Shown: piece by piece, positions 1-64,000 of the stretch
Position numbering within the stretch: the first letter of the stretch is position 1
How the letters are laid out: every line of letters begins with the position of its first letter
Notes under the pieces: generated by a model
Database searches by the model: none
The model's input: only the letters and a program-made list of their open reading frames with translations
What the model was told of the DNA's origin: nothing
Program-made: the position numbers and the translations under genes
Source: an uncultured Gammaproteobacteria bacterium
GTDB taxonomy: Bacteria; Patescibacteriota; Microgenomatia; UBA8517
Direction of reading: 5' to 3'
Length of the DNA stretch: 64,000 nucleotides
Assembly (NCBI GenBank): GCA_964587425.1
Contig: CAZPLB010000003.1
Coordinates: forward strand, 60,763-124,762

Positions 1-149
1 ACCATTTCCAATACACTTCTACCCAAAGTTAAATATTTAATTAAAGTTGTAGCTGTAAGTAAAGACAGTAACTGGAGACAAGATTCAAATATACTCATAT
101 ATTTTGTACCTCTGAAAAAATCCTCCAGATGATATACTAGCCTTGAATT

Positions 150-1193
150 ATGTTCAATAGAATTCTTGGACTCCTGAGTGTTGATATAGGTATTGATCTT
201 GGGACTGCAAACACATTAGTTTGGGTAAAAGGCAAAGGCATTGCCATTAGAGAACCTTCTGCCATTGCCCGCCACAAAAAAACAAAAGCAATACTAGCTG
301 TTGGTGAGGGAGCAAAGAAAATGGTGGGTAGGACTCCCCAGCAAATTGAAGCAATACGTCCGTTAAAAGACGGAGTCATTGCAGACTTTGATGCAACTGC
401 TGCAATGCTCACTCACTATATAAAAAGAGTGCACGAAAAGGGAGGCATAATTCCTGTAATTCCGCGTCCCAGAGTAGTTATTGGAATCCCATCAGGAGTC
501 ACCGAAGTTGAAAGAAGGGCAGTAGCTGACGCTGCCATAGTATCAGGTGCAAGAGAAGCATTTCTAGTTGAAGAGCCAATGGCAGCAGCAATCGGTATGG
601 GACTTCCAGTTGAAGATCCTGGTGGAATTTTTGTTGTAGATATGGGGGGGGGAACAACTGAAATTGCACTAATTTCCTTGGGTGGTGTGGTTGTTGGAAG
701 GTCAGTAAGAATAGCAGGGGATGAAATGGATGAGGCAATCATTAATTATGTGAAGTTAAAGTATTCACTCTTTTTAGGCCAACCTACTGCAGAGAGGGTA
801 AAAATATCAATTGGTCAAGTGGGTGAGGGCAAAGATAAATTTGCAGTAGTAAGAGGGCGTGACTTGGAAACAGGTCTTCCAAAGTCCATCAAACTAACAA
901 GTGGAGAAGTAAAAGAAGCACTCTCTCCAATAATACAAGAAATTGTAATGAGTATAAAAGACACTTTAGAGGAAGCACCCCCAGAATTAGTGTCAGATGT
1001 CTTGGAAAAAGGAATTTATCTGACAGGTGGAACTTCGCTTTTAGAGGGAGTTGGTCCAATGATTGAAGAAATCACAAAAATGAAAGTCATAATGTCTGAA
1101 GACCCCATGACATCGGTCGTTAGAGGCTGCGGCAAGCTTCTTGAGGACAGAGACCTTCTGAAAAGAATGAAAGTAACAAGTGGAATAAAGTAA
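150..1193 (+). CDS. mreB: Rod-shape-determining actin homolog MreB
   Basis: 347-aa ORF with actin/Hsp70-fold phosphate motifs (DIGIDLGTANTLV, DMGGGTTE) and MreB-like sequence end to end. Confidence 0.9.
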   Translation: MFNRILGLLSVDIGIDLGTANTLVWVKGKGIAIREPSAIARHKKTKAILAVGEGAKKMVGRTPQQIEAIRPLKDGVIADFDATAAMLTHYIKRVHEKGGIIPVIPRPRVVIGIPSGVTEVERRAVADAAIVSGAREAFLVEEPMAAAIGMGLPVEDPGGIFVVDMGGGTTEIALISLGGVVVGRSVRIAGDEMDEAIINYVKLKYSLFLGQPTAERVKISIGQVGEGKDKFAVVRGRDLETGLPKSIKLTSGEVKEALSPIIQEIVMSIKDTLEEAPPELVSDVLEKGIYLTGGTSLLEGVGPMIEEITKMKVIMSEDPMTSVVRGCGKLLEDRDLLKRMKVTSGIK

Positions 1194-1234
1194 TACCCAC
1201 TTACAAGATATACTTATATGTTAGTATTACTCAA

Positions 1235-1465
1235 ATGTACACAGCGACAGTCACACAAAAGGGACAGGTGACACTCCCAAAAAAACTCAGAGATAAATTA
1301 AAAATAAAAGCTTACCACAAGGTAACAATTAAAGAGGGAAAAAATCACCTCAAAATCTATCCAAGTGCTGATATATTAGATTTTGCAGGAAAGTTCAAAG
1401 CACCTACTGGAATGACTGCATTAAAGGCTCGGGAGTATATGGAAAACCATTACGAAAGAGCGTAA
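1235..1465 (+). CDS. AbrB/MazE/SpoVT-family swapped-hairpin DNA-binding protein, possibly antitoxin-like
   Basis: 76 aa; N-terminal 'KGQVTLPKKLRDKLKIKAYHKVTI' resembles the AbrB/MazE looped-hinge helix fold. It sits where mreC would normally be. Confidence 0.5.
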   Translation: MYTATVTQKGQVTLPKKLRDKLKIKAYHKVTIKEGKNHLKIYPSADILDFAGKFKAPTGMTALKAREYMENHYERA

Positions 1466-1480
1466 CATCTGTCTTGATAA

Positions 1481-1909
1481 GTGCCCGAACAACACAACAA
1501 CAAAGACCTCAAAAAAATAATAGCTGCAGGCCTTGCCACCCCATTTTTACTTTCTTTCCTGGCAGCTGGTGCAATTGGTATAGGAAGAATATTTAATCAA
1601 TCAGGGACTTTAGAAAAAGGTGATTTTTTACTAAATGAACCATTTCATCTTATTGACGGATGGGGACATGTTCTGACAACACCAGATGAACCATACACAA
1701 TGGTAGTTGTGAGACTAAATCACATAATAGGATTTATATGCCCATATTATATTCCTGGAGCGGGAGCTAACCAGATTTTGGGAACAACAATCAATTGGCC
1801 AATGGATAATGGAAACAAAGCAGTTTATAAAATACCATTAGATACCGACGAAACATTGGTTATGGTAAATATTGTCAGCAGAATGCAAGACGACGACATT
1901 CACTGCTAG
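1481..1909 (+). CDS. Hypothetical single-pass membrane protein in the mreB-PBP2 locus
   Basis: 142 aa with one N-terminal TM helix (IIAAGLATPFLLSFLAAGAIGIG). No recognisable domain, and too short for canonical MreC or MreD. Confidence 0.5.
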   Translation: MPEQHNNKDLKKIIAAGLATPFLLSFLAAGAIGIGRIFNQSGTLEKGDFLLNEPFHLIDGWGHVLTTPDEPYTMVVVRLNHIIGFICPYYIPGAGANQILGTTINWPMDNGNKAVYKIPLDTDETLVMVNIVSRMQDDDIHC

Positions 1910-1927
1910 GGTGTAGAATAATTTGAT

Positions 1928-3397
1928 ATGGAAGGCAAGTTCACCCTATTCTTGAAAGGTATATTAATTCTAGTTTTTTTAATTTTAATTGGCCGTCTTG
2001 CTGAACTTCAAATAATAAAAGGGGAATACTATCAGAGTCTTGCCAACAACAACAGAATTAAAAGAGTATCAATCCCAGCCCCAAGAGGCAATATCAAAGC
2101 ACGAGGAGGGGAAATTCTAGTGGGGACAGAAGATGGTAAAAGATTCTACCCACTTGGAAGTCTAGCTGCCCATTTAACAGGATATGTAGCAAAAGCCCAA
2201 GTAAGTGAGATAGGGAAGGTAGACCCAAGTTGTCCAAACAAAGGTCCAAGGAAAGGTGAGAGTTGGATGGGCAGAACTGGATTGGAGGAAGAATACGATT
2301 GCACTCTTCGAGGAATAGATGGAGAAGAACTTTTGGAAATTGATGCAACAGGTCAAGTAGTTAGAAAACTGGGGCAAGAAAATCCAGTTGCGGGAGCTGA
2401 CATAATGACAACTATCGATTACAGTCTCCAGAAAAAAGTTGGAATGTCCATCAAAGCTGCAGGGGCAATTGTTGCAACCAATGGAGGTGGCCAAATCCTT
2501 GCATTCTATTCCTCCCCATCATTTAATCCAGAAAAAATAGAAAGTTCGCTAAATAACCCACAACTCCCACTTTTCAATCGCGTATTGGATGGTCTTTACC
2601 ATCCTGGTTCCACTTTCAAAATAGTAACTTCAGTAGCCGGTCTTGAAGAAAAGAAAATTGACGAAAACTTTCTCTACAATGACCAGGGAGTAATTAAGAT
2701 TAATGATTTTTCATATTCAAACTGGTACTTCTCACAATATGGAAGAGTAGAGGGAGAAGTAAACCTAACAAAGGCAATTGCCAGGTCAACCGATACGTTC
2801 TTTTACAAACTCGGTGAAATGGTTGGGATAGAGGACCTTGCTGGTTGGTCAGTAAAGTTTGGACTAAACAAAAAGACCGGTGTTGACCTTCCAAATGAAG
2901 CAGAAGGATTAATTCCAGACCCTGCATGGAAGAGAAAAGTAAAAGGGGAACTTTGGTTTCTTGGGGACACTTACAATGTATCAATCGGCCAAGGAGATGT
3001 TGCAATCACACCTCTAGCAGTAAATATGCTAGCCTCAGTCATCGCAAATGGCGGAAAGGTTTGCAAGCCATATATTAATCATAACGTAGAAGGCAGTTGT
3101 AAAGATCTAAATTTAAAACCAGACACATTAAACCTAATAAAAGAAGGAATGAAGGAAGCCTGTTCAACTGGGGGAACAGGAGTACCATTTTTTGGATTCC
3201 AACCCCAAGTAGCATGTAAAACAGGAACTGCAGAAACAAGTGAAAAAGATGTAACCCATGCATGGTTTGCAGTATTTGCCCCAATTGAGAATCCTGAGAT
3301 AGTTCTTGATGTTTTGGTTGAAAAAGGGGGAGAAGGGTCAAAAGTAGCGGCTCCAATTGCAAAAGATATCCTCACTTACTATTTTGGAAGAAAATAA
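1928..3397 (+). CDS. mrdA: Penicillin-binding protein 2 (transpeptidase), short form
   Basis: 489 aa with N-terminal TM anchor. Transpeptidase motifs SXXK (GSTFK) and KTG (KTGTAE) present; dimerisation plus TP domain architecture. Confidence 0.85.
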   Translation: MEGKFTLFLKGILILVFLILIGRLAELQIIKGEYYQSLANNNRIKRVSIPAPRGNIKARGGEILVGTEDGKRFYPLGSLAAHLTGYVAKAQVSEIGKVDPSCPNKGPRKGESWMGRTGLEEEYDCTLRGIDGEELLEIDATGQVVRKLGQENPVAGADIMTTIDYSLQKKVGMSIKAAGAIVATNGGGQILAFYSSPSFNPEKIESSLNNPQLPLFNRVLDGLYHPGSTFKIVTSVAGLEEKKIDENFLYNDQGVIKINDFSYSNWYFSQYGRVEGEVNLTKAIARSTDTFFYKLGEMVGIEDLAGWSVKFGLNKKTGVDLPNEAEGLIPDPAWKRKVKGELWFLGDTYNVSIGQGDVAITPLAVNMLASVIANGGKVCKPYINHNVEGSCKDLNLKPDTLNLIKEGMKEACSTGGTGVPFFGFQPQVACKTGTAETSEKDVTHAWFAVFAPIENPEIVLDVLVEKGGEGSKVAAPIAKDILTYYFGRK

Positions 3398-3406
3398 TGC
3401 CGGTAC

Positions 3407-3435
3407 TTGACAATATGTACATTATGTACTAATAT
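3407..3435 (+). promoter_or_regulatory. Sigma70-like promoter (TTGACA-17-TAATAT) with embedded 13-bp palindrome GTACATTATGTAC
   Basis: TTGACA at 3407-3412, 17-nt spacer, TAATAT at 3430-3435, ATG of phd at 3445. The perfect palindrome 3417-3429 lies in the spacer and is a likely TA autoregulatory operator. Confidence 0.45.
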
Positions 3436-3444
3436 AACTTTATT

Positions 3445-3714
3445 ATGACAACAATAGTTTCTTTCACTGATTTTAGGAACGATCTCTCCAAATACATAGA
3501 TTATTTGAAAAAAGGTAACGAAGTAATCATTAAAAACACAAAGAAGGACGAAGAATTGGTAACTTTGGTGGCAAAAAAGGATGAAGAATTTGATTGGGAT
3601 GAATATATGAAATTTGTAAGAAATTTTAAGCCAGTTTTCACAGACAAGGATGTGGAAGCAATAACAAAAGCAAGAAAAGCAACAAATAAGAGACTAAGAG
3701 ACTTAGATTGGTAA
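3445..3714 (+). CDS. Phd/YefM-family antitoxin
   Basis: 89 aa; N-terminus 'TIVSFTDFRNDLSKYIDYL' is typical of Phd/YefM. Ends 3 nt before the PIN toxin gene. Confidence 0.7.
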   Translation: MTTIVSFTDFRNDLSKYIDYLKKGNEVIIKNTKKDEELVTLVAKKDEEFDWDEYMKFVRNFKPVFTDKDVEAITKARKATNKRLRDLDW

Positions 3715-3717
3715 CAA

Positions 3718-4095
3718 ATGAAAATTATTGTTGATACTTCGGTTATTATTGAGTTTCTTCGTACAGGAAAAGGGGTGTATGTAGACCTCATGGAAAAAGC
3801 TAGTAAAAAATCAGCAGTGGTTTATGTACCTGCAGTGGTAGTTTTGGAACTTTGGAAAGGTCAAAGTATGAAAAATTCAGAGACCGAAAAAAGGGTTGAA
3901 AAAATCTTGTTGCCAATGAAAAGTGTAGATCTTACTAAACAGCTTGCAAAAAAAGCTGGAACAATTATAAGAGAGAATAATATGGATGATTTTTTAGACT
4001 CAGTAGTTGCAGCTGCTGCACTGTATTTAGATGCTAGTGTTGCAACACTTAATAAAAAACATTTCACAAAAATAAAGGGCTTGAAATTACTTTAA
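3718..4095 (+). CDS. vapC: PIN-domain toxin VapC
   Basis: 125 aa; 'KIIVDTSVIIEF' with the conserved acidic Asp near the N-terminus, and later acidic residues typical of PIN; translationally coupled to Phd. Confidence 0.7.
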   Translation: MKIIVDTSVIIEFLRTGKGVYVDLMEKASKKSAVVYVPAVVVLELWKGQSMKNSETEKRVEKILLPMKSVDLTKQLAKKAGTIIRENNMDDFLDSVVAAAALYLDASVATLNKKHFTKIKGLKLL

Positions 4096-4665
4096 CTCAC
4101 TATTTTTGGAGGAATTCATATCTTCCTCAAACAGCTCAGAAAGTTTCAAAAACCCTTCTTTAATACCCTCCGACCATTTTGGCACATATTCCACACCTAC
4201 TGAATCGAATAGTTGAAATATTACAGACACATCTTGCTTAACTTCGGGATAATTTCCATACATCACAACTATTTTTGTACCCGTCAGCGCAGCTTTTAAT
4301 ATACGATTACTCATTTCTCTAAGTGTTGAATCATCAGATGTGGAAACCATATGTATTAGAGCTCCATCAAATTCCTCCTCAGTCAAAGAGACATCAAGAT
4401 GTTTAAAGCTTTGTTTTGAAAAAATTCTGATTCCAGCTCTTGCAATGTAGTCAGGAAGATTATTGGTAATCCACGGAGAATCAATAATTAGTACTTTTTT
4501 ATCTCTAAGTGTCTCAAGCTTTGTTTCGGTTTTTAGTGCTTCAAGCCTCCTAAAAGTTAAGAAGAGTTGATCTAATCTTTTCTCACTGACATCTTTAGAC
4601 ATTCTTCTGTTAACTGATTCCATAGTGTGGTCGATTTTTTCAATTCTTTCATTTCCCAAAGCCAT
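4087..4665 (-). CDS. Hypothetical protein
   Basis: 192-aa ORF with no recognisable motif; convergent with vapC, overlapping it by 9 nt. Confidence 0.45.
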   Translation of the reverse strand: MALGNERIEKIDHTMESVNRRMSKDVSEKRLDQLFLTFRRLEALKTETKLETLRDKKVLIIDSPWITNNLPDYIARAGIRIFSKQSFKHLDVSLTEEEFDGALIHMVSTSDDSTLREMSNRILKAALTGTKIVVMYGNYPEVKQDVSVIFQLFDSVGVEYVPKWSEGIKEGFLKLSELFEEDMNSSKNSELK

Positions 4666-4686
4666 ACCAAGTATTATAGTTAATTA

Positions 4687-5226
4687 ATGACTAAAACAAA
4701 ATTTGCAGTTGCAATTGTTGGTTCAAGACAAATGACCCCAAGAGGAGAAAAACTTGCACGGGAATATTCCACCTACTTAGCAAAAAATAAAGTAACAATA
4801 GTTTCAGGCCTTGCCCGTGGAATTGATACAGTGGCACATAAAGCTGCTCTTGATGCAGGAGGTAAAACAATTGCAGTACTGGGTTCGGGGATTGATATTA
4901 TCTACCCTCCAGAAAATAAAGATCTAGCAGAAGAAATAAAAAAGCATGGTGAATTAATTTCTCCCTTTCCAAAAGGGACAAAACCTCTGGGAAGAAACTT
5001 TTTGGCAAGAAATAAAGTGATAGTAGATTTATCAGATGCAGTTTTAGTAATAGAGGGAAAAAGAAGGAGTGGAACCATTTCAACCGCTAATTGGGCAGCT
5101 GATGCAGGAAAAGAAGTATTTGCAATTCCAGGAAGTGAAGCTACAGATTATTTAATTGAAAACGGAGCAAATATTGCACACTCACCAGAGGATATTTTGA
5201 ACTATCTTAAAACTATGGATATGTAA
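4687..5226 (+). CDS. dprA: DNA-processing protein DprA/Smf (Rossmann-fold core only)
   Basis: 179 aa; 'VAIVGSR...GEKLAREY...VSGLARGIDTVAHKAAL...TIAVLGSGIDIIYPPEN...NFLARNKVI...FAIPG' matches the DprA Rossmann domain nearly motif by motif. Confidence 0.8.
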   Translation: MTKTKFAVAIVGSRQMTPRGEKLAREYSTYLAKNKVTIVSGLARGIDTVAHKAALDAGGKTIAVLGSGIDIIYPPENKDLAEEIKKHGELISPFPKGTKPLGRNFLARNKVIVDLSDAVLVIEGKRRSGTISTANWAADAGKEVFAIPGSEATDYLIENGANIAHSPEDILNYLKTMDM

Positions 5227-5452
5227 CGACCCCAGAAGAAATTAAAAAATAATTCAAAATTATGACGATTCCCAAAACAACAACAACCGATGCCCAAAAC
5301 CTTGCCCTTCTGCCTTTTGTGACAATAATCGGCCTTTTCCACCAATCAGGGAGGTATTTAGGAATATTTGATGAAATAATCTCACCTTTTAAGTAAGCAT
5401 AAGTGCCATAAACGACACTAAGTACCCCAAGTAATAAAATAACAGTTTGCAC
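5213..5452 (-). CDS. Small hypothetical membrane protein
   Basis: 79 aa, two predicted TM helices; occupies the dprA-topA gap. Low confidence. Confidence 0.3.
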   Translation of the reverse strand: MQTVILLLGVLSVVYGTYAYLKGEIISSNIPKYLPDWWKRPIIVTKGRRARFWASVVVVLGIVIILNYFLISSGVVTYP

Positions 5453-5516
5453 ACAGCTATCTTACAACAAAACCGTCCCCTTGACACCTCCTGTAAACTA
5501 AGTTCTACTTAGACCT

Positions 5517-7496
5517 ATGCAATTAATTATTGTTGAGTCGCCAACCAAAGCAAAGACACTTGGTAAATTTCTTGGAAAAGATTACCAGGTAGAGGCAACC
5601 ATGGGCCATATCAAAGATCTCCCCAAGTCAAAGCTTGGAATTGATATTGAAAATAATTTCAAACCAGATTATGTTGAAATGCCAAAGAAAGTTGATACCA
5701 TCAAAAATCTCCAAAAGATAGCTAAAAATGCAGAAGTGATATTTATAGCTACAGACCCTGATCGTGAGGGGGAAGCCATAGCAAGTCATGTCAAAGAAAT
5801 TGTAGGAAATGGTAAAACAAAACGTGTTACCTTCCATGAAATTACAAAGGAAGCTGTTGAAGATGCCATTGCCCACCCAAAGGAAATTGATGAAAACCTA
5901 GTTGATGCACAAATTGGAAGACGAGTGTTAGATCGCCTTGTTGGCTATGAACTCTCTCCCTTGCTATGGAGAAAAATAAGAAGAGGATTGTCAGCAGGCC
6001 GTGTTCAATCAGTTGCAGTAAGACTCATTGTTGAAAAAGAAAAAGAAATTGAAAAGTTTAAAGCAGAGGAATACTGGGAAATATTCTCTGTTGTGAAATC
6101 AAAAAAAGAATTCACAGTTCAGTTGATGAAGACAAAGGTCACAGATAAAAAGAAGGCAGATGAAGTAGTAGGAGACTTAAAAAAAGCAAAACACATCGTC
6201 TCAGGTGTTAAAAAAAGAGAAGTATCAAAAAATCCATATCCACCATTTACCACCTCCACCATGACCCAATCTGGAGCCAGAGTCTTTGGTTGGAGTGCAA
6301 AGAGAACAATGAGTGTAGCCCAGAAGCTATATGAAAAAGGTTTAATTACATATCACAGAACCGACTCAACAAATATTGCTGCTGTTGCCATTACAAAATC
6401 AAGAGATTTCATAAAAACAAATTATGGAGAAAAATATTTACCAGCCACTCCAAAGTTTTACAAAATAAAATCCAAAGTCGCACAGGAAGCCCATGAAGCA
6501 ATTCGTCCAACAAATATAAATAAAGAATTAAGTGAAAAAATCCCAGCTGATTTCAAAAAATTATATGACCTCATTTGGAGAAGATTTATGGCCTGCCAAA
6601 TGAACCCATCCATCTATGATGAAACGGCAATTGATGTCACTGCAAATGAATACAAATTAAGAGCCTCAGGCCAGATAATGAAATTTGATGGATGGAGAAA
6701 AGTAATTCCTTCAAAAATGACAGAAGAAGGCGGTATTGAATTGCCTGAAGTAAAAGCAGGTGAAGAACTCGAGCTTGTAAGAGTTGACTCATTTCAAAAG
6801 TTCACCCAACCGCCAGCTAGATTTAATGAGGCGTCCCTCATTAAAATGCTTGAAAAGTTAGGAATAGGGAGACCTTCAACATATGCCCCAATTATTACTA
6901 CAATTCAAATAAGGCAGTATGTAGAAAAAAAGGAGAGACAGTTTTTTGCAACCTCAGTCGGAATTGCAGTAACAGAATTTCTTCTTGAAAATTTCCCAGA
7001 AGTTCTGGATTACAAATTCACGGCCGATATGGAAGATGATTTAGATAAAGTTGCAAATGGAGAAAGAGACTGGCAGAAAGAAATAAAAACTTTCTACAAG
7101 CCATTTCACAAAAAACTAACAAGTGTCACCAAAAACTCAAAGAGGGTAGCTATCCCCACAGAAAAATTGGGGAGAGAGTGTCCTGAATGTAAAACGGCAA
7201 GAGAGGCAGGGGATAAAAATAGAAATGGGGAATTGGTAATTAGAGTTGGAAGATTTGGAAAATTTATTTCCTGCTCACTCTTTCCAGAATGCAAATACAC
7301 AGAGAAGTTCTTAGAAAAAATAGGGATGACATGCCCGGACTGTAAAGAGGGGGAAGTGATAGTTAAAAAAACTGGAAAAGGAAGACCATTCTTTGGCTGC
7401 AGCCGTTACCCAGATTGTAAATGGGCCAGTTGGAAAAATCCTAAGCTGGCCTCTCAGGATAATAAGTCTCCCAAAAAATCCGATAATGCAGTTTGA
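5517..7496 (+). CDS. topA: DNA topoisomerase I
   Basis: 659 aa; TOPRIM N-terminus 'IIVESPTKAKT', active-site Tyr region, C-terminal Cys4 zinc ribbons (CPECK...C...C, CPDCK...C...C); TGA stop. Confidence 0.9.
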   Translation: MQLIIVESPTKAKTLGKFLGKDYQVEATMGHIKDLPKSKLGIDIENNFKPDYVEMPKKVDTIKNLQKIAKNAEVIFIATDPDREGEAIASHVKEIVGNGKTKRVTFHEITKEAVEDAIAHPKEIDENLVDAQIGRRVLDRLVGYELSPLLWRKIRRGLSAGRVQSVAVRLIVEKEKEIEKFKAEEYWEIFSVVKSKKEFTVQLMKTKVTDKKKADEVVGDLKKAKHIVSGVKKREVSKNPYPPFTTSTMTQSGARVFGWSAKRTMSVAQKLYEKGLITYHRTDSTNIAAVAITKSRDFIKTNYGEKYLPATPKFYKIKSKVAQEAHEAIRPTNINKELSEKIPADFKKLYDLIWRRFMACQMNPSIYDETAIDVTANEYKLRASGQIMKFDGWRKVIPSKMTEEGGIELPEVKAGEELELVRVDSFQKFTQPPARFNEASLIKMLEKLGIGRPSTYAPIITTIQIRQYVEKKERQFFATSVGIAVTEFLLENFPEVLDYKFTADMEDDLDKVANGERDWQKEIKTFYKPFHKKLTSVTKNSKRVAIPTEKLGRECPECKTAREAGDKNRNGELVIRVGRFGKFISCSLFPECKYTEKFLEKIGMTCPDCKEGEVIVKKTGKGRPFFGCSRYPDCKWASWKNPKLASQDNKSPKKSDNAV

Positions 7497-8107
7497 GTTG
7501 CTTGACTATTCCTTTGCCTTGCCTCTCTACTTTTAATTACAACCTCTTTCGACTGAGTGATGGCCAACTTAAGTAATTCTTGAATCTTATCAACTTTATC
7601 CAAATTTGTAGCCACCAATCTTGCAGGTTTATCTTCACATGGAATAAACAACCCACCAAAATGCAAATGTTCAACAGAATCATAAGGCCTTAACTCAACT
7701 CTTTTCCCGTTTGTGTATTCATCGCGATAAGTCTTTTTGAACACATCAAGAATTGTAGGATCAATAAAATGTATAGATGTTGATAACTCGTGATAATCTA
7801 TTACCGCAAAAGCCTGTTGTCCACCTATCTCAAAAGGTATCATCCAACCTACAACTTCACCAAAATCCTCTTGTTCTTCTTTTTTTACTTTGTATTTGTC
7901 AGTATCTGAAGAAACATCCCCAGTATGTTCTACTGAAACTTTCTCAACTTGATCTCTTTTGGGATTCCATAATTCATTCAAAGCACCAGCCTCTTGAAGT
8001 ACTTGGATTGCCTCTTTTGCATGTTTTAAAGTATCTGCGTTATTTATGCCCAGCAACATTTCAAGACCGTTAGCTCCACTATCTTTTTCTTTTGACCCCA
8101 TAGTCAT
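7454..8107 (-). CDS. Hypothetical protein
   Basis: 217-aa ORF with no recognisable domain; its 3' end overlaps the topA 3' end by 43 nt (convergent). Confidence 0.5.
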   Translation of the reverse strand: MTMGSKEKDSGANGLEMLLGINNADTLKHAKEAIQVLQEAGALNELWNPKRDQVEKVSVEHTGDVSSDTDKYKVKKEEQEDFGEVVGWMIPFEIGGQQAFAVIDYHELSTSIHFIDPTILDVFKKTYRDEYTNGKRVELRPYDSVEHLHFGGLFIPCEDKPARLVATNLDKVDKIQELLKLAITQSKEVVIKSREARQRNSQATQTALSDFLGDLLS

Positions 8108-8172
8108 GGATTATATTGGAATTTGCAATTAAATGCAAACGTGTTAGTGGAAGATCGATGCCGCAAAGGATG

Positions 8173-8988
8173 TTAAATCCATTGAGGAAAAGTAACTGGT
8201 CTGCCGTAGCGTTCTGATGAGCCTATTTTGTATTCCGGTATCACAACTTGATCTTCATTTCCCCCCATTGCCATCTGTGTCAATTTAACGGCCAAGTTAT
8301 AACTATTCCTTAATTCTGTTCTTCTTTGTGAAGTAAGTTCTCTCCCTCCCCTAATTCCACCTCTAAAGACTCTCTCAGACAACTCGTAAAGATTAAGAGA
8401 GGAGCTTGAGATAGCAAGTTCACGAATTGCGGCCAGCCCCAATGGCGTGGTGTCTGCGATAATCGAAGCGGTATCGGTCCAAATATTCAATATTGGTAGT
8501 ATCTGACCATGTACATTCCTGGGAGCAAATAAACAAGGTATTTTGAGCCACAAAGGTTGAATATTATATGAATTAATTTTCATAATTTTTTCACGATGAA
8601 CTCTAGTCGGATTTTCTCTGAGTACCTTTTTCATATATTTGGCTCGATGGATATACTCACCATTTAGAAAGTGACCTGGAACAAAGTGTCCATAATGTTT
8701 TATCACTAATTCTGGAATAGCTTCTTGTAACCGAGTAATGCAATTTGTAATTGCCCCATCTCTCCCTTTTGTAGAAAGTCCATGGTTTTGTAATACTACA
8801 TTGTCAAAATAACCATCACATTTCAAAAAAATTCGAAGTACATCAAATTCTAATCGAGTCAAAGGTATTTCTTTTAAGACGGTCTCTGTCTCTAAAAAGA
8901 CAGGATACAACGGAACCCTTTCAGATTTGCGACCCAAAAGTGAATAGGAACTAGAACTTTCACTAATTTCTACATTCATTCTCTCCAT
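8173..8988 (-). CDS. Hypothetical protein; GC visibly above window background
   Basis: 271-aa ORF with no recognisable domain. A hand count of its first 100 nt gives ~45% GC against ~34-39% elsewhere. Confidence 0.5.
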   Translation of the reverse strand: MERMNVEISESSSSYSLLGRKSERVPLYPVFLETETVLKEIPLTRLEFDVLRIFLKCDGYFDNVVLQNHGLSTKGRDGAITNCITRLQEAIPELVIKHYGHFVPGHFLNGEYIHRAKYMKKVLRENPTRVHREKIMKINSYNIQPLWLKIPCLFAPRNVHGQILPILNIWTDTASIIADTTPLGLAAIRELAISSSSLNLYELSERVFRGGIRGGRELTSQRRTELRNSYNLAVKLTQMAMGGNEDQVVIPEYKIGSSERYGRPVTFPQWI

Positions 8989-9017
8989 CGCGAGTATTAT
9001 ATCTAAAAATTAACTCC

Positions 9018-9046
9018 TTGACACACTACGTTAAAAAATATATTAA
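9018..9046 (+). promoter_or_regulatory. Candidate sigma70-like promoter of the dcd-dut-thyX operon (TTGACA-17-TATTAA)
   Basis: TTGACA 9018-9023, 17-nt spacer, TATTAA 9041-9046, start codon at 9056 (near-leaderless). Confidence 0.35.
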
Positions 9047-9055
9047 ATATAGTGC

Positions 9056-9754
9056 ATGGCAAGAGAGCATTTCTTCGAAACTGGTCCTACACAATCTCTT
9101 CTTTCCCGAGAAACAATTCTTTATGAGATGCGACAAGGCAGTGTTGTTATAGACCCTTTTAATGAAAGTCAATTAAATACTGTGAGCTATGATGTCACAC
9201 TTGGGTCTCATTATTATCGTCCTAATCCAAATCACGGTCTCCGCGTCTACAATCCATGGAACGAGGATCATGTAAGAAGGTATTGGGGAGAGCCCTACGA
9301 AGCAAAAACTGCTTGGGAAGAATTTCGTGGAGATTGTCATGAGTTTGGCTTAAATGCTAACGACAGAGTAATCATTTTACAGCCCAAGGAAATGATACTA
9401 GGTCACACAAACGAGTTTATTGGTGGAAAAGGAACTGTGGCACCCATGATGAAGGCACGCTCTTCTATTGGTAGAAACGGCGACGTTGTATGTAAATGTG
9501 CAGGTTGGGGAGACATCGGCTACACAAATCGATGGACCATGGAAATTGAAAGTAGTTTGAGTATACCTAGTATCTTAATTATTGGTGAAAGTGTTGCACA
9601 AATTGTCTTTTTCAAAACTGATCCAATATTAGGTCAGGATTACACTTCAGGTGGTAAGTATCAGGATACAGATGATATGGATACTATTAAAAGCCAATGG
9701 TCACCAGAATCTATGTTGCCAAAATTGTGGAAGGATAGGATGAAAAGCAAATGA
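9056..9754 (+). CDS. dcd: dCTP deaminase-family protein (Dcd-like, extended)
   Basis: 232 aa. Alignable with Dcd: 'LSRETIL...VIDPF...TVSYDVTLG', 'KARSSIGRNG' (Dcd GRSSLARLG), 'GWGD', 'AQIVFF'. About 40 aa longer than canonical Dcd because of an internal insertion. Confidence 0.7.
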   Translation: MAREHFFETGPTQSLLSRETILYEMRQGSVVIDPFNESQLNTVSYDVTLGSHYYRPNPNHGLRVYNPWNEDHVRRYWGEPYEAKTAWEEFRGDCHEFGLNANDRVIILQPKEMILGHTNEFIGGKGTVAPMMKARSSIGRNGDVVCKCAGWGDIGYTNRWTMEIESSLSIPSILIIGESVAQIVFFKTDPILGQDYTSGGKYQDTDDMDTIKSQWSPESMLPKLWKDRMKSK

Positions 9755-10194
9755 AATTAAAAACAAAAAGGATAGACAAATCTTTAGAGCTTCCAAAATA
9801 TGAAAAAGGAGCAGCCTGTTTCGACTTTGTTTGTCGTGAAGACGCTACCATTAAACCAAAAGAAATAAAACTAGTTCCATCAAACTCAGTCATTAAGGTG
9901 CCTGTTGGATACTCAATTTTAATTTTTTCAAGAAGCAGCACCCCTTTGAGGAAAGGCTTGATGTTGGCTAATGGAGTTGGAGTGTTGGATTCTTTTTATT
10001 GTGGTGATAAAGATGAAATAATGCTCGAGTTTATGAATATTTCAAATAAAATTGTGGAAATAAAAAGGGGAGAAAAACTTGCTCAGGGAATGTTAATTAA
10101 GCATGAAACAGTAGAATGGGAAGAGGTTGAAAAAATGGAAGATAAAGGTCGCGGAGGATATATTACTGATTTAAACATAAAAAATAAAAAATGA
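9751..10194 (+). CDS. dut: dUTP diphosphatase (trimeric dUTPase)
   Basis: 147 aa; motifs 'RSS', 'GVLDSFYCG' (dUTPase motif III, GxxDxDYRG-like), C-terminal 'RGGYIT' (motif V, RGxxGFGS-like). Confidence 0.85.
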   Translation: MKLKTKRIDKSLELPKYEKGAACFDFVCREDATIKPKEIKLVPSNSVIKVPVGYSILIFSRSSTPLRKGLMLANGVGVLDSFYCGDKDEIMLEFMNISNKIVEIKRGEKLAQGMLIKHETVEWEEVEKMEDKGRGGYITDLNIKNKK

Positions 10195-11132
10195 ACACAG
10201 AAAGAAACGAAACAAAACAGAGAGTAAATGCAGGAGCAGAAGAACACCTCGGTATACCAATTCCTGTTCTAGATCATGGCTTCGTAATTCTTGTAGGATA
10301 CATGGGTGACGATCAATCAATAGAAGAAGCAGCGAGAATCTCATACGGTGGTGGTACTAGGTCTGTGAACGAGAGAACAGGTTTGATTAGGTATTTGAGA
10401 CGAAACAAACATACAACTCCTTTTGAGATGGCAGAACTGAAGTTCCATATAAAGATCCCGTTATTTGTTCTTGCACAGATGATTAGACATAGAACAGCAA
10501 ATATTAATCAATTATCGGCTCGTTATTCAGTTATGGACAACGAATTCTATATTCCCGAACCTGAAAATATTGGAATTCAATCGTCAACAAATAGGCAGGG
10601 TAGAGGCCAGGAAGTTGAAGCTAGTCGTGCAGACGAATTTAAGCGATGGTTGATAACGACAGCAATGTTAAGTTACGAAAAGTACGAAGATTTTCTAAAC
10701 GATGACGGAAAAGGTAAACCCAAAAATCCAGATGAACCTATGATTGCGCGTGAATTATCTCGCATGGGTCTGCCACAGAATCTTTATACGCAATTAGTTT
10801 GGAAATGTGATTTACATAACATATTTCATTTTTTAGGGCTTCGTATGGAAAAACACGCACAATGGGAGATTAGAGAATATGCAAACGCGATGGCAACTGT
10901 TGTTAAGGACAGTTTCCCGATTGCATACAAAGCTTTTGAAGACTATGAATTAAATGCGACTCAACTTTCAGCACCAGAAAAAAATATACTAACGGAACTG
11001 ATTATCTCGAAGGGAATTGCCATTACTTTAGAAGAAGTTTATAAACTTGCAGATCAAACGGGTTTAACAAACAAAAGAGAACGAGAAGAATTAATTAATA
11101 AATTTCGCACAATCGAACTGTTGAAAGAATAA
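10191..11132 (+). CDS. thyX: Flavin-dependent thymidylate synthase ThyX
   Basis: 313 aa; ThyX signature 'RHRTANINQLSARYS' (RHR...S-x-RY); about 70 aa of C-terminal extension beyond typical ThyX. Confidence 0.85.
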   Translation: MNTERNETKQRVNAGAEEHLGIPIPVLDHGFVILVGYMGDDQSIEEAARISYGGGTRSVNERTGLIRYLRRNKHTTPFEMAELKFHIKIPLFVLAQMIRHRTANINQLSARYSVMDNEFYIPEPENIGIQSSTNRQGRGQEVEASRADEFKRWLITTAMLSYEKYEDFLNDDGKGKPKNPDEPMIARELSRMGLPQNLYTQLVWKCDLHNIFHFLGLRMEKHAQWEIREYANAMATVVKDSFPIAYKAFEDYELNATQLSAPEKNILTELIISKGIAITLEEVYKLADQTGLTNKREREELINKFRTIELLKE

Positions 11133-11135
11133 CCG

Positions 11136-11597
11136 ATGAATATATACTTTGCAGGTTCGATGGCCGGTGGACAACAATATAAACCTGGAATGGACTTAAT
11201 TGTTGAAGAATTAAGACATCAAGGACATCACATTATGACTGGATTTGTGGTTGGTGAAGAATACGAAGATGGGTACCCAACAAATAATGCGTGGGAAAGA
11301 GACATTCCTTTGTTGCAAGAATGCGATGCAGTTGTCGCCGAAGTTTCACAACTTTCAACAGGAGTTGGAATTGAACTTGGTGTCGCATCAGTAGCATTCG
11401 GAAAACAAATATTATGTCTAAGGGACAAGACACTGGAGCCAACACGTTTATCTCAACTGATAACAAAAGGTCCCTTTATCACCTCACATTACGACCCAAA
11501 GAATAGAGAAGATTTACGAAGTTTATTAAAATATTTTTGTGCACATGTAGGCAACGAAATAGAAAAACAGCAAACAAGAAGAGAGACGGAACTATAA
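11136..11597 (+). CDS. DNPH1/Rcl-like 2'-deoxynucleoside 5'-phosphate N-hydrolase (nucleoside 2-deoxyribosyltransferase superfamily)
   Basis: 153 aa; 'MNIYFAGSMAGG' (DNPH1 YFCGSIRGG) and 'CDAVVAEVSQLSTGVGIELGVASVAFGKQILCL' (DNPH1 ADVVVAEVTQPSLGVGYELGRAVALGKPILCL). Confidence 0.65.
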   Translation: MNIYFAGSMAGGQQYKPGMDLIVEELRHQGHHIMTGFVVGEEYEDGYPTNNAWERDIPLLQECDAVVAEVSQLSTGVGIELGVASVAFGKQILCLRDKTLEPTRLSQLITKGPFITSHYDPKNREDLRSLLKYFCAHVGNEIEKQQTRRETEL

Positions 11598-11601
11598 AAT
11601 T

Positions 11602-12267
11602 ATGTTAATAACTTTTGAAGGGGGGGATGGTGGCGGTAAAACAACTCAAATTGTAGAATTATGTACAAAAATTCGCGCGTTAGGTATCACATGCTCCCTT
11701 TTCAGAGAACCAGGTAGTACAACTATTGGTGATCAAATTAGAGAAATTCTTCACAGCATGGACAACAAGGACAAAATGCAGCCAATGACAGAACTCTTAC
11801 TCTTTGCAGCATCACGAGCACAACTCGTCAGAGAAAAATTACTGCCGGCATTAGAACACGGGGTTGTTGTCCTAGATCGTTTTACGGATAGCACCCTCGC
11901 ATACCAAGGTGGAGGTCATGGTGTAGATGAAGAGATTTTAAGAAGTTTAAACTCTTACGCAACAGGCGGCCTTATTCCAGATTTGACCTTCTTGTTAGAT
12001 ATCGAGCCAGAAATTGGCTTACAAAGAAGACTTGCCGGTCTTGCATTTGGTGAAGAGTGGACAAGATTAGATGACATGGCTATGGATTTTCATCAAAAAG
12101 TGAGATCAAAATATCAAGAAATATCAGGACGCGATGGTGGCGGCAGGTGGGCCATCATTAATGCAAACAATGATCAAGAAACTATTGGCAATGTTATTTG
12201 GCACATAACTGAACAGAGACTAAAGACAAACGGAGTTATAGAAGGGCAGATTAGAAAGGAGAGGTAG
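11602..12267 (+). CDS. tmk: Thymidylate kinase
   Basis: 221 aa; P-loop 'ITFEGGDGGGKTTQ', 'DRF..S..AYQG' LID/DRX motif. Confidence 0.85.
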   Translation: MLITFEGGDGGGKTTQIVELCTKIRALGITCSLFREPGSTTIGDQIREILHSMDNKDKMQPMTELLLFAASRAQLVREKLLPALEHGVVVLDRFTDSTLAYQGGGHGVDEEILRSLNSYATGGLIPDLTFLLDIEPEIGLQRRLAGLAFGEEWTRLDDMAMDFHQKVRSKYQEISGRDGGGRWAIINANNDQETIGNVIWHITEQRLKTNGVIEGQIRKER

Positions 12268-12869
12268 TGGCGGAGAAATTAAGAGCAGTTGTGGGTTGTA
12301 TGTTTTCAGGAAAATCAGACGAGCTCCTTCGACGTGTAACCAGAGCAGAGATTGCAGGACGAAGTGTTCTTGTCTTTAAACCAATAATAGATGACAGATG
12401 GAATAAATTGGAATCAGTTAGATCTCATGCAGGTGGCGAACATGAAGCAATAGCAATAAATAAGCCTTGTGAAATTTTAGAATATATTGGTAAAAATACA
12501 AAGATGGTAGCGGTTGATGAAATACAATTTCTTGATAATACAATAGTTCCAGTAATACTTGCCCTCTTGGAGAGAGATATTGAAGTTAACTTTGCAGGTT
12601 TACCGCTTGATTTCAAAGGTGAACCATTCGGCTCAATGCCAGAACTTTTGGTAAGAGCAGATGAGATATTAAGACTCACAGCAATTTGTACATTTAAAGA
12701 TAACGGTGAAATCTGTGGAGAGGACGCTACAAGAACTCAGAGGCTGGTTAACAATGAACCAGCAAAATGGGATGATCCAGTTGTTTTGATTGGAGCCCAG
12801 GAATCGTATGCCCCTCGTTGTCCAACTCACCACATTATTCCTGGTAAACCGCCTATTATGTTAAAATAG
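12267..12869 (+). CDS. tdk: Thymidine kinase
   Basis: 200 aa; P-loop 'GCMFSGKSDELLRR', 'VFKP..D.R', C-terminal Cys-rich zinc ribbon (C..C...C..H). Confidence 0.85.
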   Translation: MAEKLRAVVGCMFSGKSDELLRRVTRAEIAGRSVLVFKPIIDDRWNKLESVRSHAGGEHEAIAINKPCEILEYIGKNTKMVAVDEIQFLDNTIVPVILALLERDIEVNFAGLPLDFKGEPFGSMPELLVRADEILRLTAICTFKDNGEICGEDATRTQRLVNNEPAKWDDPVVLIGAQESYAPRCPTHHIIPGKPPIMLK

Positions 12870-12876
12870 CCTCACT

Positions 12877-14100
12877 GTGGACAAAATTACTTCTCTCATA
12901 AAACTGGAAGAAAAACGTCAGAAGGAAACTCTCATGATGATTCCTTCTGAAAATTATACTTACCCTGAAGTTCGTACCGCAGTTGGCTCAGTTCTAATGC
13001 ATAAATATTCAGAAGGTTATCCAGGTAAAAGATACTACCAAGGAAATGAATTTATAGATGAAATTGAAAACATTGCAATTGAGGCAGCTATGAAACTTTT
13101 CAAAGTACCACATGCCAATGTCCAACCATATTCTGGTTCTCCAGCAAATGCAGCTGTATATATGGCACTAATGAACCCAGGTGAAACATTGATGGGAATG
13201 AGTTTGTCAGCGGGAGGTCATTTAACTCATGGACATCCAAAAATTACTTTCTCTGGAAAGTTTTTCAATAGTGTCCAATATGGAGTAACAAAAGATGGAT
13301 GGATTGATTATGACGAAGTAAAAAAGTTAGCCAAACATGAAAAACCAAAAGTAATTGTAGCAGGGTTAACTGCATACCCCAGAAATATTGATTGGAAAAA
13401 GTTTGCAGAAATTGCCGATTCAGTTGGAGCATATCTAGTTGCAGACATTTCCCATATAGCTGGTCTTGTTGCAGCCAGTATCATTCCAAGCCCTATTCCT
13501 TTTGTTCACGTCGTGACAACGACAACACATAAAACATTAAGAGGTCCAAGAGGGGCAATCATTATGGTCACCAAAAAGGGGATAGAGAAAGACCTAGATC
13601 TCCCTAAAAAAATAGACAGAGCAGTTTTCCCTGGGATGCAGGGAGGACCGCACAACAATACAACAGCAGGAATTGCAATAGCTCTCGAAAAAGCACAGAA
13701 ACAAGAATTTAAAAAATATGCAAAGAATATAGTTTCAAATGCAAAAAATTTGGCAGAAGAATTAAAGAAAAATAATTTTAATTTGGTAACAGATGGAACA
13801 GATAATCATCTTGTGCTAATCGATCTTCGCAACAAAAATATTGGAGGCAAAGATGCTGCCATACTTTTGGAGAAAGCGGGCATAGTAGTTAATTACAATG
13901 CAATTCCATTTGATCCAAACCCTCCGATGAATCCTTCCGGTATTCGTCTTGGGACACCTGCAATTTCAGTCCGGGGAATGGGGAAGACTGAAATGAAATT
14001 AATTGCAAAGTGGATGAGTGATGTAATTTCAAATCCTTCTTCTGCAAAAAAAGTAAAAAAAGAAGTCCAAAAACTGTGTTCTAAATTTCCATTACAGTAA
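12877..14100 (+). CDS. glyA: Serine hydroxymethyltransferase
   Basis: 407 aa; 'SENYTYPEVR...YSEGYPGKRYY', PLP-lysine region 'VTTTTHKTLRGPRG'. Confidence 0.9.
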   Translation: MDKITSLIKLEEKRQKETLMMIPSENYTYPEVRTAVGSVLMHKYSEGYPGKRYYQGNEFIDEIENIAIEAAMKLFKVPHANVQPYSGSPANAAVYMALMNPGETLMGMSLSAGGHLTHGHPKITFSGKFFNSVQYGVTKDGWIDYDEVKKLAKHEKPKVIVAGLTAYPRNIDWKKFAEIADSVGAYLVADISHIAGLVAASIIPSPIPFVHVVTTTTHKTLRGPRGAIIMVTKKGIEKDLDLPKKIDRAVFPGMQGGPHNNTTAGIAIALEKAQKQEFKKYAKNIVSNAKNLAEELKKNNFNLVTDGTDNHLVLIDLRNKNIGGKDAAILLEKAGIVVNYNAIPFDPNPPMNPSGIRLGTPAISVRGMGKTEMKLIAKWMSDVISNPSSAKKVKKEVQKLCSKFPLQ

Positions 14101-14173
14101 TTTTCCCCGTATCAAATTACCCAAAAAACAGGTATAATTACCCAAAGTTGGAGACAACTTTTTTTAATACCAA

Positions 14174-14983
14174 ATGACAACTACAATATTTGACGGGAAG
14201 ACTTTTGCAAAGGAAAGAGAGAAACTTCTTAAACTAAAAGTAAAAGAATTGAAGGCGACCAAAGGCGTACCAAAACTTGTAGCAATTCTAGTAGGCCGAG
14301 ATAAAGCAAGTTTAATATATACAAACCTCAAGAAAAAAACTGCAGAGAGAGTTGGCATTAAGTTTCAAGTTGTGAAATTTCCATCAACTACTGACTACAA
14401 AGAAATCATCAAAAAAATCAAAGAATTGAATAAGGAAGATAGTGTCCATGGAGTTATGGTTCAATTGCCTCTCCCCATTGAACTAAAAAAGAAAACAAGA
14501 GTTATCTTGCAGTCCATAGACAAAAACAAAGATGTTGATGGATTAAGAGTCAAAAGCATTTATACCCCAGCAGCTGTCAAAGCAGTAAGTGAAATCATTC
14601 AATATGTAATTAAACCTTTGGCATATATAGGTAAAAAGGCAGCAGTAGTAGGAGCAGCAGGAACTGTAGGAAAAGGGGTAACCAAAGAATTAACTAGAAT
14701 GGGATTCAAAGTATGTGAGTGTGAGAAAGGAACAAGAGATTTATATGCCAAACTTCATGAAGTTGATATTGTAGTTAGTGCAACTGGAGTACCAGGATTA
14801 ATATCTAGCCAAATGTTGAAAGAAGGTGTTGTTGCAATTGATGTTGGAGCTCCAAAGGGAGACATTGATTACAAGGCAGTGTCAAAGATGGCCTCCTTTG
14901 TCACCCCAGTTCCAGGTGGAGTAGGACCCGTCACAATTATTTGTCTTCTTGAAAATTTAGTTGAAGCTTGTTATAAAAAGTAG
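14174..14983 (+). CDS. folD: Bifunctional 5,10-methylene-THF dehydrogenase/cyclohydrolase FolD
   Basis: 269 aa; 'IFDGK..A......L...V......G..PKLVAILVGRD.AS..Y', Rossmann 'VVGAAGTVGKG', 'PGGVGPVT'. Confidence 0.85.
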   Translation: MTTTIFDGKTFAKEREKLLKLKVKELKATKGVPKLVAILVGRDKASLIYTNLKKKTAERVGIKFQVVKFPSTTDYKEIIKKIKELNKEDSVHGVMVQLPLPIELKKKTRVILQSIDKNKDVDGLRVKSIYTPAAVKAVSEIIQYVIKPLAYIGKKAAVVGAAGTVGKGVTKELTRMGFKVCECEKGTRDLYAKLHEVDIVVSATGVPGLISSQMLKEGVVAIDVGAPKGDIDYKAVSKMASFVTPVPGGVGPVTIICLLENLVEACYKK

Positions 14984-15346
14984 ATGCCCGTTGAACAATT
15001 CACAAGCCCCAGAGGAGAGAGTCTAATAAAAGTAGTCACAAAACATGGCAAATATAATTGGGTTAACTACTATGAAAACATAGATGCTGCCCTGAAAGGA
15101 TACAAAGAATCGCGTAGTTATTTAAACTTCATGGTGATGCTGTCAGCAGGAATTTCCATTGGAACTATTGTTACAAGTCTAACAATGTTACTTAAAGATC
15201 CTAATGTTGGACCACTTCAAATTGCTGGCATTATCTCACCTATCGGACCTGGAATGATTGGAATTGCATCATTTTTTGACAGTAGAAGTAAACTAAATTC
15301 TGTCAAAAGTACAATACCGGAAATTGAGAACTTCAAAAATAGTTGA
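14984..15346 (+). CDS. Hypothetical membrane protein
   Basis: 120-aa ORF with one or two hydrophobic helices; no domain recognised. Confidence 0.45.
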   Translation: MPVEQFTSPRGESLIKVVTKHGKYNWVNYYENIDAALKGYKESRSYLNFMVMLSAGISIGTIVTSLTMLLKDPNVGPLQIAGIISPIGPGMIGIASFFDSRSKLNSVKSTIPEIENFKNS

Positions 15347-15376
15347 AAATTTAGTTGAAAGTGCTATAACAAATAA

Positions 15377-15646
15377 ATGAGACAAGAATTTGAAGGTTGG
15401 AGCTTAGAGGATCTCCAATTCTTTCGTAAAGAAGCAAGTGAAACAAAGTTATGGCTAGGGGCCTTTGAATTCTTGGGTCTTATGGGTACATCTGTAGTAT
15501 GTGCGGCTTCACGGGATCTTAAAACAGGAGTTATTTGCACGGTTTCACTTGCTACCGGTCTAATTGTTTCTGAAGGAGTACGTAAACTAGTAGGCAGAGA
15601 AATTGAAGCTGTTCAGGAAGCCATCCAAGAGACCATTGATAATTAG
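15377..15646 (+). CDS. Hypothetical small protein
   Basis: 89-aa ORF with one hydrophobic segment; no domain recognised. Confidence 0.4.
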   Translation: MRQEFEGWSLEDLQFFRKEASETKLWLGAFEFLGLMGTSVVCAASRDLKTGVICTVSLATGLIVSEGVRKLVGREIEAVQEAIQETIDN

Positions 15647-15677
15647 ACTTCAACATAGTAAAATACCAAGCATCACA

Positions 15678-15722
15678 TACTTAAGGGACAAGTTCCTGTA
15701 AGCGTAAGCTTCTCCTTAAGTA
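15678..15722 (+). promoter_or_regulatory. 5'-UTR hairpin upstream of rpsB (candidate S2 autoregulatory leader)
   Basis: Inverted repeat TACTTAAGG (15678-15686) / CCTTAAGTA (15714-15722), a 9-bp stem with ~27-nt loop, 29 nt upstream of the rpsB ATG. Confidence 0.3.
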
Positions 15723-15750
15723 GCGGTTTAAGGAACTTTTTGTAAATCAC

Positions 15751-16434
15751 ATGGCAGCAAAGAAAAAATTAGATGTTAGTTTGGAAAGCCTACTTGAAGC
15801 AGGTGCTCATTTTGGTCACCAGATTAGGCGTTGGAACCCAAGAATGAAGCCATTTATATATGGTGAGGAAGATGGTGTTCATATTTTTGATTTAGTAAAA
15901 ACCAAAGAGAAGTTAGAGGAAGCACTCAAAGTTCTAGATGCAGCTAAAAAAGAAGGTAAAGTAATTCTTTTTGTTGGTACCAAGAAACAAGCCCAAGCAA
16001 AAACACAAGAAGTTGCAGAAAAATTGGGAGAGCCATATATAATTCAAAGATTTTTAGGTGGAACGTTTACAAACTTCGACCAAATTAAAAAATCAACCAA
16101 GAAACTTGCTGACATGAAAAAAGACCTGGCATCAGGTGCATATAATACCTTCACTAAAAAAGAAAGACTTTTAATAGCTCGTGAAATTGAAAGACTTGAA
16201 AAGAATTTTGGTGGAATTGCCAAAATGGACAAACTTCCAGATTATGTTGTCATAATTGATACCCACAAAGAAAAATCTGCAATCAGGGAAGCAAAGAGAA
16301 TGGGTGTTATAACTGTCGGACTAACAGACACCAATAGTGATCCAGATGATGTTGATTACGCTATTCCAATGAATGATGACGCTGAAAAATCTATAAATAT
16401 ATTTTTAGAAACAGTAGAGAATTATTTAAAGTAA
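15751..16434 (+). CDS. rpsB: 30S ribosomal protein S2
   Basis: 227 aa; 'LLEAGAHFGHQIRRWNPRMKPFIYGEEDGVHIFDL' is the canonical S2 N-terminus. Confidence 0.9.
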   Translation: MAAKKKLDVSLESLLEAGAHFGHQIRRWNPRMKPFIYGEEDGVHIFDLVKTKEKLEEALKVLDAAKKEGKVILFVGTKKQAQAKTQEVAEKLGEPYIIQRFLGGTFTNFDQIKKSTKKLADMKKDLASGAYNTFTKKERLLIAREIERLEKNFGGIAKMDKLPDYVVIIDTHKEKSAIREAKRMGVITVGLTDTNSDPDDVDYAIPMNDDAEKSINIFLETVENYLK

Positions 16435-16439
16435 CTGCC

Positions 16440-16901
16440 ATGTCCAAACTAGATTTAAAGTTAATATCAAAACTTCACGACGCTACAGGAGCCCCAGTTA
16501 TTAGGGTCAAAAAAGTTTTGGATGAAGTAAAAGGAAATGAAAAGAAAGCATTTGAAATTCTTCAGAAAGAAGGTTTTGAAAAGGTTGCAAAAAGAGAAGG
16601 AAGAGAAACAGGACAAGGAATTATCTTTTCATATATCCACCACTCAGGAAAAATTGGCAGCATGGTCGAACTTCTTTGTGAGACAGACTTTGTTGCAAGA
16701 AATGAATTGTTTGTAGGCTTGGGAAAAAACGTAGCTCTTCAAATTGCATCCATGAATCCAAAAGATGTAAAAGATTTGGAGTCCCAGGATTTTATTAAAG
16801 AGCCTTCAAAAAAAGTGTTAGACTTAGTAAAGGAAGTCATAGCCAAAACTGGTGAGAATATTAAAATTGGTAAGTTCGAAAGAATGGAAATAGGTAAGTA
16901 A
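16440..16901 (+). CDS. tsf: Elongation factor Ts (short form)
   Basis: 153 aa; UBA-like N-terminus 'ISKLHDATGAPVIRVKKVLDEVKGNEKKAFEIL' plus a single core domain; conserved rpsB-tsf synteny. Confidence 0.85.
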   Translation: MSKLDLKLISKLHDATGAPVIRVKKVLDEVKGNEKKAFEILQKEGFEKVAKREGRETGQGIIFSYIHHSGKIGSMVELLCETDFVARNELFVGLGKNVALQIASMNPKDVKDLESQDFIKEPSKKVLDLVKEVIAKTGENIKIGKFERMEIGK

Positions 16902-17455
16902 TGGACGAATTAGCTACACGTAAAAAGATGCAGGGGGCGCTCGATGCACTGCAGAAAATAATTGGAACCATTAGAACAGGCCGAGCTACTCCTGCTCTTC
17001 TTGAAAATCTTGAAGTAGGAGTCTACGGCGGAGCACAAAGACTAAGAATATTAGAGCTCGCAAGTGTCACAACTTCAGACCCGCAAACCCTTGTTGTTGA
17101 CCCATGGGACAAATCAGTTATCGGAGAAATAAAAAAAGGAATAGAAGCTGCAAATATTGGAATGAACCCGGTTATTGATGGAGAAATTATTAGAATCACT
17201 CTCCCAGCCCTAACTACAGAAGACAGAGAAAAGTATGTGAAACTTCTTTCGCAAAAACTTGAGGAATCAAAAATAGTAATTAGACAAATTAGAGGAGAGT
17301 TAATGAAAAATATAAAAAGAGAATTTGAAGAAAAGAAAATTAGAGAAGATGAAAAGTTTGCCTTTGAAAAAAACCTTCAAGTATTAACAGATGAATTCAT
17401 TGGAAAGATAGAAGAAATCGGAGCACGCAAAAAACAAGAGTTACTTCAAATTTAG
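16901..17455 (+). CDS. frr: Ribosome recycling factor
   Basis: 184 aa; 'LDALQKIIGTIRTGRATPALLENLEVGVYG' is typical RRF; start overlaps the tsf stop. Confidence 0.85.
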   Translation: MDELATRKKMQGALDALQKIIGTIRTGRATPALLENLEVGVYGGAQRLRILELASVTTSDPQTLVVDPWDKSVIGEIKKGIEAANIGMNPVIDGEIIRITLPALTTEDREKYVKLLSQKLEESKIVIRQIRGELMKNIKREFEEKKIREDEKFAFEKNLQVLTDEFIGKIEEIGARKKQELLQI

Positions 17456-17640
17456 TTAGCAGGGAAGTTCAAATGTTCTTCAACTCTCTTGATTCTTTTT
17501 TCGTGATTTAAGTGTGCTTTATCAAAGAAATCAATTGTTCGCTTTAGATCTCTTCTTATGATTCGAATATCATTACGAATAGGAACAAGTTTCTTATCAA
17601 ATAACTTTTCAATCGCCCCCAAATCCTGCTTTGTTAACAT
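17452..17640 (-). CDS. Small basic hypothetical protein (questionable)
   Basis: 62-aa ORF filling the frr-rseP gap on the opposite strand; no homology recognised. Confidence 0.3.
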   Translation of the reverse strand: MLTKQDLGAIEKLFDKKLVPIRNDIRIIRRDLKRTIDFFDKAHLNHEKRIKRVEEHLNFPAN

Positions 17641-17710
17641 AATCCATCTTAATTTAGCTAGTTAAATTGTCAACTATATCTTCTAATATCTTTTCTGTTA
17701 GAATTACTTT

Positions 17711-18829
17711 ATGGACTTAACAAATATAATTATTGCCCTCAAAGTCTTCTTGGGCTTCTCATTAATAATTATTATTCACGAACTAGGACACTTCCTGGTA
17801 GCCAAAAAGTCAGGTGTTTTAGTTGAAGAGTTTGGTCTTGGACTTCCCCCCAGGATCTTTGGCAAAAAGATAGGGGAGACACTCTATTCTTTAAACTGGC
17901 TCCCTATTGGTGGTTTTGTAAAACTTCATGGTGAAACTGCAGAAGACAAAGTAGTTTACCCAGAACGTGCTTTTTCAAATAAATCAAAGAAAGTAAAAAT
18001 CGCAATAACACTGGCAGGGATAATTATGAACTTTGTTCTGGCAGTATTTGCATTTGCAATTGTTTACTCCTTTACTGGAATTGATACAGGAATAGTCGAT
18101 GTAAAAATTCTTGCAGTATCAAATGATACCCCAGCAGCAGCGTCTGGTGTAGTAAGTGGAGACATTGTTAAAAAGGTAGGAGATACGGCAATCTCCTCTG
18201 TTAGTGAATTCAAGGCAGAACTTGATAAATATAAAGGGAAAGCTGTAGTAGTTGAGTTCCTGCGTGGTGAAAACCTTGTTAGCCTAAAACTTACCCCCCG
18301 TCTTAATCCTCCAGAGGGTCAAGGAGCAATAGGAGTTGAGATAGCAGATGTCCCAGAAATTTACTTTCCACCAATTTGGCAAAGGCCATTTGTAGGAGCA
18401 TGGCATGGATTGAAGCAATCGCTTGCCCTAAGTAAAGCTGTAATATTGGGTCTCGGTGGAGCTGCAAAAAGCGTTGGCCAGGGTAAAGCACCAGAACATG
18501 TAGTTGGAGCCTTTGGACTTGTTTCGCTTCTGATTGAATTTGCAAAGATGGGGATAATACCTCTTCTTAACCTCATTGGAATAATTTCAATAAATCTTGC
18601 CATAATTAACGTTCTCCCAATTCCACCCCTTGATGGATCAAGAGTATTCATAACAATAGTGGAAGCGATAACCAGGAAAAAGATGACAGCAAACTTGGAG
18701 AGTAAAATCTACACAGCAGGTTTTATATTTATGATTGGCCTTATGCTTTTAGTAACTGCCCGTGAAATCCCGGCCTTCATTAAAGCAGGCTCCGTCTCAA
18801 AGTTTGTAGAAACCCTTATTCAAAAATAA
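17711..18829 (+). CDS. rseP: Site-2 zinc metalloprotease RseP
   Basis: 372 aa; 'HELGHF' zinc site in TM1, internal PDZ domain, C-terminal TM helices including 'LNLIGIISINLAIINVLPIPPLDG'. Confidence 0.85.
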   Translation: MDLTNIIIALKVFLGFSLIIIIHELGHFLVAKKSGVLVEEFGLGLPPRIFGKKIGETLYSLNWLPIGGFVKLHGETAEDKVVYPERAFSNKSKKVKIAITLAGIIMNFVLAVFAFAIVYSFTGIDTGIVDVKILAVSNDTPAAASGVVSGDIVKKVGDTAISSVSEFKAELDKYKGKAVVVEFLRGENLVSLKLTPRLNPPEGQGAIGVEIADVPEIYFPPIWQRPFVGAWHGLKQSLALSKAVILGLGGAAKSVGQGKAPEHVVGAFGLVSLLIEFAKMGIIPLLNLIGIISINLAIINVLPIPPLDGSRVFITIVEAITRKKMTANLESKIYTAGFIFMIGLMLLVTAREIPAFIKAGSVSKFVETLIQK

Positions 18830-19184
18830 TCTCTTCTTTCTTTTCATCAAAAGTTATTTTAAATTTATCAAAAACATCGGCTCTTCCAAGTAATGTAGGG
18901 ATCCCATCAATTTGTGCCCAGGCAACTCTGGCATCAAAGTCCTTTTCACCAATTTTCATTTTCAATTTTACATAAATAGCTTTAAGCCCACCTCCAACTC
19001 CACCCAAAGTTCTAGGCTTATACCTTTTCTCATCCATTCCAAGAGTTTTGCCAATTGAAAAGGGGATAACAGTTAAATCCGCTCCGGAATCAATTATTGA
19101 TCGAAAGCTATACCAATCACCGTTATTTTTTGCCAAGGATATAGTTGCAGTTGGTCTTCCTTCTAAATACTTAAAAACAATCAT
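18816..19184 (-). CDS. Retropepsin-like (clan AA) aspartic protease
   Basis: 122 aa; catalytic 'IIDSGADLTVIP' (D-S/T-G-A) and a glycine-rich flap 'GGVGGG'. Confidence 0.65.
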   Translation of the reverse strand: MIVFKYLEGRPTATISLAKNNGDWYSFRSIIDSGADLTVIPFSIGKTLGMDEKRYKPRTLGGVGGGLKAIYVKLKMKIGEKDFDARVAWAQIDGIPTLLGRADVFDKFKITFDEKKEEIIFE

Positions 19185-19429
19185 TAATATATGACTAATC
19201 TTCTTGGAGGTACTTGAACCAATAATATGTCTGACTCTGGATATATTATCTTGGCTTTTTTATGTACAACATCGGCTCTTCGTCCGTGAGCAACAATCTT
19301 TTTGTGTGAAATTGCAACCCAATCATTTTCCTTAAACTCAGAAAGATCTGCTTTCAAAGAAAATGCATAGTCAGGATCTTTTTTTGCCCAACTAATAACT
19401 TTTTTCTTTGTCATAACCAATTGTAGCAT
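19184..19429 (-). CDS. Small conserved partner protein of the retropepsin-like protease (DUF5678-like)
   Basis: 81 aa; stop overlaps the protease start (ATGA). The small-protein-plus-retropepsin pairing recurs in archaea and CPR. Confidence 0.45.
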   Translation of the reverse strand: MLQLVMTKKKVISWAKKDPDYAFSLKADLSEFKENDWVAISHKKIVAHGRRADVVHKKAKIIYPESDILLVQVPPRRLVIY

Positions 19430-19452
19430 TTTGGGTCAAGAGCGATTAAAAT

Positions 19453-20694
19453 ATGTGTGAAGTGTTACAATCTCAACTTTTTCCAAAAACCAGAAAAGAC
19501 GAAATAAAAGATGCTGACTCCATCAATCACCAGCTGCTAGTTAAGGCTGGATTTGTGAGGCAATTGATGGCAGGAGTCTATACATATCTTCCACTTGGCT
19601 TGAGAGTATTAAATAACATAACTGAAGTAGTAAGAGAAGAAATGGACACTCTTGGAGGAAAAGAAGTACTAATGCCTCTTCTTCATCCATCAGCAGTTTG
19701 GAAGCAAACAGGGGGATGGGATCATATAGATGTTCTTTTCAAAGTAGAAAGTAGAACAAAAAAAGATTATGCCTTGGCCCAAAGCCATGAAGAAGTAGTA
19801 ACACCTCTTGTAAAAGAATTCCTGCACACAACTAAAGACCTTCCACTAAGTATCTACCACATCCAGTGGAAGTTTAGAGATGAGTTGAGAAGTAAATCTG
19901 GAATATTAAGGGGCAGAGAATTCCTAATGAAAGATTTATACAGTTGGCATGCAGATCAAGATGATTTCGATGCGTTCTATGAAAAAGCAAAGAAAGCATA
20001 CTTAAACATCTTCAAAAGGCTTGGTCTTGAGGCAAGGGTAACAGAAGCAAGCGGAGGAGCATTCTCAGAAAAAATATCATATGAATTTGAAGTTCTAACC
20101 GATGCAGGAGAGGCCAACATCCTTTACTGTGACAATTGTGAATTCTGTGTAAATATTGATGATATTCAAAAATACAAGGAGGGCGAAACCTGTCCAAACT
20201 GTAAAAAAGGAAAATTAAAGCCATCCAAAGCTGCAGAAGTTGGAAATGTATTTGATTTGGGTCAAAAATACACCAAAGCATTTGATTTAACAATTACAAA
20301 TGAAAGCCAAGAAAAAATACACCCAATTATGGGTTGCTATGGAATTGGAATAAGTCGCACAATGGGTGTAATAGTAGAAAAGTTCCACGATGAAAAAGGC
20401 ATAATCTGGCCAAAGTCAGTTGCACCATTCCATGCTCACCTGATTGAACTAAAAGGAGCAAAAAATGCAAAAAAGATATACGAAGAACTCAAGGAAAAAG
20501 GAGTAGATGTTCTGTGGGATGACAGAGAATTAGGAGCAGGGGAGAAGTTTGCAGATGCAGACCTCATTGGAATTCCAGTCAGACTAGTAGTTTCAGAAAA
20601 GACAGGGGATAAAATTGAGTGGAAGGAAAGAAACGGAGACAAAGTAGAGCTACTGAGTTTGGATGAAGTGAGACAGAAGATAAAAGAATCCTAA
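19453..20694 (+). CDS. proS: Prolyl-tRNA synthetase (bacterial-type core without INS editing domain, with Cys4 zinc-ribbon insert)
   Basis: 413 aa; class-II motifs, 'HQLLVKAGFVRQL...GVYTYLPLGLRVL'; a Cys4 ribbon (CDNCEFC...CPNCKKG) lies where the editing domain normally sits; C-terminal anticodon-binding domain present. Confidence 0.85.
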   Translation: MCEVLQSQLFPKTRKDEIKDADSINHQLLVKAGFVRQLMAGVYTYLPLGLRVLNNITEVVREEMDTLGGKEVLMPLLHPSAVWKQTGGWDHIDVLFKVESRTKKDYALAQSHEEVVTPLVKEFLHTTKDLPLSIYHIQWKFRDELRSKSGILRGREFLMKDLYSWHADQDDFDAFYEKAKKAYLNIFKRLGLEARVTEASGGAFSEKISYEFEVLTDAGEANILYCDNCEFCVNIDDIQKYKEGETCPNCKKGKLKPSKAAEVGNVFDLGQKYTKAFDLTITNESQEKIHPIMGCYGIGISRTMGVIVEKFHDEKGIIWPKSVAPFHAHLIELKGAKNAKKIYEELKEKGVDVLWDDRELGAGEKFADADLIGIPVRLVVSEKTGDKIEWKERNGDKVELLSLDEVRQKIKES

Positions 20695-21183
20695 ATGGAG
20701 AATAGTCAAAGTAGAGAAATACTTATTCAAAGATCCAAACTTCGTCAAGAGATTCAAAAAGCTGTAATTGCTGAGGAGCAGGGTAATGTAGATCATTTCA
20801 ATCAACTTCTTTCAAATATAAATACAAAGGAGGGTGGGGAATGCCTCACTCTGGTAAAAAGTTCAAAAGAGGCTGGCAGAAAAGACTGTAGGGCGTTTAC
20901 TGCAGAAAAGCTTGGTTTAGATTTAGAAAATATCGCTCCAACAACATTGCAAAAAGTCGAAAACCCGAGGGTGAATAATATTGTAATGTATACAATTCCC
21001 GGAGAGCCACCTCACTGGGGAGTGGTCGTTGAAAAAGGAGAAAAACCAGAAGATATATGGGTTATGTCAAAATTTGGCAAGGCAGGTGGTGTTTATAAAC
21101 ACAAAATCTACGCAGGTATTCCAAGCCATGTTGGCGAAAACTATAAGTTTTTCAGTCCAAACATTGACACAGACCAATATTAA
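20695..21183 (+). CDS. Hypothetical protein with faint papain-like (NlpC/P60/CHAP) features
   Basis: 162 aa. 'KDCRAFTAEKLG' (cf. NlpC/P60 DCSGFV Cys motif) and 'IPGEPPHWGVVVEK' (His motif) in the right order. No signal peptide. Confidence 0.45.
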   Translation: MENSQSREILIQRSKLRQEIQKAVIAEEQGNVDHFNQLLSNINTKEGGECLTLVKSSKEAGRKDCRAFTAEKLGLDLENIAPTTLQKVENPRVNNIVMYTIPGEPPHWGVVVEKGEKPEDIWVMSKFGKAGGVYKHKIYAGIPSHVGENYKFFSPNIDTDQY

Positions 21184-21198
21184 AGTAAAAATAGACAA

Positions 21199-21909
21199 AT
21201 GGCAGACAAAACAACGGCTCGAACAGAAATAGATCCAAACGAAGCAACTAACGCATACTATGAATTTATGGACATCGGCGCAACTCTCGACAAAAAACAG
21301 CAACTTATTACCAAATACATGGATAATCTCCCAGGTTCTGATTTGGCAGGGTTAAAAAATAAGATGAAGTTAGTAACAGCCTCACAGGAATATAGAAATT
21401 TATTAGCCGAAGAAGAAAATTTAAAAAAACAAACTGATGAACACAGTAAAACAGGGAAACCAATTGAAGCTTTTTTGTCTGGCCCTCAAAAACTTACTTT
21501 AGAAAAGTTACATGGATTCGAGAATTGGGTACTTTGGGAAAAATACATCCACATAGCCAATAAAATGGGAGGAAGTAACGATGAGACTCTAGCCCAAAAA
21601 CAAGAGAAGGCAAAGGAATATATTAAAAACAATAATATTTCAACAAAACAAGTCATTTCAGATTTAGTGAAACTTATGCAATCAGATGTATATGCATCAA
21701 GGTGTAGTGTCGACGAGGAAACCGGTGTCAGCCGTCTCGATCCAAGACAAATACCTTCAAATAGAAAAAGTATTGAAAACATCAATAACATCAGAAATCT
21801 TATAGCACTTTATAATATCAACAGCACTCAAATATCAGCATCATTGGGTCATCCAATGGCAGAAAGAAGAGGCTTAGCACCAACCTCCAGGAAGTTCACA
21901 CCCCATTGA
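21199..21909 (+). CDS. Hypothetical protein
   Basis: 236-aa ORF with no domain recognised. Confidence 0.5.
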   Translation: MADKTTARTEIDPNEATNAYYEFMDIGATLDKKQQLITKYMDNLPGSDLAGLKNKMKLVTASQEYRNLLAEEENLKKQTDEHSKTGKPIEAFLSGPQKLTLEKLHGFENWVLWEKYIHIANKMGGSNDETLAQKQEKAKEYIKNNNISTKQVISDLVKLMQSDVYASRCSVDEETGVSRLDPRQIPSNRKSIENINNIRNLIALYNINSTQISASLGHPMAERRGLAPTSRKFTPH

Positions 21910-22224
21910 TTAATCTAAATCGAAAAGAGAGAAGTTACTAAAAACGACAGACTTGTCGTTATCTTTAAAAATTTCCAATATTTTTAATTCAGGGTCATAG
22001 CAAAATCTAATCAGCCCTCCTTTGTGCGACATAAAAACATCATAATATCTCAAGTTTTCGGGCATTTGTCCATCCAAAGCTTTTGACCATATCTCTATAT
22101 CGGCTAAATTTTCCACCTCTAAAGTATCAGGATCTATTCTATGACCCACAACATGTAGAATTCCGTTTTCTTCATATTTAACAACCCCATCATAACAATG
22201 TTTATCGAATCTTTCCTTAGCCAT
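21910..22224 (-). CDS. Hypothetical protein
   Basis: 104-aa ORF with no domain recognised. Confidence 0.4.
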   Translation of the reverse strand: MAKERFDKHCYDGVVKYEENGILHVVGHRIDPDTLEVENLADIEIWSKALDGQMPENLRYYDVFMSHKGGLIRFCYDPELKILEIFKDNDKSVVFSNFSLFDLD

Positions 22225-22276
22225 TGCCTATAATATCACACACCTCAGCTTTATCTCAGCTTTCACCCCATAGTAC

Positions 22277-22771
22277 TTGACAAGCCACGCTTTATATGTG
22301 ATACAATGCGGCATGGAAAACAAAGGTCAAAAACCACTTGGAAGCAGGCTTGAGACAGGCGCATGGGCTGCGGCTAAAGTTATCGACTTTGGAAAACCTA
22401 GGGTCAATGAAGATACTCGCAAGGCGGAAGATACTGCCGTAGAAGCCTATAAAGGCGAGGGGGGAAAGACCAGGTTTGTCCACTATCTAAATAGCCAAGT
22501 AAACGATTTACACATTCTACAAAGGCAAAAAGAAAGTGGCAAAGCCGAGGATATAATCTCTTATTTTATGGGTGTTGGTAGATTCTTGTGGAATCTGGAA
22601 AGTTGGCGTGATGCCGAGTTAATAGATCAAGATATCGTCAAGAGATTTGATCCAGGTCTAAAACGCCACGATATATCTTTAGCTGAAAAACCAACCGAGA
22701 CAACTGAAATAAAATCCAGGAATAAAGAGCGGTCAAGTAATGGACGTTTCAAGATCTTTAAACGTCTTTAA
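22277..22771 (+). CDS. Hypothetical protein (GC-rich 5' end)
   Basis: 164-aa ORF; a hand count of its first 100 nt gives ~49% GC, later ~37%. Confidence 0.45.
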   Translation: MTSHALYVIQCGMENKGQKPLGSRLETGAWAAAKVIDFGKPRVNEDTRKAEDTAVEAYKGEGGKTRFVHYLNSQVNDLHILQRQKESGKAEDIISYFMGVGRFLWNLESWRDAELIDQDIVKRFDPGLKRHDISLAEKPTETTEIKSRNKERSSNGRFKIFKRL

Positions 22772-23047
22772 CTCCGTCTTTCCTTCATTGTTAGAATAGC
22801 TAAAAGTACATTCGGTATTCTCCCTATCCCTTGAGAAATAGACAGTCATAGCCTTATCAATATTGGCTTCTAACCAGTCTCTTAATTCGCCGTCTGGAGA
22901 AAACTTAACAAGGACATAACCAGGTGTAGGTCGGCCACTATCTATATTGGTTCCTACTAATGCAATATTTCCTTCATCATTTCTAACCAAAGAACCTCTA
23001 TATTCACGAAAGTTATCAAACTCTGTCATATATAAATTATACCCCAT
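22733..23047 (-). CDS. Hypothetical protein
   Basis: The ORF runs to 23152, but the internal Met at 23047 avoids overlap with the HIT gene; 105 aa from that start. Confidence 0.4.
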   Translation of the reverse strand: MGYNLYMTEFDNFREYRGSLVRNDEGNIALVGTNIDSGRPTPGYVLVKFSPDGELRDWLEANIDKAMTVYFSRDRENTECTFSYSNNEGKTELKTFKDLETSIT

Positions 23048-23066
23048 GATATAATCATTTTGGAAT

Positions 23067-23387
23067 ATGGAAGAATGCATTTTCTGTAAAATTATCAAAA
23101 AAGAGCTCCCTGCAGAGTTCCTGTATGAAAGCCCTGAAATTGTTGCCTTCAAGGATATAAAACCATCAACCCCAATTCATATTCTAATTATTCCAACCAA
23201 ACACATTACAAACCTAAATGAGGCAAGTGAGGAAGACAGTGGAATATTAGGTAAAATCCAACTTGTTGCCCAAAAAATAGCCAGAGAACAAAAGATAGAA
23301 GATGGTTTCAAATTAACTACCAACAATGGTACCAAGGCTGGCCAGATTGTTATGCATCTTCATTACCACTTAATGGGTGGATTTTGA
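23067..23387 (+). CDS. HIT-family nucleotide hydrolase/transferase
   Basis: 106 aa; histidine triad 'HLHYHLMGG'; N-terminal 'CIFCKI'. Confidence 0.8.
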   Translation: MEECIFCKIIKKELPAEFLYESPEIVAFKDIKPSTPIHILIIPTKHITNLNEASEEDSGILGKIQLVAQKIAREQKIEDGFKLTTNNGTKAGQIVMHLHYHLMGGF

Positions 23388-23442
23388 TATCTTTTAATAT
23401 CTTGTAGATAATTCTTTCTCGTCATATACTTGCCGTACTACA

Positions 23443-23883
23443 ATGCTAACCCAGAAAGTCCAGGAACTAATTACAGAGAACTTGAAGTCAGGTGATGAGA
23501 CAAAGCTAACCACATATAGAATGCTTGCTACAGCCTTTAACTATGCAAGAACAGACAAAATGAGAGACTTAACTGAAGAAGAAGAGCTGGAAGTAGTATC
23601 AAAAGAAGCAAAAAAAAGAAAAGATGCAGTTGAGGCATATACCAAGGCAAACCTCACAGAAAAAGTAAATCAGGAAAAAGAAGAGTTGGCTATTCTTGAA
23701 GAATTTCTTCCAGCCCAAATGAGTGATGAAGAACTAGGTTCAATTGTTGATGAAGCAGTTAAAGAGCTGAAACCAACTGGAATGCAGGATATGGGTCGCG
23801 TGATTGGAGCTGTCATGGCCAAAGTCAAAGGCAAAGCTGATGGAGGAAGAGTATCAGCTCTCATAAAGGCAAAACTAGCATGA
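23443..23883 (+). CDS. yqeY: GatB/YqeY-domain protein
   Basis: 146-aa alpha-helical protein matching the YqeY family throughout. Confidence 0.7.
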   Translation: MLTQKVQELITENLKSGDETKLTTYRMLATAFNYARTDKMRDLTEEEELEVVSKEAKKRKDAVEAYTKANLTEKVNQEKEELAILEEFLPAQMSDEELGSIVDEAVKELKPTGMQDMGRVIGAVMAKVKGKADGGRVSALIKAKLA

Positions 23884-24266
23884 TATCAATAACTATTTAT
23901 AAACAAGGCAATTATCCAGTTAACACAAAAAAGGTTAAAGATGTAATTGAAAAAACCCTAGAGAGTAATGGCATAGTCTCAGACGCTGTTGTTGATGTTG
24001 CCATAGTAAATAAAACAAAAATGGATGAATTAAATGAAAAATACTACAAAGATGAAGTCTTTGAACACCCAGTATTCACTTTCCCAGCAGGAGAGGGGAT
24101 GGATTTTGTAATGCCACCAGATGGCAAGCTTCATCTTGGCCAAATTGTAATTTCATACCCCTTTGTTCTCGAAGAATCAAAAGAAAAAGGAAAGTTGATT
24201 GATGATGTTGCCTGTCAGTTGGCAGAACACGCAGCCCTGCATCTAGTTGGCATTCACCACGATTAA
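23880..24266 (+). CDS. ybeY: rRNA maturation endoribonuclease YbeY
   Basis: 128 aa; zinc motif 'EHAALHLVGIHHD' (H-x3-H-x5-H-D class). Confidence 0.75.
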   Translation: MISITIYKQGNYPVNTKKVKDVIEKTLESNGIVSDAVVDVAIVNKTKMDELNEKYYKDEVFEHPVFTFPAGEGMDFVMPPDGKLHLGQIVISYPFVLEESKEKGKLIDDVACQLAEHAALHLVGIHHD

Positions 24267-24272
24267 TTTGAT

Positions 24273-25769
24273 ATGACCCTATATCTAAAATACCGCCCGC
24301 AAATCATTGATGAACTCGACCTCGAGGGAGTAAGGGATGCCTTAACTGCAATTATTGGCTCAGATAATATTCCCCACGCTTTTCTTTTCAGCGGTCCCAA
24401 AGGAACTGGTAAAACTTCAGCTGCAAGAATACTTGCAAAGATAATTAATTGTGAAGAAAAAGACAGGCCATGCAACAAATGCATACAATGCATCTCCATT
24501 ACAAATGGTACAAACATGGATGTAATTGAGTTAGACGCAGCCAGCAACCGTGGTATAGATGATATTCGAAGTCTCAAAGAAAACATAATGCTCGCTCCCG
24601 CCTCTGCAAATAAGAAAATTTATATCATAGATGAGGCTCATATGTTAACAACTGAAGCCTCCAACGCCTTTTTGAAAACACTTGAAGAGCCTCCTGCTCA
24701 TGTTCTTTTCATTCTAGCTACCACTAATCCTGAGAAACTTCCAGATACAGTAATTTCAAGACTAACTAGAGTTGACTTCACAAAGGCAACTGCAAAAGAT
24801 ATTGCCCGTCAATTGGCAAGAGTGGTAACTGGTGAAAAGTTAAAAGTAGAAGAAAAAGTAATCAGTATTATTGCCAAAAAAGCTGATGGGTCATTTCGAG
24901 ATGCTGTAAAAATTCTTGAAAGCATGACTTTGAATTCAAAGGAAATAAAAGAAAGCGATATTGAAAAGTTTTTGCATTCAAATGAAAAGGAAGTAATCAG
25001 CTTTTTTGAGGTGTTAAGAAACGGTGACACCCAAAAAGTTTTGGAGTTAGTAGAAAAAATTACAGCAGATGGAACCTCAATTAAATTGTTTACGACAGAG
25101 CTGATGGAAGTTATTCACCAAAGTTTGCTTGCAAAAGTTAAAGGCGAAGAAGACCTTCTGCAAAAGTACGAAATGGAGGAAATCATTCAGTTGTCAAAAC
25201 TGATAACAGGGGCAATGGGAGAGAGCAGCTTCTCTTCAATCCCACAGCTCAGTCTTGAAATTGCGCTTGTTAAATTTACAAAAACTAATTCAAGGGTAGA
25301 GGAAAAAGTAGACAATGGAAATGAAAGTAAACCAGTTGAAAATGAAAAGGAGGAAGTAGAAAAAAGAGTAGAGCCAAAGGTTGAAGCAAAAAAAAGTGAA
25401 GCCAAAATTGTAGGCTCTCCAATATCAAATGAAAATTGGCTGCAAATTCTGCAGTTAGTCCGTGCCAAAAACACAAGTATCGAAGCCCTGCTTCGAGCAG
25501 CAGAACCAATTGGCGTCAATGAAAAAACTTTCACAATTGGTGTCTACTACCAATTCCACAAAGAGAAGCTGGAAGTATTAACCAACAAAAAGATTCTTGA
25601 AGATGTGGTATGTGAGATAGTTGCTGACAAAGACATGAAAGTAGATTTTCTTTTAACAGAAAGAAAATCTCAAAAGAGAGAGACACCAGCAGTAAACCAA
25701 ACGCCAGAGTCCTTGACCACGAAGGTAGATGAAGATATAATTTCAGCAGCCAAGGAAATCTTTGGTTAA
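24273..25769 (+). CDS. dnaX: DNA polymerase III subunit gamma/tau
   Basis: 498 aa; 'YRPQ...DL.G.......L...I.....HAFLFSGPKGTGKTS', zinc module 'CNKCIQC', SRC/'DEAHML' box. Confidence 0.9.
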   Translation: MTLYLKYRPQIIDELDLEGVRDALTAIIGSDNIPHAFLFSGPKGTGKTSAARILAKIINCEEKDRPCNKCIQCISITNGTNMDVIELDAASNRGIDDIRSLKENIMLAPASANKKIYIIDEAHMLTTEASNAFLKTLEEPPAHVLFILATTNPEKLPDTVISRLTRVDFTKATAKDIARQLARVVTGEKLKVEEKVISIIAKKADGSFRDAVKILESMTLNSKEIKESDIEKFLHSNEKEVISFFEVLRNGDTQKVLELVEKITADGTSIKLFTTELMEVIHQSLLAKVKGEEDLLQKYEMEEIIQLSKLITGAMGESSFSSIPQLSLEIALVKFTKTNSRVEEKVDNGNESKPVENEKEEVEKRVEPKVEAKKSEAKIVGSPISNENWLQILQLVRAKNTSIEALLRAAEPIGVNEKTFTIGVYYQFHKEKLEVLTNKKILEDVVCEIVADKDMKVDFLLTERKSQKRETPAVNQTPESLTTKVDEDIISAAKEIFG

Positions 25770-25787
25770 GGTAGTCAAAATACAATT

Positions 25788-26066
25788 ATGTTAGATAAAA
25801 TTGGACAACTAAATGATTTAAGGAAAATGAGGGGCCAGGCCATGGCAATGCAAAAGAAGTTAAAAGAAATTGTAGAATCTCTTGAAAAGGATGGCTGCAA
25901 GGTAAAGGTAACAGGGGATCAAAGAATTGAATATATTGAGATAGATGGCGTTCCACAGCCAAAACTAGTCAAAGTAATTAATGAAGCTCTTGAAAAGGTA
26001 CAAAAAACAGCAGCCAAGAAAATGGTAGAAGAAGGCGGTCTCTCTTCACTTCTCAAAGGTTTTTGA
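25788..26066 (+). CDS. ybaB: Nucleoid-associated protein YbaB/EbfC
   Basis: 92 aa; YbaB family; conserved dnaX-ybaB-recR context. Confidence 0.8.
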   Translation: MLDKIGQLNDLRKMRGQAMAMQKKLKEIVESLEKDGCKVKVTGDQRIEYIEIDGVPQPKLVKVINEALEKVQKTAAKKMVEEGGLSSLLKGF

Positions 26067-26080
26067 GTTAGAATGAATAT

Positions 26081-27406
26081 ATGCGCAGACGCATACTATT
26101 CATATTAACAAGTCTTTTTGCAATTCCAGTGAGTGTTTACCTTGTTGGAAATGCAGTTGGTTTCTTTGGTCATGCAGGAGGGGTTCCAGCAAACTTATTA
26201 ATTGATTTAAGTACTTCTTTTCCAGACTCCCATTTTAATTGGAGAAATCTAGCCCAAGGAAACGAAGAGAAAGGAAGAATGCTAAGCCCAGTTATAACTC
26301 AAACCCAAGCACTCCACCCAAATTACATTAGGATAGATACTGCAATTGAGGATAGAGCAAGTTTAGATGGAAACATTAGTGATATTCAGGCAATTGGAGC
26401 CAGGCCTTTTATAGCAATTACAGGGGCTATACCAACAGATTGGGGAAGGTGGGAATCAATGGTTCAGGAACTGGTAGAGCACGTTAGTGGTAAAACTGGG
26501 TTAAATATTCCAAATGTTTACTATGAAGTTTGGAATGAACCAGACTTGTTTGGAGGCTACAAACTATATGGAAGTAGGAATTATATTGAGCTATATGCCC
26601 ACACGACAGCCGCAGCATCAAGGGCAAGAAACGTCAATTCCTTTAAAATTGGAGGCCCAGCAACAACTGCCCTCTATGAGAATTGGGTTACCCAATTCTT
26701 AACTGCAGCCATCCAGAGGCACTTAAGAGTAGATTTTTATTCCTGGCATAGTTATTCAAAAGATCTTGATAAATATGAAAGAGATTTAATTGACATCAAA
26801 AGCTGGCTCACAGAGCGTGTCCCAGGAATCAATCCAAACCTAGAGCTCGCAATTACAGAATTAGGTCCCAATAGCAACAATGACCCAGTCTATGACAATG
26901 GCTTTGGAGCAATTCATGCGCTAGCAACATCAACAGTGATGGAAGACACAGTAAATAAAGTCTTTAACTTTGAAATCAAAGATGGGCCTGGTGACAAACA
27001 ACTCTGGGGCAGGTGGGGACTCCTAACCCATGAAAAGTTTGGAACTCCTGTCACAAAGCCTCGATATAGTGCCATTTCATTTCTCAATAGAATGACAGGG
27101 GACAGAGTAAATATTGCAGGAGAGGGAAGCTGGATAAAAGCATTTAGTAAAAAAGATGGAAAGACAATCCGTACCTTTGTAGTTAACTATGACACAGAAG
27201 GCAAACACGTTGAAGCAGTCCCCATGACTTTTCAAAATATCCCGGTAGGGACTGCATCAGCCCAAAGAAATTTCAGATTCAGAAGAATTAACTATGGAGG
27301 GGGTGTTGCAAAAGATATCAATGTGGCAACTTCTTCAGCTGTGTGGCAAACATTCGAGTTGATGAATCCCAATACTGCTGCTATATTTGAAGTCACCCTT
27401 CCATAA
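26081..27406 (+). CDS. Secreted clan GH-A glycoside hydrolase (GH5/GH39-like)
   Basis: 441 aa; signal peptide/TM at the N-terminus; acid/base 'YYEVWNEPD', nucleophile 'ITELG'. Inserted between ybaB and recR. Confidence 0.65.
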   Translation: MRRRILFILTSLFAIPVSVYLVGNAVGFFGHAGGVPANLLIDLSTSFPDSHFNWRNLAQGNEEKGRMLSPVITQTQALHPNYIRIDTAIEDRASLDGNISDIQAIGARPFIAITGAIPTDWGRWESMVQELVEHVSGKTGLNIPNVYYEVWNEPDLFGGYKLYGSRNYIELYAHTTAAASRARNVNSFKIGGPATTALYENWVTQFLTAAIQRHLRVDFYSWHSYSKDLDKYERDLIDIKSWLTERVPGINPNLELAITELGPNSNNDPVYDNGFGAIHALATSTVMEDTVNKVFNFEIKDGPGDKQLWGRWGLLTHEKFGTPVTKPRYSAISFLNRMTGDRVNIAGEGSWIKAFSKKDGKTIRTFVVNYDTEGKHVEAVPMTFQNIPVGTASAQRNFRFRRINYGGGVAKDINVATSSAVWQTFELMNPNTAAIFEVTLP

Positions 27407-28020
27407 TGAAATTACCAAAATCCCTGACGAATATTATTGAGTCCTTTGAAAAACTGCCAGGAATTGGTCCCAAAACTGCAGAACGTTTGGGTTTCTACCT
27501 CCTTAGAGTTCCTCAATCCCAACTCGAAGAGTTTGCAGAGAGTTTAACAAACCTTAAAAAACTAACAAAACTCTGCTCCATTTGTAAAAACACAGATGAA
27601 GTTGACCCATGCCACATCTGCAGTGATACCAAAAGAAACAGAGAAGCAATTATGGTGGTTGAAGAACCTCTTGATATTCTTTCTCTTGAAAAATCAGGAA
27701 AGTTTGATGGAACATATCATGTTCTCCATGGTGCCATTAACCCACTTGAGAATATCGGTCCAGATGAACTTTTCATTGAAGCCCTAATTAAAAGAGCTGG
27801 GACAGTGAATGGCCATACAGTAAAGGAAGTAATAATAGCTACAAATCCCACAATGGAAGGGGATGCTACAGCAATGTATATTTCAAAAAGGTTGAAAGAA
27901 AATGTAAAGCATGAATTAAAAGTAAGTAGACTTGGAATGGGAATTCCAACAGGAGCAGACTTAGGTTATGCTGATGAAACTACCCTTAGAGAAGCAATCC
28001 TGGGTAGACGTGAAATGTAA
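27406..28020 (+). CDS. recR: Recombination protein RecR
   Basis: 204 aa; HhH 'LPGIGPKTAERL', Cys4 zinc finger 'CSIC...C..C', Toprim domain. Confidence 0.9.
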   Translation: MKLPKSLTNIIESFEKLPGIGPKTAERLGFYLLRVPQSQLEEFAESLTNLKKLTKLCSICKNTDEVDPCHICSDTKRNREAIMVVEEPLDILSLEKSGKFDGTYHVLHGAINPLENIGPDELFIEALIKRAGTVNGHTVKEVIIATNPTMEGDATAMYISKRLKENVKHELKVSRLGMGIPTGADLGYADETTLREAILGRREM

Positions 28021-28025
28021 AAGAG

Positions 28026-28481
28026 ATGGTACAACTCAAACAAACTGCAAAACAGGCAGCCATAGCTACAGCTAAAATTATTGCCCGTGAAAGTTCAGAA
28101 ACTCTTAAATCAGCAAAAACACAATTTGGAATAGAGTCCACTCCCCAAAAAGCTGAAAAGAAAGAAGAACCAAAATCTCAAGAAGTTGAATTAAACAAAG
28201 CAAAATTAAGAAACCAAAGTGTTCGCCAAGTTCAAGCTTTAGAAAAAGAACTTGAAGATATACAAAGGATGAAGCTTCAGAGAAAACAAGAAGAACTACA
28301 GCAGGAAGAAATGAGAAAACAAGAAGAGGCAAGATCCAAAGAAACTGCAGCACCTGAAATACAAAGCAAAAAAGGAAGACGCATGATGGGGGCAATGAAA
28401 AAAGCAAAGACAACAGTTGTTAATCTTTTCAAGAGTAGAGCACAACAGCAAGTTGAAATGCGCCAACCCCCCTCAAGCTAA
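28026..28481 (+). CDS. Hypothetical K/E/Q-rich coiled-coil protein
   Basis: 151-aa low-complexity charged ORF. Confidence 0.45.
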   Translation: MVQLKQTAKQAAIATAKIIARESSETLKSAKTQFGIESTPQKAEKKEEPKSQEVELNKAKLRNQSVRQVQALEKELEDIQRMKLQRKQEELQQEEMRKQEEARSKETAAPEIQSKKGRRMMGAMKKAKTTVVNLFKSRAQQQVEMRQPPSS

Positions 28482-28565
28482 ATTGAACAGCTATATTATG
28501 GAATATAATCTTCACGAAGATCGTTATGAATAGACAACACATATAGTTTAAGCTAAAATTCACTA

Positions 28566-29963
28566 GTGAAACTATATAACTCCCTCACAAAAAAAGTAGA
28601 AGTCTTTGAACCCATTAACCCTCCAAATGTTGGAATGTATACCTGCGGCATTACAGCATATGATTATGCCCATATAGGCCACGGTAGGAAATATACCATG
28701 GATGATATTTTACGACGCAGTCTGGTTTATCAAGGATATAAAGTTAATCACGTTCAAAATGTAACTGATGTAGGGCATTTGAGTTCAGATTCAGATGCAG
28801 GTGAAGACAAACTTGAAAAAGGAGCAGTAAAGCAGGGCAAAACAGTTTGGGAAGTTGCAGAATTCTTTACCGAAAACTTCTACGAGCAAATGGACAAACT
28901 TAACATTTTGCGACCAACTGTAATTTGCAAAGCTACAGATAATATCCCAGAACAAATTGAATTAATTAAAAAAATAATTGCAAATGGTTATGGGTATGAC
29001 ACTCCTGAAGCAGTTTACTTTGATACTCAGAAATTCAAAGGATATGGAGAATTGTTTGGGCAAAAGCTTGAAGAAAAACAAATTGGAGTTCGAGAGGAAG
29101 TTCAAACTGATGAAAACAAAAAGCACCCCGCAGACTTTGCACTATGGTTCAAGCGCGTTGGAAGATTTGCTGACCACACCATGCACTGGAATAGCCCATG
29201 GGGAGATGGGTTTCCGGGTTGGCATATAGAGTGTTCTGCAATGAGCATAAAATATTTAGGTGAACAGTTTGATATCCACACTGGTGGAGAAGACCATCTT
29301 CCCATTCATCACCCCAATGAAATAGCACAATCAGAGGCGGGAACGGGCAAGCATCCATTTGTGAAGTATTGGCTGCATTATGCATTTTTAACTGTAGATG
29401 GAGTAAAGATGAGTAAAAGCCTTGGAAATTTCTATACTGTTGATGATGTAATCAAAAAGGGCGTTAATCCACTAGCCCTCAGATACTTTTACCTTTCTGC
29501 CCACTACAAAAAACCTCTGAACTTTACTTTTGAAGCATTGGAAGGTGCCCAAAACGCTCTCGGAAGACTCAAAAGTACCCTCTCTGAATTAAAAAAAGAA
29601 AAAGAAAGAAACGTTCTCTCTCCAGAAAAAGAAAAAAAGATAGATTTATATAGACAGAAATTCACAGATGCCATTTCAAACGACTTAAATACTCCAGAAG
29701 CTCTCGCTGTAGTTTGGGAAGTAGTAAAAAGCAACATCCCAAGCCTAGATAAATACGACCTTATAATTAGTTTTGATGAAGTTTTGGGTTTAAAGTTAAA
29801 CGAAGAAGAAACTAGCGAGAAACCTGTAGTTACAAAAGAAATGGAAGAGTTAATTAAACAAAGAGAAAACTTCAGAAAAGAAGGGAAGTATGAAGAAGCT
29901 GACAAGATTAGGGAAGAGTTAATGAATTTGGGATATACTGTAAAAGATGCCCCAGCCAAATAG
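28566..29963 (+). CDS. cysS: Cysteinyl-tRNA synthetase
   Basis: 465 aa; class-I 'HIGH' (AHIGHGRK) and 'KMSKS' (KMSKSLGN); Cys/His zinc ligands present. Confidence 0.9.
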   Translation: MKLYNSLTKKVEVFEPINPPNVGMYTCGITAYDYAHIGHGRKYTMDDILRRSLVYQGYKVNHVQNVTDVGHLSSDSDAGEDKLEKGAVKQGKTVWEVAEFFTENFYEQMDKLNILRPTVICKATDNIPEQIELIKKIIANGYGYDTPEAVYFDTQKFKGYGELFGQKLEEKQIGVREEVQTDENKKHPADFALWFKRVGRFADHTMHWNSPWGDGFPGWHIECSAMSIKYLGEQFDIHTGGEDHLPIHHPNEIAQSEAGTGKHPFVKYWLHYAFLTVDGVKMSKSLGNFYTVDDVIKKGVNPLALRYFYLSAHYKKPLNFTFEALEGAQNALGRLKSTLSELKKEKERNVLSPEKEKKIDLYRQKFTDAISNDLNTPEALAVVWEVVKSNIPSLDKYDLIISFDEVLGLKLNEEETSEKPVVTKEMEELIKQRENFRKEGKYEEADKIREELMNLGYTVKDAPAK

Positions 29964-30582
29964 CCAAAGACCAATCTACATCATTTTAATTCTCGCAATT
30001 ATCATTTCCATTGGCGGATTAGTATTTTCCCAGATGCAGCTTTCCCAGTTAAAGGAAGAAGTGTTTGTATTAACAAATTCGCCGTATAACCAATATGTTT
30101 CACCAACTCCATATGAACCTCAAATATCCATAACTCCAACCCCAAATGCACTGCCAGCAACCCCAACACCAACTCCAAAACCAACCGCAACTCCATTAGC
30201 TGTATCTCAATTCCCAAAAACTGTTTACGTACCCTTAGGTGGAGGAGGAAATACCCAAGCAACAGACTGGGTAGATGTTCCAAATGATGAGGTATGGCTT
30301 GATTTTGGTTCAGAATTTGGAAGTAAGGCCAAAGCAGTTTTTGAAGGAATCTTGAGAGTAGACAATGCAAATGGAACTGCATATGCAAGACTCATAGATG
30401 CAACTCATGGCATTGCAGTTAATGGTTCAGAAATAAGTTTGGAGAATAATTCACAGTTTAGTTTGAGTGTTTCGGGAAACCTTACTTTCTGGGCTGGGAA
30501 GAATTTGTATAAAGTTCAAATCAAATCTCTAAATTCCTCAACAATATATCTTGATTCAGCAAGGATTAAAGTAAGCTATTGA
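29947..30582 (+). CDS. Membrane-anchored protein with Pro/Thr-rich linker and extracytoplasmic beta-rich domain
   Basis: 211 aa; TM helix 'IYIILILAIIISIGGLVF', then 'TPTPNALPATPTPTPKPTATP' linker; globular C-terminal domain unassigned. Confidence 0.5.
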   Translation: MPQPNSQRPIYIILILAIIISIGGLVFSQMQLSQLKEEVFVLTNSPYNQYVSPTPYEPQISITPTPNALPATPTPTPKPTATPLAVSQFPKTVYVPLGGGGNTQATDWVDVPNDEVWLDFGSEFGSKAKAVFEGILRVDNANGTAYARLIDATHGIAVNGSEISLENNSQFSLSVSGNLTFWAGKNLYKVQIKSLNSSTIYLDSARIKVSY

Positions 30583-30615
30583 TTACGAATATCTAGTCTA
30601 GTAGAATACCTACAC

Positions 30616-32697
30616 TTGATGGAACTCTATCCAATTAGGTATAAATCTCCGATTTTAGATGCCAATGGGCAAATACAGGACTTTCATGAAGTTGAAGTTT
30701 ATCCAACCTCTCTAACTGATAGAGTGATAGCTTCGCAATCTCCAATAGAACAAGAAAGATTAGTAAGAAAACAGCTCACTTATCAAAGAGAATCAGTGGC
30801 AAATTTTGTGGGATTAGAAAAAGATGTAGAAATTACTTCGACAACACTCCATCTTGCCGAGTTAGCACTGGATCTAGAGGCAAGATCTTTCCACACAAAC
30901 TATTTAAAAGCACGTTATGGAGAAGCACGAAGTATTTACGAAACTGACAAGAAAGTACTGAAAGGTAAGAGGAAATACAATAGGGTGGAACAATGGCAAA
31001 AAGAAAAAAATACATGGGAACAGATTATTGATGATGCCAAGATTTTGGAGGGCTGCATTGCCAATATTATTGTAAAAGATTTTTTTTTGACAGAAGGTGG
31101 CATAGGACAACTCGAAATAGCAATTGAAGAGATCAGAGAAAGTGCCCCTGAATCTATAGAGAATATAAGAAAACTGTTGGGTTTCGCATCAGAGTCTCTA
31201 GGAGAAACTAGAATAATAAAAGACCCATCTGGATTTAGATATAAAACTCAAGATGGACAAACAATTACATCCCAGACAGATGGTGTATTAAAATCGATTA
31301 CGGAAAGAGCGTTTGACCCTCAAGAGAAGGATCCTGTATCTAATGGAATAAGTGAAATCTCACAAGAAATCTTAGAGTTCTACTGGAAAAACGCCACAAG
31401 TGTATTAGATAAGTCGGAATATCCTCTAATTTCAATCACATACGATATTCTTTACTCTGCAAGTGATACGTTTAACCCCGAACTTTTTACACTTTGCATG
31501 ACTTGGTTAAACAGCAAAATTAATTCTCACAAAAATCGCTACTCCACCGAGTTCAATCTTTTCGTGGACCATTGTTTTCAGGATTTTTTGAAACAAACCA
31601 GGACTACCCTGCATTCAAATTTAAGATTCAGACCTGATATTTCCGAGGAACAAAAAATCCTAGAAGGTATACAAACTGTTCAAAGTTTTTGGGTATTTAC
31701 TCAAAACAAAAAGGGTGTGTTTGTAGTCAGTGGAGACGAAAACAGATTTAAATCACTTAGCGACGACGAACAGAGAGTGCTTACTCAATTAATAGATCAC
31801 TCTGCTTTTACTGCATATTTAATGGATTCCGTCACATCAAATGTCAGCTCATTCCTGCCAGAACATATGATAAATAATAGGTTGCTTGAATTAAATTTAC
31901 TATCAGCCGCATTGAGGGATTATGAAGAAGCTGGATTATTGAGACACATTTTAAATAAAGACGAATTAATAGAAGAAGGCAACTTAACGAATCTTTTTGG
32001 AACTAAAACCAATAAGATGGAGCCCAAAAATTACATTGTTAGGCACAAAGAATTACAAGATCAATATAAAAATATTAGGGATAACTATCAATATTTTATT
32101 GCTCTTAATGGCGACCAGTTTATTGCACAGTATGACGAAGACCTAAGAATAAATGGTGTGCAAAGTATTACTTTTTTTTCAATTCACAGCAGACCACAGA
32201 GCCACAAGGTTATTATTCGCACAAACGAAGTATCTGCCACATTTTATATCAGTGAAAACGGTAATCTCATGCACCCTTCAGGAAAACAAACAAGATTACC
32301 ACTTTATGTTGTAAACAAGATTACAAATATTATTTTCTCCAGACTCGAATACATAACGAGCGGGGAAGCATTTCGTGGACAAAATGAAAACGGAGACACA
32401 ATAGAAAGAGAGGATAAACAGGCAAGATTAATACTCGCACGAAGATCTCATTGGAGGAAGTTGCCAGGAGATAGATACACACTTGAATCTAAAACCGCAA
32501 AAGAACATATACAAGAGGTGTTCGAAGATTACGGTATCAGTACCTGGCAGGAAATCCTAAGGAGAAGAGTAAAAGGAACTTTATCCCCTCAAGAAGTAAT
32601 GACTTATGTCAAAACGGTCCTAAAACCAGGAGCCGAACCAAATATTATAAAATATGAACCAAATTCAAAAGTTGCAACTTCCCAGTCTAACTTGTAA
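30616..32697 (+). CDS. Large orphan cytoplasmic protein (693 aa)
   Basis: Uninterrupted 693-aa ORF with no TM segments and no recognisable motifs. Confidence 0.55.
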   Translation: MMELYPIRYKSPILDANGQIQDFHEVEVYPTSLTDRVIASQSPIEQERLVRKQLTYQRESVANFVGLEKDVEITSTTLHLAELALDLEARSFHTNYLKARYGEARSIYETDKKVLKGKRKYNRVEQWQKEKNTWEQIIDDAKILEGCIANIIVKDFFLTEGGIGQLEIAIEEIRESAPESIENIRKLLGFASESLGETRIIKDPSGFRYKTQDGQTITSQTDGVLKSITERAFDPQEKDPVSNGISEISQEILEFYWKNATSVLDKSEYPLISITYDILYSASDTFNPELFTLCMTWLNSKINSHKNRYSTEFNLFVDHCFQDFLKQTRTTLHSNLRFRPDISEEQKILEGIQTVQSFWVFTQNKKGVFVVSGDENRFKSLSDDEQRVLTQLIDHSAFTAYLMDSVTSNVSSFLPEHMINNRLLELNLLSAALRDYEEAGLLRHILNKDELIEEGNLTNLFGTKTNKMEPKNYIVRHKELQDQYKNIRDNYQYFIALNGDQFIAQYDEDLRINGVQSITFFSIHSRPQSHKVIIRTNEVSATFYISENGNLMHPSGKQTRLPLYVVNKITNIIFSRLEYITSGEAFRGQNENGDTIEREDKQARLILARRSHWRKLPGDRYTLESKTAKEHIQEVFEDYGISTWQEILRRRVKGTLSPQEVMTYVKTVLKPGAEPNIIKYEPNSKVATSQSNL

Positions 32698-32706
32698 AGT
32701 TAAAGC

Positions 32707-33510
32707 ATGAGAAAGATATTCTTAATCCTAGTATTCACTTTTTTAACACTAGGTACCTTCAAAAGCGTAAAAGCCCAAACCTTTGACTATAATCGTGCAT
32801 ACCAGGATTATGTATATAACCTTAGTCTCTACCAGAAAGCACACACTGATTACCAACTGGCAAGAGCTGCGTACCTGCAGTCCCAAACTTCAGGAACAAC
32901 AGGAGATGCAGTTAAAGCAACACGTACTATGCTTGAGGCCAGAGATAGTGTAGTAATCACATATCTTACAGCTATTCGTATGAAGCTTCTTGAAACAAAA
33001 GGAGTAAGTGATTCTGAAAAATCAGGTTACTTCACCCAAATTGATACAGAAGTATCATGGTGGGGAAGCCACAAAGCAAGGTTAGAGAGTGCCGGAAGCC
33101 TAGATGACTTAGTATCCGATTCAGATGAAGCAAAAGATCACTTTGGACCAGCAAAGATATTAATGTATCAAACATTAATTGAAATTGGAGTAAGTGAAAC
33201 AACATATCAAAGAACTGCAATGAAATCAGTAATTGATCTTTTAAATCAAAAAATTGCAGAAATACGCTTGAATGGTGACAAAGACACCACCTCAATTGAA
33301 AGATTTTTAGTTGAAGTAAATAATAAACTAAGTAGAAGTGAAGTGAAAGAAGGAGAGGCTAAAAACATAGTTAGTTCCATAAAACCAACAACCCAGGACA
33401 CATCAAGCGCTTTCCAAACTGCAGTATCAGATGTTGAAGATTCTCTTTTGTACCTGAAGGAAGCAAACAAGAATTTGAAAGAAATTGTAACTCAGATAAA
33501 AACAAACTAA
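32707..33510 (+). CDS. Secreted alpha-helical hypothetical protein
   Basis: 267 aa; cleavable-looking signal peptide 'MRKIFLILVFTFLTLGTFKSVKA|Q'. Confidence 0.5.
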   Translation: MRKIFLILVFTFLTLGTFKSVKAQTFDYNRAYQDYVYNLSLYQKAHTDYQLARAAYLQSQTSGTTGDAVKATRTMLEARDSVVITYLTAIRMKLLETKGVSDSEKSGYFTQIDTEVSWWGSHKARLESAGSLDDLVSDSDEAKDHFGPAKILMYQTLIEIGVSETTYQRTAMKSVIDLLNQKIAEIRLNGDKDTTSIERFLVEVNNKLSRSEVKEGEAKNIVSSIKPTTQDTSSAFQTAVSDVEDSLLYLKEANKNLKEIVTQIKTN

Positions 33511-33514
33511 AAAT

Positions 33515-33985
33515 ATGCCAGACATTTTAAACCAAAATACAACACCAGTTCCACCATCAGCGCCAATTGTGCCTCCTGTAAAGCCGAAATTGACACTTGC
33601 CTTACCTCAAGGCGTAAAAAACATAGCCTCAGACAAGTTAGTTGTAGTAAAACAGAAACTAAATGGATTAGATCCAAAAAGAAAAAAGATTGTTATAGGT
33701 ATTGGAGTTCTTTTTGCAGTTATATTCCTTCTCCTTCTTTTAAATATAGTGGCAGCCATGTTCAGGCGTCCATCAGCCCCAGCACCATCTCCAACTCCGG
33801 TGAATACCAATCAAGGGAGTCCTAATCCAATCATAATCACAAATCCAAGCCGTTATGCAACAGATGAAGGAGTATTAAAAATTGAAAGTAATTTAAATGA
33901 GATAGAGAAGAGTCTTAATGCTATTAATCCTCAGCATCCAGAAATTGCTGTTCCAGACCTGGATTACAACATTAAATTTCAGTAA
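33515..33985 (+). CDS. Membrane-anchored hypothetical protein with Pro-rich linker
   Basis: 156 aa; TM 'IVIGIGVLFAVIFLLLLLNIVAAMF', then a 'PSAPAPSPTP' linker. Confidence 0.45.
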   Translation: MPDILNQNTTPVPPSAPIVPPVKPKLTLALPQGVKNIASDKLVVVKQKLNGLDPKRKKIVIGIGVLFAVIFLLLLLNIVAAMFRRPSAPAPSPTPVNTNQGSPNPIIITNPSRYATDEGVLKIESNLNEIEKSLNAINPQHPEIAVPDLDYNIKFQ

Positions 33986-34005
33986 ATATAAAGTCTCCAA
34001 CGGGA

Positions 34006-34377
34006 TCAAAAACTAATCTTCTTGAGGTTAAAAGCTGGTACTTCTTCCCTTGGCTCAGAATAGTTATTTGTAGGCGTAGTATGGTTCTTGATAATGAGCC
34101 CAATACTATCTATCTGAGGGAATGTTTTTCTAATTTCTTCCTGAAATTTCCCAGCCAAACCACCGGAATAGCTGCCATATCCATTGGCCTCGCTTCGTCC
34201 GCACAGTTTATCTTCCCAAGTTCGAATTACAGACTGTATCTTCTCACCAATTTTATTAAACTCAGTCTGAAGATTTTCAGGGTTCAGTGCATATTCATCG
34301 TGAATCTTTTTGAATTCATCAAAAAGATCTTTATTGTTTGTAAGCATTAACTCGTAATACTCTTTATATTTTGTCAT
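34006..34377 (-). CDS. Hypothetical protein
   Basis: 123-aa ORF with no domain recognised. Confidence 0.4.
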   Translation of the reverse strand: MTKYKEYYELMLTNNKDLFDEFKKIHDEYALNPENLQTEFNKIGEKIQSVIRTWEDKLCGRSEANGYGSYSGGLAGKFQEEIRKTFPQIDSIGLIIKNHTTPTNNYSEPREEVPAFNLKKISF

Positions 34378-34429
34378 AAAATCTCAAGCTATGCTTATAC
34401 TTAGTCACTTGAAAATGATATTTGAAAAT

Positions 34430-35506
34430 TCAAGATGTAGCAAGTAGTTTTTTAATTGCCCGAGCTATCTTGTCAGAATCATGGCGTGCCAAACTTCTTG
34501 TTAATTTATCACTTTTTGGTTTTTCGTAAATTACATCCGAAATTAAGTTGCGCCTGCTTATCTTCATTTTTTTATATTTACTGTCCAAATCATCAATAAC
34601 AGGTTCCGATAATTCCTCTCTGTATTTTCTTAAAATCTTTGGAGGAATATTAATAGAATTGTTAATTAGACAGTAATTAACTCTATCTTTGCCAATATAT
34701 TTCTCGACTTCAGAAATAAAATCACTTGCCTTAAATTTTCCAGTTTGTCCAAACTTGGTCATAAGATTCATTACATAGATAACCTTTGCTTTAGATTTCT
34801 GTATTGCTTGGGCAATTCCATCAACCACAACATTGGAAAGAGTACTAGTGTAAAGATCTCCAGGACCCAATATTATGAGATCAGCAACTTTTATCTCATT
34901 TAGTGCTTCCTTGTTTGCTTCAACCTGCGGAATCACCTCCAAATTCACAATTCTATACTTCCCCTGCTTCCTATTAATTTCATCTATAGCGTGCTCGCCA
35001 AGAATCTGTTTCCCATTCTCATAGCGTGCAACTAGGTTAGTTTTTTCAAATGTGACAGGAATAACTTTTCCTTTTACTTCAAAAATCTTGCATGTTTCCT
35101 CAATTGCCTTTTCCTGATCACCACCATAAATATCACTCAATGCTGCCATGAATAAGTTTCCAAAAGTCATCCCAGAGATTCCAGTTCCAGAACTATACCT
35201 GTATGTAAAAAGTTTCCTCAAAACCTCATCTGATTCATTCGAAGCAAGCGCCAGAATACATTGCCTAACATCAGAAGTGGGGAGTAATCCAAACTCATCT
35301 CGTATAACTCTGTTGCTCCCTCCATCATCCATCATGGAAACAATAACACTTAAATCAAATTCAGGATATTTTTTTAAACCACTCAAAACTGTGAAGGTTC
35401 CAGTTCCACCGCCAATTGTAACCACCTTCAACTTTCTCAAGGTAAATATAAGTATAGCAATCAAGTCAATATATCTGGTAAAATACAAGTCCATGTTTAA
35501 AAACAA
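34430..35506 (-). CDS. yvcK: YvcK/CofD-like gluconeogenesis-factor family protein (UPF0052); true start probably downstream of 35506
   Basis: 'LKVVTIGGGTGTFTVLSGLKKY...VIVSMMDDGGSNRVIRDEFGLLPTSDVRQCILALAS' matches the YvcK/CofD signature. The annotated start would overlap the divergent MFS start, so it likely uses a later (possibly non-ATG) start. Confidence 0.7.
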   Translation of the reverse strand: MFLNMDLYFTRYIDLIAILIFTLRKLKVVTIGGGTGTFTVLSGLKKYPEFDLSVIVSMMDDGGSNRVIRDEFGLLPTSDVRQCILALASNESDEVLRKLFTYRYSSGTGISGMTFGNLFMAALSDIYGGDQEKAIEETCKIFEVKGKVIPVTFEKTNLVARYENGKQILGEHAIDEINRKQGKYRIVNLEVIPQVEANKEALNEIKVADLIILGPGDLYTSTLSNVVVDGIAQAIQKSKAKVIYVMNLMTKFGQTGKFKASDFISEVEKYIGKDRVNYCLINNSINIPPKILRKYREELSEPVIDDLDSKYKKMKISRRNLISDVIYEKPKSDKLTRSLARHDSDKIARAIKKLLATS

Positions 35507-36674
35507 TAAAAACCTACTTGTGATCTCAATTATTGCTGTTGTTAACGCTCTTGGCTATGGAATTATTATTCCAATTCTGTATTCGTACTCTCAAAAGTTT
35601 GGTCTTTCTGACTTTCAAAATGGACTCCTCTTTGCCTCATTTTCCTTGTGTCAATTCATATCAACACCAGTTATTGGAAGACTATCTGATAAATATGGAA
35701 GAAGACCTCTCTTAATTATCTCACTCCTTGGAACAGTTGGTTCGTTTTTGATGATGGCCTTTGCACCGAGTGCTATATTTCTATTTTTAGCCCGTGCCCT
35801 TGATGGACTAACTGCAGGCAATATTCCTGTAGCTATGGCAGTAATCTCAGACACCACAAAACCGGAGGACAGAGCAAAAGGGTTCGGTTTAATTGGAGCT
35901 GCTTTCGGTTTTGGCTTCGTAGCAGGCCCTGCAATTTCAGCGCTGACAGTAGGGTTGGGTACAGCTGTGCCATTTCTTATAGCAGCTGCAATCACAATAA
36001 TTGCTGTGATTTTAACAGCTGTGATACTGCCGGAGACTAATAAAAATATGGGTGAAGTAAAACACACCAAAATGTTTGATTTTCCAAAACTGGCAAAAGC
36101 AATTTTTGATGAAAATGTCGGTAAAACACTTCTTGTATCTCTTATTTTTTCAATTGCCTTCGGTTTGCTGATATACGCATATCAGCCATTCTCGGTGAAG
36201 ATATTAGGTTTAGATGCAAGGCACATTGCTCTTAACTTTACAATCTTTGGCATTGTTGGATTAATTGCCCAAGCATTAATTATTCCCAAAACTGTTGGAA
36301 AAATAGAGGACAAAAAGATTCTAGTTGGCGCTTTGATGTTTTCAGTCCTTGCCTTCTTTGGTCTTTTTGTTGCCAGAAGTTATGCTGTTTTCATACTTTT
36401 TTCAATGTTCGTTTCTTTGTCTAACGCATTTGTAAATCCAATCATAGGAACACTTCTCTCAAAAGAAACTGACGAAAAGTCACAAGGGGAAATGATGGGA
36501 GTAAACGCAAGTTATGTAAGTATCGGTACAATTGTTGGACCAATCCTGGGTGGAGCACTGGCAACGCTTTCTATTCCAATGCCTTTTCTAGGAGGAAGTC
36601 TTTTTGCAGTATTGTGTGTAGTTTTTGCATACCAAATCTTCAAGAAGCCTGCAAAAGTAGTTAGTTTGGAGTAA
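35493..36674 (+). CDS. MFS transporter
   Basis: 394 aa from the ATG at 35493 (the longer ORF from 35148 overlaps yvcK and is rejected); 12 TM; MFS motif 'GRLSDKYGRRPLL'. Confidence 0.75.
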   Translation: MFKNNKNLLVISIIAVVNALGYGIIIPILYSYSQKFGLSDFQNGLLFASFSLCQFISTPVIGRLSDKYGRRPLLIISLLGTVGSFLMMAFAPSAIFLFLARALDGLTAGNIPVAMAVISDTTKPEDRAKGFGLIGAAFGFGFVAGPAISALTVGLGTAVPFLIAAAITIIAVILTAVILPETNKNMGEVKHTKMFDFPKLAKAIFDENVGKTLLVSLIFSIAFGLLIYAYQPFSVKILGLDARHIALNFTIFGIVGLIAQALIIPKTVGKIEDKKILVGALMFSVLAFFGLFVARSYAVFILFSMFVSLSNAFVNPIIGTLLSKETDEKSQGEMMGVNASYVSIGTIVGPILGGALATLSIPMPFLGGSLFAVLCVVFAYQIFKKPAKVVSLE

Positions 36675-36688
36675 ACTGCACTTCACTT

Positions 36689-37366
36689 ATGCCGTCTATA
36701 GAGAACTTAGGCCAAAGGTTGCTTGATGCCACCCAAGAGTCATTCAACAAAGGGAGTGTGGCTCCATTTGCCTTGAATAGATTCACCGCAGGAATGATTT
36801 ATTACACCGATGCATCAGATATTTTCAAAGTTGACAGGAAAACAAGAATTGAAACAAAAAAAAGAATAGAAGAGTTGATGAGGGATTATTCTGAAAATAT
36901 ATATTGTCATAGAACACTGGTTGCAGACGGAATACATGTAGTAATCTTCTCTCAGGATTTATTACCAAGACGCATTAACGGTACTCCATTTATTTTGAAC
37001 ATAATTGCCGGAGGAAGTTTTTCAAGCCATGTAAGTGATGACCTCAACGGTTTTGCAAGAATTATTAGTTTTCCCATAGATGAGAATACAGCGAAGTCTG
37101 TTAAATATTTCCTGGATAGAAGTAGTTCACATACATCTGCCACAAAAAGACATTTTCCAGAAGATAAGTGGGAAGGAATGATTGAATCATTAATAGACCT
37201 TCGTCTAGAACTTGAAAAGGCAGGGCTACCGCTATTTCCAAGTCTAAGTAGATCTTCACTCAGAAGTTCGGCAGCCTATTTACCAATGCCATCTGAACAA
37301 AAGGCATATCGGAAATGGTTTTCCATGGAATCAAAGCGTTTGATGGAATGGTTTGATTCAAGATGA
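36689..37366 (+). CDS. Hypothetical protein
   Basis: 225-aa ORF with no domain recognised. Confidence 0.45.
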   Translation: MPSIENLGQRLLDATQESFNKGSVAPFALNRFTAGMIYYTDASDIFKVDRKTRIETKKRIEELMRDYSENIYCHRTLVADGIHVVIFSQDLLPRRINGTPFILNIIAGGSFSSHVSDDLNGFARIISFPIDENTAKSVKYFLDRSSSHTSATKRHFPEDKWEGMIESLIDLRLELEKAGLPLFPSLSRSSLRSSAAYLPMPSEQKAYRKWFSMESKRLMEWFDSR

Positions 37367-37380
37367 TATTATGAATAGTA

Positions 37381-38487
37381 ATGAAAAGATTTTTGCCAAT
37401 TCTTTTTGTAATAGTTATTATTTCAATAATTGTCTTGAGCTCCAAATCCAATCTTGCCCCAACTCAAACATCTCAACCCCCCACGGCCACAAATTTAACT
37501 GCCAGTAAAATTCCACCAGTAACAGTAATTGCACAGAACCTGAAAATTCCCTGGAGCCTAGTCTTTTTACCAAATGGACAAGAACTTTTCACAACTAGAG
37601 GTGGTGAAGTGAGAAACTTCAAAGGACTAGTTGCAACCGTTCTTGATGTAAAAACTGTTGGAGAAGGGGGATTATTGGGAATTACAGTCCACCCAAACTT
37701 TAATTCAAACCATTTTATATATCTCTACTACACCTATTCTGAAAATGGTGGAAATGTTTTGAATAAAGTTGTCCGTTACAAATTTGAAAATAACCAACTA
37801 ACTGACCCTAAAATAATATTAGATAAAATTCCAGGTTCCAGCAACCACGATGGAGGTAGAATTAAGTTTGGTCCAGATGGAAACCTTTACATTGGAACAG
37901 GAGATGCAGAAGACCCAAGCCAAGCTCAAAACACAAATACTTTGGGTGGAAAAATATTGAGACTAAAAGATGATGGTTCAATTCCCCCAGATAATCCATT
38001 TGGCAATGCAGTCTATTCATATGGCCACAGAAATGTCCAAGGGATAGCCTGGGATGAAAAAGGTCAGTTATGGGCAACCGAACACGGAAGATCTGGAGTC
38101 CAAACAGGTTTTGATGAAGTGAATAAAATATTGAAGGGAGGAAACTTTGGTTGGCCAACAATTCAAGGTGATGAAACCAAAGAAGGTATGATTACTCCAG
38201 TAATTAATTCAGGTGCAGCTACAACCTGGGCACCTTCTGGAATGGCTTACTTCAAGGGTTCATTATTCTTTGCAGGCCTCAGAGGAAGCACACTATATGA
38301 GGCAAAAATAGTAGGAGACAAACTAAATCTTTCAGAACACTTCAAAAATGAGTTTGGAAGATTAAGGGATGTTATCGTAGGACCAGACAACATGTTTTAT
38401 GTTCTAACCAGTAACACAGATGGAAGAGGAACACCAAAATCTGGGGACGACAAAATACTGAAGATTGACCCACTGCAATTAAAATAG
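37381..38487 (+). CDS. Secreted PQQ-type soluble sugar (aldose/sorbosone) dehydrogenase-like beta-propeller
   Basis: 368 aa; N-terminal TM/signal; 'GLLGITVHPNF', 'HDGGRIKFGPDGNLYIGTGD', 'YSYGHRNVQGIAWD..G.LWATEHG' match the YliI/GDH-B family. Confidence 0.7.
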   Translation: MKRFLPILFVIVIISIIVLSSKSNLAPTQTSQPPTATNLTASKIPPVTVIAQNLKIPWSLVFLPNGQELFTTRGGEVRNFKGLVATVLDVKTVGEGGLLGITVHPNFNSNHFIYLYYTYSENGGNVLNKVVRYKFENNQLTDPKIILDKIPGSSNHDGGRIKFGPDGNLYIGTGDAEDPSQAQNTNTLGGKILRLKDDGSIPPDNPFGNAVYSYGHRNVQGIAWDEKGQLWATEHGRSGVQTGFDEVNKILKGGNFGWPTIQGDETKEGMITPVINSGAATTWAPSGMAYFKGSLFFAGLRGSTLYEAKIVGDKLNLSEHFKNEFGRLRDVIVGPDNMFYVLTSNTDGRGTPKSGDDKILKIDPLQLK

Positions 38488-38489
38488 AA

Positions 38490-39464
38490 TCATTTTGCCT
38501 GGTAGTAAACTCCGCGAGTACTTCCTAATTTTCGAATTAACCCGCCCTCCTGCAGCTTCTTTAGGTCATATCGAAGAGTTCTTTCATTCACTTTCATGAA
38601 TCTTCTTTTCAACTGGTCAAAGTTGACTATCTTCTGATCCTTCACAATTCTTAAAAGTTCGGCCCTTCTTGGAAGGAGAAAGTCTGTTGCATCTGTATTT
38701 TGTTTCATCAATACTTGTTCCCGCGCCTCTTTTGCAGTTTCATCAATTGCAGTTAGCATAAATTCAATATAATCAGTCAAATCCTTTTCTGGTTCCTCAA
38801 GTGCCCTGTAGTATTCGCTTCTATGATTATCAAGATACTCTTCAAGTGAAAGAAGCCCTTTCATTCCATACCCGCCTTGTTTTAAAATTCTCTGCAACAG
38901 TAATCTTCCTGTTCTACCATTTCCTTCTTCAAATGGATGAATCTTTTCAAAACTGTAATGAAAAAGTACTGCCTTAATCGGCATTAATCTTTCACGCCCG
39001 GCATTTATATATTTAATGAGTTTTTTCAAAAATAGCGTTACTTGTTTCGGTGGGGGAGGCATATAGATTGCAATTCCAGCACTATTGAAAATTGCCTCCA
39101 TATTGTTTCTCAACTTTCCGCCATCGGGGTGTAGTTCATCAAGTACAATTTTATGAATTTCAAGTATTTCATTTAAACTGACATCCTTCTTTTGATGCCT
39201 ATTTATGAAATTTAATGCTTTCAAAATATTTTGTACTTCAAGTTTTTGCTGCCTTTTGGAAGTCGAATCAAAATCCAAGAGTGTTAGTTCATTTCCCTCA
39301 ATCCTGGCTGAATACAAAGAGCTTCGAAGTGTTGATTGTCGGCGAATATTATTTTCGACTTCAGGTGGAATTGTAATGGAATCAATTACATGCTTTGATG
39401 CTTCAATTGAGGAGAGTAATTCAGAAATTTTGGGAGTGAGCCTATATTTGCCTGGAACCAGCAT
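38490..39464 (-). CDS. fic: Fic-family protein (class II with N-terminal inhibitory helix) plus C-terminal wHTH
   Basis: 324 aa; Fic motif '[12 protein letters not shown]'; inhibitory motif 'SARIEGN' (S/T-x3-E-G/N) upstream. Confidence 0.8.
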
Positions 39465-39523
39465 ATCTAATCTTACCAGATGCTACCAAATTCTGCCAAA
39501 TATTACCAGATACTGTCCTACAG

Positions 39524-40054
39524 TTGACTTCAGAGTACGAAACGAATATTATCTTCATAGTGAAAAGATATTGGTTTTTGATTATTCCAGTTTTAGTTGT
39601 TGCAGCCGTTTTGGTACTAGCCAGAAGCACCCAGAAAAAGGATAATCCAGAAAGTCAGGTAGAAGGGTTGGCAGTGGTTGCAACCAGTACACCTTCAGGA
39701 GAAATAAAAATGGACACACAAACACCATCAAACGAACTAAAAATAGAAGATATTACAGTTGGAACTGGAGATGAAGCAGTCTCAGGAAAGAAAATTACAG
39801 TTAATTACTCAGGAACGCTAACCGATGGAAAGAAATTTGACAGTTCATATGACAGAAATATTCCCTTTAGTTTCACTCTCGGAGCAGGGGAAGTAATCCA
39901 AGGATGGGATCAAGGATTTAATGGTATGAAAGTTGGAGGAAAAAGAAAGTTAACAATACCAGCAAGTTTAGGATATGGTTCAGCAGGAGCTCCTCCAGTT
40001 ATTCCAGGAAACGCAACTTTAATATTTGAAGTAGAACTTCTAAAAGTAGAATAG
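39524..40054 (+). CDS. Membrane-anchored FKBP-type peptidyl-prolyl cis-trans isomerase
   Basis: 176 aa; TM anchor; FKBP domain '[54 protein letters not shown]'. Confidence 0.8.
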
Positions 40055-40231
40055 TTATATGATCGAAGCTCTTTGGAGAATAAATGCCTGGACACCAAAC
40101 GAAGTCTTTTGTGTTGAGGCAGCTGCTTTAGAAGAAGGGTACGAAGTTTACGAAGACGAGGGAGAAGTTCTTATATTAACTTCTGACGGTAAGGATGGCG
40201 CAACTTTTTTCTCTACTGTCTACAAAATGAT

Positions 40232-41428
40232 TCAGGAATCTCTCTTAACTAAGACAAACATTGCAATAGACCCGGCCACTGCAAATATACTTCCAAAGAT
40301 AAATACAGCCGGGTGGCCAATTTTGTCCCACACCTGACCTGCAATTATTGAAGCAAACAAACTCGTTAAACCAACGGTTGCAGAGTACCACCCTATCCCG
40401 CTTGCACGAAGACCAAAAGGAACCAAATCAGAAGCAAGTGCCTTTCCAACTCCTCTGAAGATTCCCTGATAAACTCCATACAAAATAAAAAGAAAGGCAA
40501 TTACAAAATAACTACGTGTTAAGGCAAAACCCAAATAGCTAATGAAAAAGATAAGGAAAGAAAATATCAAAATATTCTTTCTACCAAATTTATCAGACAA
40601 AGCCCCAGATGGATATGAGACAAGTGCCGCAGCTAAATTAAAAAATGCATAAATAAATATTGTTGTTTGTAAACTTATTCCAATATCCCGGGTTGCAAGA
40701 ATTAAAAAAGAACTGCTGGAAGCTCCAATTCCAAAGACAGCAGTAGCAAGTAAATATTTCCAATAACTTTTACCAAATGATCGAAACTTAACATTCAATT
40801 TTGTCTTTTCAATCTGTACACTTTTTCTTTCCCTCACTAAAATTATTGCAGCCACAGAAAGAAGACCTGGAATGAGTGCGATGTAAAAAATATTCCTAAT
40901 CGGAATTTTCAAAGAAAAAAGAAGAAAAATCGCAAACAATGGTCCAAGAAACGCTCCCAAGTTATCTCCAATCCCTTCCAACCCAAATGCCTTTCCTTTA
41001 TCTTTCTCATCAACTGAACCTGCAATCAAAGCATCGCGTGGAGCAGACCTTGTTCCAGTTCCTAGCCTATCTAGAAATCTAATTCCAAGTACCTGCTGCC
41101 AGATAGTTGAAAAACCAATTAAAGGTTTACTTAAAGCGCTAATCAGATACCCAACAATCGCCAGGTATTTCCTTCTTTGTATTTTGTCAGAAATATATCC
41201 GGCAAAACCCTGAACTATGTTTTGTGTAGCATTCGCTATTCCTTCAACTAATCCAACAATTGCTCCATTAGCCCGAAGTGTCTGGGTTAAAAAGATTGGG
41301 AGGATAGGGTAGAGCATCTCGGTCGCAATATCTGCAAACAAAGAAACCGATGCAAGAAGGAAAGTGTCGCGGGTAACTCCCGAGAAATATTTAGATAATT
41401 TTGTAGCCGGCTTTTTCAACAACATCAT
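40232..41428 (-). CDS. MFS transporter
   Basis: 398 aa, 12 TM. The start may lie at a downstream Met because the ORF overlaps the copZ 3' end by 38 nt. Confidence 0.7.
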   Translation of the reverse strand: MMLLKKPATKLSKYFSGVTRDTFLLASVSLFADIATEMLYPILPIFLTQTLRANGAIVGLVEGIANATQNIVQGFAGYISDKIQRRKYLAIVGYLISALSKPLIGFSTIWQQVLGIRFLDRLGTGTRSAPRDALIAGSVDEKDKGKAFGLEGIGDNLGAFLGPLFAIFLLFSLKIPIRNIFYIALIPGLLSVAAIILVRERKSVQIEKTKLNVKFRSFGKSYWKYLLATAVFGIGASSSSFLILATRDIGISLQTTIFIYAFFNLAAALVSYPSGALSDKFGRKNILIFSFLIFFISYLGFALTRSYFVIAFLFILYGVYQGIFRGVGKALASDLVPFGLRASGIGWYSATVGLTSLFASIIAGQVWDKIGHPAVFIFGSIFAVAGSIAMFVLVKRDS

Positions 41429-41585
41429 TAATTACTTTCTCATTTATATTAGCACCTTCAACTTCCAAAGTTTCCTTTGCATAATTGCATTTTGCCTTAA
41501 TCCCGACATCCTCTAAATCGCTTTCAATCATCATCGCGCAGCTTGTGCAATCCATCCCCTGTATTTTATATGTTTTCATATTCAT
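41391..41585 (-). CDS. copZ: Copper chaperone CopZ (HMA domain)
   Basis: 64 aa; 'GMDCTSCAMMIE' metal-binding loop (GMxCxxC). Confidence 0.8.
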   Translation of the reverse strand: MNMKTYKIQGMDCTSCAMMIESDLEDVGIKAKCNYAKETLEVEGANINEKVINDVVEKAGYKII

Positions 41586-42599
41586 CTAATTAATAACAGT
41601 AAACTGGCCGTTGTACATTCCCATACCGCAAGTGTAGGGAAGTTGCCCGATTTCTTTTGGAGTAAATTCAATTTCAGTGCTGCCGTTTTGCGGAAGTATC
41701 TTTGAAACGTTTAATTTTGGAATTAAGAAACTTCTTGCACAGCTTTGTACGTTGTTTGAAATGAGGGTAAGTTTAACTGGAACGCCAACTTTAATAGCCC
41801 CGCTTGGCTTTGAATATCCGCTTGAAGCTACGTCTATTGTTACTTCCTGTTTACCCTCGGAATCTAATTGTGCAGCAGCACCTGCAACCGCAGGTCTGTT
41901 TGTATTCGAAAAAATGGTGCCGATAGCTGTACCGTAGTTTTGTAGAGTATGAGGAGAACCTCTTAATACCTGACCCGAATTCATTGAAAGAACCCCAAGA
42001 ATAAATATCACAAAGGAGGCTGGATAGATGAAAGCCTTTTTCTTCAATAGAGTAAGTGCCGTCACGCCAAGAGTGAAAAATACTGGACTTGTACCCAAGG
42101 TAAAGGCAAACATAAGAAGCGCGCCGTTAAAAGCACTTCCACTTCCAACAGAAAGAACCATCATGGCTTGTGTCACTCCGCATGGAATTAAAACTGTCAT
42201 CGTTCCCAAAATTCCCGGGGTAAAAAATTGAGCCCTTTTGGTTTTATTCTTCATTAATTTATACAGAAACTTTGGCGGTTGAATTACAAAATATCTAAAA
42301 ATTGGATGGAGATTTAAAAGACGTCCTACAGTTCCAAGCATGAAAATACCCACAAAAATCTGAAACCATCCTTGCAGGGCGGGGGAGATAATAAACTTTG
42401 CTCCCAGGTACCCCAAGAGCCCTCCAAGAAGGGTGTAGGCGAGTATTTTAAAAAAGAGAAAAACACTAACGCCAATAAATCTGTCGTTTTTAGTTGCATT
42501 ATTGGTGAGGGATGATGCCAACAACCCCCCCTGCACTGCCATGCAGGAAATCCCACCAGTAGTTAATCCAGTTAGAAAAGCTAGCCAAATTTGATTCAT
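41586..42599 (-). CDS. DsbD_2/CcdA-like membrane domain fused to a C-terminal cupredoxin-like domain
   Basis: 337 aa; TM1 'GGISCMAVQGG' and TM4 'LIPCGVTQAMM' cysteines as in DsbD_2 permeases; C-terminal 'TCGMGMYNGQFTVIN' is paralogous to the 117-aa gene at 42969-43322. Confidence 0.6.
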   Translation of the reverse strand: MNQIWLAFLTGLTTGGISCMAVQGGLLASSLTNNATKNDRFIGVSVFLFFKILAYTLLGGLLGYLGAKFIISPALQGWFQIFVGIFMLGTVGRLLNLHPIFRYFVIQPPKFLYKLMKNKTKRAQFFTPGILGTMTVLIPCGVTQAMMVLSVGSGSAFNGALLMFAFTLGTSPVFFTLGVTALTLLKKKAFIYPASFVIFILGVLSMNSGQVLRGSPHTLQNYGTAIGTIFSNTNRPAVAGAAAQLDSEGKQEVTIDVASSGYSKPSGAIKVGVPVKLTLISNNVQSCARSFLIPKLNVSKILPQNGSTEIEFTPKEIGQLPYTCGMGMYNGQFTVIN

Positions 42600-42610
42600 A
42601 ATTTAAGCTC

Positions 42611-42663
42611 TTGACATTAGGATAAATGTTTATTATAGTGTTGTCAATCCCCCCCTCGGGGAT
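42611..42663 (+). promoter_or_regulatory. csoR promoter (TTGACA-17-TATAGT) with GC-rich operator palindrome ATCCCC-N5-GGGGAT
   Basis: TTGACA 42611-42616, 17-nt spacer, TATAGT 42634-42639. Palindrome 42647-42663 lies between the -10 and the csoR ATG (42697), overlaps a minus-strand TTGACA (42642-42647), and resembles known CsoR operators (GC-rich arms, 5-bp spacer). Confidence 0.5.
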
Positions 42664-42696
42664 AAACAAGTTAGTGATTACATTTAAAAATAAAAT

Positions 42697-42975
42697 ATGC
42701 CAAAAGGAATACCAAGAGACAAATCGTTGCAAAGAACCATAATCCATAGACTTAAGATTGCAGAAGGGCACTTGAAAAAAGTGACGAAAATGACCGAGAA
42801 TGGTGAATACTGCATGGATGTAATTAATCAATCGCTTGCAGTACAAATGGCACTTAAAAAAGTGGATGAATTAATCTTGAAAAATCATTTGCAAACTTGT
42901 GTAAGAGATTCGGTTAAAAAGGGCGGAACTGAAGAAAGTATTGAAGAAATTATTGGAGTAATAGAAAGATGGTAA
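42697..42975 (+). CDS. csoR: Copper-sensing repressor CsoR (CsoR/RcnR family)
   Basis: 92 aa; 'RL.I.EGHL..V' helix and Cu ligands in 'YCMDVINQ...HLQTC' (C-H-C pattern). Confidence 0.75.
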   Translation: MPKGIPRDKSLQRTIIHRLKIAEGHLKKVTKMTENGEYCMDVINQSLAVQMALKKVDELILKNHLQTCVRDSVKKGGTEESIEEIIGVIERW

Positions 42976-43322
42976 TTGAAAAAATAATTGTATCGACTGG
43001 AGGGTTATTGCTAATAGGTTTTATATATTGGTTCTTTTTTGGAAAAAAAGAAAAAGCAGTTGAAGGAAACACTCAAATCATAGTTGAAGGCGGCTATAAG
43101 CCGTCAATAATAAAAATAAAGAAGGGTGTAAAAACAACCCTGACTTTTACTCGCCGCGACCCGAATTCGTGTTTGGAAGAAGTAGTAATACCGGCATTTA
43201 AAGTGAAAAAGTATCTGCCAATCAATACACCTGTCAATATAGAAATTATAGGTAAAGAAACTGGAGAGTTTGGGTTTAGATGCGGGATGGGGATGTTTAG
43301 CGGGAAAATAATCATTGATTAA
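42969..43322 (+). CDS. Membrane-anchored cupredoxin-like protein (Cupredoxin_1-like)
   Basis: 117 aa; TM anchor; 'IIVEGGYKPSIIKIKKGV...NSC...FRCGMGMFSGKIIID'. Confidence 0.6.
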   Translation: MVIEKIIVSTGGLLLIGFIYWFFFGKKEKAVEGNTQIIVEGGYKPSIIKIKKGVKTTLTFTRRDPNSCLEEVVIPAFKVKKYLPINTPVNIEIIGKETGEFGFRCGMGMFSGKIIID

Positions 43323-43350
43323 TTTAATGATTATTAACTTTTAAAAAAAT

Positions 43351-45501
43351 ATGGCAAAAAAATCTTTTCCAATCATAGGAATGCACTGCGCGAGCTGTGC
43401 AAGGTTAATTGAAAAAAAATTAACAAAGACAAACGGTGTAGTTTCTGCAAATGTTAACTATGGAAGTGAAACTGCAACAGTTGAATACGATGATTCAGTA
43501 ATTGCTGAAGAGGAACTAGTAGAGGCAGTAAAAGAAACGGGATACCAGTTAATTCATTCAAGTGGAGAACACGACAAAAGTGCAGATGTGATTAAAGAGG
43601 AAGCAAAGAAAAAAGAACTTGAGGATTTGAGATTGAAAGTAGTAGTTTCAGGGATATTATCAGTAATAATTTTTATTGGAAGTTTCCCTGAATGGTTCAC
43701 TTTTGTTCCCAGTCTCTTAAGTGATCCATTAACGCTTCTTGTCCTATCTATTCCTGTTCAGTTTTGGGCAGGGCTCTCATTTTTTAAAGCAACAATTTCA
43801 GGACTAAAAAACAGAACTGCTAGTATGGATACCCTCATAGCGATAGGTACTTCAGCTGCATTTTTCTATTCAGTGCTTTCTATTTTTGGTTTCACCAAAG
43901 GAACATATTTTGACACAGCTGCAGTAATTATCGCTCTCATTCTTCTGGGAAGGTACTTAGAAGCGAGAGCGAAACTTCATACATCTGATGCCATTAAAAA
44001 ATTGATTGGACTTCAAGCAAAAACTGCACGCGTGATTCGAAACGGGCAAGATTTAGATATACCAATTGAAGAAGTAAGAGAAGGAGATGAAATTAGAGTA
44101 AGGCCAGGAGAAAAAATAGCAGTAGATGGGGTAATCATTGAAGGAAATACTTCAATAGATGAATCTATGGTAACAGGTGAATCAATCCCAGTCGAAAAAA
44201 TGAAAGGAGACACAGTAATTGGCAGCACCATGAATAAAAATGGAACATTAATTTTCAAAGCAACAAAAGTAGGAGCTGACACAATGCTCTCCCAAATTGT
44301 GAAGCTTGTTGAGTCTGCTCAATCGTCCCGTGCTCCCATACAGCGCCTTGCTGATGCTGTTTCTTCCTACTTTGTTCCAGTTGTCCTGATGCTTGCAGTT
44401 GCAACTTTTGTAATTTGGTTTGACTTCAATACTCCAATAAATGCATTCGTTAACATGGTTGCAGTTCTAATAATAGCTTGCCCATGTGCCATGGGACTGG
44501 CCACTCCTACTGCAATAATGGTTGGGACGGGAAAAGGAGCAGAGAAAGGAATACTGGTTAAAGATGCACAAAGTTTGGAAGTTGCAAGTAGAGTCAAATC
44601 TATTATTTTTGACAAAACAGGAACTCTCACAGAAGGAAAGCCAAAAGTAACAGACATTACAAATTTGGAGGTATTGAAAATTGCAGCCAGTTTGGAAGTT
44701 GGATCAGAACACCCGCTTGCTGAAGCTATCGTTAATTATGCAAAAGAAAAAGGTGTAAATATGGAAAAGGTTGATGAATTTCAATCAATTACAGGTCAAG
44801 GGGTTGAAGGAAAAATAAACGGCAAAAAGTATTTCTTCGGGAAGCACACTGAAAAAAGTGAAGACGTGAAGGAGATGGAAAAAAAGGGGAAAACAGTAAT
44901 AACGCTTCTTGAAGAAAATCAGATGTTAGGAACAATAGCTGTAGCTGATACACCAAAGGATGGAGTAGGCGAGGTTATACAAAAACTTCAGGAAAGTAAA
45001 ATCAATGTTTGGATGATAACTGGGGATAATAGGGCAACTGCAGAAGGAATTGCCAAAACAATTGGAATTAAAAATATAATGGCAGAGGTTCTTCCAGGTG
45101 AAAAGGCAGAGAAGGTAAATGAATTAAAGTCGATGGGAATTAAAGTAGCGTTCGTTGGGGACGGCGTCAATGATGCACCGGCATTGGCAGCTGCAGATGT
45201 TGGAATAGCAATGGGAACTGGCACTGATGTAGCAATAGAGGCAGCAGGCATTACACTTCTAAATAAAGATATTAGATCGGTTCTTTCAGCATTTAAATTA
45301 AGTAAAAGCACCTTAGCAGTTATAAGGCAAAATCTCTTTTGGGCATTTGGCTACAACATTATTTTAATCCCAGTTGCAGCAGGTATTCTTTACCCTTTCA
45401 CAGGATGGCTACTAAATCCTGCTATAGCAGCCGGAGCCATGGCACTGTCATCATTATCAGTAGTTACAAATTCATTAAGGCTAAAAAGTTTGAAGATATA
45501 G
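43351..45501 (+). CDS. copA: Copper-translocating P1B-type ATPase
   Basis: 716 aa; N-terminal HMA 'GMHCASCA', TM 'CPC' ([13 protein letters not shown]), 'DKTGTLT', '[10 protein letters not shown]'. Confidence 0.9.
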
Positions 45502-45538
45502 ACTTGACATTCAATAAGCAAAGCTTCAATATTCAAAT

Positions 45539-46168
45539 ATGTCAGGAGAATTTCTAGTTTTCTCAAAGGACGGAAAAGATCTTCATATAACTGCACATCA
45601 TGCAAACGGCGTCACAAATAAGAGGTTCATGCATGAAGAAGAAAAAGAAGCAATAAGAAGAACCTTAGGATTACCAGAGAAGGATGGGGTCTTCATGAGT
45701 ATTCCAGATAGAGATTACCTCAAAGTAATGACCACTCAAGAAGAGAGGGACGGATGGCTAGAAGCCTGGGGAGGATTAACTCCAACAGAAAAATTAGTTT
45801 ACGCCACCAATCACTACAGAATTAATTCATATCGTGAGGTAGCAGAAAGTCTTGGCTTCACTGACATAGAAGAAATACGAATTGGAATATGCGGTTCAGA
45901 GAACGTGGTGATAACTCACCGTTCGGAACAATTTCAAGGAATACTCAAGGAAGTCGAGGCAAAGATGACTATTGAATTGATTGAAAAAGGAATTTTTCCG
46001 GAATTAGATCTACCTTGGAAATTGAGAAAGAGGATGGTTAATATAGAAAGCGCTGTTATGGATTCAGTCATAGAAAACCTAGATGAACCGTCAGTTAACT
46101 CGGCCGAATGGAGCGAATGGTACAATAAAACACAGGAAACGTTTTATAACTACCTTCTCAGCCAATAA
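45539..46168 (+). CDS. Hypothetical protein
   Basis: 209-aa ORF with no domain recognised. Confidence 0.45.
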   Translation: MSGEFLVFSKDGKDLHITAHHANGVTNKRFMHEEEKEAIRRTLGLPEKDGVFMSIPDRDYLKVMTTQEERDGWLEAWGGLTPTEKLVYATNHYRINSYREVAESLGFTDIEEIRIGICGSENVVITHRSEQFQGILKEVEAKMTIELIEKGIFPELDLPWKLRKRMVNIESAVMDSVIENLDEPSVNSAEWSEWYNKTQETFYNYLLSQ

Positions 46169-46171
46169 TTT

Positions 46172-46477
46172 ATGAAAACAAAGGGTCTAATTCAAGCACT
46201 AGGAGTGGCACTATACTGCACAATAGTAGGCACATTTATGTTTAATGTAGGAAAAATCCTAGGAAATGATAATAACCAAAATTTTTTTGGACCAATTGCA
46301 TTCCTTCTTCTTTTTAGCACCTCAGCCTTAATTTGTTCACTTATAGTTTTCTACAAGCCTTACTTGTTATTCTTTTCAAACAAGAAAAAAGAAGCAATTA
46401 ATTTAGTAGTTTCAACAGCTTCTTGGCTCTTCATCTTTTTTCTAGTGTTCATCTCGCTTGCAATTATCCTCAGATAA
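46172..46477 (+). CDS. Small hypothetical membrane protein
   Basis: 101 aa, 3 predicted TM helices. Confidence 0.4.
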   Translation: MKTKGLIQALGVALYCTIVGTFMFNVGKILGNDNNQNFFGPIAFLLLFSTSALICSLIVFYKPYLLFFSNKKKEAINLVVSTASWLFIFFLVFISLAIILR

Positions 46478-46494
46478 AGTGGTATATTAAAACC

Positions 46495-46725
46495 ATGTCA
46501 GATACTACAATGCTTCAATCAATAGTAAGTTCAATTGCTTTAATGCGCCAAGAGATGAAAGATGGATTCAAAAAGGTGAATGAAAAGATAGATAAAGTCG
46601 ATAAAAGAGTGGACAACCTAGGAAAATCACTCGCATATCTTGAAGATGATGCACCAACTCGTGGTGAGCACACAAAACTTGAAAAACGGGTTACCAAGTT
46701 AGAACAAATCACAGCTCCAGTATAA
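46495..46725 (+). CDS. Small coiled-coil hypothetical protein
   Basis: 76 aa from the ATG at 46495; heptad-like 'KKVNEKIDKVDKRVDNLGKSLAYLEDD'. Confidence 0.35.
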   Translation: MSDTTMLQSIVSSIALMRQEMKDGFKKVNEKIDKVDKRVDNLGKSLAYLEDDAPTRGEHTKLEKRVTKLEQITAPV

Positions 46726-46752
46726 GATTACTTCCAGTTTCAAAAATAATCT

Positions 46753-47571
46753 TTATTTATCTTCTTTGTTTTCTTCAGTAGGTTCGTTACATGCTTTTAT
46801 GAGTGAATATCCCAAAGAAGTTAATTGCACTGAATTCTCGGATAGACTTCTACTTCGTCGTTCTGTCTCTAAATAACGGGAAACTTCTCTTAAAATTCTA
46901 TTTTCACCATCGTAAGTAGTAGTTACCACAGAAGTTCCACCAGTACCGAAATTCAAGAGTCCAGTACCAAAACCGATAGACGTCGCTGTTGCATAATGTA
47001 TAGGTGGATTTGTTATGAGTCTCAAACGATATAAATTGTCTACAACAGTCTGATAGTCACTGTTGTTTTCCTTAAGTTTGCTTATCACAATTCGAAGAGA
47101 AATTGAATAATGAGCCGGATCTGCTCGTCCTTTCTCTTTCATACCGGAATGTATCATGTCTAGAACCAATGCTTCAGAGGGGGTGAGTTCTTTCAATATG
47201 GAAACATAAATTGTTTTCGCGCTAGAATTGTTAGCTGCTGCATTAGCCAAGAGATTAGCCCACATCTTTTGCATTGTTTCATTTTCTTGTAGTGAAGCTT
47301 GTTCGATAAATGGAACTTCAAAAGCAATTGGTAATTTAGCCGAAAGTTCTGGTAAATTATATTTTTCTGAAATTTCATTTGCCTCTTTTGTTATCTTGAT
47401 AAAGTTTTTCCAACGGGCAAATTTTGCATTATCACTTAGTATGCCCATTGTTTCCTTAACAAAACCTGGAACTACTGAATTAAAAAATTTACCAACCATA
47501 CGCATCTCTGATTGTTCTATTTCCATTTCACCGCTACCCAGATTGTTGGGAAGAGATAGCTTTGTTCTCAT
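46753..47571 (-). CDS. Abi-alpha-like (DUF4393) putative abortive-infection protein
   Basis: 272 aa; 'MQKMWANLLANAAANNSSAK' matches the hallmark W-A-N-L-L-A-N-A region of Abi-alpha family proteins. Confidence 0.5.
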   Translation of the reverse strand: MRTKLSLPNNLGSGEMEIEQSEMRMVGKFFNSVVPGFVKETMGILSDNAKFARWKNFIKITKEANEISEKYNLPELSAKLPIAFEVPFIEQASLQENETMQKMWANLLANAAANNSSAKTIYVSILKELTPSEALVLDMIHSGMKEKGRADPAHYSISLRIVISKLKENNSDYQTVVDNLYRLRLITNPPIHYATATSIGFGTGLLNFGTGGTSVVTTTYDGENRILREVSRYLETERRSRSLSENSVQLTSLGYSLIKACNEPTEENKEDK

Positions 47572-47652
47572 GTATACGATTATATACTTTTTGGAACATC
47601 TTATAGAGCAACTCTGATTGACCTGTAATCTTTTCTGTCCTAAAATACAATC

Positions 47653-48018
47653 ATGATTAAGTCCATTTCATCACTTTTATTCTTTTCAAAAAATCTAAAG
47701 AGAACTTCTGAATTTTACAAGGCACTTGGCTTCAAGCCAGAGATAAAAGATAGTATGGTGAGTTTTTATGTGAACTGGTTTTCGGTCAACTTCATTGACA
47801 AGAAACACTCTGAATTTAAATCGGGATTTGAGGGTGATCTTGGCCGAGGCATGTTTATTTACATGAAAGTTGATGATGTAGACAAATTCTACAAATTCGT
47901 TCTCAAAAAGGGGATTAAGCCAGCGAGTATTCCGCGCGATTGGCCATGGAGAAACAGAGAATTTGTAGTCAAAGACCCAGATGGCTACAGACTTGTATTT
48001 TTTAACAAAATCAAATAA
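47653..48018 (+). CDS. VOC (glyoxalase/bleomycin-resistance/dioxygenase) family protein, paralog 1
   Basis: 121 aa; 'LLFFSKNLKRTSEFYKALGFK' beta-alpha-beta start typical of VOC. Confidence 0.6.
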   Translation: MIKSISSLLFFSKNLKRTSEFYKALGFKPEIKDSMVSFYVNWFSVNFIDKKHSEFKSGFEGDLGRGMFIYMKVDDVDKFYKFVLKKGIKPASIPRDWPWRNREFVVKDPDGYRLVFFNKIK

Positions 48019-48027
48019 CATATTCCC

Positions 48028-48423
48028 ATGACCAAAAACCCAGTAGTACATTTTGAAATGCCGGCAAAAGACAAGAAAAGAGCTTCAAAGTTTTACACAA
48101 ATGCATTTAGTTGGAATATGGTAATGACTGGCCCCGAAATGGGGAACTATTTAATTGCCCAAACTGCAGAAACTGATGAAAACAATATGGTTAAAACTCC
48201 AGGAACTATTAACGGTGGATTTTTTGAATATCAAGACAAACCAGGATTTACCCAGCCACACATAGTTATATCAGTAGACAATCTTGAAGAAAGCATGAAA
48301 AAAGTTGTTGATGAAGGTGGAACAATAGATGGTAAGCCAATGGATATTCAAACCATAGGCAAGTATGTAACTGCTATTGATCCAGAAGGAAATAGAGTAG
48401 GGTTGCTTCAGCCAGGAAAATAA
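48028..48423 (+). CDS. VOC family protein, paralog 2
   Basis: 131 aa; 'VVHFEMPAKDKKRASKFYTNAFSWNM'. Confidence 0.6.
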   Translation: MTKNPVVHFEMPAKDKKRASKFYTNAFSWNMVMTGPEMGNYLIAQTAETDENNMVKTPGTINGGFFEYQDKPGFTQPHIVISVDNLEESMKKVVDEGGTIDGKPMDIQTIGKYVTAIDPEGNRVGLLQPGK

Positions 48424-48424
48424 T

Positions 48425-48796
48425 ATGTTAAATTTTAATTCAGTATTGCTGTCTTCAGAAAACTACAAAGTTCTCGCTGACTTCTACAAAAAAGTATTCC
48501 AAAAGGAACCAGAAATGGCAGAAGAAGGCTATACAGGTTTTTTAGTTGGCAGTTGTTTCTTAAGTATTGGTGCTCATGACAAAATTCATGGCAAAAACAC
48601 CAACCCAGACAGAATCCTCCTTAATTTTGAAACAGATGATGTCAAAGGAGAATTTGAAAGAATCAAAGCTTTGGGAGCAGAAGTTGTAAAAGAACCTTAT
48701 TCAATGGGGGAGAACAATGATTTTTGGATAGCAACATTCGCTGATCCAGACAAAAACTACTTCCAGTTAATAACTCCTTGGAAGGCAGAGAAATAA
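48425..48796 (+). CDS. VOC family protein, paralog 3
   Basis: 123 aa; 'VLLSSENYKVLADFYKKVF'. Confidence 0.55.
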   Translation: MLNFNSVLLSSENYKVLADFYKKVFQKEPEMAEEGYTGFLVGSCFLSIGAHDKIHGKNTNPDRILLNFETDDVKGEFERIKALGAEVVKEPYSMGENNDFWIATFADPDKNYFQLITPWKAEK

Positions 48797-48803
48797 TTTC
48801 CAA

Positions 48804-49181
48804 ATGAGAGAAGATTGTCGTAAATCGTCCACAGAACCCCTAAGCTCGGAAGACAGATTAGTACAACTTGTAACTGAACTAGGACTCAAAGAGACTGAAG
48901 CAATGCGAGATTTAAGATCAAGGATTGAAGCCTCAGATATCAAAGCTAGTCTGGGAACATATCAAGATTTGGCAGGTGTGGAGATTGATAAATACAGTGA
49001 AATACCCCAAAGGGAGAATGCACAAATTGGATTAATTGTTATGTCTGCAGTGATTTGCCGTAAACTTGGAGCAGAGGAAGGATACATTGATGCCCTAGAT
49101 GCAGCTATTAATTATGCAGAAGGTATTGGAAGCGAAGACATTGCAAAAGAGTTAAGAGACTTAATCTCCAAAACAAGATAA
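48804..49181 (+). CDS. Hypothetical protein
   Basis: 125-aa ORF with no domain recognised. Confidence 0.4.
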   Translation: MREDCRKSSTEPLSSEDRLVQLVTELGLKETEAMRDLRSRIEASDIKASLGTYQDLAGVEIDKYSEIPQRENAQIGLIVMSAVICRKLGAEEGYIDALDAAINYAEGIGSEDIAKELRDLISKTR

Positions 49182-49390
49182 GCAAAAATACTCTAATTAG
49201 TGTCAGCACAAGCTCCCGTGGAGTTGGAAGGTCGACTTGCCTTCATCGTAATGCTTGCGCATCCCGCAGTAGAGCCTTTCTGCATTTCAACCCCACAGCA
49301 ACTTGCAACTCTGAAGATATTATATATCACTGATGTCAAGGATATGATTCTCCGTTTTTATTTAGGTTAGAAAATGAAGAGAGAGACTTG

Positions 49391-49795
49391 TTAGATACTA
49401 CCCACAATTTTCTCCAAGAACTCGCGATCTTCAGTCACTGCCATTTGTTCGATTGCACCATCAATCTCAAACCAATCATATAGTTCGTCTGCTTTTTGGT
49501 GGAAATCTGGCTTGTCTGAAGTCATTAAAAACATGTGAATATCTTTCAAAACAGGTGTACCATCTCTTTCTGTTGCTTGTTTGGTATATACACCAAGTTT
49601 CTTGACAATTTTTAATTCTGTTAGTCCAGTTTCTTCAGTTACTTCCCTCATTGCAGCTTGTTCAAAAGTTTCACCGTCTTCTACATGGCCTTTTGGAAAC
49701 CCCAAACCTTTTATGTGTGTGTAAATAGTCAACAATATTTTTTTGTTTGGATTAGTCTTAACTACTATTCCTCCTGCTGATATTACCTTTTTCAT
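49391..49795 (-). CDS. NUDIX hydrolase
   Basis: Start taken at the internal Met (49795). Nudix box 'GFPKGHVEDGETFEQAAMREVTEETGL' (GX5EX7REUXEEXGU). Confidence 0.7.
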   Translation of the reverse strand: MKKVISAGGIVVKTNPNKKILLTIYTHIKGLGFPKGHVEDGETFEQAAMREVTEETGLTELKIVKKLGVYTKQATERDGTPVLKDIHMFLMTSDKPDFHQKADELYDWFEIDGAIEQMAVTEDREFLEKIVGSI

Positions 49796-49825
49796 TTGTT
49801 TGTAATTATAATACACTAAAGCGAA

Positions 49826-50338
49826 ATGACTAACCCAACACAAACAATTGACTGGAAAGGGGATAAGTTTGTAGTTGAATGGATAAAAACTAATTCTCTT
49901 AAAGGTATGACTCCAATTAATCAGGTGTATGGTGTTTGCTTTAATGACAAAGACGAGATCTTGATTGCCAGAAAAGAAGGCAGAGGATACTGGATAGTTC
50001 CAGGAGGACATCCAGAGAAGAATGAAACTACAGAGGAAACTTTAGAACGTGAAATGATTGAGGAAGCTGATGTAAAGATTAAAAACATCAAAGTTCTTGG
50101 AGCACAAAAAGTATATCCAGAAGGAAAACCAAAAGAATATTTTTACCAAGTAAGATGTATTTGTGAAGTTGATAAAATTCTACCTCAAACCCCAGACCCA
50201 GATGATAATAAAAACTGGGAGAGAAAGTTTGTACCAACAGATAAAATAACTAAATTTGTTAAATGGGGGGTAATTGGAAATGCAATGTTCAAAGATGCAA
50301 TTAAACTTCATGATTTATCTCTGGAAGTGTTAAAATAG
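49826..50338 (+). CDS. NUDIX hydrolase (second, divergent)
   Basis: 170 aa; Nudix box 'GGHPEKNETTEETLEREMIEEADV'. Confidence 0.7.
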   Translation: MTNPTQTIDWKGDKFVVEWIKTNSLKGMTPINQVYGVCFNDKDEILIARKEGRGYWIVPGGHPEKNETTEETLEREMIEEADVKIKNIKVLGAQKVYPEGKPKEYFYQVRCICEVDKILPQTPDPDDNKNWERKFVPTDKITKFVKWGVIGNAMFKDAIKLHDLSLEVLK

Positions 50339-50342
50339 CTTC

Positions 50343-50927
50343 ATGGATGTTTTTGAATACAAAATAAAATTGGCAGAAGAAATAATAGAGGAACGAGAGT
50401 TTGTGAATAATAAATATCTATCTTTAAAGGTGGAAACTATAAAACAGTTTCGTGATCTAATTATTCAATTCGTTATAATATCTTCAGGTATAATTGGCTT
50501 TACCTTACCGGTTTTTGACAAAACACAACTAGTAAAAAATAAAACATTTTTAATTGGTGGTCTAGCGGAATTATTAATCATTGTTTTATTTGGATTTTAC
50601 TATTTAAAAAATATTCTTGAAAAGGAAAATGATTCGCTAGAAAAAGACAGTAAAGCATTTAACGAATATCTCGATAAAAAAAGAGATGCTAAAATAGAAT
50701 TTATAAAAAGTTTAAATGGCCACACCAAATCTGATGCATTTAAAATTTACGAGGAAGAAAACCACCAAGCACTTATCGTATTAAATAACAAAGTAAAAAC
50801 CCGACCTTCACAAAAAGATTATGTTCTAGACTTGGTATTTATTGCTTTCTTTCTCGGCCTCGCTTTAATTGTTTTATCTCTAACAGATTTTAATTTTTAT
50901 TTTCTATTAAAAATATTTAATCTATGA
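50343..50927 (+). CDS. Hypothetical membrane protein
   Basis: 194 aa, ~3 TM helices; no domain recognised. Confidence 0.45.
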   Translation: MDVFEYKIKLAEEIIEEREFVNNKYLSLKVETIKQFRDLIIQFVIISSGIIGFTLPVFDKTQLVKNKTFLIGGLAELLIIVLFGFYYLKNILEKENDSLEKDSKAFNEYLDKKRDAKIEFIKSLNGHTKSDAFKIYEEENHQALIVLNNKVKTRPSQKDYVLDLVFIAFFLGLALIVLSLTDFNFYFLLKIFNL

Positions 50928-51919
50928 ATCTGAAAGTAGGTATAGTAGGTCTCCCAAATGTAGGAAAGTCCACTCTCTTTAATGCACTTCTAAAAAGACA
51001 AGTTGCATATGTAGCAAACTTTCCATTTGCTACAGTTGAACCAAATGTTGGCATTGTTCCAGTTCCTGACAATCGTCTTCAAAAACTATCTGAAGCAGTT
51101 AAAACTTCTGAAAATACACCGGATCTTCCTCCAGAAGTTCCAGCTACTGTAGAGTTTGTAGATATTGCAGGAATAATTAAAGGAGCAAGTAAGGGTGAAG
51201 GATTGGGAAATAAATTTCTGAGCCACATTAGAGAAGTTGATGCCATCTGCTATGTTCTTCGTGGTTTTAGTGACCCAGACATTATTAAAGAGGGAAGTAC
51301 TGACCCAAAGTCTGATTTTGAAATATTAAAAACAGAACTTGACCTAGCTGACTTTGAAACAGTTGAAAAACACAAAACAAAAAAGAACCAAACACAAGAA
51401 GAACTACCATTATTTAGTAAAAAACCATTCCTTGTTGTAATTAATGTTGATGAAAATGATTTAAAAGATGCAACCAAAATCGAAGTAGAGTATGCTTCAA
51501 AACTTGGAATTCACACCCACCAGGTTATAGCAATCTCTGCCAAAATTGAATCCGAACTCTCAGATCTCACCGAAGGTGATGGAAAAAAATATCTTGAAGA
51601 CCTTGGGGTAAAAGAATCAGGGTTAGAGCGGCTCATCAAAAAAGCATTTGAAACTCTTGGATTAATTACATTTCTAACAGCGGGCGTTAAAGAAGTACGT
51701 GCATGGACCATTCCTGTAGGAATAGATGCTCAAAATGCAGCTGGTGTTATTCACACTGACTTCATTAAAAAATTCATAAAAGCAGATGTTGTTGACTATA
51801 AAGATTTTGTTGAACTGGAAGGGTGGAAAAATTGTCGTGAAAAAGGCAAAGTAAGAAGTGAAGGTCGTGACTATATTATGAAAGACGGAGATGTTGTAGA
51901 GTTCAAGATTGGGAGCTGA
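50924..51919 (+). CDS. ychF: Ribosome-binding ATPase YchF/Ola1 (short form)
   Basis: 331 aa; '[18 protein letters not shown]', '[13 protein letters not shown]', C-terminal TGS domain. Confidence 0.85.
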
Positions 51920-52505
51920 AGAAAGACATAATTTGTTTTTCTTGATCTGCAGTTAAATTAGTTGAAACACCTTCTTTCTCATAAAAACCCAACCCACCTT
52001 CCTTCCTTGTCAAATCTCCTTTTATACTAATCTTTTCTACACCCTCGTCCTTAAGCAGAAGTCTACCTAGATTGTATAAAAATTTACCAACACCTCTTCC
52101 TCTAAATTTAGACCCAACAGAAAACCCATCAACATCTCCCTTAAATGAGTTACTAATCATAGCAATATGTTCTGGTAATTCTTTGTCAGAATTATCCTCA
52201 ATGGAAGTTAGAAGATTAATATAAAGAAAAGCAGTTTCCGGTTTTTGTTCAGTCACTCTAAAATCAATATGGCCAATTGGTATCATGGCATTATTTTCCT
52301 TTGTATAAACCACAAAGAAATGATCTTTTCCTACAATTCTGCCACTTGAGAGAGCGGGGGTTTCTATGCGACAAAGGAACATGTTCCCATTTAAGGGAAC
52401 CAGGGGAGAATATCTAACCTTACCATTTTGTTCTTTAAGGCTAATTTGCTCAATAATTCCAGAATCGACAATATTCTCCATAGCTAGAAAAAAGTATAAC
52501 ACCAT
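51903..52505 (-). CDS. GNAT-family N-acetyltransferase
   Basis: Motif A 'FRGRGVGKFLYN', motif B 'GFYEKEG'; start may be the internal Met at 52481. Confidence 0.6.
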   Translation of the reverse strand: MVLYFFLAMENIVDSGIIEQISLKEQNGKVRYSPLVPLNGNMFLCRIETPALSSGRIVGKDHFFVVYTKENNAMIPIGHIDFRVTEQKPETAFLYINLLTSIEDNSDKELPEHIAMISNSFKGDVDGFSVGSKFRGRGVGKFLYNLGRLLLKDEGVEKISIKGDLTRKEGGLGFYEKEGVSTNLTADQEKQIMSFFSSQS

Positions 52506-52523
52506 GCTATACTTTCCGTACTT

Positions 52524-52805
52524 ATGAATAAATACGAACTAACCATAGTCCTAGATGGCAAGGCAACTGCTGCCAAAAAGAAGTCAGTTACTGAAAAGCT
52601 TGAAAAGATGATTAAAGCCCTGAAGGGGAATGTTGTTAAGGTTAAAGACTGGGGAATAAAAGACTTGTACTATGAAATCAAAAAGTCTGAAACTGGCGCA
52701 TTTTTAATTTTTGAACTAGAATTGGAAGGCCAAGGAGCCAAAACAATTAATGATAAATTGAGGCTAGAAGAAGAAGTAATCAGATATTTATTAATTAGAA
52801 AGTAA
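52524..52805 (+). CDS. rpsF: 30S ribosomal protein S6
   Basis: 93 aa; 'YELTIVLDGK' S6 N-terminus; rpsF-ssb-rpsR synteny. Confidence 0.8.
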   Translation: MNKYELTIVLDGKATAAKKKSVTEKLEKMIKALKGNVVKVKDWGIKDLYYEIKKSETGAFLIFELELEGQGAKTINDKLRLEEEVIRYLLIRK

Positions 52806-53305
52806 TGGCAAGAAGTTTAAATAAAGTTATGCTAATTGGGAACCTGACTCGGGATCCTGAGTTAAGGTACACCCCCCAGGGAACTGGTGTAATTACTTTT
52901 AGTATTGCAACCAATAGACAGTGGAAGACAGAGAGTGGAGATCAGAAAGACGAAGCAGAATTTCATAGAATTGTAGCTTGGGACAAGTTAGCTGAAATTT
53001 GTGCAAAGATGCTTTTCAAGGGGACAAGATGTTACGTTGAAGGAAGACTGCAAACAAGAAGTTGGCAGGCACAGGATGGAGCACAGAAGCAGACAACTGA
53101 GATAGTAATTTCAGATATGATTGTCCTTGACTCAAAAAGACAAGGCGGAGATGAAATTAATGTTCCAGAGGATATGGGTGAAGAGAAAGTAGAGTCAAAA
53201 ACAAAGGAAGAGAAACCAGAAGTAAAAGAAACCAAAAAGCCAGTTAAGGAGAAAAAAGAGGAAGAACCAAAAGATTTAAACGTTGAAGAGGATATTCCTT
53301 TCTAA
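52805..53305 (+). CDS. ssb: Single-stranded DNA-binding protein
   Basis: 166 aa; OB fold 'NKVMLIGNLTRDPELRYTPQG'; acidic tail ending 'EEDIPF'. Confidence 0.9.
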   Translation: MARSLNKVMLIGNLTRDPELRYTPQGTGVITFSIATNRQWKTESGDQKDEAEFHRIVAWDKLAEICAKMLFKGTRCYVEGRLQTRSWQAQDGAQKQTTEIVISDMIVLDSKRQGGDEINVPEDMGEEKVESKTKEEKPEVKETKKPVKEKKEEEPKDLNVEEDIPF

Positions 53306-53315
53306 ATCTAAATAT

Positions 53316-53555
53316 ATGATGAAAAAGAAAATAGTTAAAAAAGAAGTAAAGCTAAATGCCCATTGCCCATTCTGTATTAACAGAACAGATCCAAATTATT
53401 TGGAAGTAGATGAATTAAAGAAATTAGTCTCAGACAGAGGCAGAATCTTGTCTCGCGGCCGTTCTGGACTTTGTTCAAAACACCAGAAAAAGTTAGCAAT
53501 AGCAGTTAAAAGAGCAAGACATTTGGGACTTCTGCCTTTCAAGGGCGGGTTCTAA
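53316..53555 (+). CDS. rpsR: 30S ribosomal protein S18
   Basis: Start at the ATG at 53316 to avoid overlap with ssb; 'CPFC...DPNYLEVDELKKLVSDRGRILSRGRSGLCSKHQKKLAIAVKRARHLGLLPF'. Confidence 0.85.
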   Translation: MMKKKIVKKEVKLNAHCPFCINRTDPNYLEVDELKKLVSDRGRILSRGRSGLCSKHQKKLAIAVKRARHLGLLPFKGGF

Positions 53556-53574
53556 AGCTCTTGAGAATTTATTC

Positions 53575-54810
53575 ATGAAATTTAAACTTGCCACAGTCAG
53601 GAAGATTTTTTTTGTTGCAATTTTTGCCTCATTGGTTTTTCTCTCCGGTTACTCAGTTGGTAAGGCAGGTTTCGTAGCTGAGCTCGCAAACTTCCCAAGA
53701 GTCCATATAACAAGAATTACTCCAGTTAAAGATTTAGACTTCGCCTTGTTTTGGAAAGTATGGGACACTATCAATAATTCCTACTACGACAAATCAAAAG
53801 TGAAAAAGGGAGATATGGTGTACGGTGCCATTAGAGGAATGGTGGCATCCTTAGGTGATCCATACACTCTTTTCCTAACCCCATCAGACAACAAAGTCTC
53901 AAATGAAGACTTACAAGGGAATTTTAGTGGAGTAGGGATTCAAATTGGGTTCAAAGGAACACAGTTAGTGGTAATTGCCCCTCTTCCAGAGTCCCCAGCA
54001 GAGAAAGCAGGAGTAAAGGCAGGAGACCTAATAATGGGAATAAAAGACACATCAAAAGGTGTTGATATTGGTACAGCAAATATTAATCTTCAGGAAGCAG
54101 TCCAACATATCAGAGGCCAAAAGGGTACAAAGGTAACACTTACTCTCATGCGCGAAGGAAGCGACAAGCCAATAGTTGTAGATTTAGTAAGAGAACAGAT
54201 AAATGTTCCCAGCGTCACATTAAAATACACCGGAAAAAATAATGAAATTGCCCACCTTTCAATTTTGAAGTTTGGTGCAGAAACCCCAGGTGAATGGCAA
54301 AAAAGCGTCAACGAGATAGCAGCAAAAGGAGATAGTATTAAAGGGATAGTTCTTGATTTGAGAAATAACCCAGGAGGATACCTCCAAGATGCAGTTGATA
54401 TTGCAGGAGAATTTCTAGAAGCAAATTCAGTTGCAGTAATCCAGGCAACAGTAGACACGCAAATTCCATTGAAAACAGACCGTGAGGGAAGATTCATTAA
54501 TGCAAAAGTAGTAGTTCTTGTAAACGGTGGATCTGCTTCAGCTAGTGAAATTTTGGCAGGAGCGCTTCGTGACAACAAAAAAATAAAACTAATTGGTGAA
54601 AAAACATTTGGCAAAGGAACTATTCAGGAACCCCAGGAATTAGATGGTGGGGCAGGACTCCACATTACTATTGCCAAATGGCTAACCCCAAATGGAACCT
54701 GGGTCCACGACAAAGGCCTAGAGCCCGATGACAAAGTAGAAGACAAAGCAGATACAGAAGAAGATGAGCAGCTTCTTGAAGCAGTTAAAGTACTCTCAGG
54801 AAGTTTTTGA
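53575..54810 (+). CDS. ctpA: Carboxyl-terminal processing protease (S41) with PDZ domain
   Basis: 411 aa; signal anchor; PDZ 'GVGIQIG', S41 catalytic region 'VVLVNGGSASASEILAGAL' and Lys region. Confidence 0.8.
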   Translation: MKFKLATVRKIFFVAIFASLVFLSGYSVGKAGFVAELANFPRVHITRITPVKDLDFALFWKVWDTINNSYYDKSKVKKGDMVYGAIRGMVASLGDPYTLFLTPSDNKVSNEDLQGNFSGVGIQIGFKGTQLVVIAPLPESPAEKAGVKAGDLIMGIKDTSKGVDIGTANINLQEAVQHIRGQKGTKVTLTLMREGSDKPIVVDLVREQINVPSVTLKYTGKNNEIAHLSILKFGAETPGEWQKSVNEIAAKGDSIKGIVLDLRNNPGGYLQDAVDIAGEFLEANSVAVIQATVDTQIPLKTDREGRFINAKVVVLVNGGSASASEILAGALRDNKKIKLIGEKTFGKGTIQEPQELDGGAGLHITIAKWLTPNGTWVHDKGLEPDDKVEDKADTEEDEQLLEAVKVLSGSF

Positions 54811-54825
54811 GAGAGACAAAGAATA

Positions 54826-55272
54826 ATGGCAGATCCTCGACAGACAGACGAATTTAAAATGTACGAAGAGCACCTTGGCCAACCAGAAAAAGTTGCAAAT
54901 TTTCTCGAAAGCACTGGGATCAAGAAATACCCTTCTGCCAAAGATATTTTATCTTGGCTATCAACTTCAAAGACAAACCCTTTAATTACAAAAAATGTTC
55001 TTAAATTTATCTGGAGTGAAGTAGAGGAAAGAAGAATTGTAACTATTTCGCAAGAGGATGAGAACACTCTGTTGCATGTTGAAATCACTGGACCAAAAGG
55101 TAACGATCCAAACGCAACATGGCAAAAAACATTAGATGAAAAAGAACCAATAGGGGAAATAACTTACGACAAGGAAGAAAATAAATTATTAGTCCAAGGA
55201 AAAAAACGATTATTTACAATTGCTCCAGATGGACAGATAGGAACAACTTGGGAACAGCAACCCAAGAATTAA
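54826..55272 (+). CDS. Hypothetical protein
   Basis: 148-aa ORF with no domain recognised. Confidence 0.45.
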   Translation: MADPRQTDEFKMYEEHLGQPEKVANFLESTGIKKYPSAKDILSWLSTSKTNPLITKNVLKFIWSEVEERRIVTISQEDENTLLHVEITGPKGNDPNATWQKTLDEKEPIGEITYDKEENKLLVQGKKRLFTIAPDGQIGTTWEQQPKN

Positions 55273-55982
55273 ATAATTAAATTCTTTGTCGCAGCCAGGA
55301 TTTTATCTATCTCTCCATCAATAATTTTTTCCAAGTTTCCAAAACTCTTTCCAATTCTGTGATCTGTCACCCTATCCTGTGCAAAATTATATGTTCTAAT
55401 CTTCTCACTTCTCATCCCTCGTCCTATTGAACTTCTGTACCCAGCAACTGTTCTCATTTTTTCTTCCTCTTGGCGTTCAAAAAGTTTGGCTCTTAAAATG
55501 TCCATTGCAATGTTCCTGTTTTGTTCCTGAAACCGCTCTGTCTGTGCTGTCACTACTATCCCACTAGGACGGTGGGTGAGCCTTACTGCAGTCGAAACTT
55601 TATTTACGTTTTGTCCTCCATGCCCTCCGGACCTGAAAAACTGTATATCAAGATCGTCAGGTCGAATTACAACATCGCTTTCTTTCACCTCGGGAAGAAC
55701 CGCAACGGTTGCAGTCGAAGTGTGAACCCTACCCCTTTTTTCAGTTTTTGGAACTCTCTGAACCCGGTGTACTCCGCTTTCATTTTTCAGTAAATCAAAG
55801 ACTCCAACACCAGTTATCCTCAGAACATTTTCATCAACGACCTCAGTTTTGAGGTTTTGCTTTACAAAATATCTGCTGTACATTCGGAAAAGATCATTGG
55901 CCCAAATTTTTGCTTCATCGCCTCCAGTTGCTCCTCTTACTTCCAAGTATGCAGTTTGGTTAGTGGGGAATTGATTGTCCAT
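55269..55982 (-). CDS. prfA: Class-I peptide chain release factor, RF1-type (PxT = PKT), lacking N-terminal domain 1
   Basis: 237 aa beginning at the equivalent of RF1 residue ~115 ('YLEVRGATGGDEAKIWANDLFRMYSRY'); 'RVQRVPKTEKRGRVHTS' codon-recognition loop; GGQ 'RSGGHGGQNVNK'. Only 20 nt separate it from the upstream rpmE. Confidence 0.75.
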   Translation of the reverse strand: MDNQFPTNQTAYLEVRGATGGDEAKIWANDLFRMYSRYFVKQNLKTEVVDENVLRITGVGVFDLLKNESGVHRVQRVPKTEKRGRVHTSTATVAVLPEVKESDVVIRPDDLDIQFFRSGGHGGQNVNKVSTAVRLTHRPSGIVVTAQTERFQEQNRNIAMDILRAKLFERQEEEKMRTVAGYRSSIGRGMRSEKIRTYNFAQDRVTDHRIGKSFGNLEKIIDGEIDKILAATKNLII

Positions 55983-56002
55983 AGTGTTGCAGAGTGAAAG
56001 GA

Positions 56003-56302
56003 TTACCCGCGAAGTTGGGAAAGCGTTTCTGGTCTTGCAAGCTCTTCTTGTAGTTTCTTTTCGCGCTTTAACTTCCTCTTTTCAGTCTTTGAAACAGTTT
56101 TTTTGACATTAGACATACGAGCTTTGAATGCGTCAACCCGTCCTGCTGTATCAATGAACTTCATCTGACCAGTATAGAAAGGATGACAGTTGGAGCATAT
56201 TTCAACCTTGATCTCAGGCACAGTTGCACCTATTGTAAATGCATTACCACAGGCACAAGTTACCTTTGCCTGATACCATTTTGGATGTGTTGCAGTTTTC
56301 AT
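56003..56302 (-). CDS. rpmE: 50S ribosomal protein L31 with Lys-rich C-terminal extension
   Basis: 99 aa; zinc ribbon 'CACGN...[10 protein letters not shown]'. Confidence 0.85.
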
Positions 56303-56310
56303 GTGTGAGC

Positions 56311-57225
56311 CTATTTTACCACACGCCTCTTGTATTCGGCAATGGCTATGCCAATAACCACAATTATTGAGCCAATTATGAAAGAGGTCGTCATCTTTTC
56401 ACCAAGTAGGACTACAGCAAAAGGAATAGTGAAAACTGTCTGCAAATAGGTGAATAGTGCAGCCTCCGATACTTCAATTGTTTTCTGCCCCTTTTGGTAA
56501 AGGAAGTACCCAAGTGCCCCAGAGAAAACTGCCATGTAAACTACTCCTAAATGAGATATAAGTGAAGCATTTGAAATCATACTAAAAATTTTTCCAAATG
56601 ACCCTGTTTCAACCAAAGCCATCGGAATCATTGTTACAAATCCAACCACAAATCCGGCTGTTGTCAAAAGTATTGGGTCAGCGTTTTTTCTCAACGATTT
56701 CTTAGACAAAACAACAAATCCAATCCAGGCAAAGTTTGCAAGAACAATTAAAAAATTACCCAGAATATTCGAATACCCATCTCCTTTGGTTTCAAAAAAG
56801 GGAATGACAGTTAGGACAAAGGTGCCAATAATAGTAACTAATATTCCAACCTTTTCTTGTTTTGTAATGTGTTCCTTCAAGAAAATTACTCCTGCCAAAA
56901 CTACAAGCATTGGGCCTGTTCCTGTAATTATTGCCTGGTCAATAACTGTAGTTAGTTTTGTTCCATAAAAAAGAAGACTCAAGTTTAATGTGGTTCCAAA
57001 AAATGAAAGAAGAATTAAATTAAATATCTCACTCCTATTTCTGGGCAGCCGAACTTTTTTATAGATAGCAAAAGGCACAAGTAAGATGACTATTAGGAAA
57101 AATCTATACAAAAGAAACACAAAAGGGGAGAGTTCATTAAGAGTAACCTTAACCACAACCCCCGCAAATCCCCAGATCAAAGCAGCAAGGGTTAAATAAA
57201 TGTAGGCAGTAAGTCTTCGCGACAT
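56311..57225 (-). CDS. EamA/DMT-family transporter
   Basis: 304 aa, 10 TM, duplicated EamA halves. Confidence 0.7.
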
Positions 57226-58097
57226 TAAATTAATTCAACAAGTCTATCAATTCCAAAAGAGAAGCCGACAGCAGGGATATCTCGTCCGGCAAACATGCCA
57301 ATCAGTTTGTCATATCTGCCTCCTCCTCCAATAGATTGCTCCTCTGGCTTCCCAGTTGGTTTCAATTCAAGAATTGTAGAGGTGTAGTAGTCAAGACCTC
57401 GGGCCAGTGTTGGATCAAAGAAAAAGTCATTTCCTTCTTTCAGACCATACTCTTTTTCAAGAACTTCGAATATATCTTTCAAATTTTCGGTTGGCTTCAA
57501 TCCCTCAACAAAGTCAATTAATTTTTTCTCAGTATTTTCCTTTCCAATTTTATATATCTTATCTATTATTCGAATATCAGCTACTGACAGTCCTTCAAAA
57601 TTTTCCCTGTCATTAATAGCCATTTGAGCTTTCTCTAAACCAATTTTTCTGGCAGATTTCAAGGCAGCTGCAATTACTTTTGCATCCATCTTCAAATCCT
57701 TTGATCCAACTATATCTGCATCAAATTGTGTAAATTCACGATATCTTCCTTTCTGTGTATTTTCACCCCTAAAGACTTGTCCTATTTGATAGCGTGCAAA
57801 GGAACCCTTTGCAATCAACTCTAAATTATTGGCAATGTACCGAGCCAGCGGCACAGTCAAGTCGTATCGAAGTGCCAAATCTCGTCCACCTCGATCAGTG
57901 AATTCATATATAAGTTTCTCCTCTTCACCATATTTCCCTTTTAAAGTTTCTGCAAACTCAATTGTAGGAGTCTCAAGAGGGGAGAAATCAAACTCTTCCA
58001 ATACATCAGCAATCAAGCTTATTGTCTCACGCCTTTTCTTGGCAAGCGATGAATCAATGTCTCTAAATCCTTTTGGTGTAACTGGACCCTTTTGCAT
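57225..58097 (-). CDS. hisS: Histidyl-tRNA synthetase catalytic core (no anticodon-binding domain)
   Basis: Start at the Met at 58097 ('MQKGPVTPKGFRD' is the HisRS N-terminus); motif 2 'FRGENTQKGRYREFTQFDADIVG', motif 3 'GGGGRYDKLIGMFAG...AVGFSFGIDRL'. The gene ends at 57225 where the EamA gene begins, leaving no room for a C-terminal domain. Confidence 0.7.
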   Translation of the reverse strand: MQKGPVTPKGFRDIDSSLAKKRRETISLIADVLEEFDFSPLETPTIEFAETLKGKYGEEEKLIYEFTDRGGRDLALRYDLTVPLARYIANNLELIAKGSFARYQIGQVFRGENTQKGRYREFTQFDADIVGSKDLKMDAKVIAAALKSARKIGLEKAQMAINDRENFEGLSVADIRIIDKIYKIGKENTEKKLIDFVEGLKPTENLKDIFEVLEKEYGLKEGNDFFFDPTLARGLDYYTSTILELKPTGKPEEQSIGGGGRYDKLIGMFAGRDIPAVGFSFGIDRLVELI

Positions 58098-58166
58098 ATC
58101 TAGTGTGAATAATAACAGGAATGTGAAGTTTTTAGAAGGTTCTTTACAAACCAGCAAACAATATCT

Positions 58167-58619
58167 CTAAACCGTGAGAACCAATTCTTCCTCACCCACT
58201 CGAAGCACTGGCATATCGTCTACAGTTGGTTTGTCTAAGTTTATTATGAAATACAATCTTCCATCCATATCAAGAACCTGAAAAAAATAATTGGGGTAAT
58301 CATTATTCTTAAAAAACCACTGTCCCTTCACCTTGGGGTACCATTTAATATCTTGAACACTGAATTGTCGCTTCATCCTTTCAAGCTCTTTGGTTTGGGT
58401 AATGCGTTCAAAATTTCCCGCCCCATTAACACCTCGAACTACTACATCTGATTTTATCCTTTTTCTTAACGGTAGTGATTCCTCCATTGTAAAACGATGT
58501 GCCCCGGCACCATATTCGTGACCCTTTTCGACACATGAAAGAATTTTCTCATCATTCAATGACTCGCGAATTACATGCACCACTTCACGAACGTAAATTT
58601 TGTCGGTTTCCTTACTCAT
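58167..58619 (-). CDS. Hypothetical protein
   Basis: 150-aa ORF with no domain recognised. Confidence 0.45.
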   Translation of the reverse strand: MSKETDKIYVREVVHVIRESLNDEKILSCVEKGHEYGAGAHRFTMEESLPLRKRIKSDVVVRGVNGAGNFERITQTKELERMKRQFSVQDIKWYPKVKGQWFFKNNDYPNYFFQVLDMDGRLYFIINLDKPTVDDMPVLRVGEEELVLTV

Positions 58620-58640
58620 ATATTCCTATCTTATACTTAT

Positions 58641-59651
58641 TTATTTTGAAGTAACTATCCAAATATTTCTAGCAGTTAATTTATTCTCTGTTACTTCCCC
58701 AGCTACTATCACCAAACTATCATTTGTTAAATTAACAAACTTAGAAAGTACTGTCTTGCCGTTCTGTAGTTTGAAAACTGACACTCCGTCAGTAGAAAGA
58801 GAAGCTGCAAAAGTTTGTCCAGATTTCGTTTTCAAGTTAAATGTATTTTTGGTTAAGTCACTAACTTTGCCAATTAATATTTTTCTCTTTGAGGCAGTTA
58901 AAGTGTCAGTAACTAATACCCTAGAGGATTCCAGTACGCCATTTGCATTCTTTGTTCCCATAGCAACAACAAAGTCTCCAATAGCAAGATCATTCTTTTT
59001 AATTACTTTTGAAGTAGTAGCTGTTGATTTAATGAAAACAGTGGTTGTTGGATTAATGGAAATTTGCTGTATCTCTCCTTTTAAGTTTTTAATTTGAATA
59101 GTATCATCTGGCAAATCTGTAACTATTCCAAGGTAACTTGTTCCTCTCTGTGTCACTTTGTCTAATTTCTCCTGCACCTTCTTCCTCACCGCATCTTCAG
59201 TTGCCGTACTTATTGAAGCGTCAGTAGTTGTTTCTTTTTGAAACTCAGTTGAAAAAACAAGAAGTAAATCTGTTTCAATTGAATTTTCGCTCATATCAAA
59301 TGAAGCAAGTTTGACTTGGTTTGCCCCACCACTCAGTTCCAATGGAACTTCAAAAGTTCCAGAGTCTGTTGCAACTTGAAGTTCATCATCTTCTTCCCCT
59401 GAAACCACCACAAACGATTGCGGTTTAACTAGCCCCGAAATATTAGTAGGGGATGAGGTTATCACTTCAAAATTGTCTGGTTTTGCAATAGCAATCTTTA
59501 GCTGTGTTGTTTTGTCTTGTACTGTTTGTTTTGAAGGTTCGCTGTTTGGAGTCTTACTGTTCAAGTAGCTATTTGCCCTCCAAACTCCAAAAGCAACAAG
59601 AAGACCAAACAAACTTCCCGCCAAAATTGCCAAGAAAACTTCCTTGTTCAT
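58641..59651 (-). CDS. Membrane-anchored surface protein with repeated beta-rich segments
   Basis: 336 aa; N-terminal TM 'VFLAILAGSLFGLLVAFGVW', S/T-rich extracytoplasmic region. Confidence 0.5.
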   Translation of the reverse strand: MNKEVFLAILAGSLFGLLVAFGVWRANSYLNSKTPNSEPSKQTVQDKTTQLKIAIAKPDNFEVITSSPTNISGLVKPQSFVVVSGEEDDELQVATDSGTFEVPLELSGGANQVKLASFDMSENSIETDLLLVFSTEFQKETTTDASISTATEDAVRKKVQEKLDKVTQRGTSYLGIVTDLPDDTIQIKNLKGEIQQISINPTTTVFIKSTATTSKVIKKNDLAIGDFVVAMGTKNANGVLESSRVLVTDTLTASKRKILIGKVSDLTKNTFNLKTKSGQTFAASLSTDGVSVFKLQNGKTVLSKFVNLTNDSLVIVAGEVTENKLTARNIWIVTSK

Positions 59652-59722
59652 ATATTAGGTACCAAATACTATATGAAATTGGCCTTGAAAGTCAAGGCAA
59701 ACCATGTTAATTTGAGAGACAA

Positions 59723-60373
59723 ATGGAAATAACATATCTGGGTCAGTCCTCCTTTAAGATTAAAACAAAGAATTCTATAGTCATTACTGATCCATTTGAT
59801 CCAAAGATGGTAGGACTAAAGTTTGAAAAGCAGGAAGCAAACATTGTGACTGTCTCCCACCACCATAATGACCACGACAATCTTGGAGCGATCGATGGAA
59901 CCATGAAAGTTATAGATGGCCCTGGGGAATATGACATTGCAGACGTTGCAGTACGAGGTTTTAAAACATATCACGATAATTCAGAAGGCAAAGAAAGAGG
60001 AAAAAACACAATTTATGTTATCGAAGCAGACGGAGTAAAGGTATTGCATCTTGGAGACTTGGGTCACAAATTATCAGAAGGTCTGCTTAAGGAATTGGGG
60101 AGTATTGATGTCGTCATAGTTCCAGTTGGGGGAGTGTACACACTAAATGGGAAAGAGGCAGTTGAGGTAGTAAGGCAAATCGAACCAACCATCACTATTC
60201 CAATGCATTTTAAAGTAGATGGTATGGCTCCAGACCTTGCCAAAGATATGGAAACTGTAGATCCATTCTTAAGTGAATTAGGAGGAAGAGTTGAAAGAAT
60301 GCAAAAATTATCACTCAAAGCTGCTGATTTAACGAGCGAGGAGGCACATGTCGTCGTCCTTGAAAAGAAGTAG
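59723..60373 (+). CDS. MBL-fold metal-dependent hydrolase (UPF0173/UlaG-like)
   Basis: 216 aa; 'VSHHHNDHD' metal-binding motif, 'HLGDLGH'. Confidence 0.7.
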   Translation: MEITYLGQSSFKIKTKNSIVITDPFDPKMVGLKFEKQEANIVTVSHHHNDHDNLGAIDGTMKVIDGPGEYDIADVAVRGFKTYHDNSEGKERGKNTIYVIEADGVKVLHLGDLGHKLSEGLLKELGSIDVVIVPVGGVYTLNGKEAVEVVRQIEPTITIPMHFKVDGMAPDLAKDMETVDPFLSELGGRVERMQKLSLKAADLTSEEAHVVVLEKK

Positions 60374-62978
60374 TTCTCCAAAAGTCCCGCCCCATTCAAC
60401 AGAAGCTGAAATTTCAGTTTTAGGTGCACTTCTTTTGGACAAAGACGCAATAGTAAATGTAGCAGAATTCCTGGAGGGAAGGCATTTCTATGATGAAAGG
60501 CACCAAGAAATATATGAAACCATTCTTGTGCTTTACGAAGAAAGATCTCCGATTGATATCTTAACTGTCTCAGATAGACTCAAGAAAAGAAAAACCTTGA
60601 AGAAAGTAGGAGGATCTTCATATCTCTCGGATTTAGTAAATAAAGTTCCAACCTCAGCCCACATTGAGCATTATGGAAAAATAGTGAAAGATGCCAGTAC
60701 AAAAAGATCTCTTTTAAACGCAGCCATGCAGCTAGTTGATTTTTCCTTTGATGAAGGGCTTGGTGCAAACGAACTGCTGGACAAAGCAGAAGCAGAAATT
60801 TTCTCCCTCACCCAAAAACATCTCTCCCAAAGTTTTACTCCAGTCAGAGCCGCTCTTGCTGATTCATTTGATAGGCTAGATGAACTACATAAACTAGATT
60901 CCAACCTTAGAGGGGTTCCAACTGGTTTTGCAGATCTAGACAATCTTCTTGCAGGACTCCAAAAATCAAACCTCATAATCCTTGCAGCAAGGCCAGGTGT
61001 TGGGAAAACTTCGCTTGCCTTGAATATTGGCCAGCACTTGGCAGTCACCCATAAACGCCCTGTCGGTTTCTTCTCACTTGAAATGAGCAAGGAGGAATTG
61101 GTGGACAGACTTCTTGTGGCCCAAGCAGATATTGATGCTTGGAAATTAAAAACTGGAAAGTTAAACAACGACGATTTCACAGCCCTTAGTAACGCAATGG
61201 GGGAGTTGGCAGAAGCACCTTTTTACATAGACGACACCCCAGCCCTTTCCATTCTTGAAATGAGAACAAAGGCAAGAAGACTGCAGGTGGAGTATGGAAT
61301 TGATCTTCTCATAGTTGATTACCTACAGCTTGCAAGAAGTAGAAACCTTGAGAATAGAGTTCAAGAGGTTTCAGAAATCTCACAAGGCTTAAAAAACTTA
61401 GCCAGGGAACTAAAGATTCCAGTCCTAACTCTTTCCCAGCTTTCAAGAGCTGTAGAACAAAGAGGAACCAAAAAACCTCAGCTTGCAGATCTTCGTGAAT
61501 CAGGATGTTTGCTGGGGGAAACTTTGATACTCAACGCAGAAACTGGTGAGCGTAAAACAATTGAATCTCTAGTAGGGGAAGAAAACATCAAAATACTTGC
61601 AATGGACGAAAATCTGAAAATTATACCAGCTGAAGTAAGTAAGATTTTTAAAAGTGGAAAGAAAATGGTCTACAAAATGACGCTAAAAAGCGGCAGAGTA
61701 ATAAACGCCTCTGGAAATCATCCATTCCTAAAGGTTCAGGATTGGGAAAGACTTGATAATTTGAATATTGGCGACAGAATCGCTGCCCCTAGATTAATCA
61801 ATAATGAAACCAAGAATGCGGTTGAACTATCCGACAACAAATTAATTCTCTTAGCTCATTTAATAGGGGATGGATGCTATGTTAAAAGGCAACCCCTGCA
61901 CTACACAAATTCTGAAATAAAGCTGATTGAAATAGTTAAAGACACAGCCCTTTCTGAATTCAAAATAAAACCTCGAATAGTAAAACAAGAAAATTGGTAT
62001 CACCTATATCTTCCATCAATTGAAAAATTGGCTCGTGGAAAAAGAAACCCAATTGTTAGGTGGTTGGATGAAGAATTGAGTATTTATGGCCAACATTCCA
62101 GACAAAAAGAAATCCCATCAATTGTTATGACACAACCAAAGGAAAAACTAGCTGTATTCCTCAAAAATTTATGGGCAACAGATGGTTGTATCCACCTAAA
62201 TTCAAATCTCCAAGGACCAAAAGTAAGAATTTACTACGCTTCAGGCAGTTGGAAGCTTGCAGAGGGAGTTGCCCATCTTCTTCTTAGATTTGGAATAATA
62301 TCAACAATTAGAGCAGGCCACAAGGCAGGCTATGAGGTTGTTTGGCAGGTTCATGTACAAGGAAAAGTTGATCAATTAAATTTCCTGCAAAAAATTGGCT
62401 GTGTTGGGAAGAAAGAAGATTTTTGCAAGAAAGCGATCACTATTCTTCAAAATATCAAAGAAAATCCAAACAATGATGTAATTCCAAAAGAAATATGGAA
62501 TTACATTGAAAAACTAAGAATAGAAAGAGGGCTATCTACTCGTCAGTTCCATCATGAAATGGGTTGGGCATATAGTGGAACACAAAGATTAAAAAATGGA
62601 GTAAGCAGAAAAAGACTAGTGGAAATTTTAAAAGTACTTGAAAACAAAGAACTCGAGTCTTTTGCACAGTCAGATATCTATTGGGATGAGGTTAAAAGTG
62701 TCGAAAAGATAGGAATCAAAGATGTATATGACATGACTGTTCCCATATATGCAAATTTCATCGCCAATGATATTGTAGTTCACAACAGTATAGAGCAAGA
62801 TGCCGACGTAGTAATGTTTTTGTGGAGAGAGGATGAAGAGAAATTGGAAGACATGATTCTTGAAATTTCAAAACATAGAAATGGACCCCTTGGACAAGTG
62901 AAGCTTCACTTCAAGGGTGATAGAATAAGGTTCTATGGACGTGAAACAAAACACCAGCAAAGCCCGCAAGGAAAGTAG
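60348..62978 (+). CDS. dnaB: Replicative DNA helicase DnaB, interrupted by an in-frame intein
   Basis: 876-aa ORF; N-terminal 'PPHSTEAEISVLGALLL'; Walker A 'ARPGVGKTSLAL'; 'LSQLSRAVEQR'; the C-terminal 'SIEQDADVVMFLWRED' follows a 427-aa insertion. The extein is ~449 aa. Confidence 0.9.
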   Translation: MSSSLKRSSSPKVPPHSTEAEISVLGALLLDKDAIVNVAEFLEGRHFYDERHQEIYETILVLYEERSPIDILTVSDRLKKRKTLKKVGGSSYLSDLVNKVPTSAHIEHYGKIVKDASTKRSLLNAAMQLVDFSFDEGLGANELLDKAEAEIFSLTQKHLSQSFTPVRAALADSFDRLDELHKLDSNLRGVPTGFADLDNLLAGLQKSNLIILAARPGVGKTSLALNIGQHLAVTHKRPVGFFSLEMSKEELVDRLLVAQADIDAWKLKTGKLNNDDFTALSNAMGELAEAPFYIDDTPALSILEMRTKARRLQVEYGIDLLIVDYLQLARSRNLENRVQEVSEISQGLKNLARELKIPVLTLSQLSRAVEQRGTKKPQLADLRESGCLLGETLILNAETGERKTIESLVGEENIKILAMDENLKIIPAEVSKIFKSGKKMVYKMTLKSGRVINASGNHPFLKVQDWERLDNLNIGDRIAAPRLINNETKNAVELSDNKLILLAHLIGDGCYVKRQPLHYTNSEIKLIEIVKDTALSEFKIKPRIVKQENWYHLYLPSIEKLARGKRNPIVRWLDEELSIYGQHSRQKEIPSIVMTQPKEKLAVFLKNLWATDGCIHLNSNLQGPKVRIYYASGSWKLAEGVAHLLLRFGIISTIRAGHKAGYEVVWQVHVQGKVDQLNFLQKIGCVGKKEDFCKKAITILQNIKENPNNDVIPKEIWNYIEKLRIERGLSTRQFHHEMGWAYSGTQRLKNGVSRKRLVEILKVLENKELESFAQSDIYWDEVKSVEKIGIKDVYDMTVPIYANFIANDIVVHNSIEQDADVVMFLWREDEEKLEDMILEISKHRNGPLGQVKLHFKGDRIRFYGRETKHQQSPQGK
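61506..62786 (+). mobile_element. DnaB intein (427 aa) with LAGLIDADG homing-endonuclease domain
   Basis: Begins with Cys after '...DLRESG' (block A 'CLLGETLIL'); block B 'SGNHPF'; LAGLIDADG motifs 'LILLAHLIGDGCYV' and 'LAVFLKNLWATDGCIHL'; ends 'VYDMTVPIYANFIANDIVVHN' followed by Ser of the C-extein. This is the canonical DnaB insertion site. Confidence 0.85.
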
Positions 62979-62981
62979 ATT

Positions 62982-63191
62982 ATGATAGAAAGACCAAACG
63001 AAATACAGAAAAAAAGTAGAGAAGAGCCCAAAACTTTAAGAGATGAAGTAGATTTTTATTCACATCGGCGTGGAGGTGTAAAAGCTTATGGAACTAGTGA
63101 TTTTGGAATAATCTATGAAATTACTGAATTAAGAATAAAACCAACTCCAGAATTGAAACAGCGACCCGAAAGTAATAATATTAATGAATGA
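62982..63191 (+). CDS. Small hypothetical protein
   Basis: 69-aa ORF immediately after dnaB. Confidence 0.35.
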   Translation: MIERPNEIQKKSREEPKTLRDEVDFYSHRRGGVKAYGTSDFGIIYEITELRIKPTPELKQRPESNNINE

Positions 63192-63610
63192 TTGGTCTTA
63201 CTCCACTTGCTCTCCTTTTTACTCTAGGAGCTATTGGCATCTCAGAAACTGTTTACTTGATCAAGAAAAGACATGCTGAAGCAGCTCCAGTATGTTTTAT
63301 TGGTGCAGATTGCCACACAGTTCTTGAAAGCAAATACAATACAATTCTTGGAATCCATAATGATATTTTAGGGTTATTATTCTATATTTTTATTTCCATC
63401 ATGAGTGCCCTAATCCTTATTGAAGCTTTCCCTGTTGAACTTCTAAAACTAATTGATGTAATTGCAATAATATTGGGAGCAGTCATGTCAGTTTACTTCA
63501 CATACCTTCAAAAATTTGTAATCAAAGCTTGGTGTTTTTGGTGCTTGATGAGTGCCTTAACAGTTTTTACAATGACAGTAATAGTAATTCTTGCAGGATT
63601 CACAATATGA
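63188..63610 (+). CDS. VKOR-family (vitamin K epoxide reductase-like) thiol-disulfide oxidoreductase membrane protein
   Basis: 140 aa; loop cysteines 'VCFIGADC', TM CXXC 'WCFWC', 4 TM helices. Confidence 0.55.
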   Translation: MIGLTPLALLFTLGAIGISETVYLIKKRHAEAAPVCFIGADCHTVLESKYNTILGIHNDILGLLFYIFISIMSALILIEAFPVELLKLIDVIAIILGAVMSVYFTYLQKFVIKAWCFWCLMSALTVFTMTVIVILAGFTI

Positions 63611-63978
63611 ATAAAACTAGTTTTCATATATTAAGAGTTGGAATAGCAATAACTTTTCTTTGGATTGGAGTTCTAATCCTCAAAAACCCAGTTGCATGGA
63701 GCGGTTACATTCAAGGTTGGGTGGTAAACCTACTCTCTGTACCCCCAGAACAGGTGATGATAATGATTGCAATCCAAGACCTTGCAATTGGAGCATTCCT
63801 GCTTATAGATATGTTTACCTGGTTTTTTGCAGCTGCTGCGGTACTTCACCTTGCAACTGTGTTAATTGTTTCTGGAATAAACGATGTAACAATTCGTGAT
63901 GTTGGACTGCTTTCAGCAAGCCTTGCGTTGTTTGCTCAAACCCTTCCTCAATGGGTTATCTCAAAATTCAAACATTAA
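63607..63978 (+). CDS. DoxX-like small membrane protein
   Basis: 123 aa from the ATG at 63607 (overlapping the VKOR stop, ATGA); 3-4 TM helices 'ILRVGIAITFLWIGVLIL'. Confidence 0.45.
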   Translation: MNKTSFHILRVGIAITFLWIGVLILKNPVAWSGYIQGWVVNLLSVPPEQVMIMIAIQDLAIGAFLLIDMFTWFFAAAAVLHLATVLIVSGINDVTIRDVGLLSASLALFAQTLPQWVISKFKH

Positions 63979-64000
63979 GCATTTGTGCCGAGGGAGAGAA

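Follow-up and report, generated by a model that had tools for sequence, protein, structure and literature searches.

Six genes at positions 40232-45501 of the window, the whole 64 kb stretch of DNA that was analysed, appear to form a regulon for copper detoxification that is native to a Patescibacteria genome and in which one CsoR operator would be common to two divergent operons. On one side, csoR-cupA-copA is an ordinary copper-efflux operon. On the other side lies a fusion of a DsbD_2 membrane core with a CupA-like cupredoxin domain, a widespread membrane protein; through its cysteine sites, a copper chaperone inside the cell seems to be connected with a copper-binding domain outside. As explanation of the locus we favour a Cu(I) relay, running from an HMA protein in the cytoplasm over two invariant cysteines in the membrane to the CupA-like site outside, with a probability of roughly 0.5.

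Gene content of the locus

The following features were located, with positions counted in the window:

40232-41428, minus strand: MFS transporter gene (Pfam MFS_1, 2.3e-49)
41391-41585, minus strand: HMA/copZ-like gene, leaderless, 64 aa, with GMDCTSC (Pfam HMA, 4.5e-9)
41586-42599, minus strand: DsbD_2+Cupredoxin_1 fusion gene (Pfam DsbD_2, 5.3e-27, 95 bits; Cupredoxin_1, 4.4e-11)
41955-42599, minus strand: fusion residues 1-215, six-TM CcdA/DsbD-like core (Pfam DsbD_2, 7e-27)
41589-41870, minus strand: fusion residues 244-337, CupA-like cupredoxin domain with C287...C324-G-M326-G-M328, predicted extracytoplasmic
42600-42696: divergent intergenic region, 97 nt
42611-42639, plus strand: promoter of csoR-cupA-copA, TTGACA-17-TATAGT (11/12 consensus matches)
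42619-42647, minus strand: candidate divergent promoter of fusion-copZ(-MFS), TTGACA-17-TATCCT (10/12 consensus matches)
42647-42663, no strand: predicted CsoR operator ATCCCC-N5-GGGGAT, a type-2 G/C-tract pseudopalindrome (motif match and conservation)
42697-42975, plus strand: csoR, predicted Cu(I)-sensing repressor of the CsoR family, 92 aa (Trns_repr_metal, PF02583, 1.9e-22)
42969-43322, plus strand: cupA homologue, 117 aa, N-terminal TM anchor and CupA-type cupredoxin domain (Cupredoxin_1, 9.7e-17)
43351-45501, plus strand: copA, predicted Cu(I)-exporting P1B-1 ATPase whose N-terminal domain is a single HMA of ferredoxin fold (TIGR01511)

The Pfam assignments of all six genes are above the gathering score of the family concerned, and the profile searches recovered Cupredoxin_1, DsbD_2 and CsoR alike. 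The original prediction had csoR, a TM-anchored cupredoxin-like gene and copA co-oriented, with the fusion, copZ and MFS genes divergent, and this layout is what we found; the positions it gave for the 97-nt region between the operons, for the promoter TTGACA-17-TATAGT and for the palindrome are confirmed too. It had further described the locus as an island. The GC content of the locus (0.36-0.40) is the same as that of the flanks, and base composition thus gives no hint that an island was acquired. The MFS gene is present in the divergent unit as claimed, overlaps copZ by 38 nt and is probably co-transcribed with fusion-copZ here; in other related loci no MFS gene follows the fusion-HMA pair, and it is not a conserved member of the system.

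The csoR-cupA-copA operon

The regulator scores 79.9 bits against Trns_repr_metal (PF02583), where the cutoff is 22.8. Its ligands are C39/H64/C68, spaced like C36/H61/C65 in M. tuberculosis, with Y38 and E84 in the second shell. By this ligand set the gene, originally read as a copper regulator, is a copper-type CsoR; x-C-H-C ligands with a Tyr/Glu second shell are those of Cu(I)-sensing CsoR proteins (PMC4938975).

CopA reaches 654 bits against TIGR01511 (cutoff 397), and the transmembrane motifs CPC, YN and MxxSS can be read in its translation; judged from these, it is a P1B-1 Cu(I) pump. Pfam matches it to E1-E2_ATPase, Hydrolase and HMA. Its N-terminus is an HMA domain (residues 6-66, 8.9e-18), and Pfam finds no Cupredoxin_1 match in this CopA or in the CopA of related loci.

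The two cupredoxin-like proteins of the locus had been called novel. Both are instead homologues of CupA from S. pneumoniae (PDB 4F2E/2MRY), the structure of whose family was solved in 2013, with E = 2.8e-19 (phmmer) for the free protein and E = 6.2e-8 for the fused domain, which has CupA as its best match. Both domains are thereby homologous to a protein of solved cupredoxin fold (4F2E). That the free and fused 'CGMGM(F/Y)xG' domains are paralogues, as first suggested, is borne out by BLASTP (E = 1e-15, 34% identity over 92 residues). C68...C105-G-M-G-M of the free protein aligns with C74...C111-x-M113-x-M115 of CupA, and the full Cys...Cys-x-Met-x-Met set is kept in both the free and the fused copy, being invariant among 28 fusion homologues and found in 22 of the 24 free ones. 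In CupA, C74, C111, M113 and M115 form the S1 and S2 sites (PMC5646241).

The free homologue has a hydrophobic helix at residues 6-24. Its flanks (MVIEK before and GKKEK after the TM segment, with a conserved WFFFGKK flank) predict a cytoplasmic domain (C-in), so that at the level of prediction the free CupA copy is inside and the fused copy outside. By sequence, the free copy is a Cu(I) chaperone like that of pneumococcus, with a predicted membrane tether. The window resembles S. pneumoniae copY-cupA-copA (CupA, 4F2E; CopA metal-binding domain, 4F2F) in the cupredoxin-fold chaperone with its predicted membrane anchor, in the Cys...Cys-x-Met-x-Met binuclear Cu(I) site and in the position of cupA immediately upstream of copA. 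It differs in having CsoR in place of CopY, in the additional CopZ-like protein, and in a CopA with a ferredoxin-fold HMA domain where pneumococcal CopA has a CupA-like domain; the cupredoxin-cupredoxin pairing of the pneumococcal proteins (PMC7558416) therefore does not apply. The same review confines CupA to a few streptococci (PMC7558416), whereas the homologue described here is from a Patescibacteria genome.

Operator and promoters

A motif scan found ATCCCCCCCTCGGGGAT at 42647-42663 as the sole exact match within the 64 kb window, where, given the base composition, chance alone would by our own estimate yield about 0.002 exact matches. In form the site equals the published type-2 CsoR sites and it resembles the Streptomyces CsoR consensus ATATACCCCTNAGGGGTATAT (PMC3902906). 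Allowing two mismatches at most, it is found in 34/34 homologous divergent csoR/fusion intergenic regions; allowing one, 36 of 41 matches in 776 kb of related loci adjoin the 5' end of csoR. This conservation marks the palindrome as a type-2 operator that behaves as CsoR's own, in agreement with the original prediction.

The operator begins 7 nt past the -10 hexamer of the csoR-cupA-copA promoter and covers about +1 to +17. Most related loci keep this layout, with TTGACA-N16-18-TAnnnT ending 5-7 nt ahead of the operator; about 8 others have the operator in the -35/-10 spacer instead. On the minus strand, the -35 hexamer of the candidate promoter overlaps the operator by one base. Among the related intergenic regions, 13 likewise have TGTCAA directly against ATCCCC and an AGGATA-like -10 hexamer. 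Promoter-like sites are not more frequent in the intergenic region than in shuffled sequence, and 42619-42647 may act as a promoter as far as its consensus match goes.

One site had been proposed to repress both transcripts. For csoR-cupA-copA this agrees with the position of the operator. Repression of the fusion-side transcript is plausible and less certain, as among related loci a recognisable operator is usually absent from fusion genes without adjacent csoR; copper induction is therefore no general property of the fusion module.

The CsoR regulons of B. subtilis, Streptomyces lividans and M. tuberculosis share with the window the C-H-C Cu(I) sensor and its presumed autoregulation, as well as a type-2 operator of two G/C tracts with AT-rich flanks, overlapping the promoter of the copA operon. 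In those regulons the operator flanks are the conserved TAC/GTA and the spacing is 15, and helix alpha-1 of CsoR carries RLXR; the window has ATC/GAT, 17 bp and RLKI, and, unlike them, one site for two overlapping divergent promoters.

The fusion protein and its HMA partner

The fusion was singled out by the original prediction as the unusual part of the locus, with the DsbD_2 domain labelled a permease, which is a putative function. As to occurrence, the fusion is not unusual in the database search: there are 5059 matches, of which the best 120 all (120/120) have both domains, and DsbD_2–CupA-like fusions occur in at least 588 species genomes, mostly Patescibacteria and Anaerolineae. In an alignment of 28 homologues with 55-66% identity, C19 (TM1), P139-C140-G-x-T-Q-A-M (TM4) and the external C287, C324, M326 and M328 are invariant, as is M146, while M147 is conserved in at least 90%; M146 and M147 are candidate soft ligands beside C140. 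DsbD_2 is the sole Pfam match of the TM core, even up to E 10, and the window protein itself is below the threshold of DsbD_TM (PF02683). A relative with 66% identity is above the gathering score of that family, colinear over residues 8-192, and DsbD_TM matches 29 of 96 diverse relatives (best E = 1.1e-12).

The K+R counts per loop alternate (0.14 / 2.1 / 0.5 / 5.7 / 0.14 / 2.6), which by the positive-inside rule predicts N-out and C-out. This topology prediction and the triple-fusion paralogues described below fit the original placement of the fused cupredoxin domain outside the cytoplasm. AF2 modelled the whole protein with only moderate confidence (mean pLDDT 72, and below 50 in the linker 208-240), and the TM core had no match among solved structures. 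We found no experiments on any member of the fusion family in the literature.

The HMA/copZ-like protein scores 37 bits against HMA (cutoff 24.8), carries GMDCTSC at residues 10-16 and has no signal peptide. Its score is under the NCBIfam CopZ equivalog cutoffs, and we therefore call it CopZ-like and do not assign it as an orthologue. Of 80 related loci, 71 have a leaderless HMA gene (about 65 aa) after the fusion gene, and by this gene order it is the conserved partner of the fusion. The pair also occurs at loci without nearby copA or csoR, as in the cultured Longilinea arvoryzae (neither gene within 5 kb); in other lineages the fusion is part of csoR-copA-fusion-copZ strings. In a large paralogous family one chain holds HMA, an extra TM0, the DsbD_2 core and one or two cupredoxin domains, and the best 120 matches all carry PF00403, PF13386 and PF13473. 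Such a single chain links HMA to the DsbD_2 core (Rosetta stone), and its K+R counts (3.8 / 0.45 / 3.45 / 0 / 6.0 / 0 / 3.0) predict HMA inside and cupredoxin outside. At one related locus (L014) a triple-fusion gene is immediately upstream of a second HMA gene and copA.

Proposed relay and alternative explanations

Binding of apo-CsoR (C39/H64/C68) to ATCCCC-N5-GGGGAT is supported on sequence grounds, and would place the repressor on the start of the csoR-cupA-copA transcript and against the -35 of the opposite promoter. Cu(I) would free the operator of CsoR and turn both operons on. The fusion-copZ operon would then provide a relay, encoded by two genes, for Cu(I) across the membrane: in the cytoplasm, the CopZ-like HMA protein (CxxC) would give Cu(I) to the invariant buried TM1/TM4 cysteines, and the six-helix CcdA/DsbD-type core would alternate access and deliver it to the external fused Cys2/Met2 site, where copper may be held or released. 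A scaffold for disulfide relay would thus have been turned into a series of bis-thiolate Cu(I) stations that works alongside CopA. Somewhat more tentatively, the HMA, CcdA-like core and CupA-like modules may be a previously unrecognised class of copper transporter, in which a DsbD-type alternating-access scaffold carries Cu(I) outward between two membrane cysteines. If so, the class consists of two genes here and of a single polypeptide in the paralogues, and is common among Patescibacteria and Anaerolineae, where the name 'sulfite exporter TauE/SafE' conceals it. The homologues of the core are electron transporters (CcdA/DsbD) and no proven metal transporter is among them.

A cysteine in TM1 and another in TM4 are the hallmark of the CcdA/DsbD electron relay. 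The fusion could accordingly be a CcdA/DsbD/ScsB-like relay that passes cytoplasmic reducing equivalents via C19/C140 to the external C287/C324, keeping these thiols reduced so that the domain traps Cu(I) or reduces Cu(II) outside, with CopZ merely the chaperone of CopA. The membership of the core in DsbD_2, the near relatives above the DsbD_TM gathering score and the placement of the invariant cysteines agree with this, as does the domain order, in which an external domain with a Cys pair comes after the TM core, in parallel with DsbD (PMC4460558). The C74/C111 pair of CupA reduces Cu(II) in vitro (PMC5646241), and thiols of a domain predicted to be external would need protection from oxidation. 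We still regard the electron relay as rather unlikely. The partner is an HMA metallochaperone and no thioredoxin-fold protein, the linkage holds without a nearby CopA, and HMA is covalently joined to the core in the paralogous family. No thioredoxin-like gene was seen beside the locus in its neighbourhood in the window, and the invariance of the low-affinity hand-off Met ligands and TM4 methionines fits metal passage better than pure redox.

Mercury is imported over a chain made up of MerP, MerT and the MerA N-terminal domain. By analogy, copper might be taken up from the external CupA-like domain over the TM cysteines to CopZ, and on to CsoR, CopA or enzymes that use copper; the module has the layout of that chain, with a soft-metal site outside, a Cys pair in the membrane and an HMA in the cytoplasm, and in several genomes, including Longilinea, the module stands alone without copA or a CsoR site. 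Import of this kind is hard to reconcile with the control region shared with csoR-copA in the window and about 34 related loci, from which the fusion would be induced by excess copper, and with the csoR-copA-fusion-copZ strings of other lineages. Bringing copper in under copper stress would be counterproductive, and to our knowledge few copper enzymes are known in Patescibacteria; we consider uptake improbable.

Many members are named 'sulfite exporter TauE/SafE family protein' by NCBI and JGI, which would suggest a sulfite or anion exporter whose C-terminal blue-copper electron-transfer module is unrelated to copper detoxification. This is very improbable. No TauE Pfam match to the TM core is found up to E 10, and NCBIfam models give no match to the fusion protein; the fused domain has the CupA Cys/Cys/Met/Met set, and HMA, CsoR and CopA make up the gene context throughout. 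The TauE search, the fused domain and the gene context thus contradict the database name.

Comparison with related membrane systems

COG2836 proteins (HMA + DsbD_2 + DUF2318) of the gut-Firmicutes CsoR meta-regulon likewise combine a DsbD_2 core and a metal-binding domain under predicted CsoR control (Hobbs et al. 2016, PMC4938975); that survey analysed only 8 operons and put forward no function or topology. They have HMA and DUF2318, where the window fusion has a CupA-like domain (PMC4938975).

With MerP-MerT-NmerA the module may share the principle of paired-thiol stations (outside, in the membrane and as cytoplasmic HMA) that pass a soft metal by ligand exchange. The membrane proteins are unrelated, the outside station there is an HMA domain and here a cupredoxin, and the metal is copper, with a direction that is likely outward.

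The TM core is homologous to that of DsbD/CcdA/ScsB (DsbD_2; relatives pass DsbD_TM), with one essential-looking cysteine each in TM1 and TM4, termini outward as predicted for the fusion, and an external Cys-pair domain at the C-terminus as in DsbD gamma. Unlike in these proteins, TM1 has no Pro-Cys motif, and Gln and Met are conserved around the cysteines. The external domain has a CupA-type copper site in place of a thioredoxin or Ig fold, and the cytoplasmic partner is an HMA metallochaperone, fused via an extra helix in some paralogues, in place of thioredoxin. ScsB is a precedent that ties a DsbD-type transporter to copper tolerance.

Genes of the copper locus

The original prediction placed six open reading frames in the copper locus. 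All six lie where predicted, and each family assignment was confirmed by Pfam search.

Genes of the copper locus (window coordinates)
40232-41428, minus strand: MFS transporter, Pfam-confirmed
41391-41585, minus strand: HMA protein, 64 aa, Pfam-confirmed
41586-42599, minus strand: fusion, 337 aa, DsbD_2 at residues 7-202 and Cupredoxin_1 at residues 244-335 (Pfam)
42697-42975, plus strand: CsoR-family repressor, 92 aa, Pfam-confirmed
42969-43322, plus strand: 117-aa protein, one N-terminal hydrophobic helix and Cupredoxin_1 (Pfam)
43351-45501, plus strand: copper P-type ATPase (CopA), 716 aa (Pfam; TIGR01511)

CopA scored 654 bits on TIGR01511, where the cutoff is 397. The reading is supported that the locus encodes the fusion and a CopZ-like protein together with a predicted P1B-1 CopA and a tethered chaperone of the CupA type. 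An identical sequence is present on one Logan contig, and the nearest relatives are Patescibacteria, chiefly Woesebacteria. GC content is flat (0.35-0.40) over 34-52 kb of the window. A horizontally acquired island was rejected on this ground, and the locus is therefore considered native and not compositionally distinct.

CupA homologues

The free 117-aa protein matched S. pneumoniae CupA (PDB 4F2E/2MRY) with E = 2.8e-19 and the CupA-like metal-binding domain of pneumococcal CopA (4F2F) with 3.4e-8. For the C-terminal domain of the fusion the values were 6.2e-8 against the CupA structures and 6.4e-7 against 4F2F, and with a family profile 1.1e-11 (CupA) and 1.9e-10 (4F2F). The four ligand residues of CupA are aligned with C...C-G-M-G-M of both window proteins. 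The two proteins had been described as novel; both are CupA homologues. Their proposed cupredoxin fold agrees with the Cupredoxin_1 and CupA structure matches, and the paralogy of the free and fused domains was borne out by BLASTP (E = 1e-15, 34% identity). Twenty-four free CupA homologues with a conserved WFFFGKK anchor flank were found in Patescibacteria loci, where they adjoin HMA-type CopA genes; 22 of the 24 carry the C-x-M-x-M motif, mostly as HCGMNM.

The plus-strand operon works like the pneumococcal copY-cupA-copA operon, with CsoR instead of CopY as regulator. The N-terminal domain of pneumococcal CopA is CupA-like, whereas that of the window CopA is an HMA domain, so that one defining feature of the pneumococcal CupA-CopA pair is absent here. 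A 2020 review placed CupA in only a few streptococci and stressed the cupredoxin-cupredoxin pairing with CopA (PMC7558416). CupA homologues are routine in candidate-phylum bacteria, under predicted control of CsoR and paired with an HMA-type CopA, which loosens both the streptococci-only distribution and the need for a cupredoxin domain on CopA.

CsoR, operator and promoters

In the repressor, C39, H64 and C68 are spaced like the Cu(I) ligands of characterised CsoRs, and the second-shell residues Tyr (Y38) and Glu (E84) are present. The intergenic region between csoR and the fusion gene is 97 nt long and contains the following sites.

Sites in the csoR/fusion intergenic region (window coordinates)
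42611-42639, plus strand: promoter TTGACA-17-TATAGT, 11/12 matches
42647-42663: palindrome ATCCCCCCCTCGGGGAT, the sole exact ATCCCC-N5-GGGGAT match in the window
42647-42619, minus strand: promoter-like TTGACA-17-TATCCT, overlapping the plus-strand promoter; its -35 hexamer and the palindrome have one base in common

The CsoR sites described in the literature are type-2 pseudopalindromes, built of two G/C tracts between AT-rich flanking sequences. In Streptomyces the consensus reads ATATACCCCTNAGGGGTATAT, in which TAC-X9-GTA is conserved (PMC3902906). The window site is alike in form, with the flanks ATC/GAT and a span of 17 bp.

The comparison used 80 loci from species genomes with the fusion gene, and the six window proteins were mapped onto each locus. 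Allowing up to 2 mismatches, the motif was present in all 34 intergenic regions (34/34) that separate csoR from a divergently transcribed fusion gene. With at most 1 mismatch there were 41 matches in 776 kb of loci, 36 of them adjoining the 5' end of csoR. Since the palindrome is conserved across loci and its matches cluster beside csoR, we infer that it is a real, conserved CsoR operator, in agreement with the regulation by CsoR originally predicted. One such predicted operator between two divergent operons is supported.

Promoter-like sites are no commoner in the intergenic region than in shuffled sequence, and the promoter calls therefore rest on conservation across loci. In most loci a TTGACA-N16-18-TAnnnT promoter stops 5-7 nt ahead of the operator, and in about 8 loci the operator occupies the -35/-10 spacer. 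TGTCAA, the -35 hexamer of the opposite promoter, directly abuts the operator in 13 loci, as it does in the window. CsoR bound to the operator would block the csoR-cupA-copA promoter directly, and its occupancy would plausibly hinder the divergent fusion-side promoter by covering the -35 and upstream region. The divergent promoters at window positions 42611-42647 form a near-symmetric 37-bp unit, TTGACA-tt-AGGATA ... TATAGT-gt-TGTCAA, in which the -35 hexamer of each promoter stands beside the -10 hexamer of the other. This layout recurs in about 13 related loci, and RNA polymerase could probably occupy the unit in one direction at a time only.

Upstream of the fusion gene, most loci without an adjacent csoR had no operator site. 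A Blackburnbacteria locus (L004) has two copies of csoR (3763-4032 and 8872-9123) and, besides the csoR site, another operator-like sequence, GATCCCCCCACGGGGTTT, which lies 176 nt ahead of the fusion gene (site coordinates 4040-4056 and ~4825). The fusion operon of this locus may be under control of its own. Four loci with csoR-copA-fusion-copZ on one strand (L026, L033, L035, L047) had no C4-N-G4 site anywhere in the locus; their CsoR proteins match the window CsoR weakly (1e-9 to 1e-12) and may recognise a different operator.

The fusion protein and its HMA partner

A database search with the fusion gave 5059 matches, and the best 120 of the 5059 all have both Pfam domains. At least 588 species genomes encode the fusion of DsbD_2 and cupredoxin, which had been regarded as unusual. 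The hosts are mainly Woesebacteria, Gottesmanbacteria, Collierbacteria and other Patescibacteria, together with Anaerolineae; the cultured Longilinea arvoryzae KOME-1 is among them. Many loci (L009, L012, L021, L026, L028, L031, L033 and others) come from MAGs titled 'uncultured Gammaproteobacteria', 'uncultured Pseudomonadales' or 'uncultured Actinomycetota'. Their fusions are 48-56% identical to Woesebacteria-type genes in a Patescibacteria-like context, and the taxonomy given in these records looks unreliable.

Among the best 120 of the 5059 matches, the proteins that have a name are listed as "sulfite exporter TauE/SafE family protein" or "hypothetical". The former name is misleading, and an identity as sulfite exporter is contradicted, as the core matches DsbD_2 alone, even at E up to 10. 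A homologue 66% identical to the fusion scores above the gathering cutoff of DsbD_TM (PF02683), in a match colinear with residues 8-192. Among 96 diverse 50%-cluster representatives of the core, DsbD_2 was found in 96, Cupredoxin_1 in 84 and DsbD_TM in 29. Residues invariant in 28 homologues (55-66% identity) are C19 and Q23 in TM1, P139-C140-G141, T143, Q144 and M146 in TM4, and C287, C324, M326 and M328 in the C-terminal domain. One TM1 cysteine and one TM4 cysteine are likewise the signature of the CcdA/DsbD electron transporters. We found no functional study in the literature of DsbD_2 or TauE-named proteins with CsoR, CopZ or cupredoxin; the sole earlier link between DsbD_2 and CsoR that we found is a metagenomic CsoR regulon prediction for COG2836 in gut Firmicutes (PMC4938975).

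The mean number of K+R in the core alternates between an outer set (N-terminus 0.14, loop 2-3 0.5, loop 4-5 0.14) and an inner set (loop 1-2 2.1, loop 3-4 5.7, loop 5-6 2.6), from which both termini are predicted to be outside. DsbD is arranged in this way too, with its terminal domains on the periplasmic side (PMC4460558).

In 71 of the 80 loci the gene after the fusion encodes a short leaderless HMA protein with MxCxxC near the N-terminus. The pair is also found where neither copA nor csoR lies within 5 kb, e.g. in Longilinea, and because it persists there we regard it as an autonomous two-gene module. The HMA partners, in the window (41391-41585) and in related loci, share a conserved acidic IE-x-DLED-x-G immediately past the CxxC helix. 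In the fusion, the cytoplasmic loop between TM3 and TM4 is conserved as well and strongly basic (HPIFRYF-x-IQPPKF, ~5.7 K+R). The two may be mutual docking surfaces.

The triple-fusion paralogue

3177-4925 of locus L014, minus strand: triple-fusion paralogue, 582 aa

This protein consists of a leaderless N-terminal HMA, an extra hydrophobic helix (TM0), the DsbD_2 core, a CupA-like domain, a Gly/Cys-rich linker and a second cupredoxin domain. The core cysteines are C133 in TM1 and PC263GFTQAM in TM4, and the CupA-like domain has C399...C435-x-M-x-M. Directly downstream of the gene lie another HMA gene and a copA. All of the best 120 matches in a search with this protein have HMA, DsbD_2 and Cupredoxin_1, with sizes of about 448 and 600 aa; the architecture is a family of its own. 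HMA occurs in 0 of the 96 nearest 50%-cluster representatives of the fusion core, so the triple fusion is taken as a separate, more distant clade.

From before TM0 onward the K+R counts are 3.8 / 0.45 / 3.45 / 0 / 6.0 / 0 / 3.0. This clean alternation predicts a cytoplasmic HMA, seven helices and an external cupredoxin. TM0 joins a cytoplasmic domain to an N-out core, which independently supports the topology predicted for the fusion. The extracytoplasmic position originally proposed for the fused cupredoxin domain agrees with both charge-based predictions. The triple fusion also points to a functional link between the HMA protein and the core.

The linker of the L014 protein, SCGGSGGGGCGCGGG, lies between two predicted extracellular cupredoxin domains and is conserved over the ~600-aa class (alignment A2); the second cupredoxin domain retains C...C-x-M only. 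This linker region may be an extra thiolate copper site.

Proposed function

The original prediction is right on regulation, paralogy, fold and sidedness, and wrong in taking the cupredoxins for novel and the fusion for rare. The locus brings to light a large uncharacterised membrane-protein family in copper gene clusters of hundreds of species, whose domain fusions spell a three-station transmembrane path: an HMA in the cytoplasm, a pair of cysteines in the membrane and a Cys2/Met2 site outside. With a probability of about 0.5, we propose that the fusion and its HMA partner are a Cu(I) relay of three paired-sulfur stations. The station in the cytoplasm would be the CxxC of the HMA protein, the one in the membrane the C19/C140 pair with the Met and Gln next to it, and the one outside the CupA-like Cys2/Met2 site; the CcdA-type core would supply alternating access across the membrane. 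If copper moves along this path, a redox-relay fold would be the basis of a new copper route that does not depend on ATP. Co-regulation with copA here, and csoR-copA-fusion-copZ strings in other lineages, argue for outward transport of copper or its external trapping.

The core may instead keep its ancestral role and pass electrons to the external C287/C324 pair, a possibility we hold to be clearly less probable than the copper relay. It fits the report that the cysteines of CupA reduce Cu(II) and require an unidentified reductant (PMC5646241), and would be a natural answer to how CupA-type cysteines are re-reduced; against it stand the obligate HMA partner, which is fused to the core in paralogues, and the lack of a thioredoxin-fold neighbour at the locus. 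Copper import in the manner of MerP-MerT is improbable, being at odds with the predicted copper-induced expression.

Neighbouring genes

The MFS gene had been counted as part of the copper system. It lies outside the module of fusion and HMA and is not conserved in related loci, and a CcoA-like copper importer was rejected since, in addition, no Met-rich motifs were seen in its translation. The copper locus is bordered by a Fic-domain protein (38490-39464, minus strand) and an FKBP-type isomerase with an N-terminal hydrophobic segment (39524-40054, plus strand), both annotated on the identical Logan contig; no copper connection was seen for either. A 92-aa ORF without Pfam match (40059-40337, plus strand), called as a gene on the Logan contig, is convergent with the MFS gene and overlaps its 3' end by about 100 nt. 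This ORF or the MFS gene call (40232-41428) may be wrong or shorter than annotated.

Follow-up and report, generated by a model that had tools for sequence, protein, structure and literature searches.

A probable stand-alone Abi_alpha gene on an inverted-repeat-bounded indel in the variable region upstream of ychF of a Woesebacteria-like genome

Identification of an Abi_alpha gene

The locus described here raises the question of whether a 272-aa protein encoded next to a copper island genuinely belongs to the Abi_alpha abortive-infection family, and whether it would act alone or together with the three small genes preceding it. The locus lies within a 64,000-nt stretch of DNA (the window), whose source genome is Woesebacteria-like (CPR). 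A sequence-only reading of this DNA had named the protein Abi-alpha-like on the strength of a WANLLANA segment, and had noted three plus-strand orphans ahead of its gene; the gene and the orphans were all found where this reading had placed them:

45539-46168, plus strand: orf209, an ORF for an acidic, soluble, lineage-specific protein
46172-46477, plus strand: orf101TM, a protein with three hydrophobic segments (Kyte-Doolittle hydropathy)
46495-46725, plus strand: orf76cc, a small protein of coiled-coil type (ATG start within ORF 46423-46725)
46753-47571, minus strand: Abi_alpha (PF14337/DUF4393) gene, 272 aa, soluble product

The suspected affiliation was borne out by profile searches. The Pfam model PF14337 matches the protein with 87.7 bits (E 1.4e-24; gathering cutoff 29), a score far beyond chance, and the alignment spans profile positions 6-196 of 196 and protein residues 60-261. 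Three PADLOC models of PDC-S47, which have no curated PADLOC cutoff, also match (3.5e-11, 5e-10 and 3.4e-08; the best with 41 bits over residues 41-263), as does phrog_2232 in the PHROG search (8e-11). The protein was also examined for the PF14337 motif A-S-L-E/Q-x5-Q-x2-W-A-N-L-L-A-N with an upstream D-x5-R-W: residues 92-111 read ASLQENETMQKMWANLLANA, with WANLLANA at residues 104-111, and D47 and R53-W54 are in place. Like other PF14337 members it is a small, stand-alone soluble protein, for which Kyte-Doolittle hydropathy revealed no hydrophobic or transmembrane segment.

The family is large. An exhaustive profile search retrieved 5858 representative clusters at E<=1e-3, mostly of 200-280 aa, and PF14337 was present in all 43 matches of a word-index search (43/43). 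Among 50,697 phage records, tblastn detected only three Vibrio elements, with 27% identity, and a viral-contig scan using the Abi alignment gave no match. Likeness to characterised Firmicutes prophage proteins is visible at the profile level only; the phiNM1 ORF 1402-2334, considered as a characterised Firmicutes DUF4393 comparator, proved unrelated. The 272-aa protein clearly belongs to the Abi_alpha family; its gene is one more, routine member of an established family and does not constitute a novel type of system.

Conserved residues and predicted architecture

In a 34-sequence alignment of the Abi family D47, R53 and L137 do not vary, while at least 90% of the sequences share E90, S93, Q101, W104 and L108. 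Every invariant or near-invariant residue of the family (D47, R53, E90, S93, Q101, W104, L108, L126, L137 and C261) is retained in the window protein.

A preliminary structure model, for which 4 sequences were used, reached a pLDDT of 64, proved too weak and was superseded. The protein is predicted to consist of two domains: an N-terminal helical domain bearing the conserved polar residues (D47, R53-W54, E90, S93, Q101 and W104-ANLLANA) and a C-terminal winged helix (residues ~120-190 plus 247-261), whose predicted recognition helix includes N179/R182. The wing carries a predicted clade-specific insertion, made up of a Gly/Thr loop modelled with low confidence (195-214) and, after it, a helix (222-245). 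No enzyme or pore fold could be recognised. Foldseek comparison of the model with the PDB and BFVD yielded no significant full-length structural analogue, the PDB sequence search was negative, and the PDB profile search gave TubR at no better than E 0.07; among the Pfam HTH families none scored above threshold.

An orthologous site lacking the Abi gene

A counterpart of the locus was found on a single 3.6-kb contig of a close relative, L089, which encodes CopA (96% identical), orf209 (72%), orf101TM (67%), orf76cc (66%) and VOC1 (93%), and has no Abi gene. Sequence similarity to the window stops at position 46706 and restarts at the ATG of VOC1 (47653). On L089 orf101TM lies beside orf209, and orf76cc is coupled directly to VOC1, its stop codon overlapping the VOC1 start by 4 nt (ATGA). 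Since L089 has the order CopA-orf209-orf101TM-orf76cc-VOC1 without Abi, with the last two genes overlapping, the window carries a 946-bp indel, which contains the Abi gene alone, its flanks and the final codons of orf76cc (the last ~7 codons of that gene derive from the inserted segment). Insertion is more likely than loss, and the translational coupling of VOC1 to orf76cc is lost in the window. The distinguished elements of the indel are:

46707-47652: 946-bp segment, missing at the orthologous L089 site
46707-46728, plus strand: left arm of an inverted repeat, AATCACAGCTCCAGTATAAGAT, providing the last codons and stop of orf76cc
47598-47619, minus strand: right arm of the inverted repeat, situated between Abi and VOC1; its minus-strand sequence is AATCAGAGTTGCTCTATAAGAT
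47618-47646, plus strand: promoter-like site TTGACC-17-TAAAAT, a consensus match only, directed from the inserted segment towards VOC1

The flanking inverted repeat is imperfect, 17 of its 22 nt being complementary. This value was reached by 2/1000 shuffles and by 0/1000 real pairs from the window, a post hoc statistic, calculated once the repeat was known. The two arms are the only copies in the window, no further copies were found in the fetched loci, and the Abi homologue on L002 has no comparable flanking repeat. A metagenome scan anchored on VOC1 gave nothing closer than 48% and no syntenic relatives. The locus is not one of conserved housekeeping synteny: a close relative has no Abi gene at the orthologous position. 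Neither such synteny nor the lack of a significant profile match, the two outcomes that would have contradicted the sequence-only reading, was observed.

The three small upstream genes

No Pfam, PADLOC, NCBIfam or PHROG match was obtained for orf209, whose sole homologue is the protein P0010 of L089. The sequence-only reading had described a soluble protein, a protein with three transmembrane helices and a coiled-coil protein. The first two descriptions agree with the hydropathy profiles (three hydrophobic segments in orf101TM, none in orf209 or orf76cc). The third was correct as to the ORF, and its coiled-coil assignment corresponds to weak coiled-coil-type matches only. Comparison of the window and L089 copies gave dN/dS values of ~0.14 (orf209), ~0.13 (orf101TM) and ~0.09 (orf76cc). 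The three are lineage-specific genes of the CopA-VOC neighbourhood that are under purifying selection.

They are neighbours of the Abi gene and not its partners: L089 keeps them without Abi, and they are absent from the contigs carrying Abi homologues. A single system of Abi plus the soluble, three-TM and coiled-coil proteins, e.g. a sensor with a membrane effector, is hardly credible and largely refuted by this distribution (no relatives of the small genes on L002, L003, L090, L094, L095 or L097): the genes are close together, premature lysis caused by the family founder could suggest a membrane partner and orf76cc has weak XhlA/hemolysin-like matches, but these have E values of ~0.01, as coiled-coil noise typically gives, and the Abi gene is convergent with the small genes, which have their own promoter-like site (45504-45533).

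Genomic neighbourhood

The Abi gene lies within a variable accessory stretch, the borders and second defence-annotated gene of which are:

35148-36674: MFS transporter gene, upstream border
36675-50923: variable accessory stretch between the MFS gene and ychF
38490-39464, minus strand: Fic plus winged-helix protein, SoFic-type (Pfam Fic 8.4e-21; PADLOC SoFic 3.8e-54, 182 bits)
50924-51919: ychF, downstream border

This stretch comprises GSDH, SoFic, FKBP, MFS, the copper island, the orphans, Abi, three VOC genes, orf125, two NUDIX genes and orf194TM. The copper island (CsoR, two cupredoxin proteins, a DsbD_2-cupredoxin fusion and a CopA P-type ATPase with an HMA domain) is located immediately upstream of the orphans, as had been noted from the sequence. 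Fic, VOC and NUDIX genes had likewise been called adjacent; three VOC/glyoxalase and two NUDIX genes do follow the Abi gene, but the Fic gene lies on the far side of the copper island, 7.3 kb upstream. By its profile matches, the SoFic gene is a putative second defence gene of the same stretch.

A classical prophage or integrative island was considered and rejected: there was no tRNA or Rfam match in the window, no prophage or integrase gene in its variable stretch, and no deviation in the GC and tetranucleotide composition of the Abi region.

The region upstream of ychF in relatives

The window shares the rpsF-ssb-rpsR-S41-prfB block downstream of ychF with its two closest relatives, L009 and L010, in which the 10 kb upstream of ychF show no match to window ORFs of 90 aa or longer. 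In L009, ychF is abutted by a GajA/GajB pair (Gabija), PrimPol, a small terminase subunit and a serine recombinase. Immediately upstream of ychF, L015 and L020 have the homologue of the MFS gene. On another Woesebacteria-like contig (L090/L091) an Abi-alpha gene lies 23 bp upstream of ychF, and L013 has a SoFic copy (62% identical) between ychF and ssb. The idea of a defence or accessory hotspot, first put forward from the sequence, gains from SoFic in the window, from Gabija with the serine recombinase in L009 and from Abi-alpha beside ychF in L090/L091.

Abi homologues elsewhere occur within a type I R-M operon (L003), within a DUF499-methylase-SNF2 operon beside AbiEi (L095), and near RHS, Toprim and integrase genes (L094). 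Their context is not uniformly defensive, since the L097 copy adjoins leucine-biosynthesis genes, and no neighbour gene is conserved across the loci compared.

These observations allow a wider reading in three parts. The Abi gene may form a small, non-autonomous defence cassette, bounded by the inverted repeat and mobilised by a recombinase or transposase acting in trans. In Woesebacteria, defence genes would then have landed repeatedly in the region upstream of ychF: Abi-alpha (here and in L090), SoFic (here and in L013) and Gabija with a serine recombinase (L009). The CPR Abi-alpha clade with the wing insertion could follow a route of its own, non-lytic and DNA-sensing, unlike that of the Enterococcus founder. 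We regard it as quite doubtful that all three parts hold jointly.

Proposed function

The reading we consider probable combines a genuine Abi_alpha member, a single-gene indel of ~0.95 kb bounded by the inverted repeat, a variable stretch upstream of ychF and a stand-alone anti-phage role. By homology to E. faecalis AbiAlpha (EF2833), the product would be a stand-alone cytoplasmic anti-phage protein. On infection it would throw the phage cycle off course and cause the death or premature lysis of the infected cell, thereby protecting clonal neighbours. A guess from the fold would have the winged helix sense a nucleic acid or protein of the phage, and the N-terminal helical domain might conceivably relay the signal by protein-protein interaction or oligomerisation, not by catalysis. 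The three small upstream genes would stand outside this system.

Alternatively, members of the family could be winged-helix DNA-binding regulators, or sensor/specificity accessories of other defence systems, the window copy being an orphaned regulator. The modelled C-terminal half, TubR/MarR-like and accompanied by no visible enzyme or pore fold, is consistent with such a role, as are the homologues embedded in type I R-M and DUF499-methylase-helicase operons. We nevertheless think this explanation unlikely: when carried singly on a plasmid, the founder gene confers the complete Abi phenotype (PMC6356687), the window, L002, L090 and L097 have no R-M or other partner system next to the Abi gene, and a plain repressor role leaves the conserved N-terminal domain (D47, R53, WANLLAN) unexplained.

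It is very improbable that the gene is a non-functional hitchhiker or a remnant of past transfer with no current role. In favour of this reading, there are no mobile-element genes nearby, no SD-like sequence was seen by eye upstream of the Abi start, and the lineage is known for gene loss. However, the ORF is intact and full-length and keeps all the family-conserved residues, its composition matches that of the host, its start is conserved with the homologues, and dead genes are rarely kept in streamlined CPR genomes.

Taken as a probable stand-alone anti-phage gene, the window copy extends an experimentally founded defence family, whose mechanism is unexplained, to a CPR lineage that is uncultured and has a reduced genome. 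The window and L089 form a clean natural presence/absence pair in which Abi behaves as an independent single-gene cassette, and the region upstream of ychF is flagged as a variable site of defence and mobile-element genes in Woesebacteria. The predicted architecture offers D47, R53, W104 and N179/R182 as testable residues.

Comparison with known systems

Current views are not overturned by this locus. Phage defence in a minimal genome had been called notable in the sequence-only reading, which was overstated because defence genes and systems of CPR genomes are already documented and catalogued (PMC12259885).

The TubR/MarR winged-helix proteins share 13-20% identity with the window protein, with no significant sequence match; the resemblance is one of fold only, and they are without a counterpart of the conserved N-terminal domain. 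A common segment of ~55 residues, 'ASLE..LQ..WANLLAN' (about residues 85-140), links the protein to DUF2806 (PF10987)/TIGR03899. This group includes Belisama, a validated anti-phage cassette of Vibrio chromosomal integrons described as Abi-alpha-related (10.1101/2024.07.02.601686). DUF2806 appears to be a sister family and not the protein's own, because its score (21.8 bits) is below the cutoff of 24.5 and the motif segment alone aligns (residues 88-140 in the Pfam match). PDC-S47, three models of which match the protein, is a single-gene candidate system of PADLOC-DB v2, for which no describing paper was found.

The founder of PF14337/DUF4393 is AbiAlpha (EF2833) from prophage 6 of E. faecalis V583, a single 272-aa gene that suffices for premature lysis (PMC6356687). 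The abortive-infection phenotype as defined there comprises normal phage adsorption, early death or lysis of the infected cells and a collapse in plating efficiency. EF2833 is a Firmicute prophage moron, whereas the window gene is chromosomal, belongs to a CPR genome and has no prophage genes nearby; the wing of its product carries the clade-specific insertion, and the likeness of the two proteins is at the profile level only. They are alike in their Pfam family, in their length of 272 aa and in being single soluble proteins without a recognisable catalytic domain, and both are encoded by accessory genes of patchy distribution.

The Abi_alpha gene and its family

ORF calling recovered the four genes of the locus exactly where the sequence-only reading had placed them.

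45539-46168, plus strand: orf209, small orphan gene
46172-46477, plus strand: orf101TM, small orphan gene
46495-46725, plus strand: orf76cc, small orphan gene
46753-47571, minus strand: Abi gene, encoding a 272-aa protein

The 272-aa protein carries the WANLLANA hallmark at residues 104-111 and matches Pfam PF14337 Abi_alpha (E = 1.4e-24; 87.7 bits, cutoff 29) over positions 6-196 of the 196-position profile. It was also matched by the PADLOC candidate PDC-S47 (E = 3.5e-11, 41.1 bits) and by phrog_2232 of the PHROGs (E = 8.2e-11, 42.9 bits). On every sequence criterion tested, the gene belongs to Abi_alpha. Similarity to DUF2806 and TIGR03899 is sub-threshold and restricted to residues ~85-140; judged by sequence, the protein is a relative of DUF2806 rather than a member.

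Just three relatives were found by word-indexed search (42, 35 and 34% identity). An exhaustive profile search of representative clusters yielded 5858 at E ≤ 1e-3, 2650 at ≤ 1e-10 and 40 at ≤ 1e-30; the alignment is full-length in ~25 clusters, and the majority cover positions ~20-190 only. Among 34 diverse family members, D47, R53 and L137 are invariant, while E90, S93, Q101, W104, L108, L126 and C261 are conserved in at least 90%; the window protein retains all of these residues. The only relatives in phage databases are PQ189387.1 (6650-7162; 27% identity, covering 60% of the query) and two similar records. These are hypothetical proteins on 8.6-10.9-kb Vibrio cyclitrophicus records named "Vibrio phage ..._PE002", which are small elements and possibly satellites.

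Source organism and gene neighbourhood

The exact window proteins occur once each in a large protein collection (one NCBI assembly, on a 148-kb contig, and one Logan contig). Among species-representative genomes, the best matches of YchF are all Candidatus Woesebacteria (77% identity to CP066693, a complete 916-kb chromosome, then 72, 65 and 62%), and the proposal of a minimal, episymbiont-like genome is therefore sound. The matches indicate a Woesebacteria-like (Microgenomates) CPR bacterium, for which a close sequenced species representative is lacking. Neither tRNA genes (ARAGORN) nor Rfam families at gathering threshold were detected in the 64-kb window.

Upstream of the locus lies the expected copper island, encoding CsoR, cupredoxins, a DsbD_2-cupredoxin protein and CopA with HMA, E1-E2 and HAD domains. 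Downstream there are three VOC/glyoxalase paralogues, two divergent NUDIX genes, a 125-aa protein of no assigned family and a low-GC protein with three TM segments (orf194TM). The Fic gene, described earlier as adjacent, is located 7.3 kb away (38490-39464) and is therefore not a neighbour.

The VOC/glyoxalase-bleomycin-resistance paralogues (47653-48796; 121, 131 and 123 aa) are arranged in tandem, with spacers of 9 nt and 1 nt. The NUDIX genes (49391-50338) are separated by 27 bp; the long 206-aa ORF call of the minus-strand gene runs into its neighbour, and the corresponding gene call in contig L001 is 134 aa. Both NUDIX proteins weakly match the PADLOC candidate PDC-S07 (7.7e-08 and 1.4e-10). 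The orf194TM gene (50343-50927) overlaps ychF from directly upstream; its product matches no family and contains three hydrophobic segments, and its GC content is the lowest in the window (0.267; GC3 0.195). The 49.5-51.5 kb region is a tetranucleotide outlier (z 2.2).

Presence and absence of the Abi gene

Exactly one homologue of orf209 was found besides the window copy, on the 3.6-kb Logan contig L089 of a close relative.

Window genes compared with L089, in order
CopA C-terminus: 96% identity
orf209: 72% identity
orf101TM: 67% identity
DUF4232 gene: opposite strand, extra in L089
orf76cc: 66% identity
VOC1: 93% identity
GrpB and 158-aa protein: extra in L089, between VOC1 and VOC2
VOC2: 62% identity

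The Abi gene is absent from L089 at the orthologous site. Similarity between the two sequences ends at 46706 and restarts at the VOC1 ATG (47653). The extra 946 bp of the window contain the Abi gene as the sole gene and give orf76cc different final codons and a new stop. In L089, orf76cc runs 4 nt into VOC1, its stop and the VOC1 start sharing ATGA; since a deletion would have to recreate this overlap, an insertion in the window lineage is the more parsimonious explanation. By the same argument, the DUF4232 gene and the GrpB/158-aa pair probably entered the L089 lineage alone, also by insertion; the CopA-VOC neighbourhood therefore accumulates small gene insertions. The Abi gene itself (GC 0.36, tetranucleotide z-scores within ±1.5) bears no compositional sign of recent foreign origin.

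An imperfect inverted repeat encloses the Abi gene within the extra segment.

46707-46728: left arm of the 22-nt inverted repeat, at the start of the 946-bp segment
47598-47619: right arm, 33 nt inside the other end of the segment
47618-47646: promoter-like TTGACC-17-TAAAAT, beginning at the right arm's outer edge and directed towards VOC1

The arms are complementary at 17 of 22 positions. Shuffling the two junction regions gave such a match in 2/1000 trials, and equally spaced pairs of real window sequence gave it in 0/1000, although this statistic is suggestive only because it was computed after the repeat had been noticed. Neither the rest of the window nor the fetched loci contain another copy of the motif. 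The arms could be the terminal repeats of a cassette that is non-autonomous, or a scar left by recombination.

The three orphan genes

Hydropathy analysis agreed with the prediction of a soluble orf209 product (no hydrophobic segment) and of three TM helices in orf101TM (three hydrophobic segments); neither orf76cc nor the Abi protein has such a segment. The coiled coil proposed for orf76cc drew matches of that type in profile searches, but only at noise level. No convincing family match was obtained for any orphan in Pfam, NCBIfam, PADLOC or PHROG.

Window 45539-46725 corresponds to L089 215-1994, where the orphans share 66-72% aa identity and the flanking CopA C-terminus and VOC1 96% and 93%. 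The dN/dS values (~0.14 for orf209, ~0.13 for orf101TM and ~0.09 for orf76cc; 0.02 for VOC1) are approximate because dS is saturated (1.3-3). By these comparisons the orphans are fast-evolving, lineage-specific proteins under purifying selection.

The orphans were ruled out as partners of the Abi gene: L089 retains all three without it, none is encoded on any fetched contig with an Abi homologue, and they have their own promoter-like site (45504-45533) and are convergent with the Abi gene.

A variable site beside ychF

The gene order downstream of ychF (rpsF-ssb-rpsR-S41 protease-...-prfB-EamA-HisS-like) is kept in L009-L012, L015 and L019. In the 10 kb upstream of ychF, L009 and L010, the closest relatives, have no match to any ORF of at least 90 aa in the 64-kb window. 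In L015 and L020, which are more distant, ychF is directly preceded by a homologue of the window MFS gene (35148-36674), suggesting that the window is accessory between 36.7 and 50.9 kb.

In L009 (67-10059; Ca. Woesebacteria CP066693), the region upstream of ychF carries genes for GajA (1e-211) and GajB (6e-131), for a small terminase subunit and for a PrimPol-AAA_25 protein. A serine recombinase gene (539 aa) abuts ychF and overlaps its start. The region resembles an integrated, Gabija-bearing element that occupies the window's variable site. In another Woesebacteria-like lineage (L090 and L091; 62-65% identity for the L090 YchF), the order is purD, 165-aa ORF, Abi_alpha, ychF; the Abi_alpha gene (894-1652 and 827-1585, respectively) shares 35% identity with that of the window and lies 23 bp upstream of ychF, on the same strand. 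The window Fic and winged-helix protein (38490-39464, minus strand) matches the PADLOC SoFic model (3.8e-54), and in L013 a Fic with 62% identity lies in the ychF-ssb interval, so the SoFic gene also moves around. The proposed defence hotspot gains support from the Gabija, Abi_alpha and SoFic genes of this variable stretch in the window and its relatives.

A catalogue of defence systems in CPR genomes already exists and shows a high density per Mb for Microgenomatia and Paceibacteria (PMC12259885). Finding an Abi gene in a minimal genome is therefore to be expected, and the initial "notable" overstates it; otherwise the observation was confirmed and its interpretation supported. New here are the clean presence/absence pair, the putative cassette bounded by an inverted repeat, the variable site beside ychF common to several Woesebacteria-like genomes, and the predicted two-domain architecture of the Abi protein.

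Contexts of Abi homologues

The nearest Abi relatives are all on CPR-like contigs. L002 encodes an FKBP 67% identical to that of the window, and an HNH endonuclease adjoins its Abi homologue. The Abi gene of L003 contains 10 in-frame TGA codons, and reading them as Gly restores conserved positions, including G254, which indicates genetic code 25. This code is used by Gracilibacteria and Absconditabacteria.

Other neighbours include RHS, HTH, Toprim and integrase genes (L094) and leuD/leuB/leuA, adjoining one homologue (L097). Two homologues are embedded in larger defence operons: a type I R-M operon in L003 (1872-8646; hsdM, Abi_alpha, 386-aa ORF, hsdS, hsdR) and a DUF499, methylase and SNF2-helicase operon in L095, with AbiEi alongside.

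Predicted structure and function

Modelling from a 4-sequence alignment gave mean pLDDT 64 and pTM 0.55; features were read from the model based on 39 sequences (mean pLDDT 81.2, pTM 0.75). Its N-terminal domain (helices 20-33, 37-44, 48-70, 82-92 and 98-112) bears the conserved polar residues. Helices 120-128, 131-146, 159-168 and 173-182 and a short strand follow, then a low-confidence Gly/Thr-rich loop (195-214) and a long helix (222-245), with strand 247-250 and helix 252-261 closing this C-terminal domain, a predicted winged helix. The protein has neither transmembrane segments nor an enzyme fold (nuclease, kinase or other), and Foldseek found no full-length structural analogue in PDB or BFVD.

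We infer that the gene encodes a stand-alone cytoplasmic abortive-infection protein. The main rival, that it serves larger defence operons as a regulator or accessory component, fits the fold and the operon-embedded homologues; however, the founder gene is sufficient on its own, and four CPR contexts contain no partner systems. From the fold of the presumed stand-alone protein, we propose that the winged helix may sense phage nucleic acid or protein, and that the conserved helical domain would pass the signal on non-catalytically.

The likeness to TubR and MarR is in fold only. The mechanism of AbiAlpha is still called unknown in a 2025 preprint. The founder, E. faecalis EF2833 (272 aa), acts both from prophage 6 and as a single plasmid-borne gene: adsorption of phage Idefix stays normal, infected cells are killed, lysis occurs ~10 min earlier and plating falls below detection. 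Holin timing and membrane energetics were offered by the authors as speculation only (PMC6356687). Abi-alpha-like homology also characterizes Belisama, a DUF2806 protein among the anti-phage systems from Vibrio integron cassettes.

Follow-up and report, generated by a model that had tools for sequence, protein, structure and literature searches.

Introduction

Histidyl-tRNA synthetase (HisRS) is the textbook case of an aminoacyl-tRNA synthetase (aaRS) whose tRNA is identified almost entirely by its acceptor end (G-1:C73), and all characterised HisRS enzymes, to our knowledge, keep an anticodon-binding domain (ABD). The canonical class IIa enzyme (TIGR00442) combines a catalytic core, the HisA and HisB signatures, a helical insertion domain, an RGGR loop and a motif 2 loop with a hinge and an HGTP-type ABD of roughly 105 aa. 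As an identity element for HisRS the anticodon is weak, and microhelices are substrates (PMC4357726). The engineered Ncat HisRS of E. coli, a catalytic domain without the ABD, still aminoacylates tRNA-His (Augustine and Francklyn 1997, cited in PMC4357726), because identity rests on G-1:C73; its efficiency is about 0.6% of wild type, approximately 170-fold below the full enzyme (PMC4357726), and loss of the ABD thus lowers the efficiency of the E. coli enzyme by more than 99%. HisRS urzymes are likewise catalytic domains lacking the ABD (PMC3060492). Both Ncat HisRS and the urzymes are laboratory constructs, whereas the short HisRS described here is natural and has been under purifying selection for a long time across a bacterial clade.

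Natural aaRS homologues without an ABD usually hold other roles. EpmA/PoxA, derived from LysRS, and GluQRS/YadB, derived from GluRS, are natural catalytic cores that stand alone, but they are extra paralogs beside a full-length synthetase, unlike the short hisS gene, which occupies the resident synthetase locus. HisZ (TIGR00443) also has a HisRS-like catalytic-domain fold and no ABD. Furthermore, fissed isoforms exist for AlaRS, PheRS, PylRS and GlyRS (PMC11580382). A natural ABD-less HisRS was not described in the literature that we searched on HisRS together with CPR, Patescibacteria, Microgenomates or Woesebacteria, including PMC5370408, PMC11580382 and PMC7143001. The gene considered here lies in a 64-kb stretch of DNA (the window), and it shares with canonical HisRS all the elements listed above except the hinge and the ABD.

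Gene Layout and Family Assignment

The HisRS open reading frame runs on the minus strand from an ATG at 58097 to a TAA at 57225-57227, and the next gene starts where it terminates, as an earlier note on this DNA had stated; the sequence confirms this in the form of a TAATG overlap (Table 1), at the point that corresponds to the start of the hinge and ABD in full-length orthologs. The 290-aa product ends five residues past the motif 3 arginine (GFSFGIDRLVELI, followed by the stop codon).

Table 1. Positions of the short hisS gene, its motifs and the adjoining gene in the window.
Feature	Positions	Strand	Residues and remarks
EamA-family transporter gene, downstream	56311..57225	(-)	Pfam EamA 1.5e-47; synteny table
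TAATG stop/start overlap	57223..57227	(-)	final A of the HisRS TAA is the A of the EamA ATG
ABD-less HisRS CDS	57228..58097	(-)	290 aa; ORF list, sequence, Pfam, hisS TIGR00442, AF2 model
HisB signature GGGGRYD and motif 3 PAVGFSFGIDR	57243..57329	(-)	residues 257-285
HisA histidine-binding signature LARGLDYYT	57381..57407	(-)	residues 231-239
Helical insertion domain with IDKxYKxG motif	57423..57608	(-)	about residues 164-225
Motif 2 strands and loop	57708..57800	(-)	residues 100-130, containing FRGENTQKGRYREFTQFDADIV; sequence, consensus, invariants
RGGR tetrapeptide	57882..57893	(-)	R69-G70-G71-R72; G70 and R72 invariant, R69 and G71 at least 90% conserved in the family
Class II motif 1 region, dimer-interface helix and strand	57954..58001	(-)	residues 33-48, LEEFDFSPLETPTIEF

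Pfam recognises tRNA-synt_His (PF13393) in this protein at E=1e-38 and gives no match to HGTP_anticodon (PF03129). The NCBIfam hisS model TIGR00442 scores it at 276.2 bits, with the best stretch covering profile positions 2-183 of 406; this is below the curated equivalog cutoff of 286.75 bits, a shortfall explained by the ABD third of the model, which has no counterpart in the protein. Sequence matches in the PDB are led by HisRS chains (1e-45 to 1e-41), and HisZ chains follow far behind (1e-22 to 1e-14). Among solved structures, 6NHI (Elizabethkingia) and human cytoplasmic HisRS (4G84/4PHC) come closest, and the short HisRS is of the archaeal/eukaryote-like sequence type. An AF2 model of the protein (pLDDT 81, pTM 0.82) finds HisRS chains as its top structural matches, with TM-scores relative to the query of 0.70-0.76. 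Pfam, TIGR00442 and the end of the open reading frame agree with the view, taken in the earlier note, of a HisRS-like catalytic core alone without its C-terminal ABD. The motif strings cited there (PKGFRD, FRGENTQKGRYREFTQFD and GGGGRYD...AVGF) are all present, but PKGFRD is the conserved HisRS N-terminal signature and not class II motif 1.

Catalytic and tRNA-Contact Motifs

The 290-aa product contains a class II catalytic core in which motifs 1, 2 and 3 are complete. Invariance was scored over 40 family members, and residue roles were transferred from the T. thermophilus HisRS-tRNA structure (PMC4357726). The motif 1 region has L33, E34, E42, T43, P44, E47 and F48 as invariant residues, and we place motif 1 proper around DFSPLETPTIE, which would include the invariant P44. 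The RGGR tetrapeptide corresponds to 71'RGGR74' of the T. thermophilus enzyme, which forms the cross-subunit G-1 pocket (PMC4357726). In motif 2, E112, Q115, K116, R118 and R120 are equivalent to Glu114, Gln117, Lys118, Arg120 and Arg122 of T. thermophilus, and N113 stands in place of Arg115, a residue that contacts G-1 and G1 there (PMC4357726); the consensus of the short-form clade over this region is FRGENPQxGRxREFTQ.

The helical insertion domain, which is the acceptor-stem clamp of HisRS (PMC4357726), is confidently modelled (pLDDT 89-98 for the helices at 164-217) and carries the invariants I178, D179, K180, Y182, K183 and G185. The HisA signature, which like HisB is specific to HisRS and binds histidine, is kept in both the short and the full-length groups, with L231, A232, R233, G234, D236, Y237, Y238 and T239 invariant. 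In the HisB signature and motif 3, G257, G259, G260, R261, Y262, D263, G278, F281 and D284 are invariant and R285 is at least 90% conserved. Across the family, RGGR, FRGExxQxGRxREF, LARGLDYYT, GGRYD and PAVGFSFGxDR are all invariant or close to it. Overall, alignment shows that the counterparts of the residues contacting the acceptor end and G-1 in solved HisRS-tRNA complexes are retained.

Distribution, Phylogeny and Synteny of the Short Form

Short HisRS proteins of 286-338 aa were found in 36 genomes from Woesebacteria, Curtissbacteria and part of Daviesbacteria, and at all these loci the open reading frame ends 0-9 residues past GFSFGxDRLxE. Every one of the best 120 database relatives is 286-298 aa long, as are the homologues at 72-86% identity, and therefore the end of the open reading frame is native. 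The genes downstream of short hisS vary between carriers; in the complete genome OZ246419.1 a convergent P-type ATPase gene replaces EamA, and the end point of hisS is unchanged. The earlier note did not foresee that the loss of the ABD is clade-wide and ancient.

The 36 short sequences group as a monophyletic clade (100/100 NJ bootstrap) that is nested within the full-length Microgenomates HisRS of about 400 aa. On clustering at 50%, the whole short family collapses to a single representative (P0121), the remaining close relatives being 390-480 aa long, and in a search of 1.8 billion representatives all close relatives outside the short family carry the ABD. Five of the shorter representatives (P0204, P0187, P0255, P0154 and P0169) were considered as independent ABD-less forms and rejected, as their C-termini are degenerate or cut.

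Carriers of the short and of the full-length gene have a gene order in common, namely DnaB, lactamase_B, hisS, EamA, L31, RF1, S41 protease, S18, SSB, S6 and YchF, such that EamA adjoins hisS of either length. From the hisS start to the EamA start, short-form carriers have about 0.9 kb, against about 1.2 kb in carriers of the full-length gene, and a tRNA-Leu(CAA) gene, where found, mostly lies 3-7 kb upstream of hisS in both groups. Because both forms occupy the same syntenic slot, the short gene is the resident hisS after a clean deletion of approximately 105 codons; judged by position and by the tree, it is the ortholog of full-length hisS in the sister lineages. Constraint on the protein is also strong: HisRS identity between the window and its nearest genomes is 70-77%, which is on par with DnaB (77-81%) and RF1 (63-76%) in the same genomes and above S18 (44-61%) and EamA (37-44%).

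A Proposed Mechanism of Anticodon-Independent Charging

We consider it quite probable that the short gene is an ordinary hisS that underwent an ancient ABD deletion and that its product is the sole, anticodon-blind HisRS of the cell. A clean deletion would have removed the C-terminal hinge and the HGTP-type ABD, and its fixation would date to the ancestor shared by a large Microgenomates subclade that comprises Woesebacteria, Curtissbacteria and part of "Daviesbacteria". As the domain that reads the anticodon is lost, tRNA-His is most likely charged by reading the acceptor end alone.

The short HisRS may work as a homodimer, as the conservation of motif 1 and RGGR suggests, making histidyl-adenylate from histidine and ATP and passing the histidine to A76 of tRNA-His. 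Selection of the tRNA would then depend solely on G-1 and its 5' phosphate, on the discriminator base and on the upper end of the acceptor stem, where G-1 and C73 are assumed for these organisms. The insertion domain, the motif 2 loop (E112, Q115, K116, R118 and R120) and the partner subunit's RGGR loop would together grip the acceptor end, and the GUG anticodon would never be read. This mechanism is in line with the minimal HisRS relying on acceptor stem and G-1 that the earlier note had put forward as one of two options, an option now favoured by the orthology to full-length hisS and by the intact catalytic and G-1/acceptor-contact motifs.

The approximately 170-fold lower efficiency of the E. 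coli fragment would lead one to think that a natural ABD-less enzyme needs compensating changes. The candidate compensation seen is a modestly higher net charge (+1.3 vs -2.2) and no more. It is probable, with somewhat less confidence, that an old lineage of Woesebacteria, Curtissbacteria and their relatives decodes histidine with an anticodon-blind class IIa HisRS in which compensating changes make the bare core sufficient. The ProRS encoded in the window keeps a homologous HGTP_anticodon domain, and hence the loss is specific to the one class IIa enzyme whose tRNA is uniquely marked at the acceptor end.

Alternative Explanations

The short protein could instead be a neofunctionalised paralog, activating histidine for another acceptor or for sensing while a separate full-length HisRS charges tRNA-His. 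This reading, which we regard as unlikely, is suggested by the usual fate of ABD-less homologues outlined above, of which EpmA/PoxA and GluQRS/YadB are parallels, and by the TIGR00442 score under the cutoff. In addition, the search for an ABD or a second hisS covered 10 kb on either side of each gene plus the 64-kb window, a scope that leaves room for a full-length copy farther away. Yet the short gene fills the resident hisS slot and is nested in the sister-lineage clade, so that another copy would imply a further gene acquisition by genomes that measure 0.74-0.92 Mb. The RGGR G-1 pocket and the motif 2 loop, which matter for the binding of tRNA-His alone, are moreover still invariant. No assembly among the 80 from the genome scan contained two HisRS matches, and none of the 47 full-length carriers is labelled Woesebacteria or Curtissbacteria. 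ARAGORN found tRNA-Leu(CAA) and tRNA-Ala alone, and no tRNA-His gene, in the window and most of the fetched loci; an Rfam scan of the window gave zero matches.

A split enzyme, whose ABD would come from a different gene at another site and associate with the catalytic subunit in trans, seems very improbable. The fissed isoforms known for other synthetases (PMC11580382) provide a precedent, and the database holds many short PF03129-only proteins that resemble Microgenomates HisRS ABDs, the listed matches to our ABD profile being fragments of 89-198 aa. None of the 120 proteins listed, however, lay on a contig whose length fits a carrier genome. The same profile, which recovered full-length loci down to about 1e-43, detected no ABD in 640 kb of carrier DNA, where its best match was the window's own ProRS (E=0.08), and a second catalytic domain was likewise absent from these 640 kb. 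The five short ABD-only proteins on the longest contigs were inspected as possible stand-alone ABDs, and all five were rejected as artefacts of full-length genes, produced by contig ends (L087 and L089), 50-N gaps (L086 and L088) or a frameshift-ridden assembly (L085), which we take as weak negative evidence against a stand-alone ABD gene.

The other option of the earlier note, a HisZ-like paralog, that is, a regulatory subunit of ATP phosphoribosyltransferase, is hardly tenable. HisZ likewise has no ABD and the hisZ models match weakly, but TIGR00443 reaches 146.2 bits against a cutoff of 271.65, about half of the hisS score, and PDB HisZ chains rank far below HisRS chains. Motifs 2 and 3 keep their catalytic arginines, the tRNA-contact loops are undamaged, and the gene is an ortholog of full-length hisS. 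Neither hisG nor other his genes were found near short hisS, its syntenic neighbours being DnaB, L31 and RF1, and the protein therefore has no his-operon context.

Finally, removal of the ABD by frameshift, misassembly or recent decay, although such cases do occur in the HisRS family (L085, L086 and L088), has a negligible chance of being correct, and with it the sequencing error masking a longer open reading frame that the earlier note had allowed for is excluded: 36 independent genomes and over 100 protein clusters share the end point, the downstream gene abuts the stop codon, no remnant of ABD-coding sequence was found and conservation is strong.

Implications

Because the TIGR00442 score falls just under the cutoff, pipelines label the short HisRS as "HisS family protein" or "hypothetical", and the gene may be counted as absent from these lineages wherever hisS serves as a marker for completeness estimates or phylogenomics. 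As a case of genome reduction in the CPR translation apparatus, the loss would be a clear one at the level of the domain and not of the gene.

If our reading is correct, the ABD of HisRS is dispensable in vivo, and the natural sequences of this clade could reveal what makes up for its loss. Histidine identity would in that case depend entirely on G-1 and the acceptor stem in these organisms. They would also allow anticodon-independent tRNA identity to be studied in a natural setting, and would provide a scaffold for orthogonal pairs that is ready to use.

Family assignment of the short HisRS

At the hisS locus of the window, an intact, conserved HisRS catalytic core is encoded without the C-terminal anticodon-binding domain (ABD). 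Pfam recognizes tRNA-synt_His (E=1e-38) but no HGTP_anticodon domain in the protein, which ends in GFSFGIDRLVELI*, with the stop five residues past the motif 3 arginine; the last A of this stop is the A of the EamA ATG (TAATG overlap). All of the strings quoted in an earlier note are found in the protein, but PKGFRD, taken there for class II motif 1, is the HisRS N-terminal signature, and we read motif 1 as DFSPLETPTIE, with the family-invariant P44. The HisZ-like paralog that was also considered there can be dismissed, as hisS TIGR00442 is the top NCBIfam model (276.2 bits, just under the equivalog cutoff of 286.75), whereas the best hisZ model, TIGR00443, reaches only 146.2 bits (cutoff 271.65).

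Features of the window and of two related loci with interrupted hisS
Sequence	Feature	Coordinates	Strand	Details
Window	ProRS	19453..20694	plus	413 aa; class II core and HGTP_anticodon only (Pfam)
Window	Release factor	55269..55982	minus	237 aa; start 20 bp past L31
Window	EamA-family transporter, next after hisS	56311..57225	minus	ORF and family match
Window	Short hisS	ATG 58097 to TAA 57225-57227	minus	ORF, 290 aa
Window	ORF directly upstream of hisS	58167..58619	minus	150 aa
Window	dnaB	60348..62978	plus	876 aa versus 436-450 aa in relatives L002, L004, L088
L086 (GCA_964610445.1)	hisS split by N runs	5195..6459		One piece is an ABD-only ORF, 152 aa
L088 (GCA_964516775.1)	hisS split by N runs	about 4060..5324		One piece is an ABD-only ORF, 107 aa

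Distribution and origin of the short form

The best 120 database relatives are 72-86% identical to the window protein and every one has 286-298 aa; where named, their sources are Woesebacteria, Curtissbacteria or 'Patescibacteria group', and their annotations vary between 'HisS family protein', 'Histidine-tRNA ligase' and 'hypothetical protein'. In the complete chromosome OZ246419.1 (810,692 bp), the end point of hisS is identical, though a convergent P-type ATPase gene replaces EamA downstream. The uniform length of the relatives and this same end beside another neighbor rule out an artefact.

In a genome scan limited to one genome per species, 80 loci were obtained, and each match was extended to its stop codon. 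At 33 loci (at least 54% identity), labeled Woesebacteria, Curtissbacteria, some 'Daviesbacteria' and 'Microgenomates', the proteins have 286-338 aa and stop 0-9 residues past GFSFGxDRLxE. The other 47 (at most 53% identity), labeled Woykebacteria, Levybacteria, Roizmanbacteria, other 'Daviesbacteria' and a few Asgard and DPANN archaea, continue 95-121 residues further C-terminally, and a database search with a profile of this extension led to proteins labeled PF03129. The 36 short proteins, from the 33 scan loci, two more loci and the window, group together in a single clade (NJ bootstrap 100/100) that is nested among full-length Microgenomates HisRS, with a Woykebacteria-like group as sister (66/100). 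In an unfiltered search of 1.84 billion protein representatives at 50% identity, the entire short family is a single representative, P0121 (308 aa); all other close relatives have 390-480 aa, except a few with degenerate or cut ends.

Searches by tblastn with the proteins neighboring the window hisS revealed an order common to short and full-length loci, namely DnaB, a lactamase_B-fold protein, a variable ORF, hisS, EamA, L31 and RF1, followed by S41 protease, S18, SSB, S6 and YchF; a tRNA-Leu(CAA) gene, where found, lies mostly 3-7 kb upstream of hisS in both groups. The start of hisS is ~0.9 kb from that of EamA in short-form genomes versus ~1.2 kb in full-length genomes. Therefore, the short gene is the resident hisS minus ~315 bp, and not a paralog inserted elsewhere. 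The window HisRS is 70-77% identical to those of the nearest genomes (DnaB 77-81%, RF1 63-76%, S18 44-61%, EamA 37-44%), and the sequence constraint on it is high.

Judged by sequence alone, the insert in the window's DnaB (from ...RESGCLLGET to ...VVHNS) resembles an intein whose middle part is homing-endonuclease-like. For the ORF directly upstream of hisS, neither Pfam nor tblastn against 84 related loci gave a match, and this ORF appears to be specific to the window organism, not a partner conserved along with the short HisRS.

The non-CPR genomic relatives of Microgenomates HisRS are nearly all archaeal (Asgard Atabeyarchaeia and DPANN, 41-43% identity; loci L072, L073, L081, L083 and L084), the clearest other exception being L082, labeled Calditrichaceae. 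Since human HisRS is also among the best PDB matches, CPR HisRS is of an archaeal/eukaryote-like sequence type; its motif 2 loop is still bacterial-like, Q-K-G-R-Y-R.

Conserved residues and structure

In the Thermus thermophilus HisRS-tRNA-His structure, motif 2 Arg115 and Arg122 hold G-1 together with the loop 71'RGGR74' from the partner subunit, Glu114 binds A76, the contacts to the 3' end are made by Gln117, Lys118 and Arg120, and the acceptor stem is clamped by the insertion domain (PMC4357726). This structure explains the conserved positions of the short HisRS. Invariant or at least 90% conserved among 40 family members are K9 (N-terminal signature), P44 (motif 1), R69-G70-G71-R72 (G-1 pocket), R77, D79 and T81 (RYDLT), R110, E112, Q115, G117, R118, R120, Q124 and D128 (motif 2), I178, D179, K180, Y182, K183 and G185 (insertion domain), L231, A232, R233, G234, D236, Y237 and Y238 (HisA), G259, G260, R261, Y262 and D263 (HisB), and G278, F281, D284 and R285 (motif 3). 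Because the window protein has RGGR and E112-N113-T114-Q115-K116-G117-R118-Y119-R120, only the position of T. thermophilus Arg115 differs (Asn). The AF2 model (pLDDT 81, pTM 0.82) has a complete core and a confident helical insertion domain, and its best structural matches are HisRS of Elizabethkingia, human, Thermoplasma and Trypanosoma, with HisZ lower.

The mean net charge of the catalytic domain is slightly more positive in the short clade (+1.3 versus -2.2), which also has a handful of clade-specific substitutions (e.g., G106, L80 and R23, each for Q). These features are leads on compensation for ABD loss, short of an explanation. A small insertion rich in Lys immediately precedes motif 3 (e.g., ...DKGGTKKETPAVGFSFG) in many of the short-form proteins that lie outside the Woesebacteria group (at L023, L026, L032 and L036, for instance, and in P0121). 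This insertion, absent from the window protein, may be a compensating tRNA contact.

A second hisS or an ABD in trans

The main rival explanation, a second hisS elsewhere in the genome, is unlikely in our view. Profiles of the ABD and the catalytic core detected neither an ABD nor a second catalytic domain in six-frame translations of 640 kb of short-form genomes, including the 64-kb window, the best ABD match being the window's ProRS (E=0.08). None of the 80 scan loci shares its assembly with another HisRS match, and no Woesebacteria- or Curtissbacteria-labeled genome is among the 47 full-length carriers. These results are suggestive, but not conclusive, that there is no second hisS and that the ABD is not supplied in trans.

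When the ABD profile was searched against the protein database, the matches listed were only proteins of 89-198 aa. The five of these on the longest contigs were inspected, and all are parts of full-length genes that were truncated at contig ends (L087, L089), interrupted by 50-N gaps (L086, L088) or broken up in a frameshift-ridden assembly (L085). Other ABD-only short proteins among these matches, some named 'His/Gly/Thr/Pro-type tRNA ligase C-terminal domain-containing protein, partial', might be misread in the same way as stand-alone ABD genes.

Other translation genes of the window

In the window's release factor, the Pfam PCRF match covers only profile positions 100-194 of 194, the RF-1 (GGQ) domain is full, and N-terminal domain 1 is missing; its tripeptide PKT is, by our reading, an RF1-type PxT motif. 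A short release factor (228-241 aa) is also found in the related loci L002, L004, L087 and L089, that of L086 having 342 aa. It seems that this lineage has lost a domain from a second component of its translation machinery. The homologous HGTP_anticodon domain is kept in ProRS, also a class IIa enzyme of this genome, which we read as having no INS editing domain. Neither tRNA genes (ARAGORN) nor Rfam families at the gathering threshold were found in positions 1..64000.

Proposed mode of action

The window protein is orthologous to canonical HisRS and has the same catalytic core, but it is without the ABD, one of the architectural features that define this family; its architecture recalls that of the engineered Ncat fragment of HisRS. 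HisRS depends only weakly on the anticodon as a determinant and accepts microhelices as substrates, and when reduced to its catalytic domain, the E. coli enzyme retains ~0.6% of its efficiency (PMC4357726). We found no account of a natural HisRS that lacks the ABD in the literature searched. We propose that the short HisRS would, as a homodimer, form His-AMP and charge tRNA-His, recognizing it only via G-1 and the 5' phosphate of this nucleotide, together with the discriminator base and acceptor stem. Overall, the short protein is quite probably the sole HisRS of this organism, and one that is blind to the anticodon.
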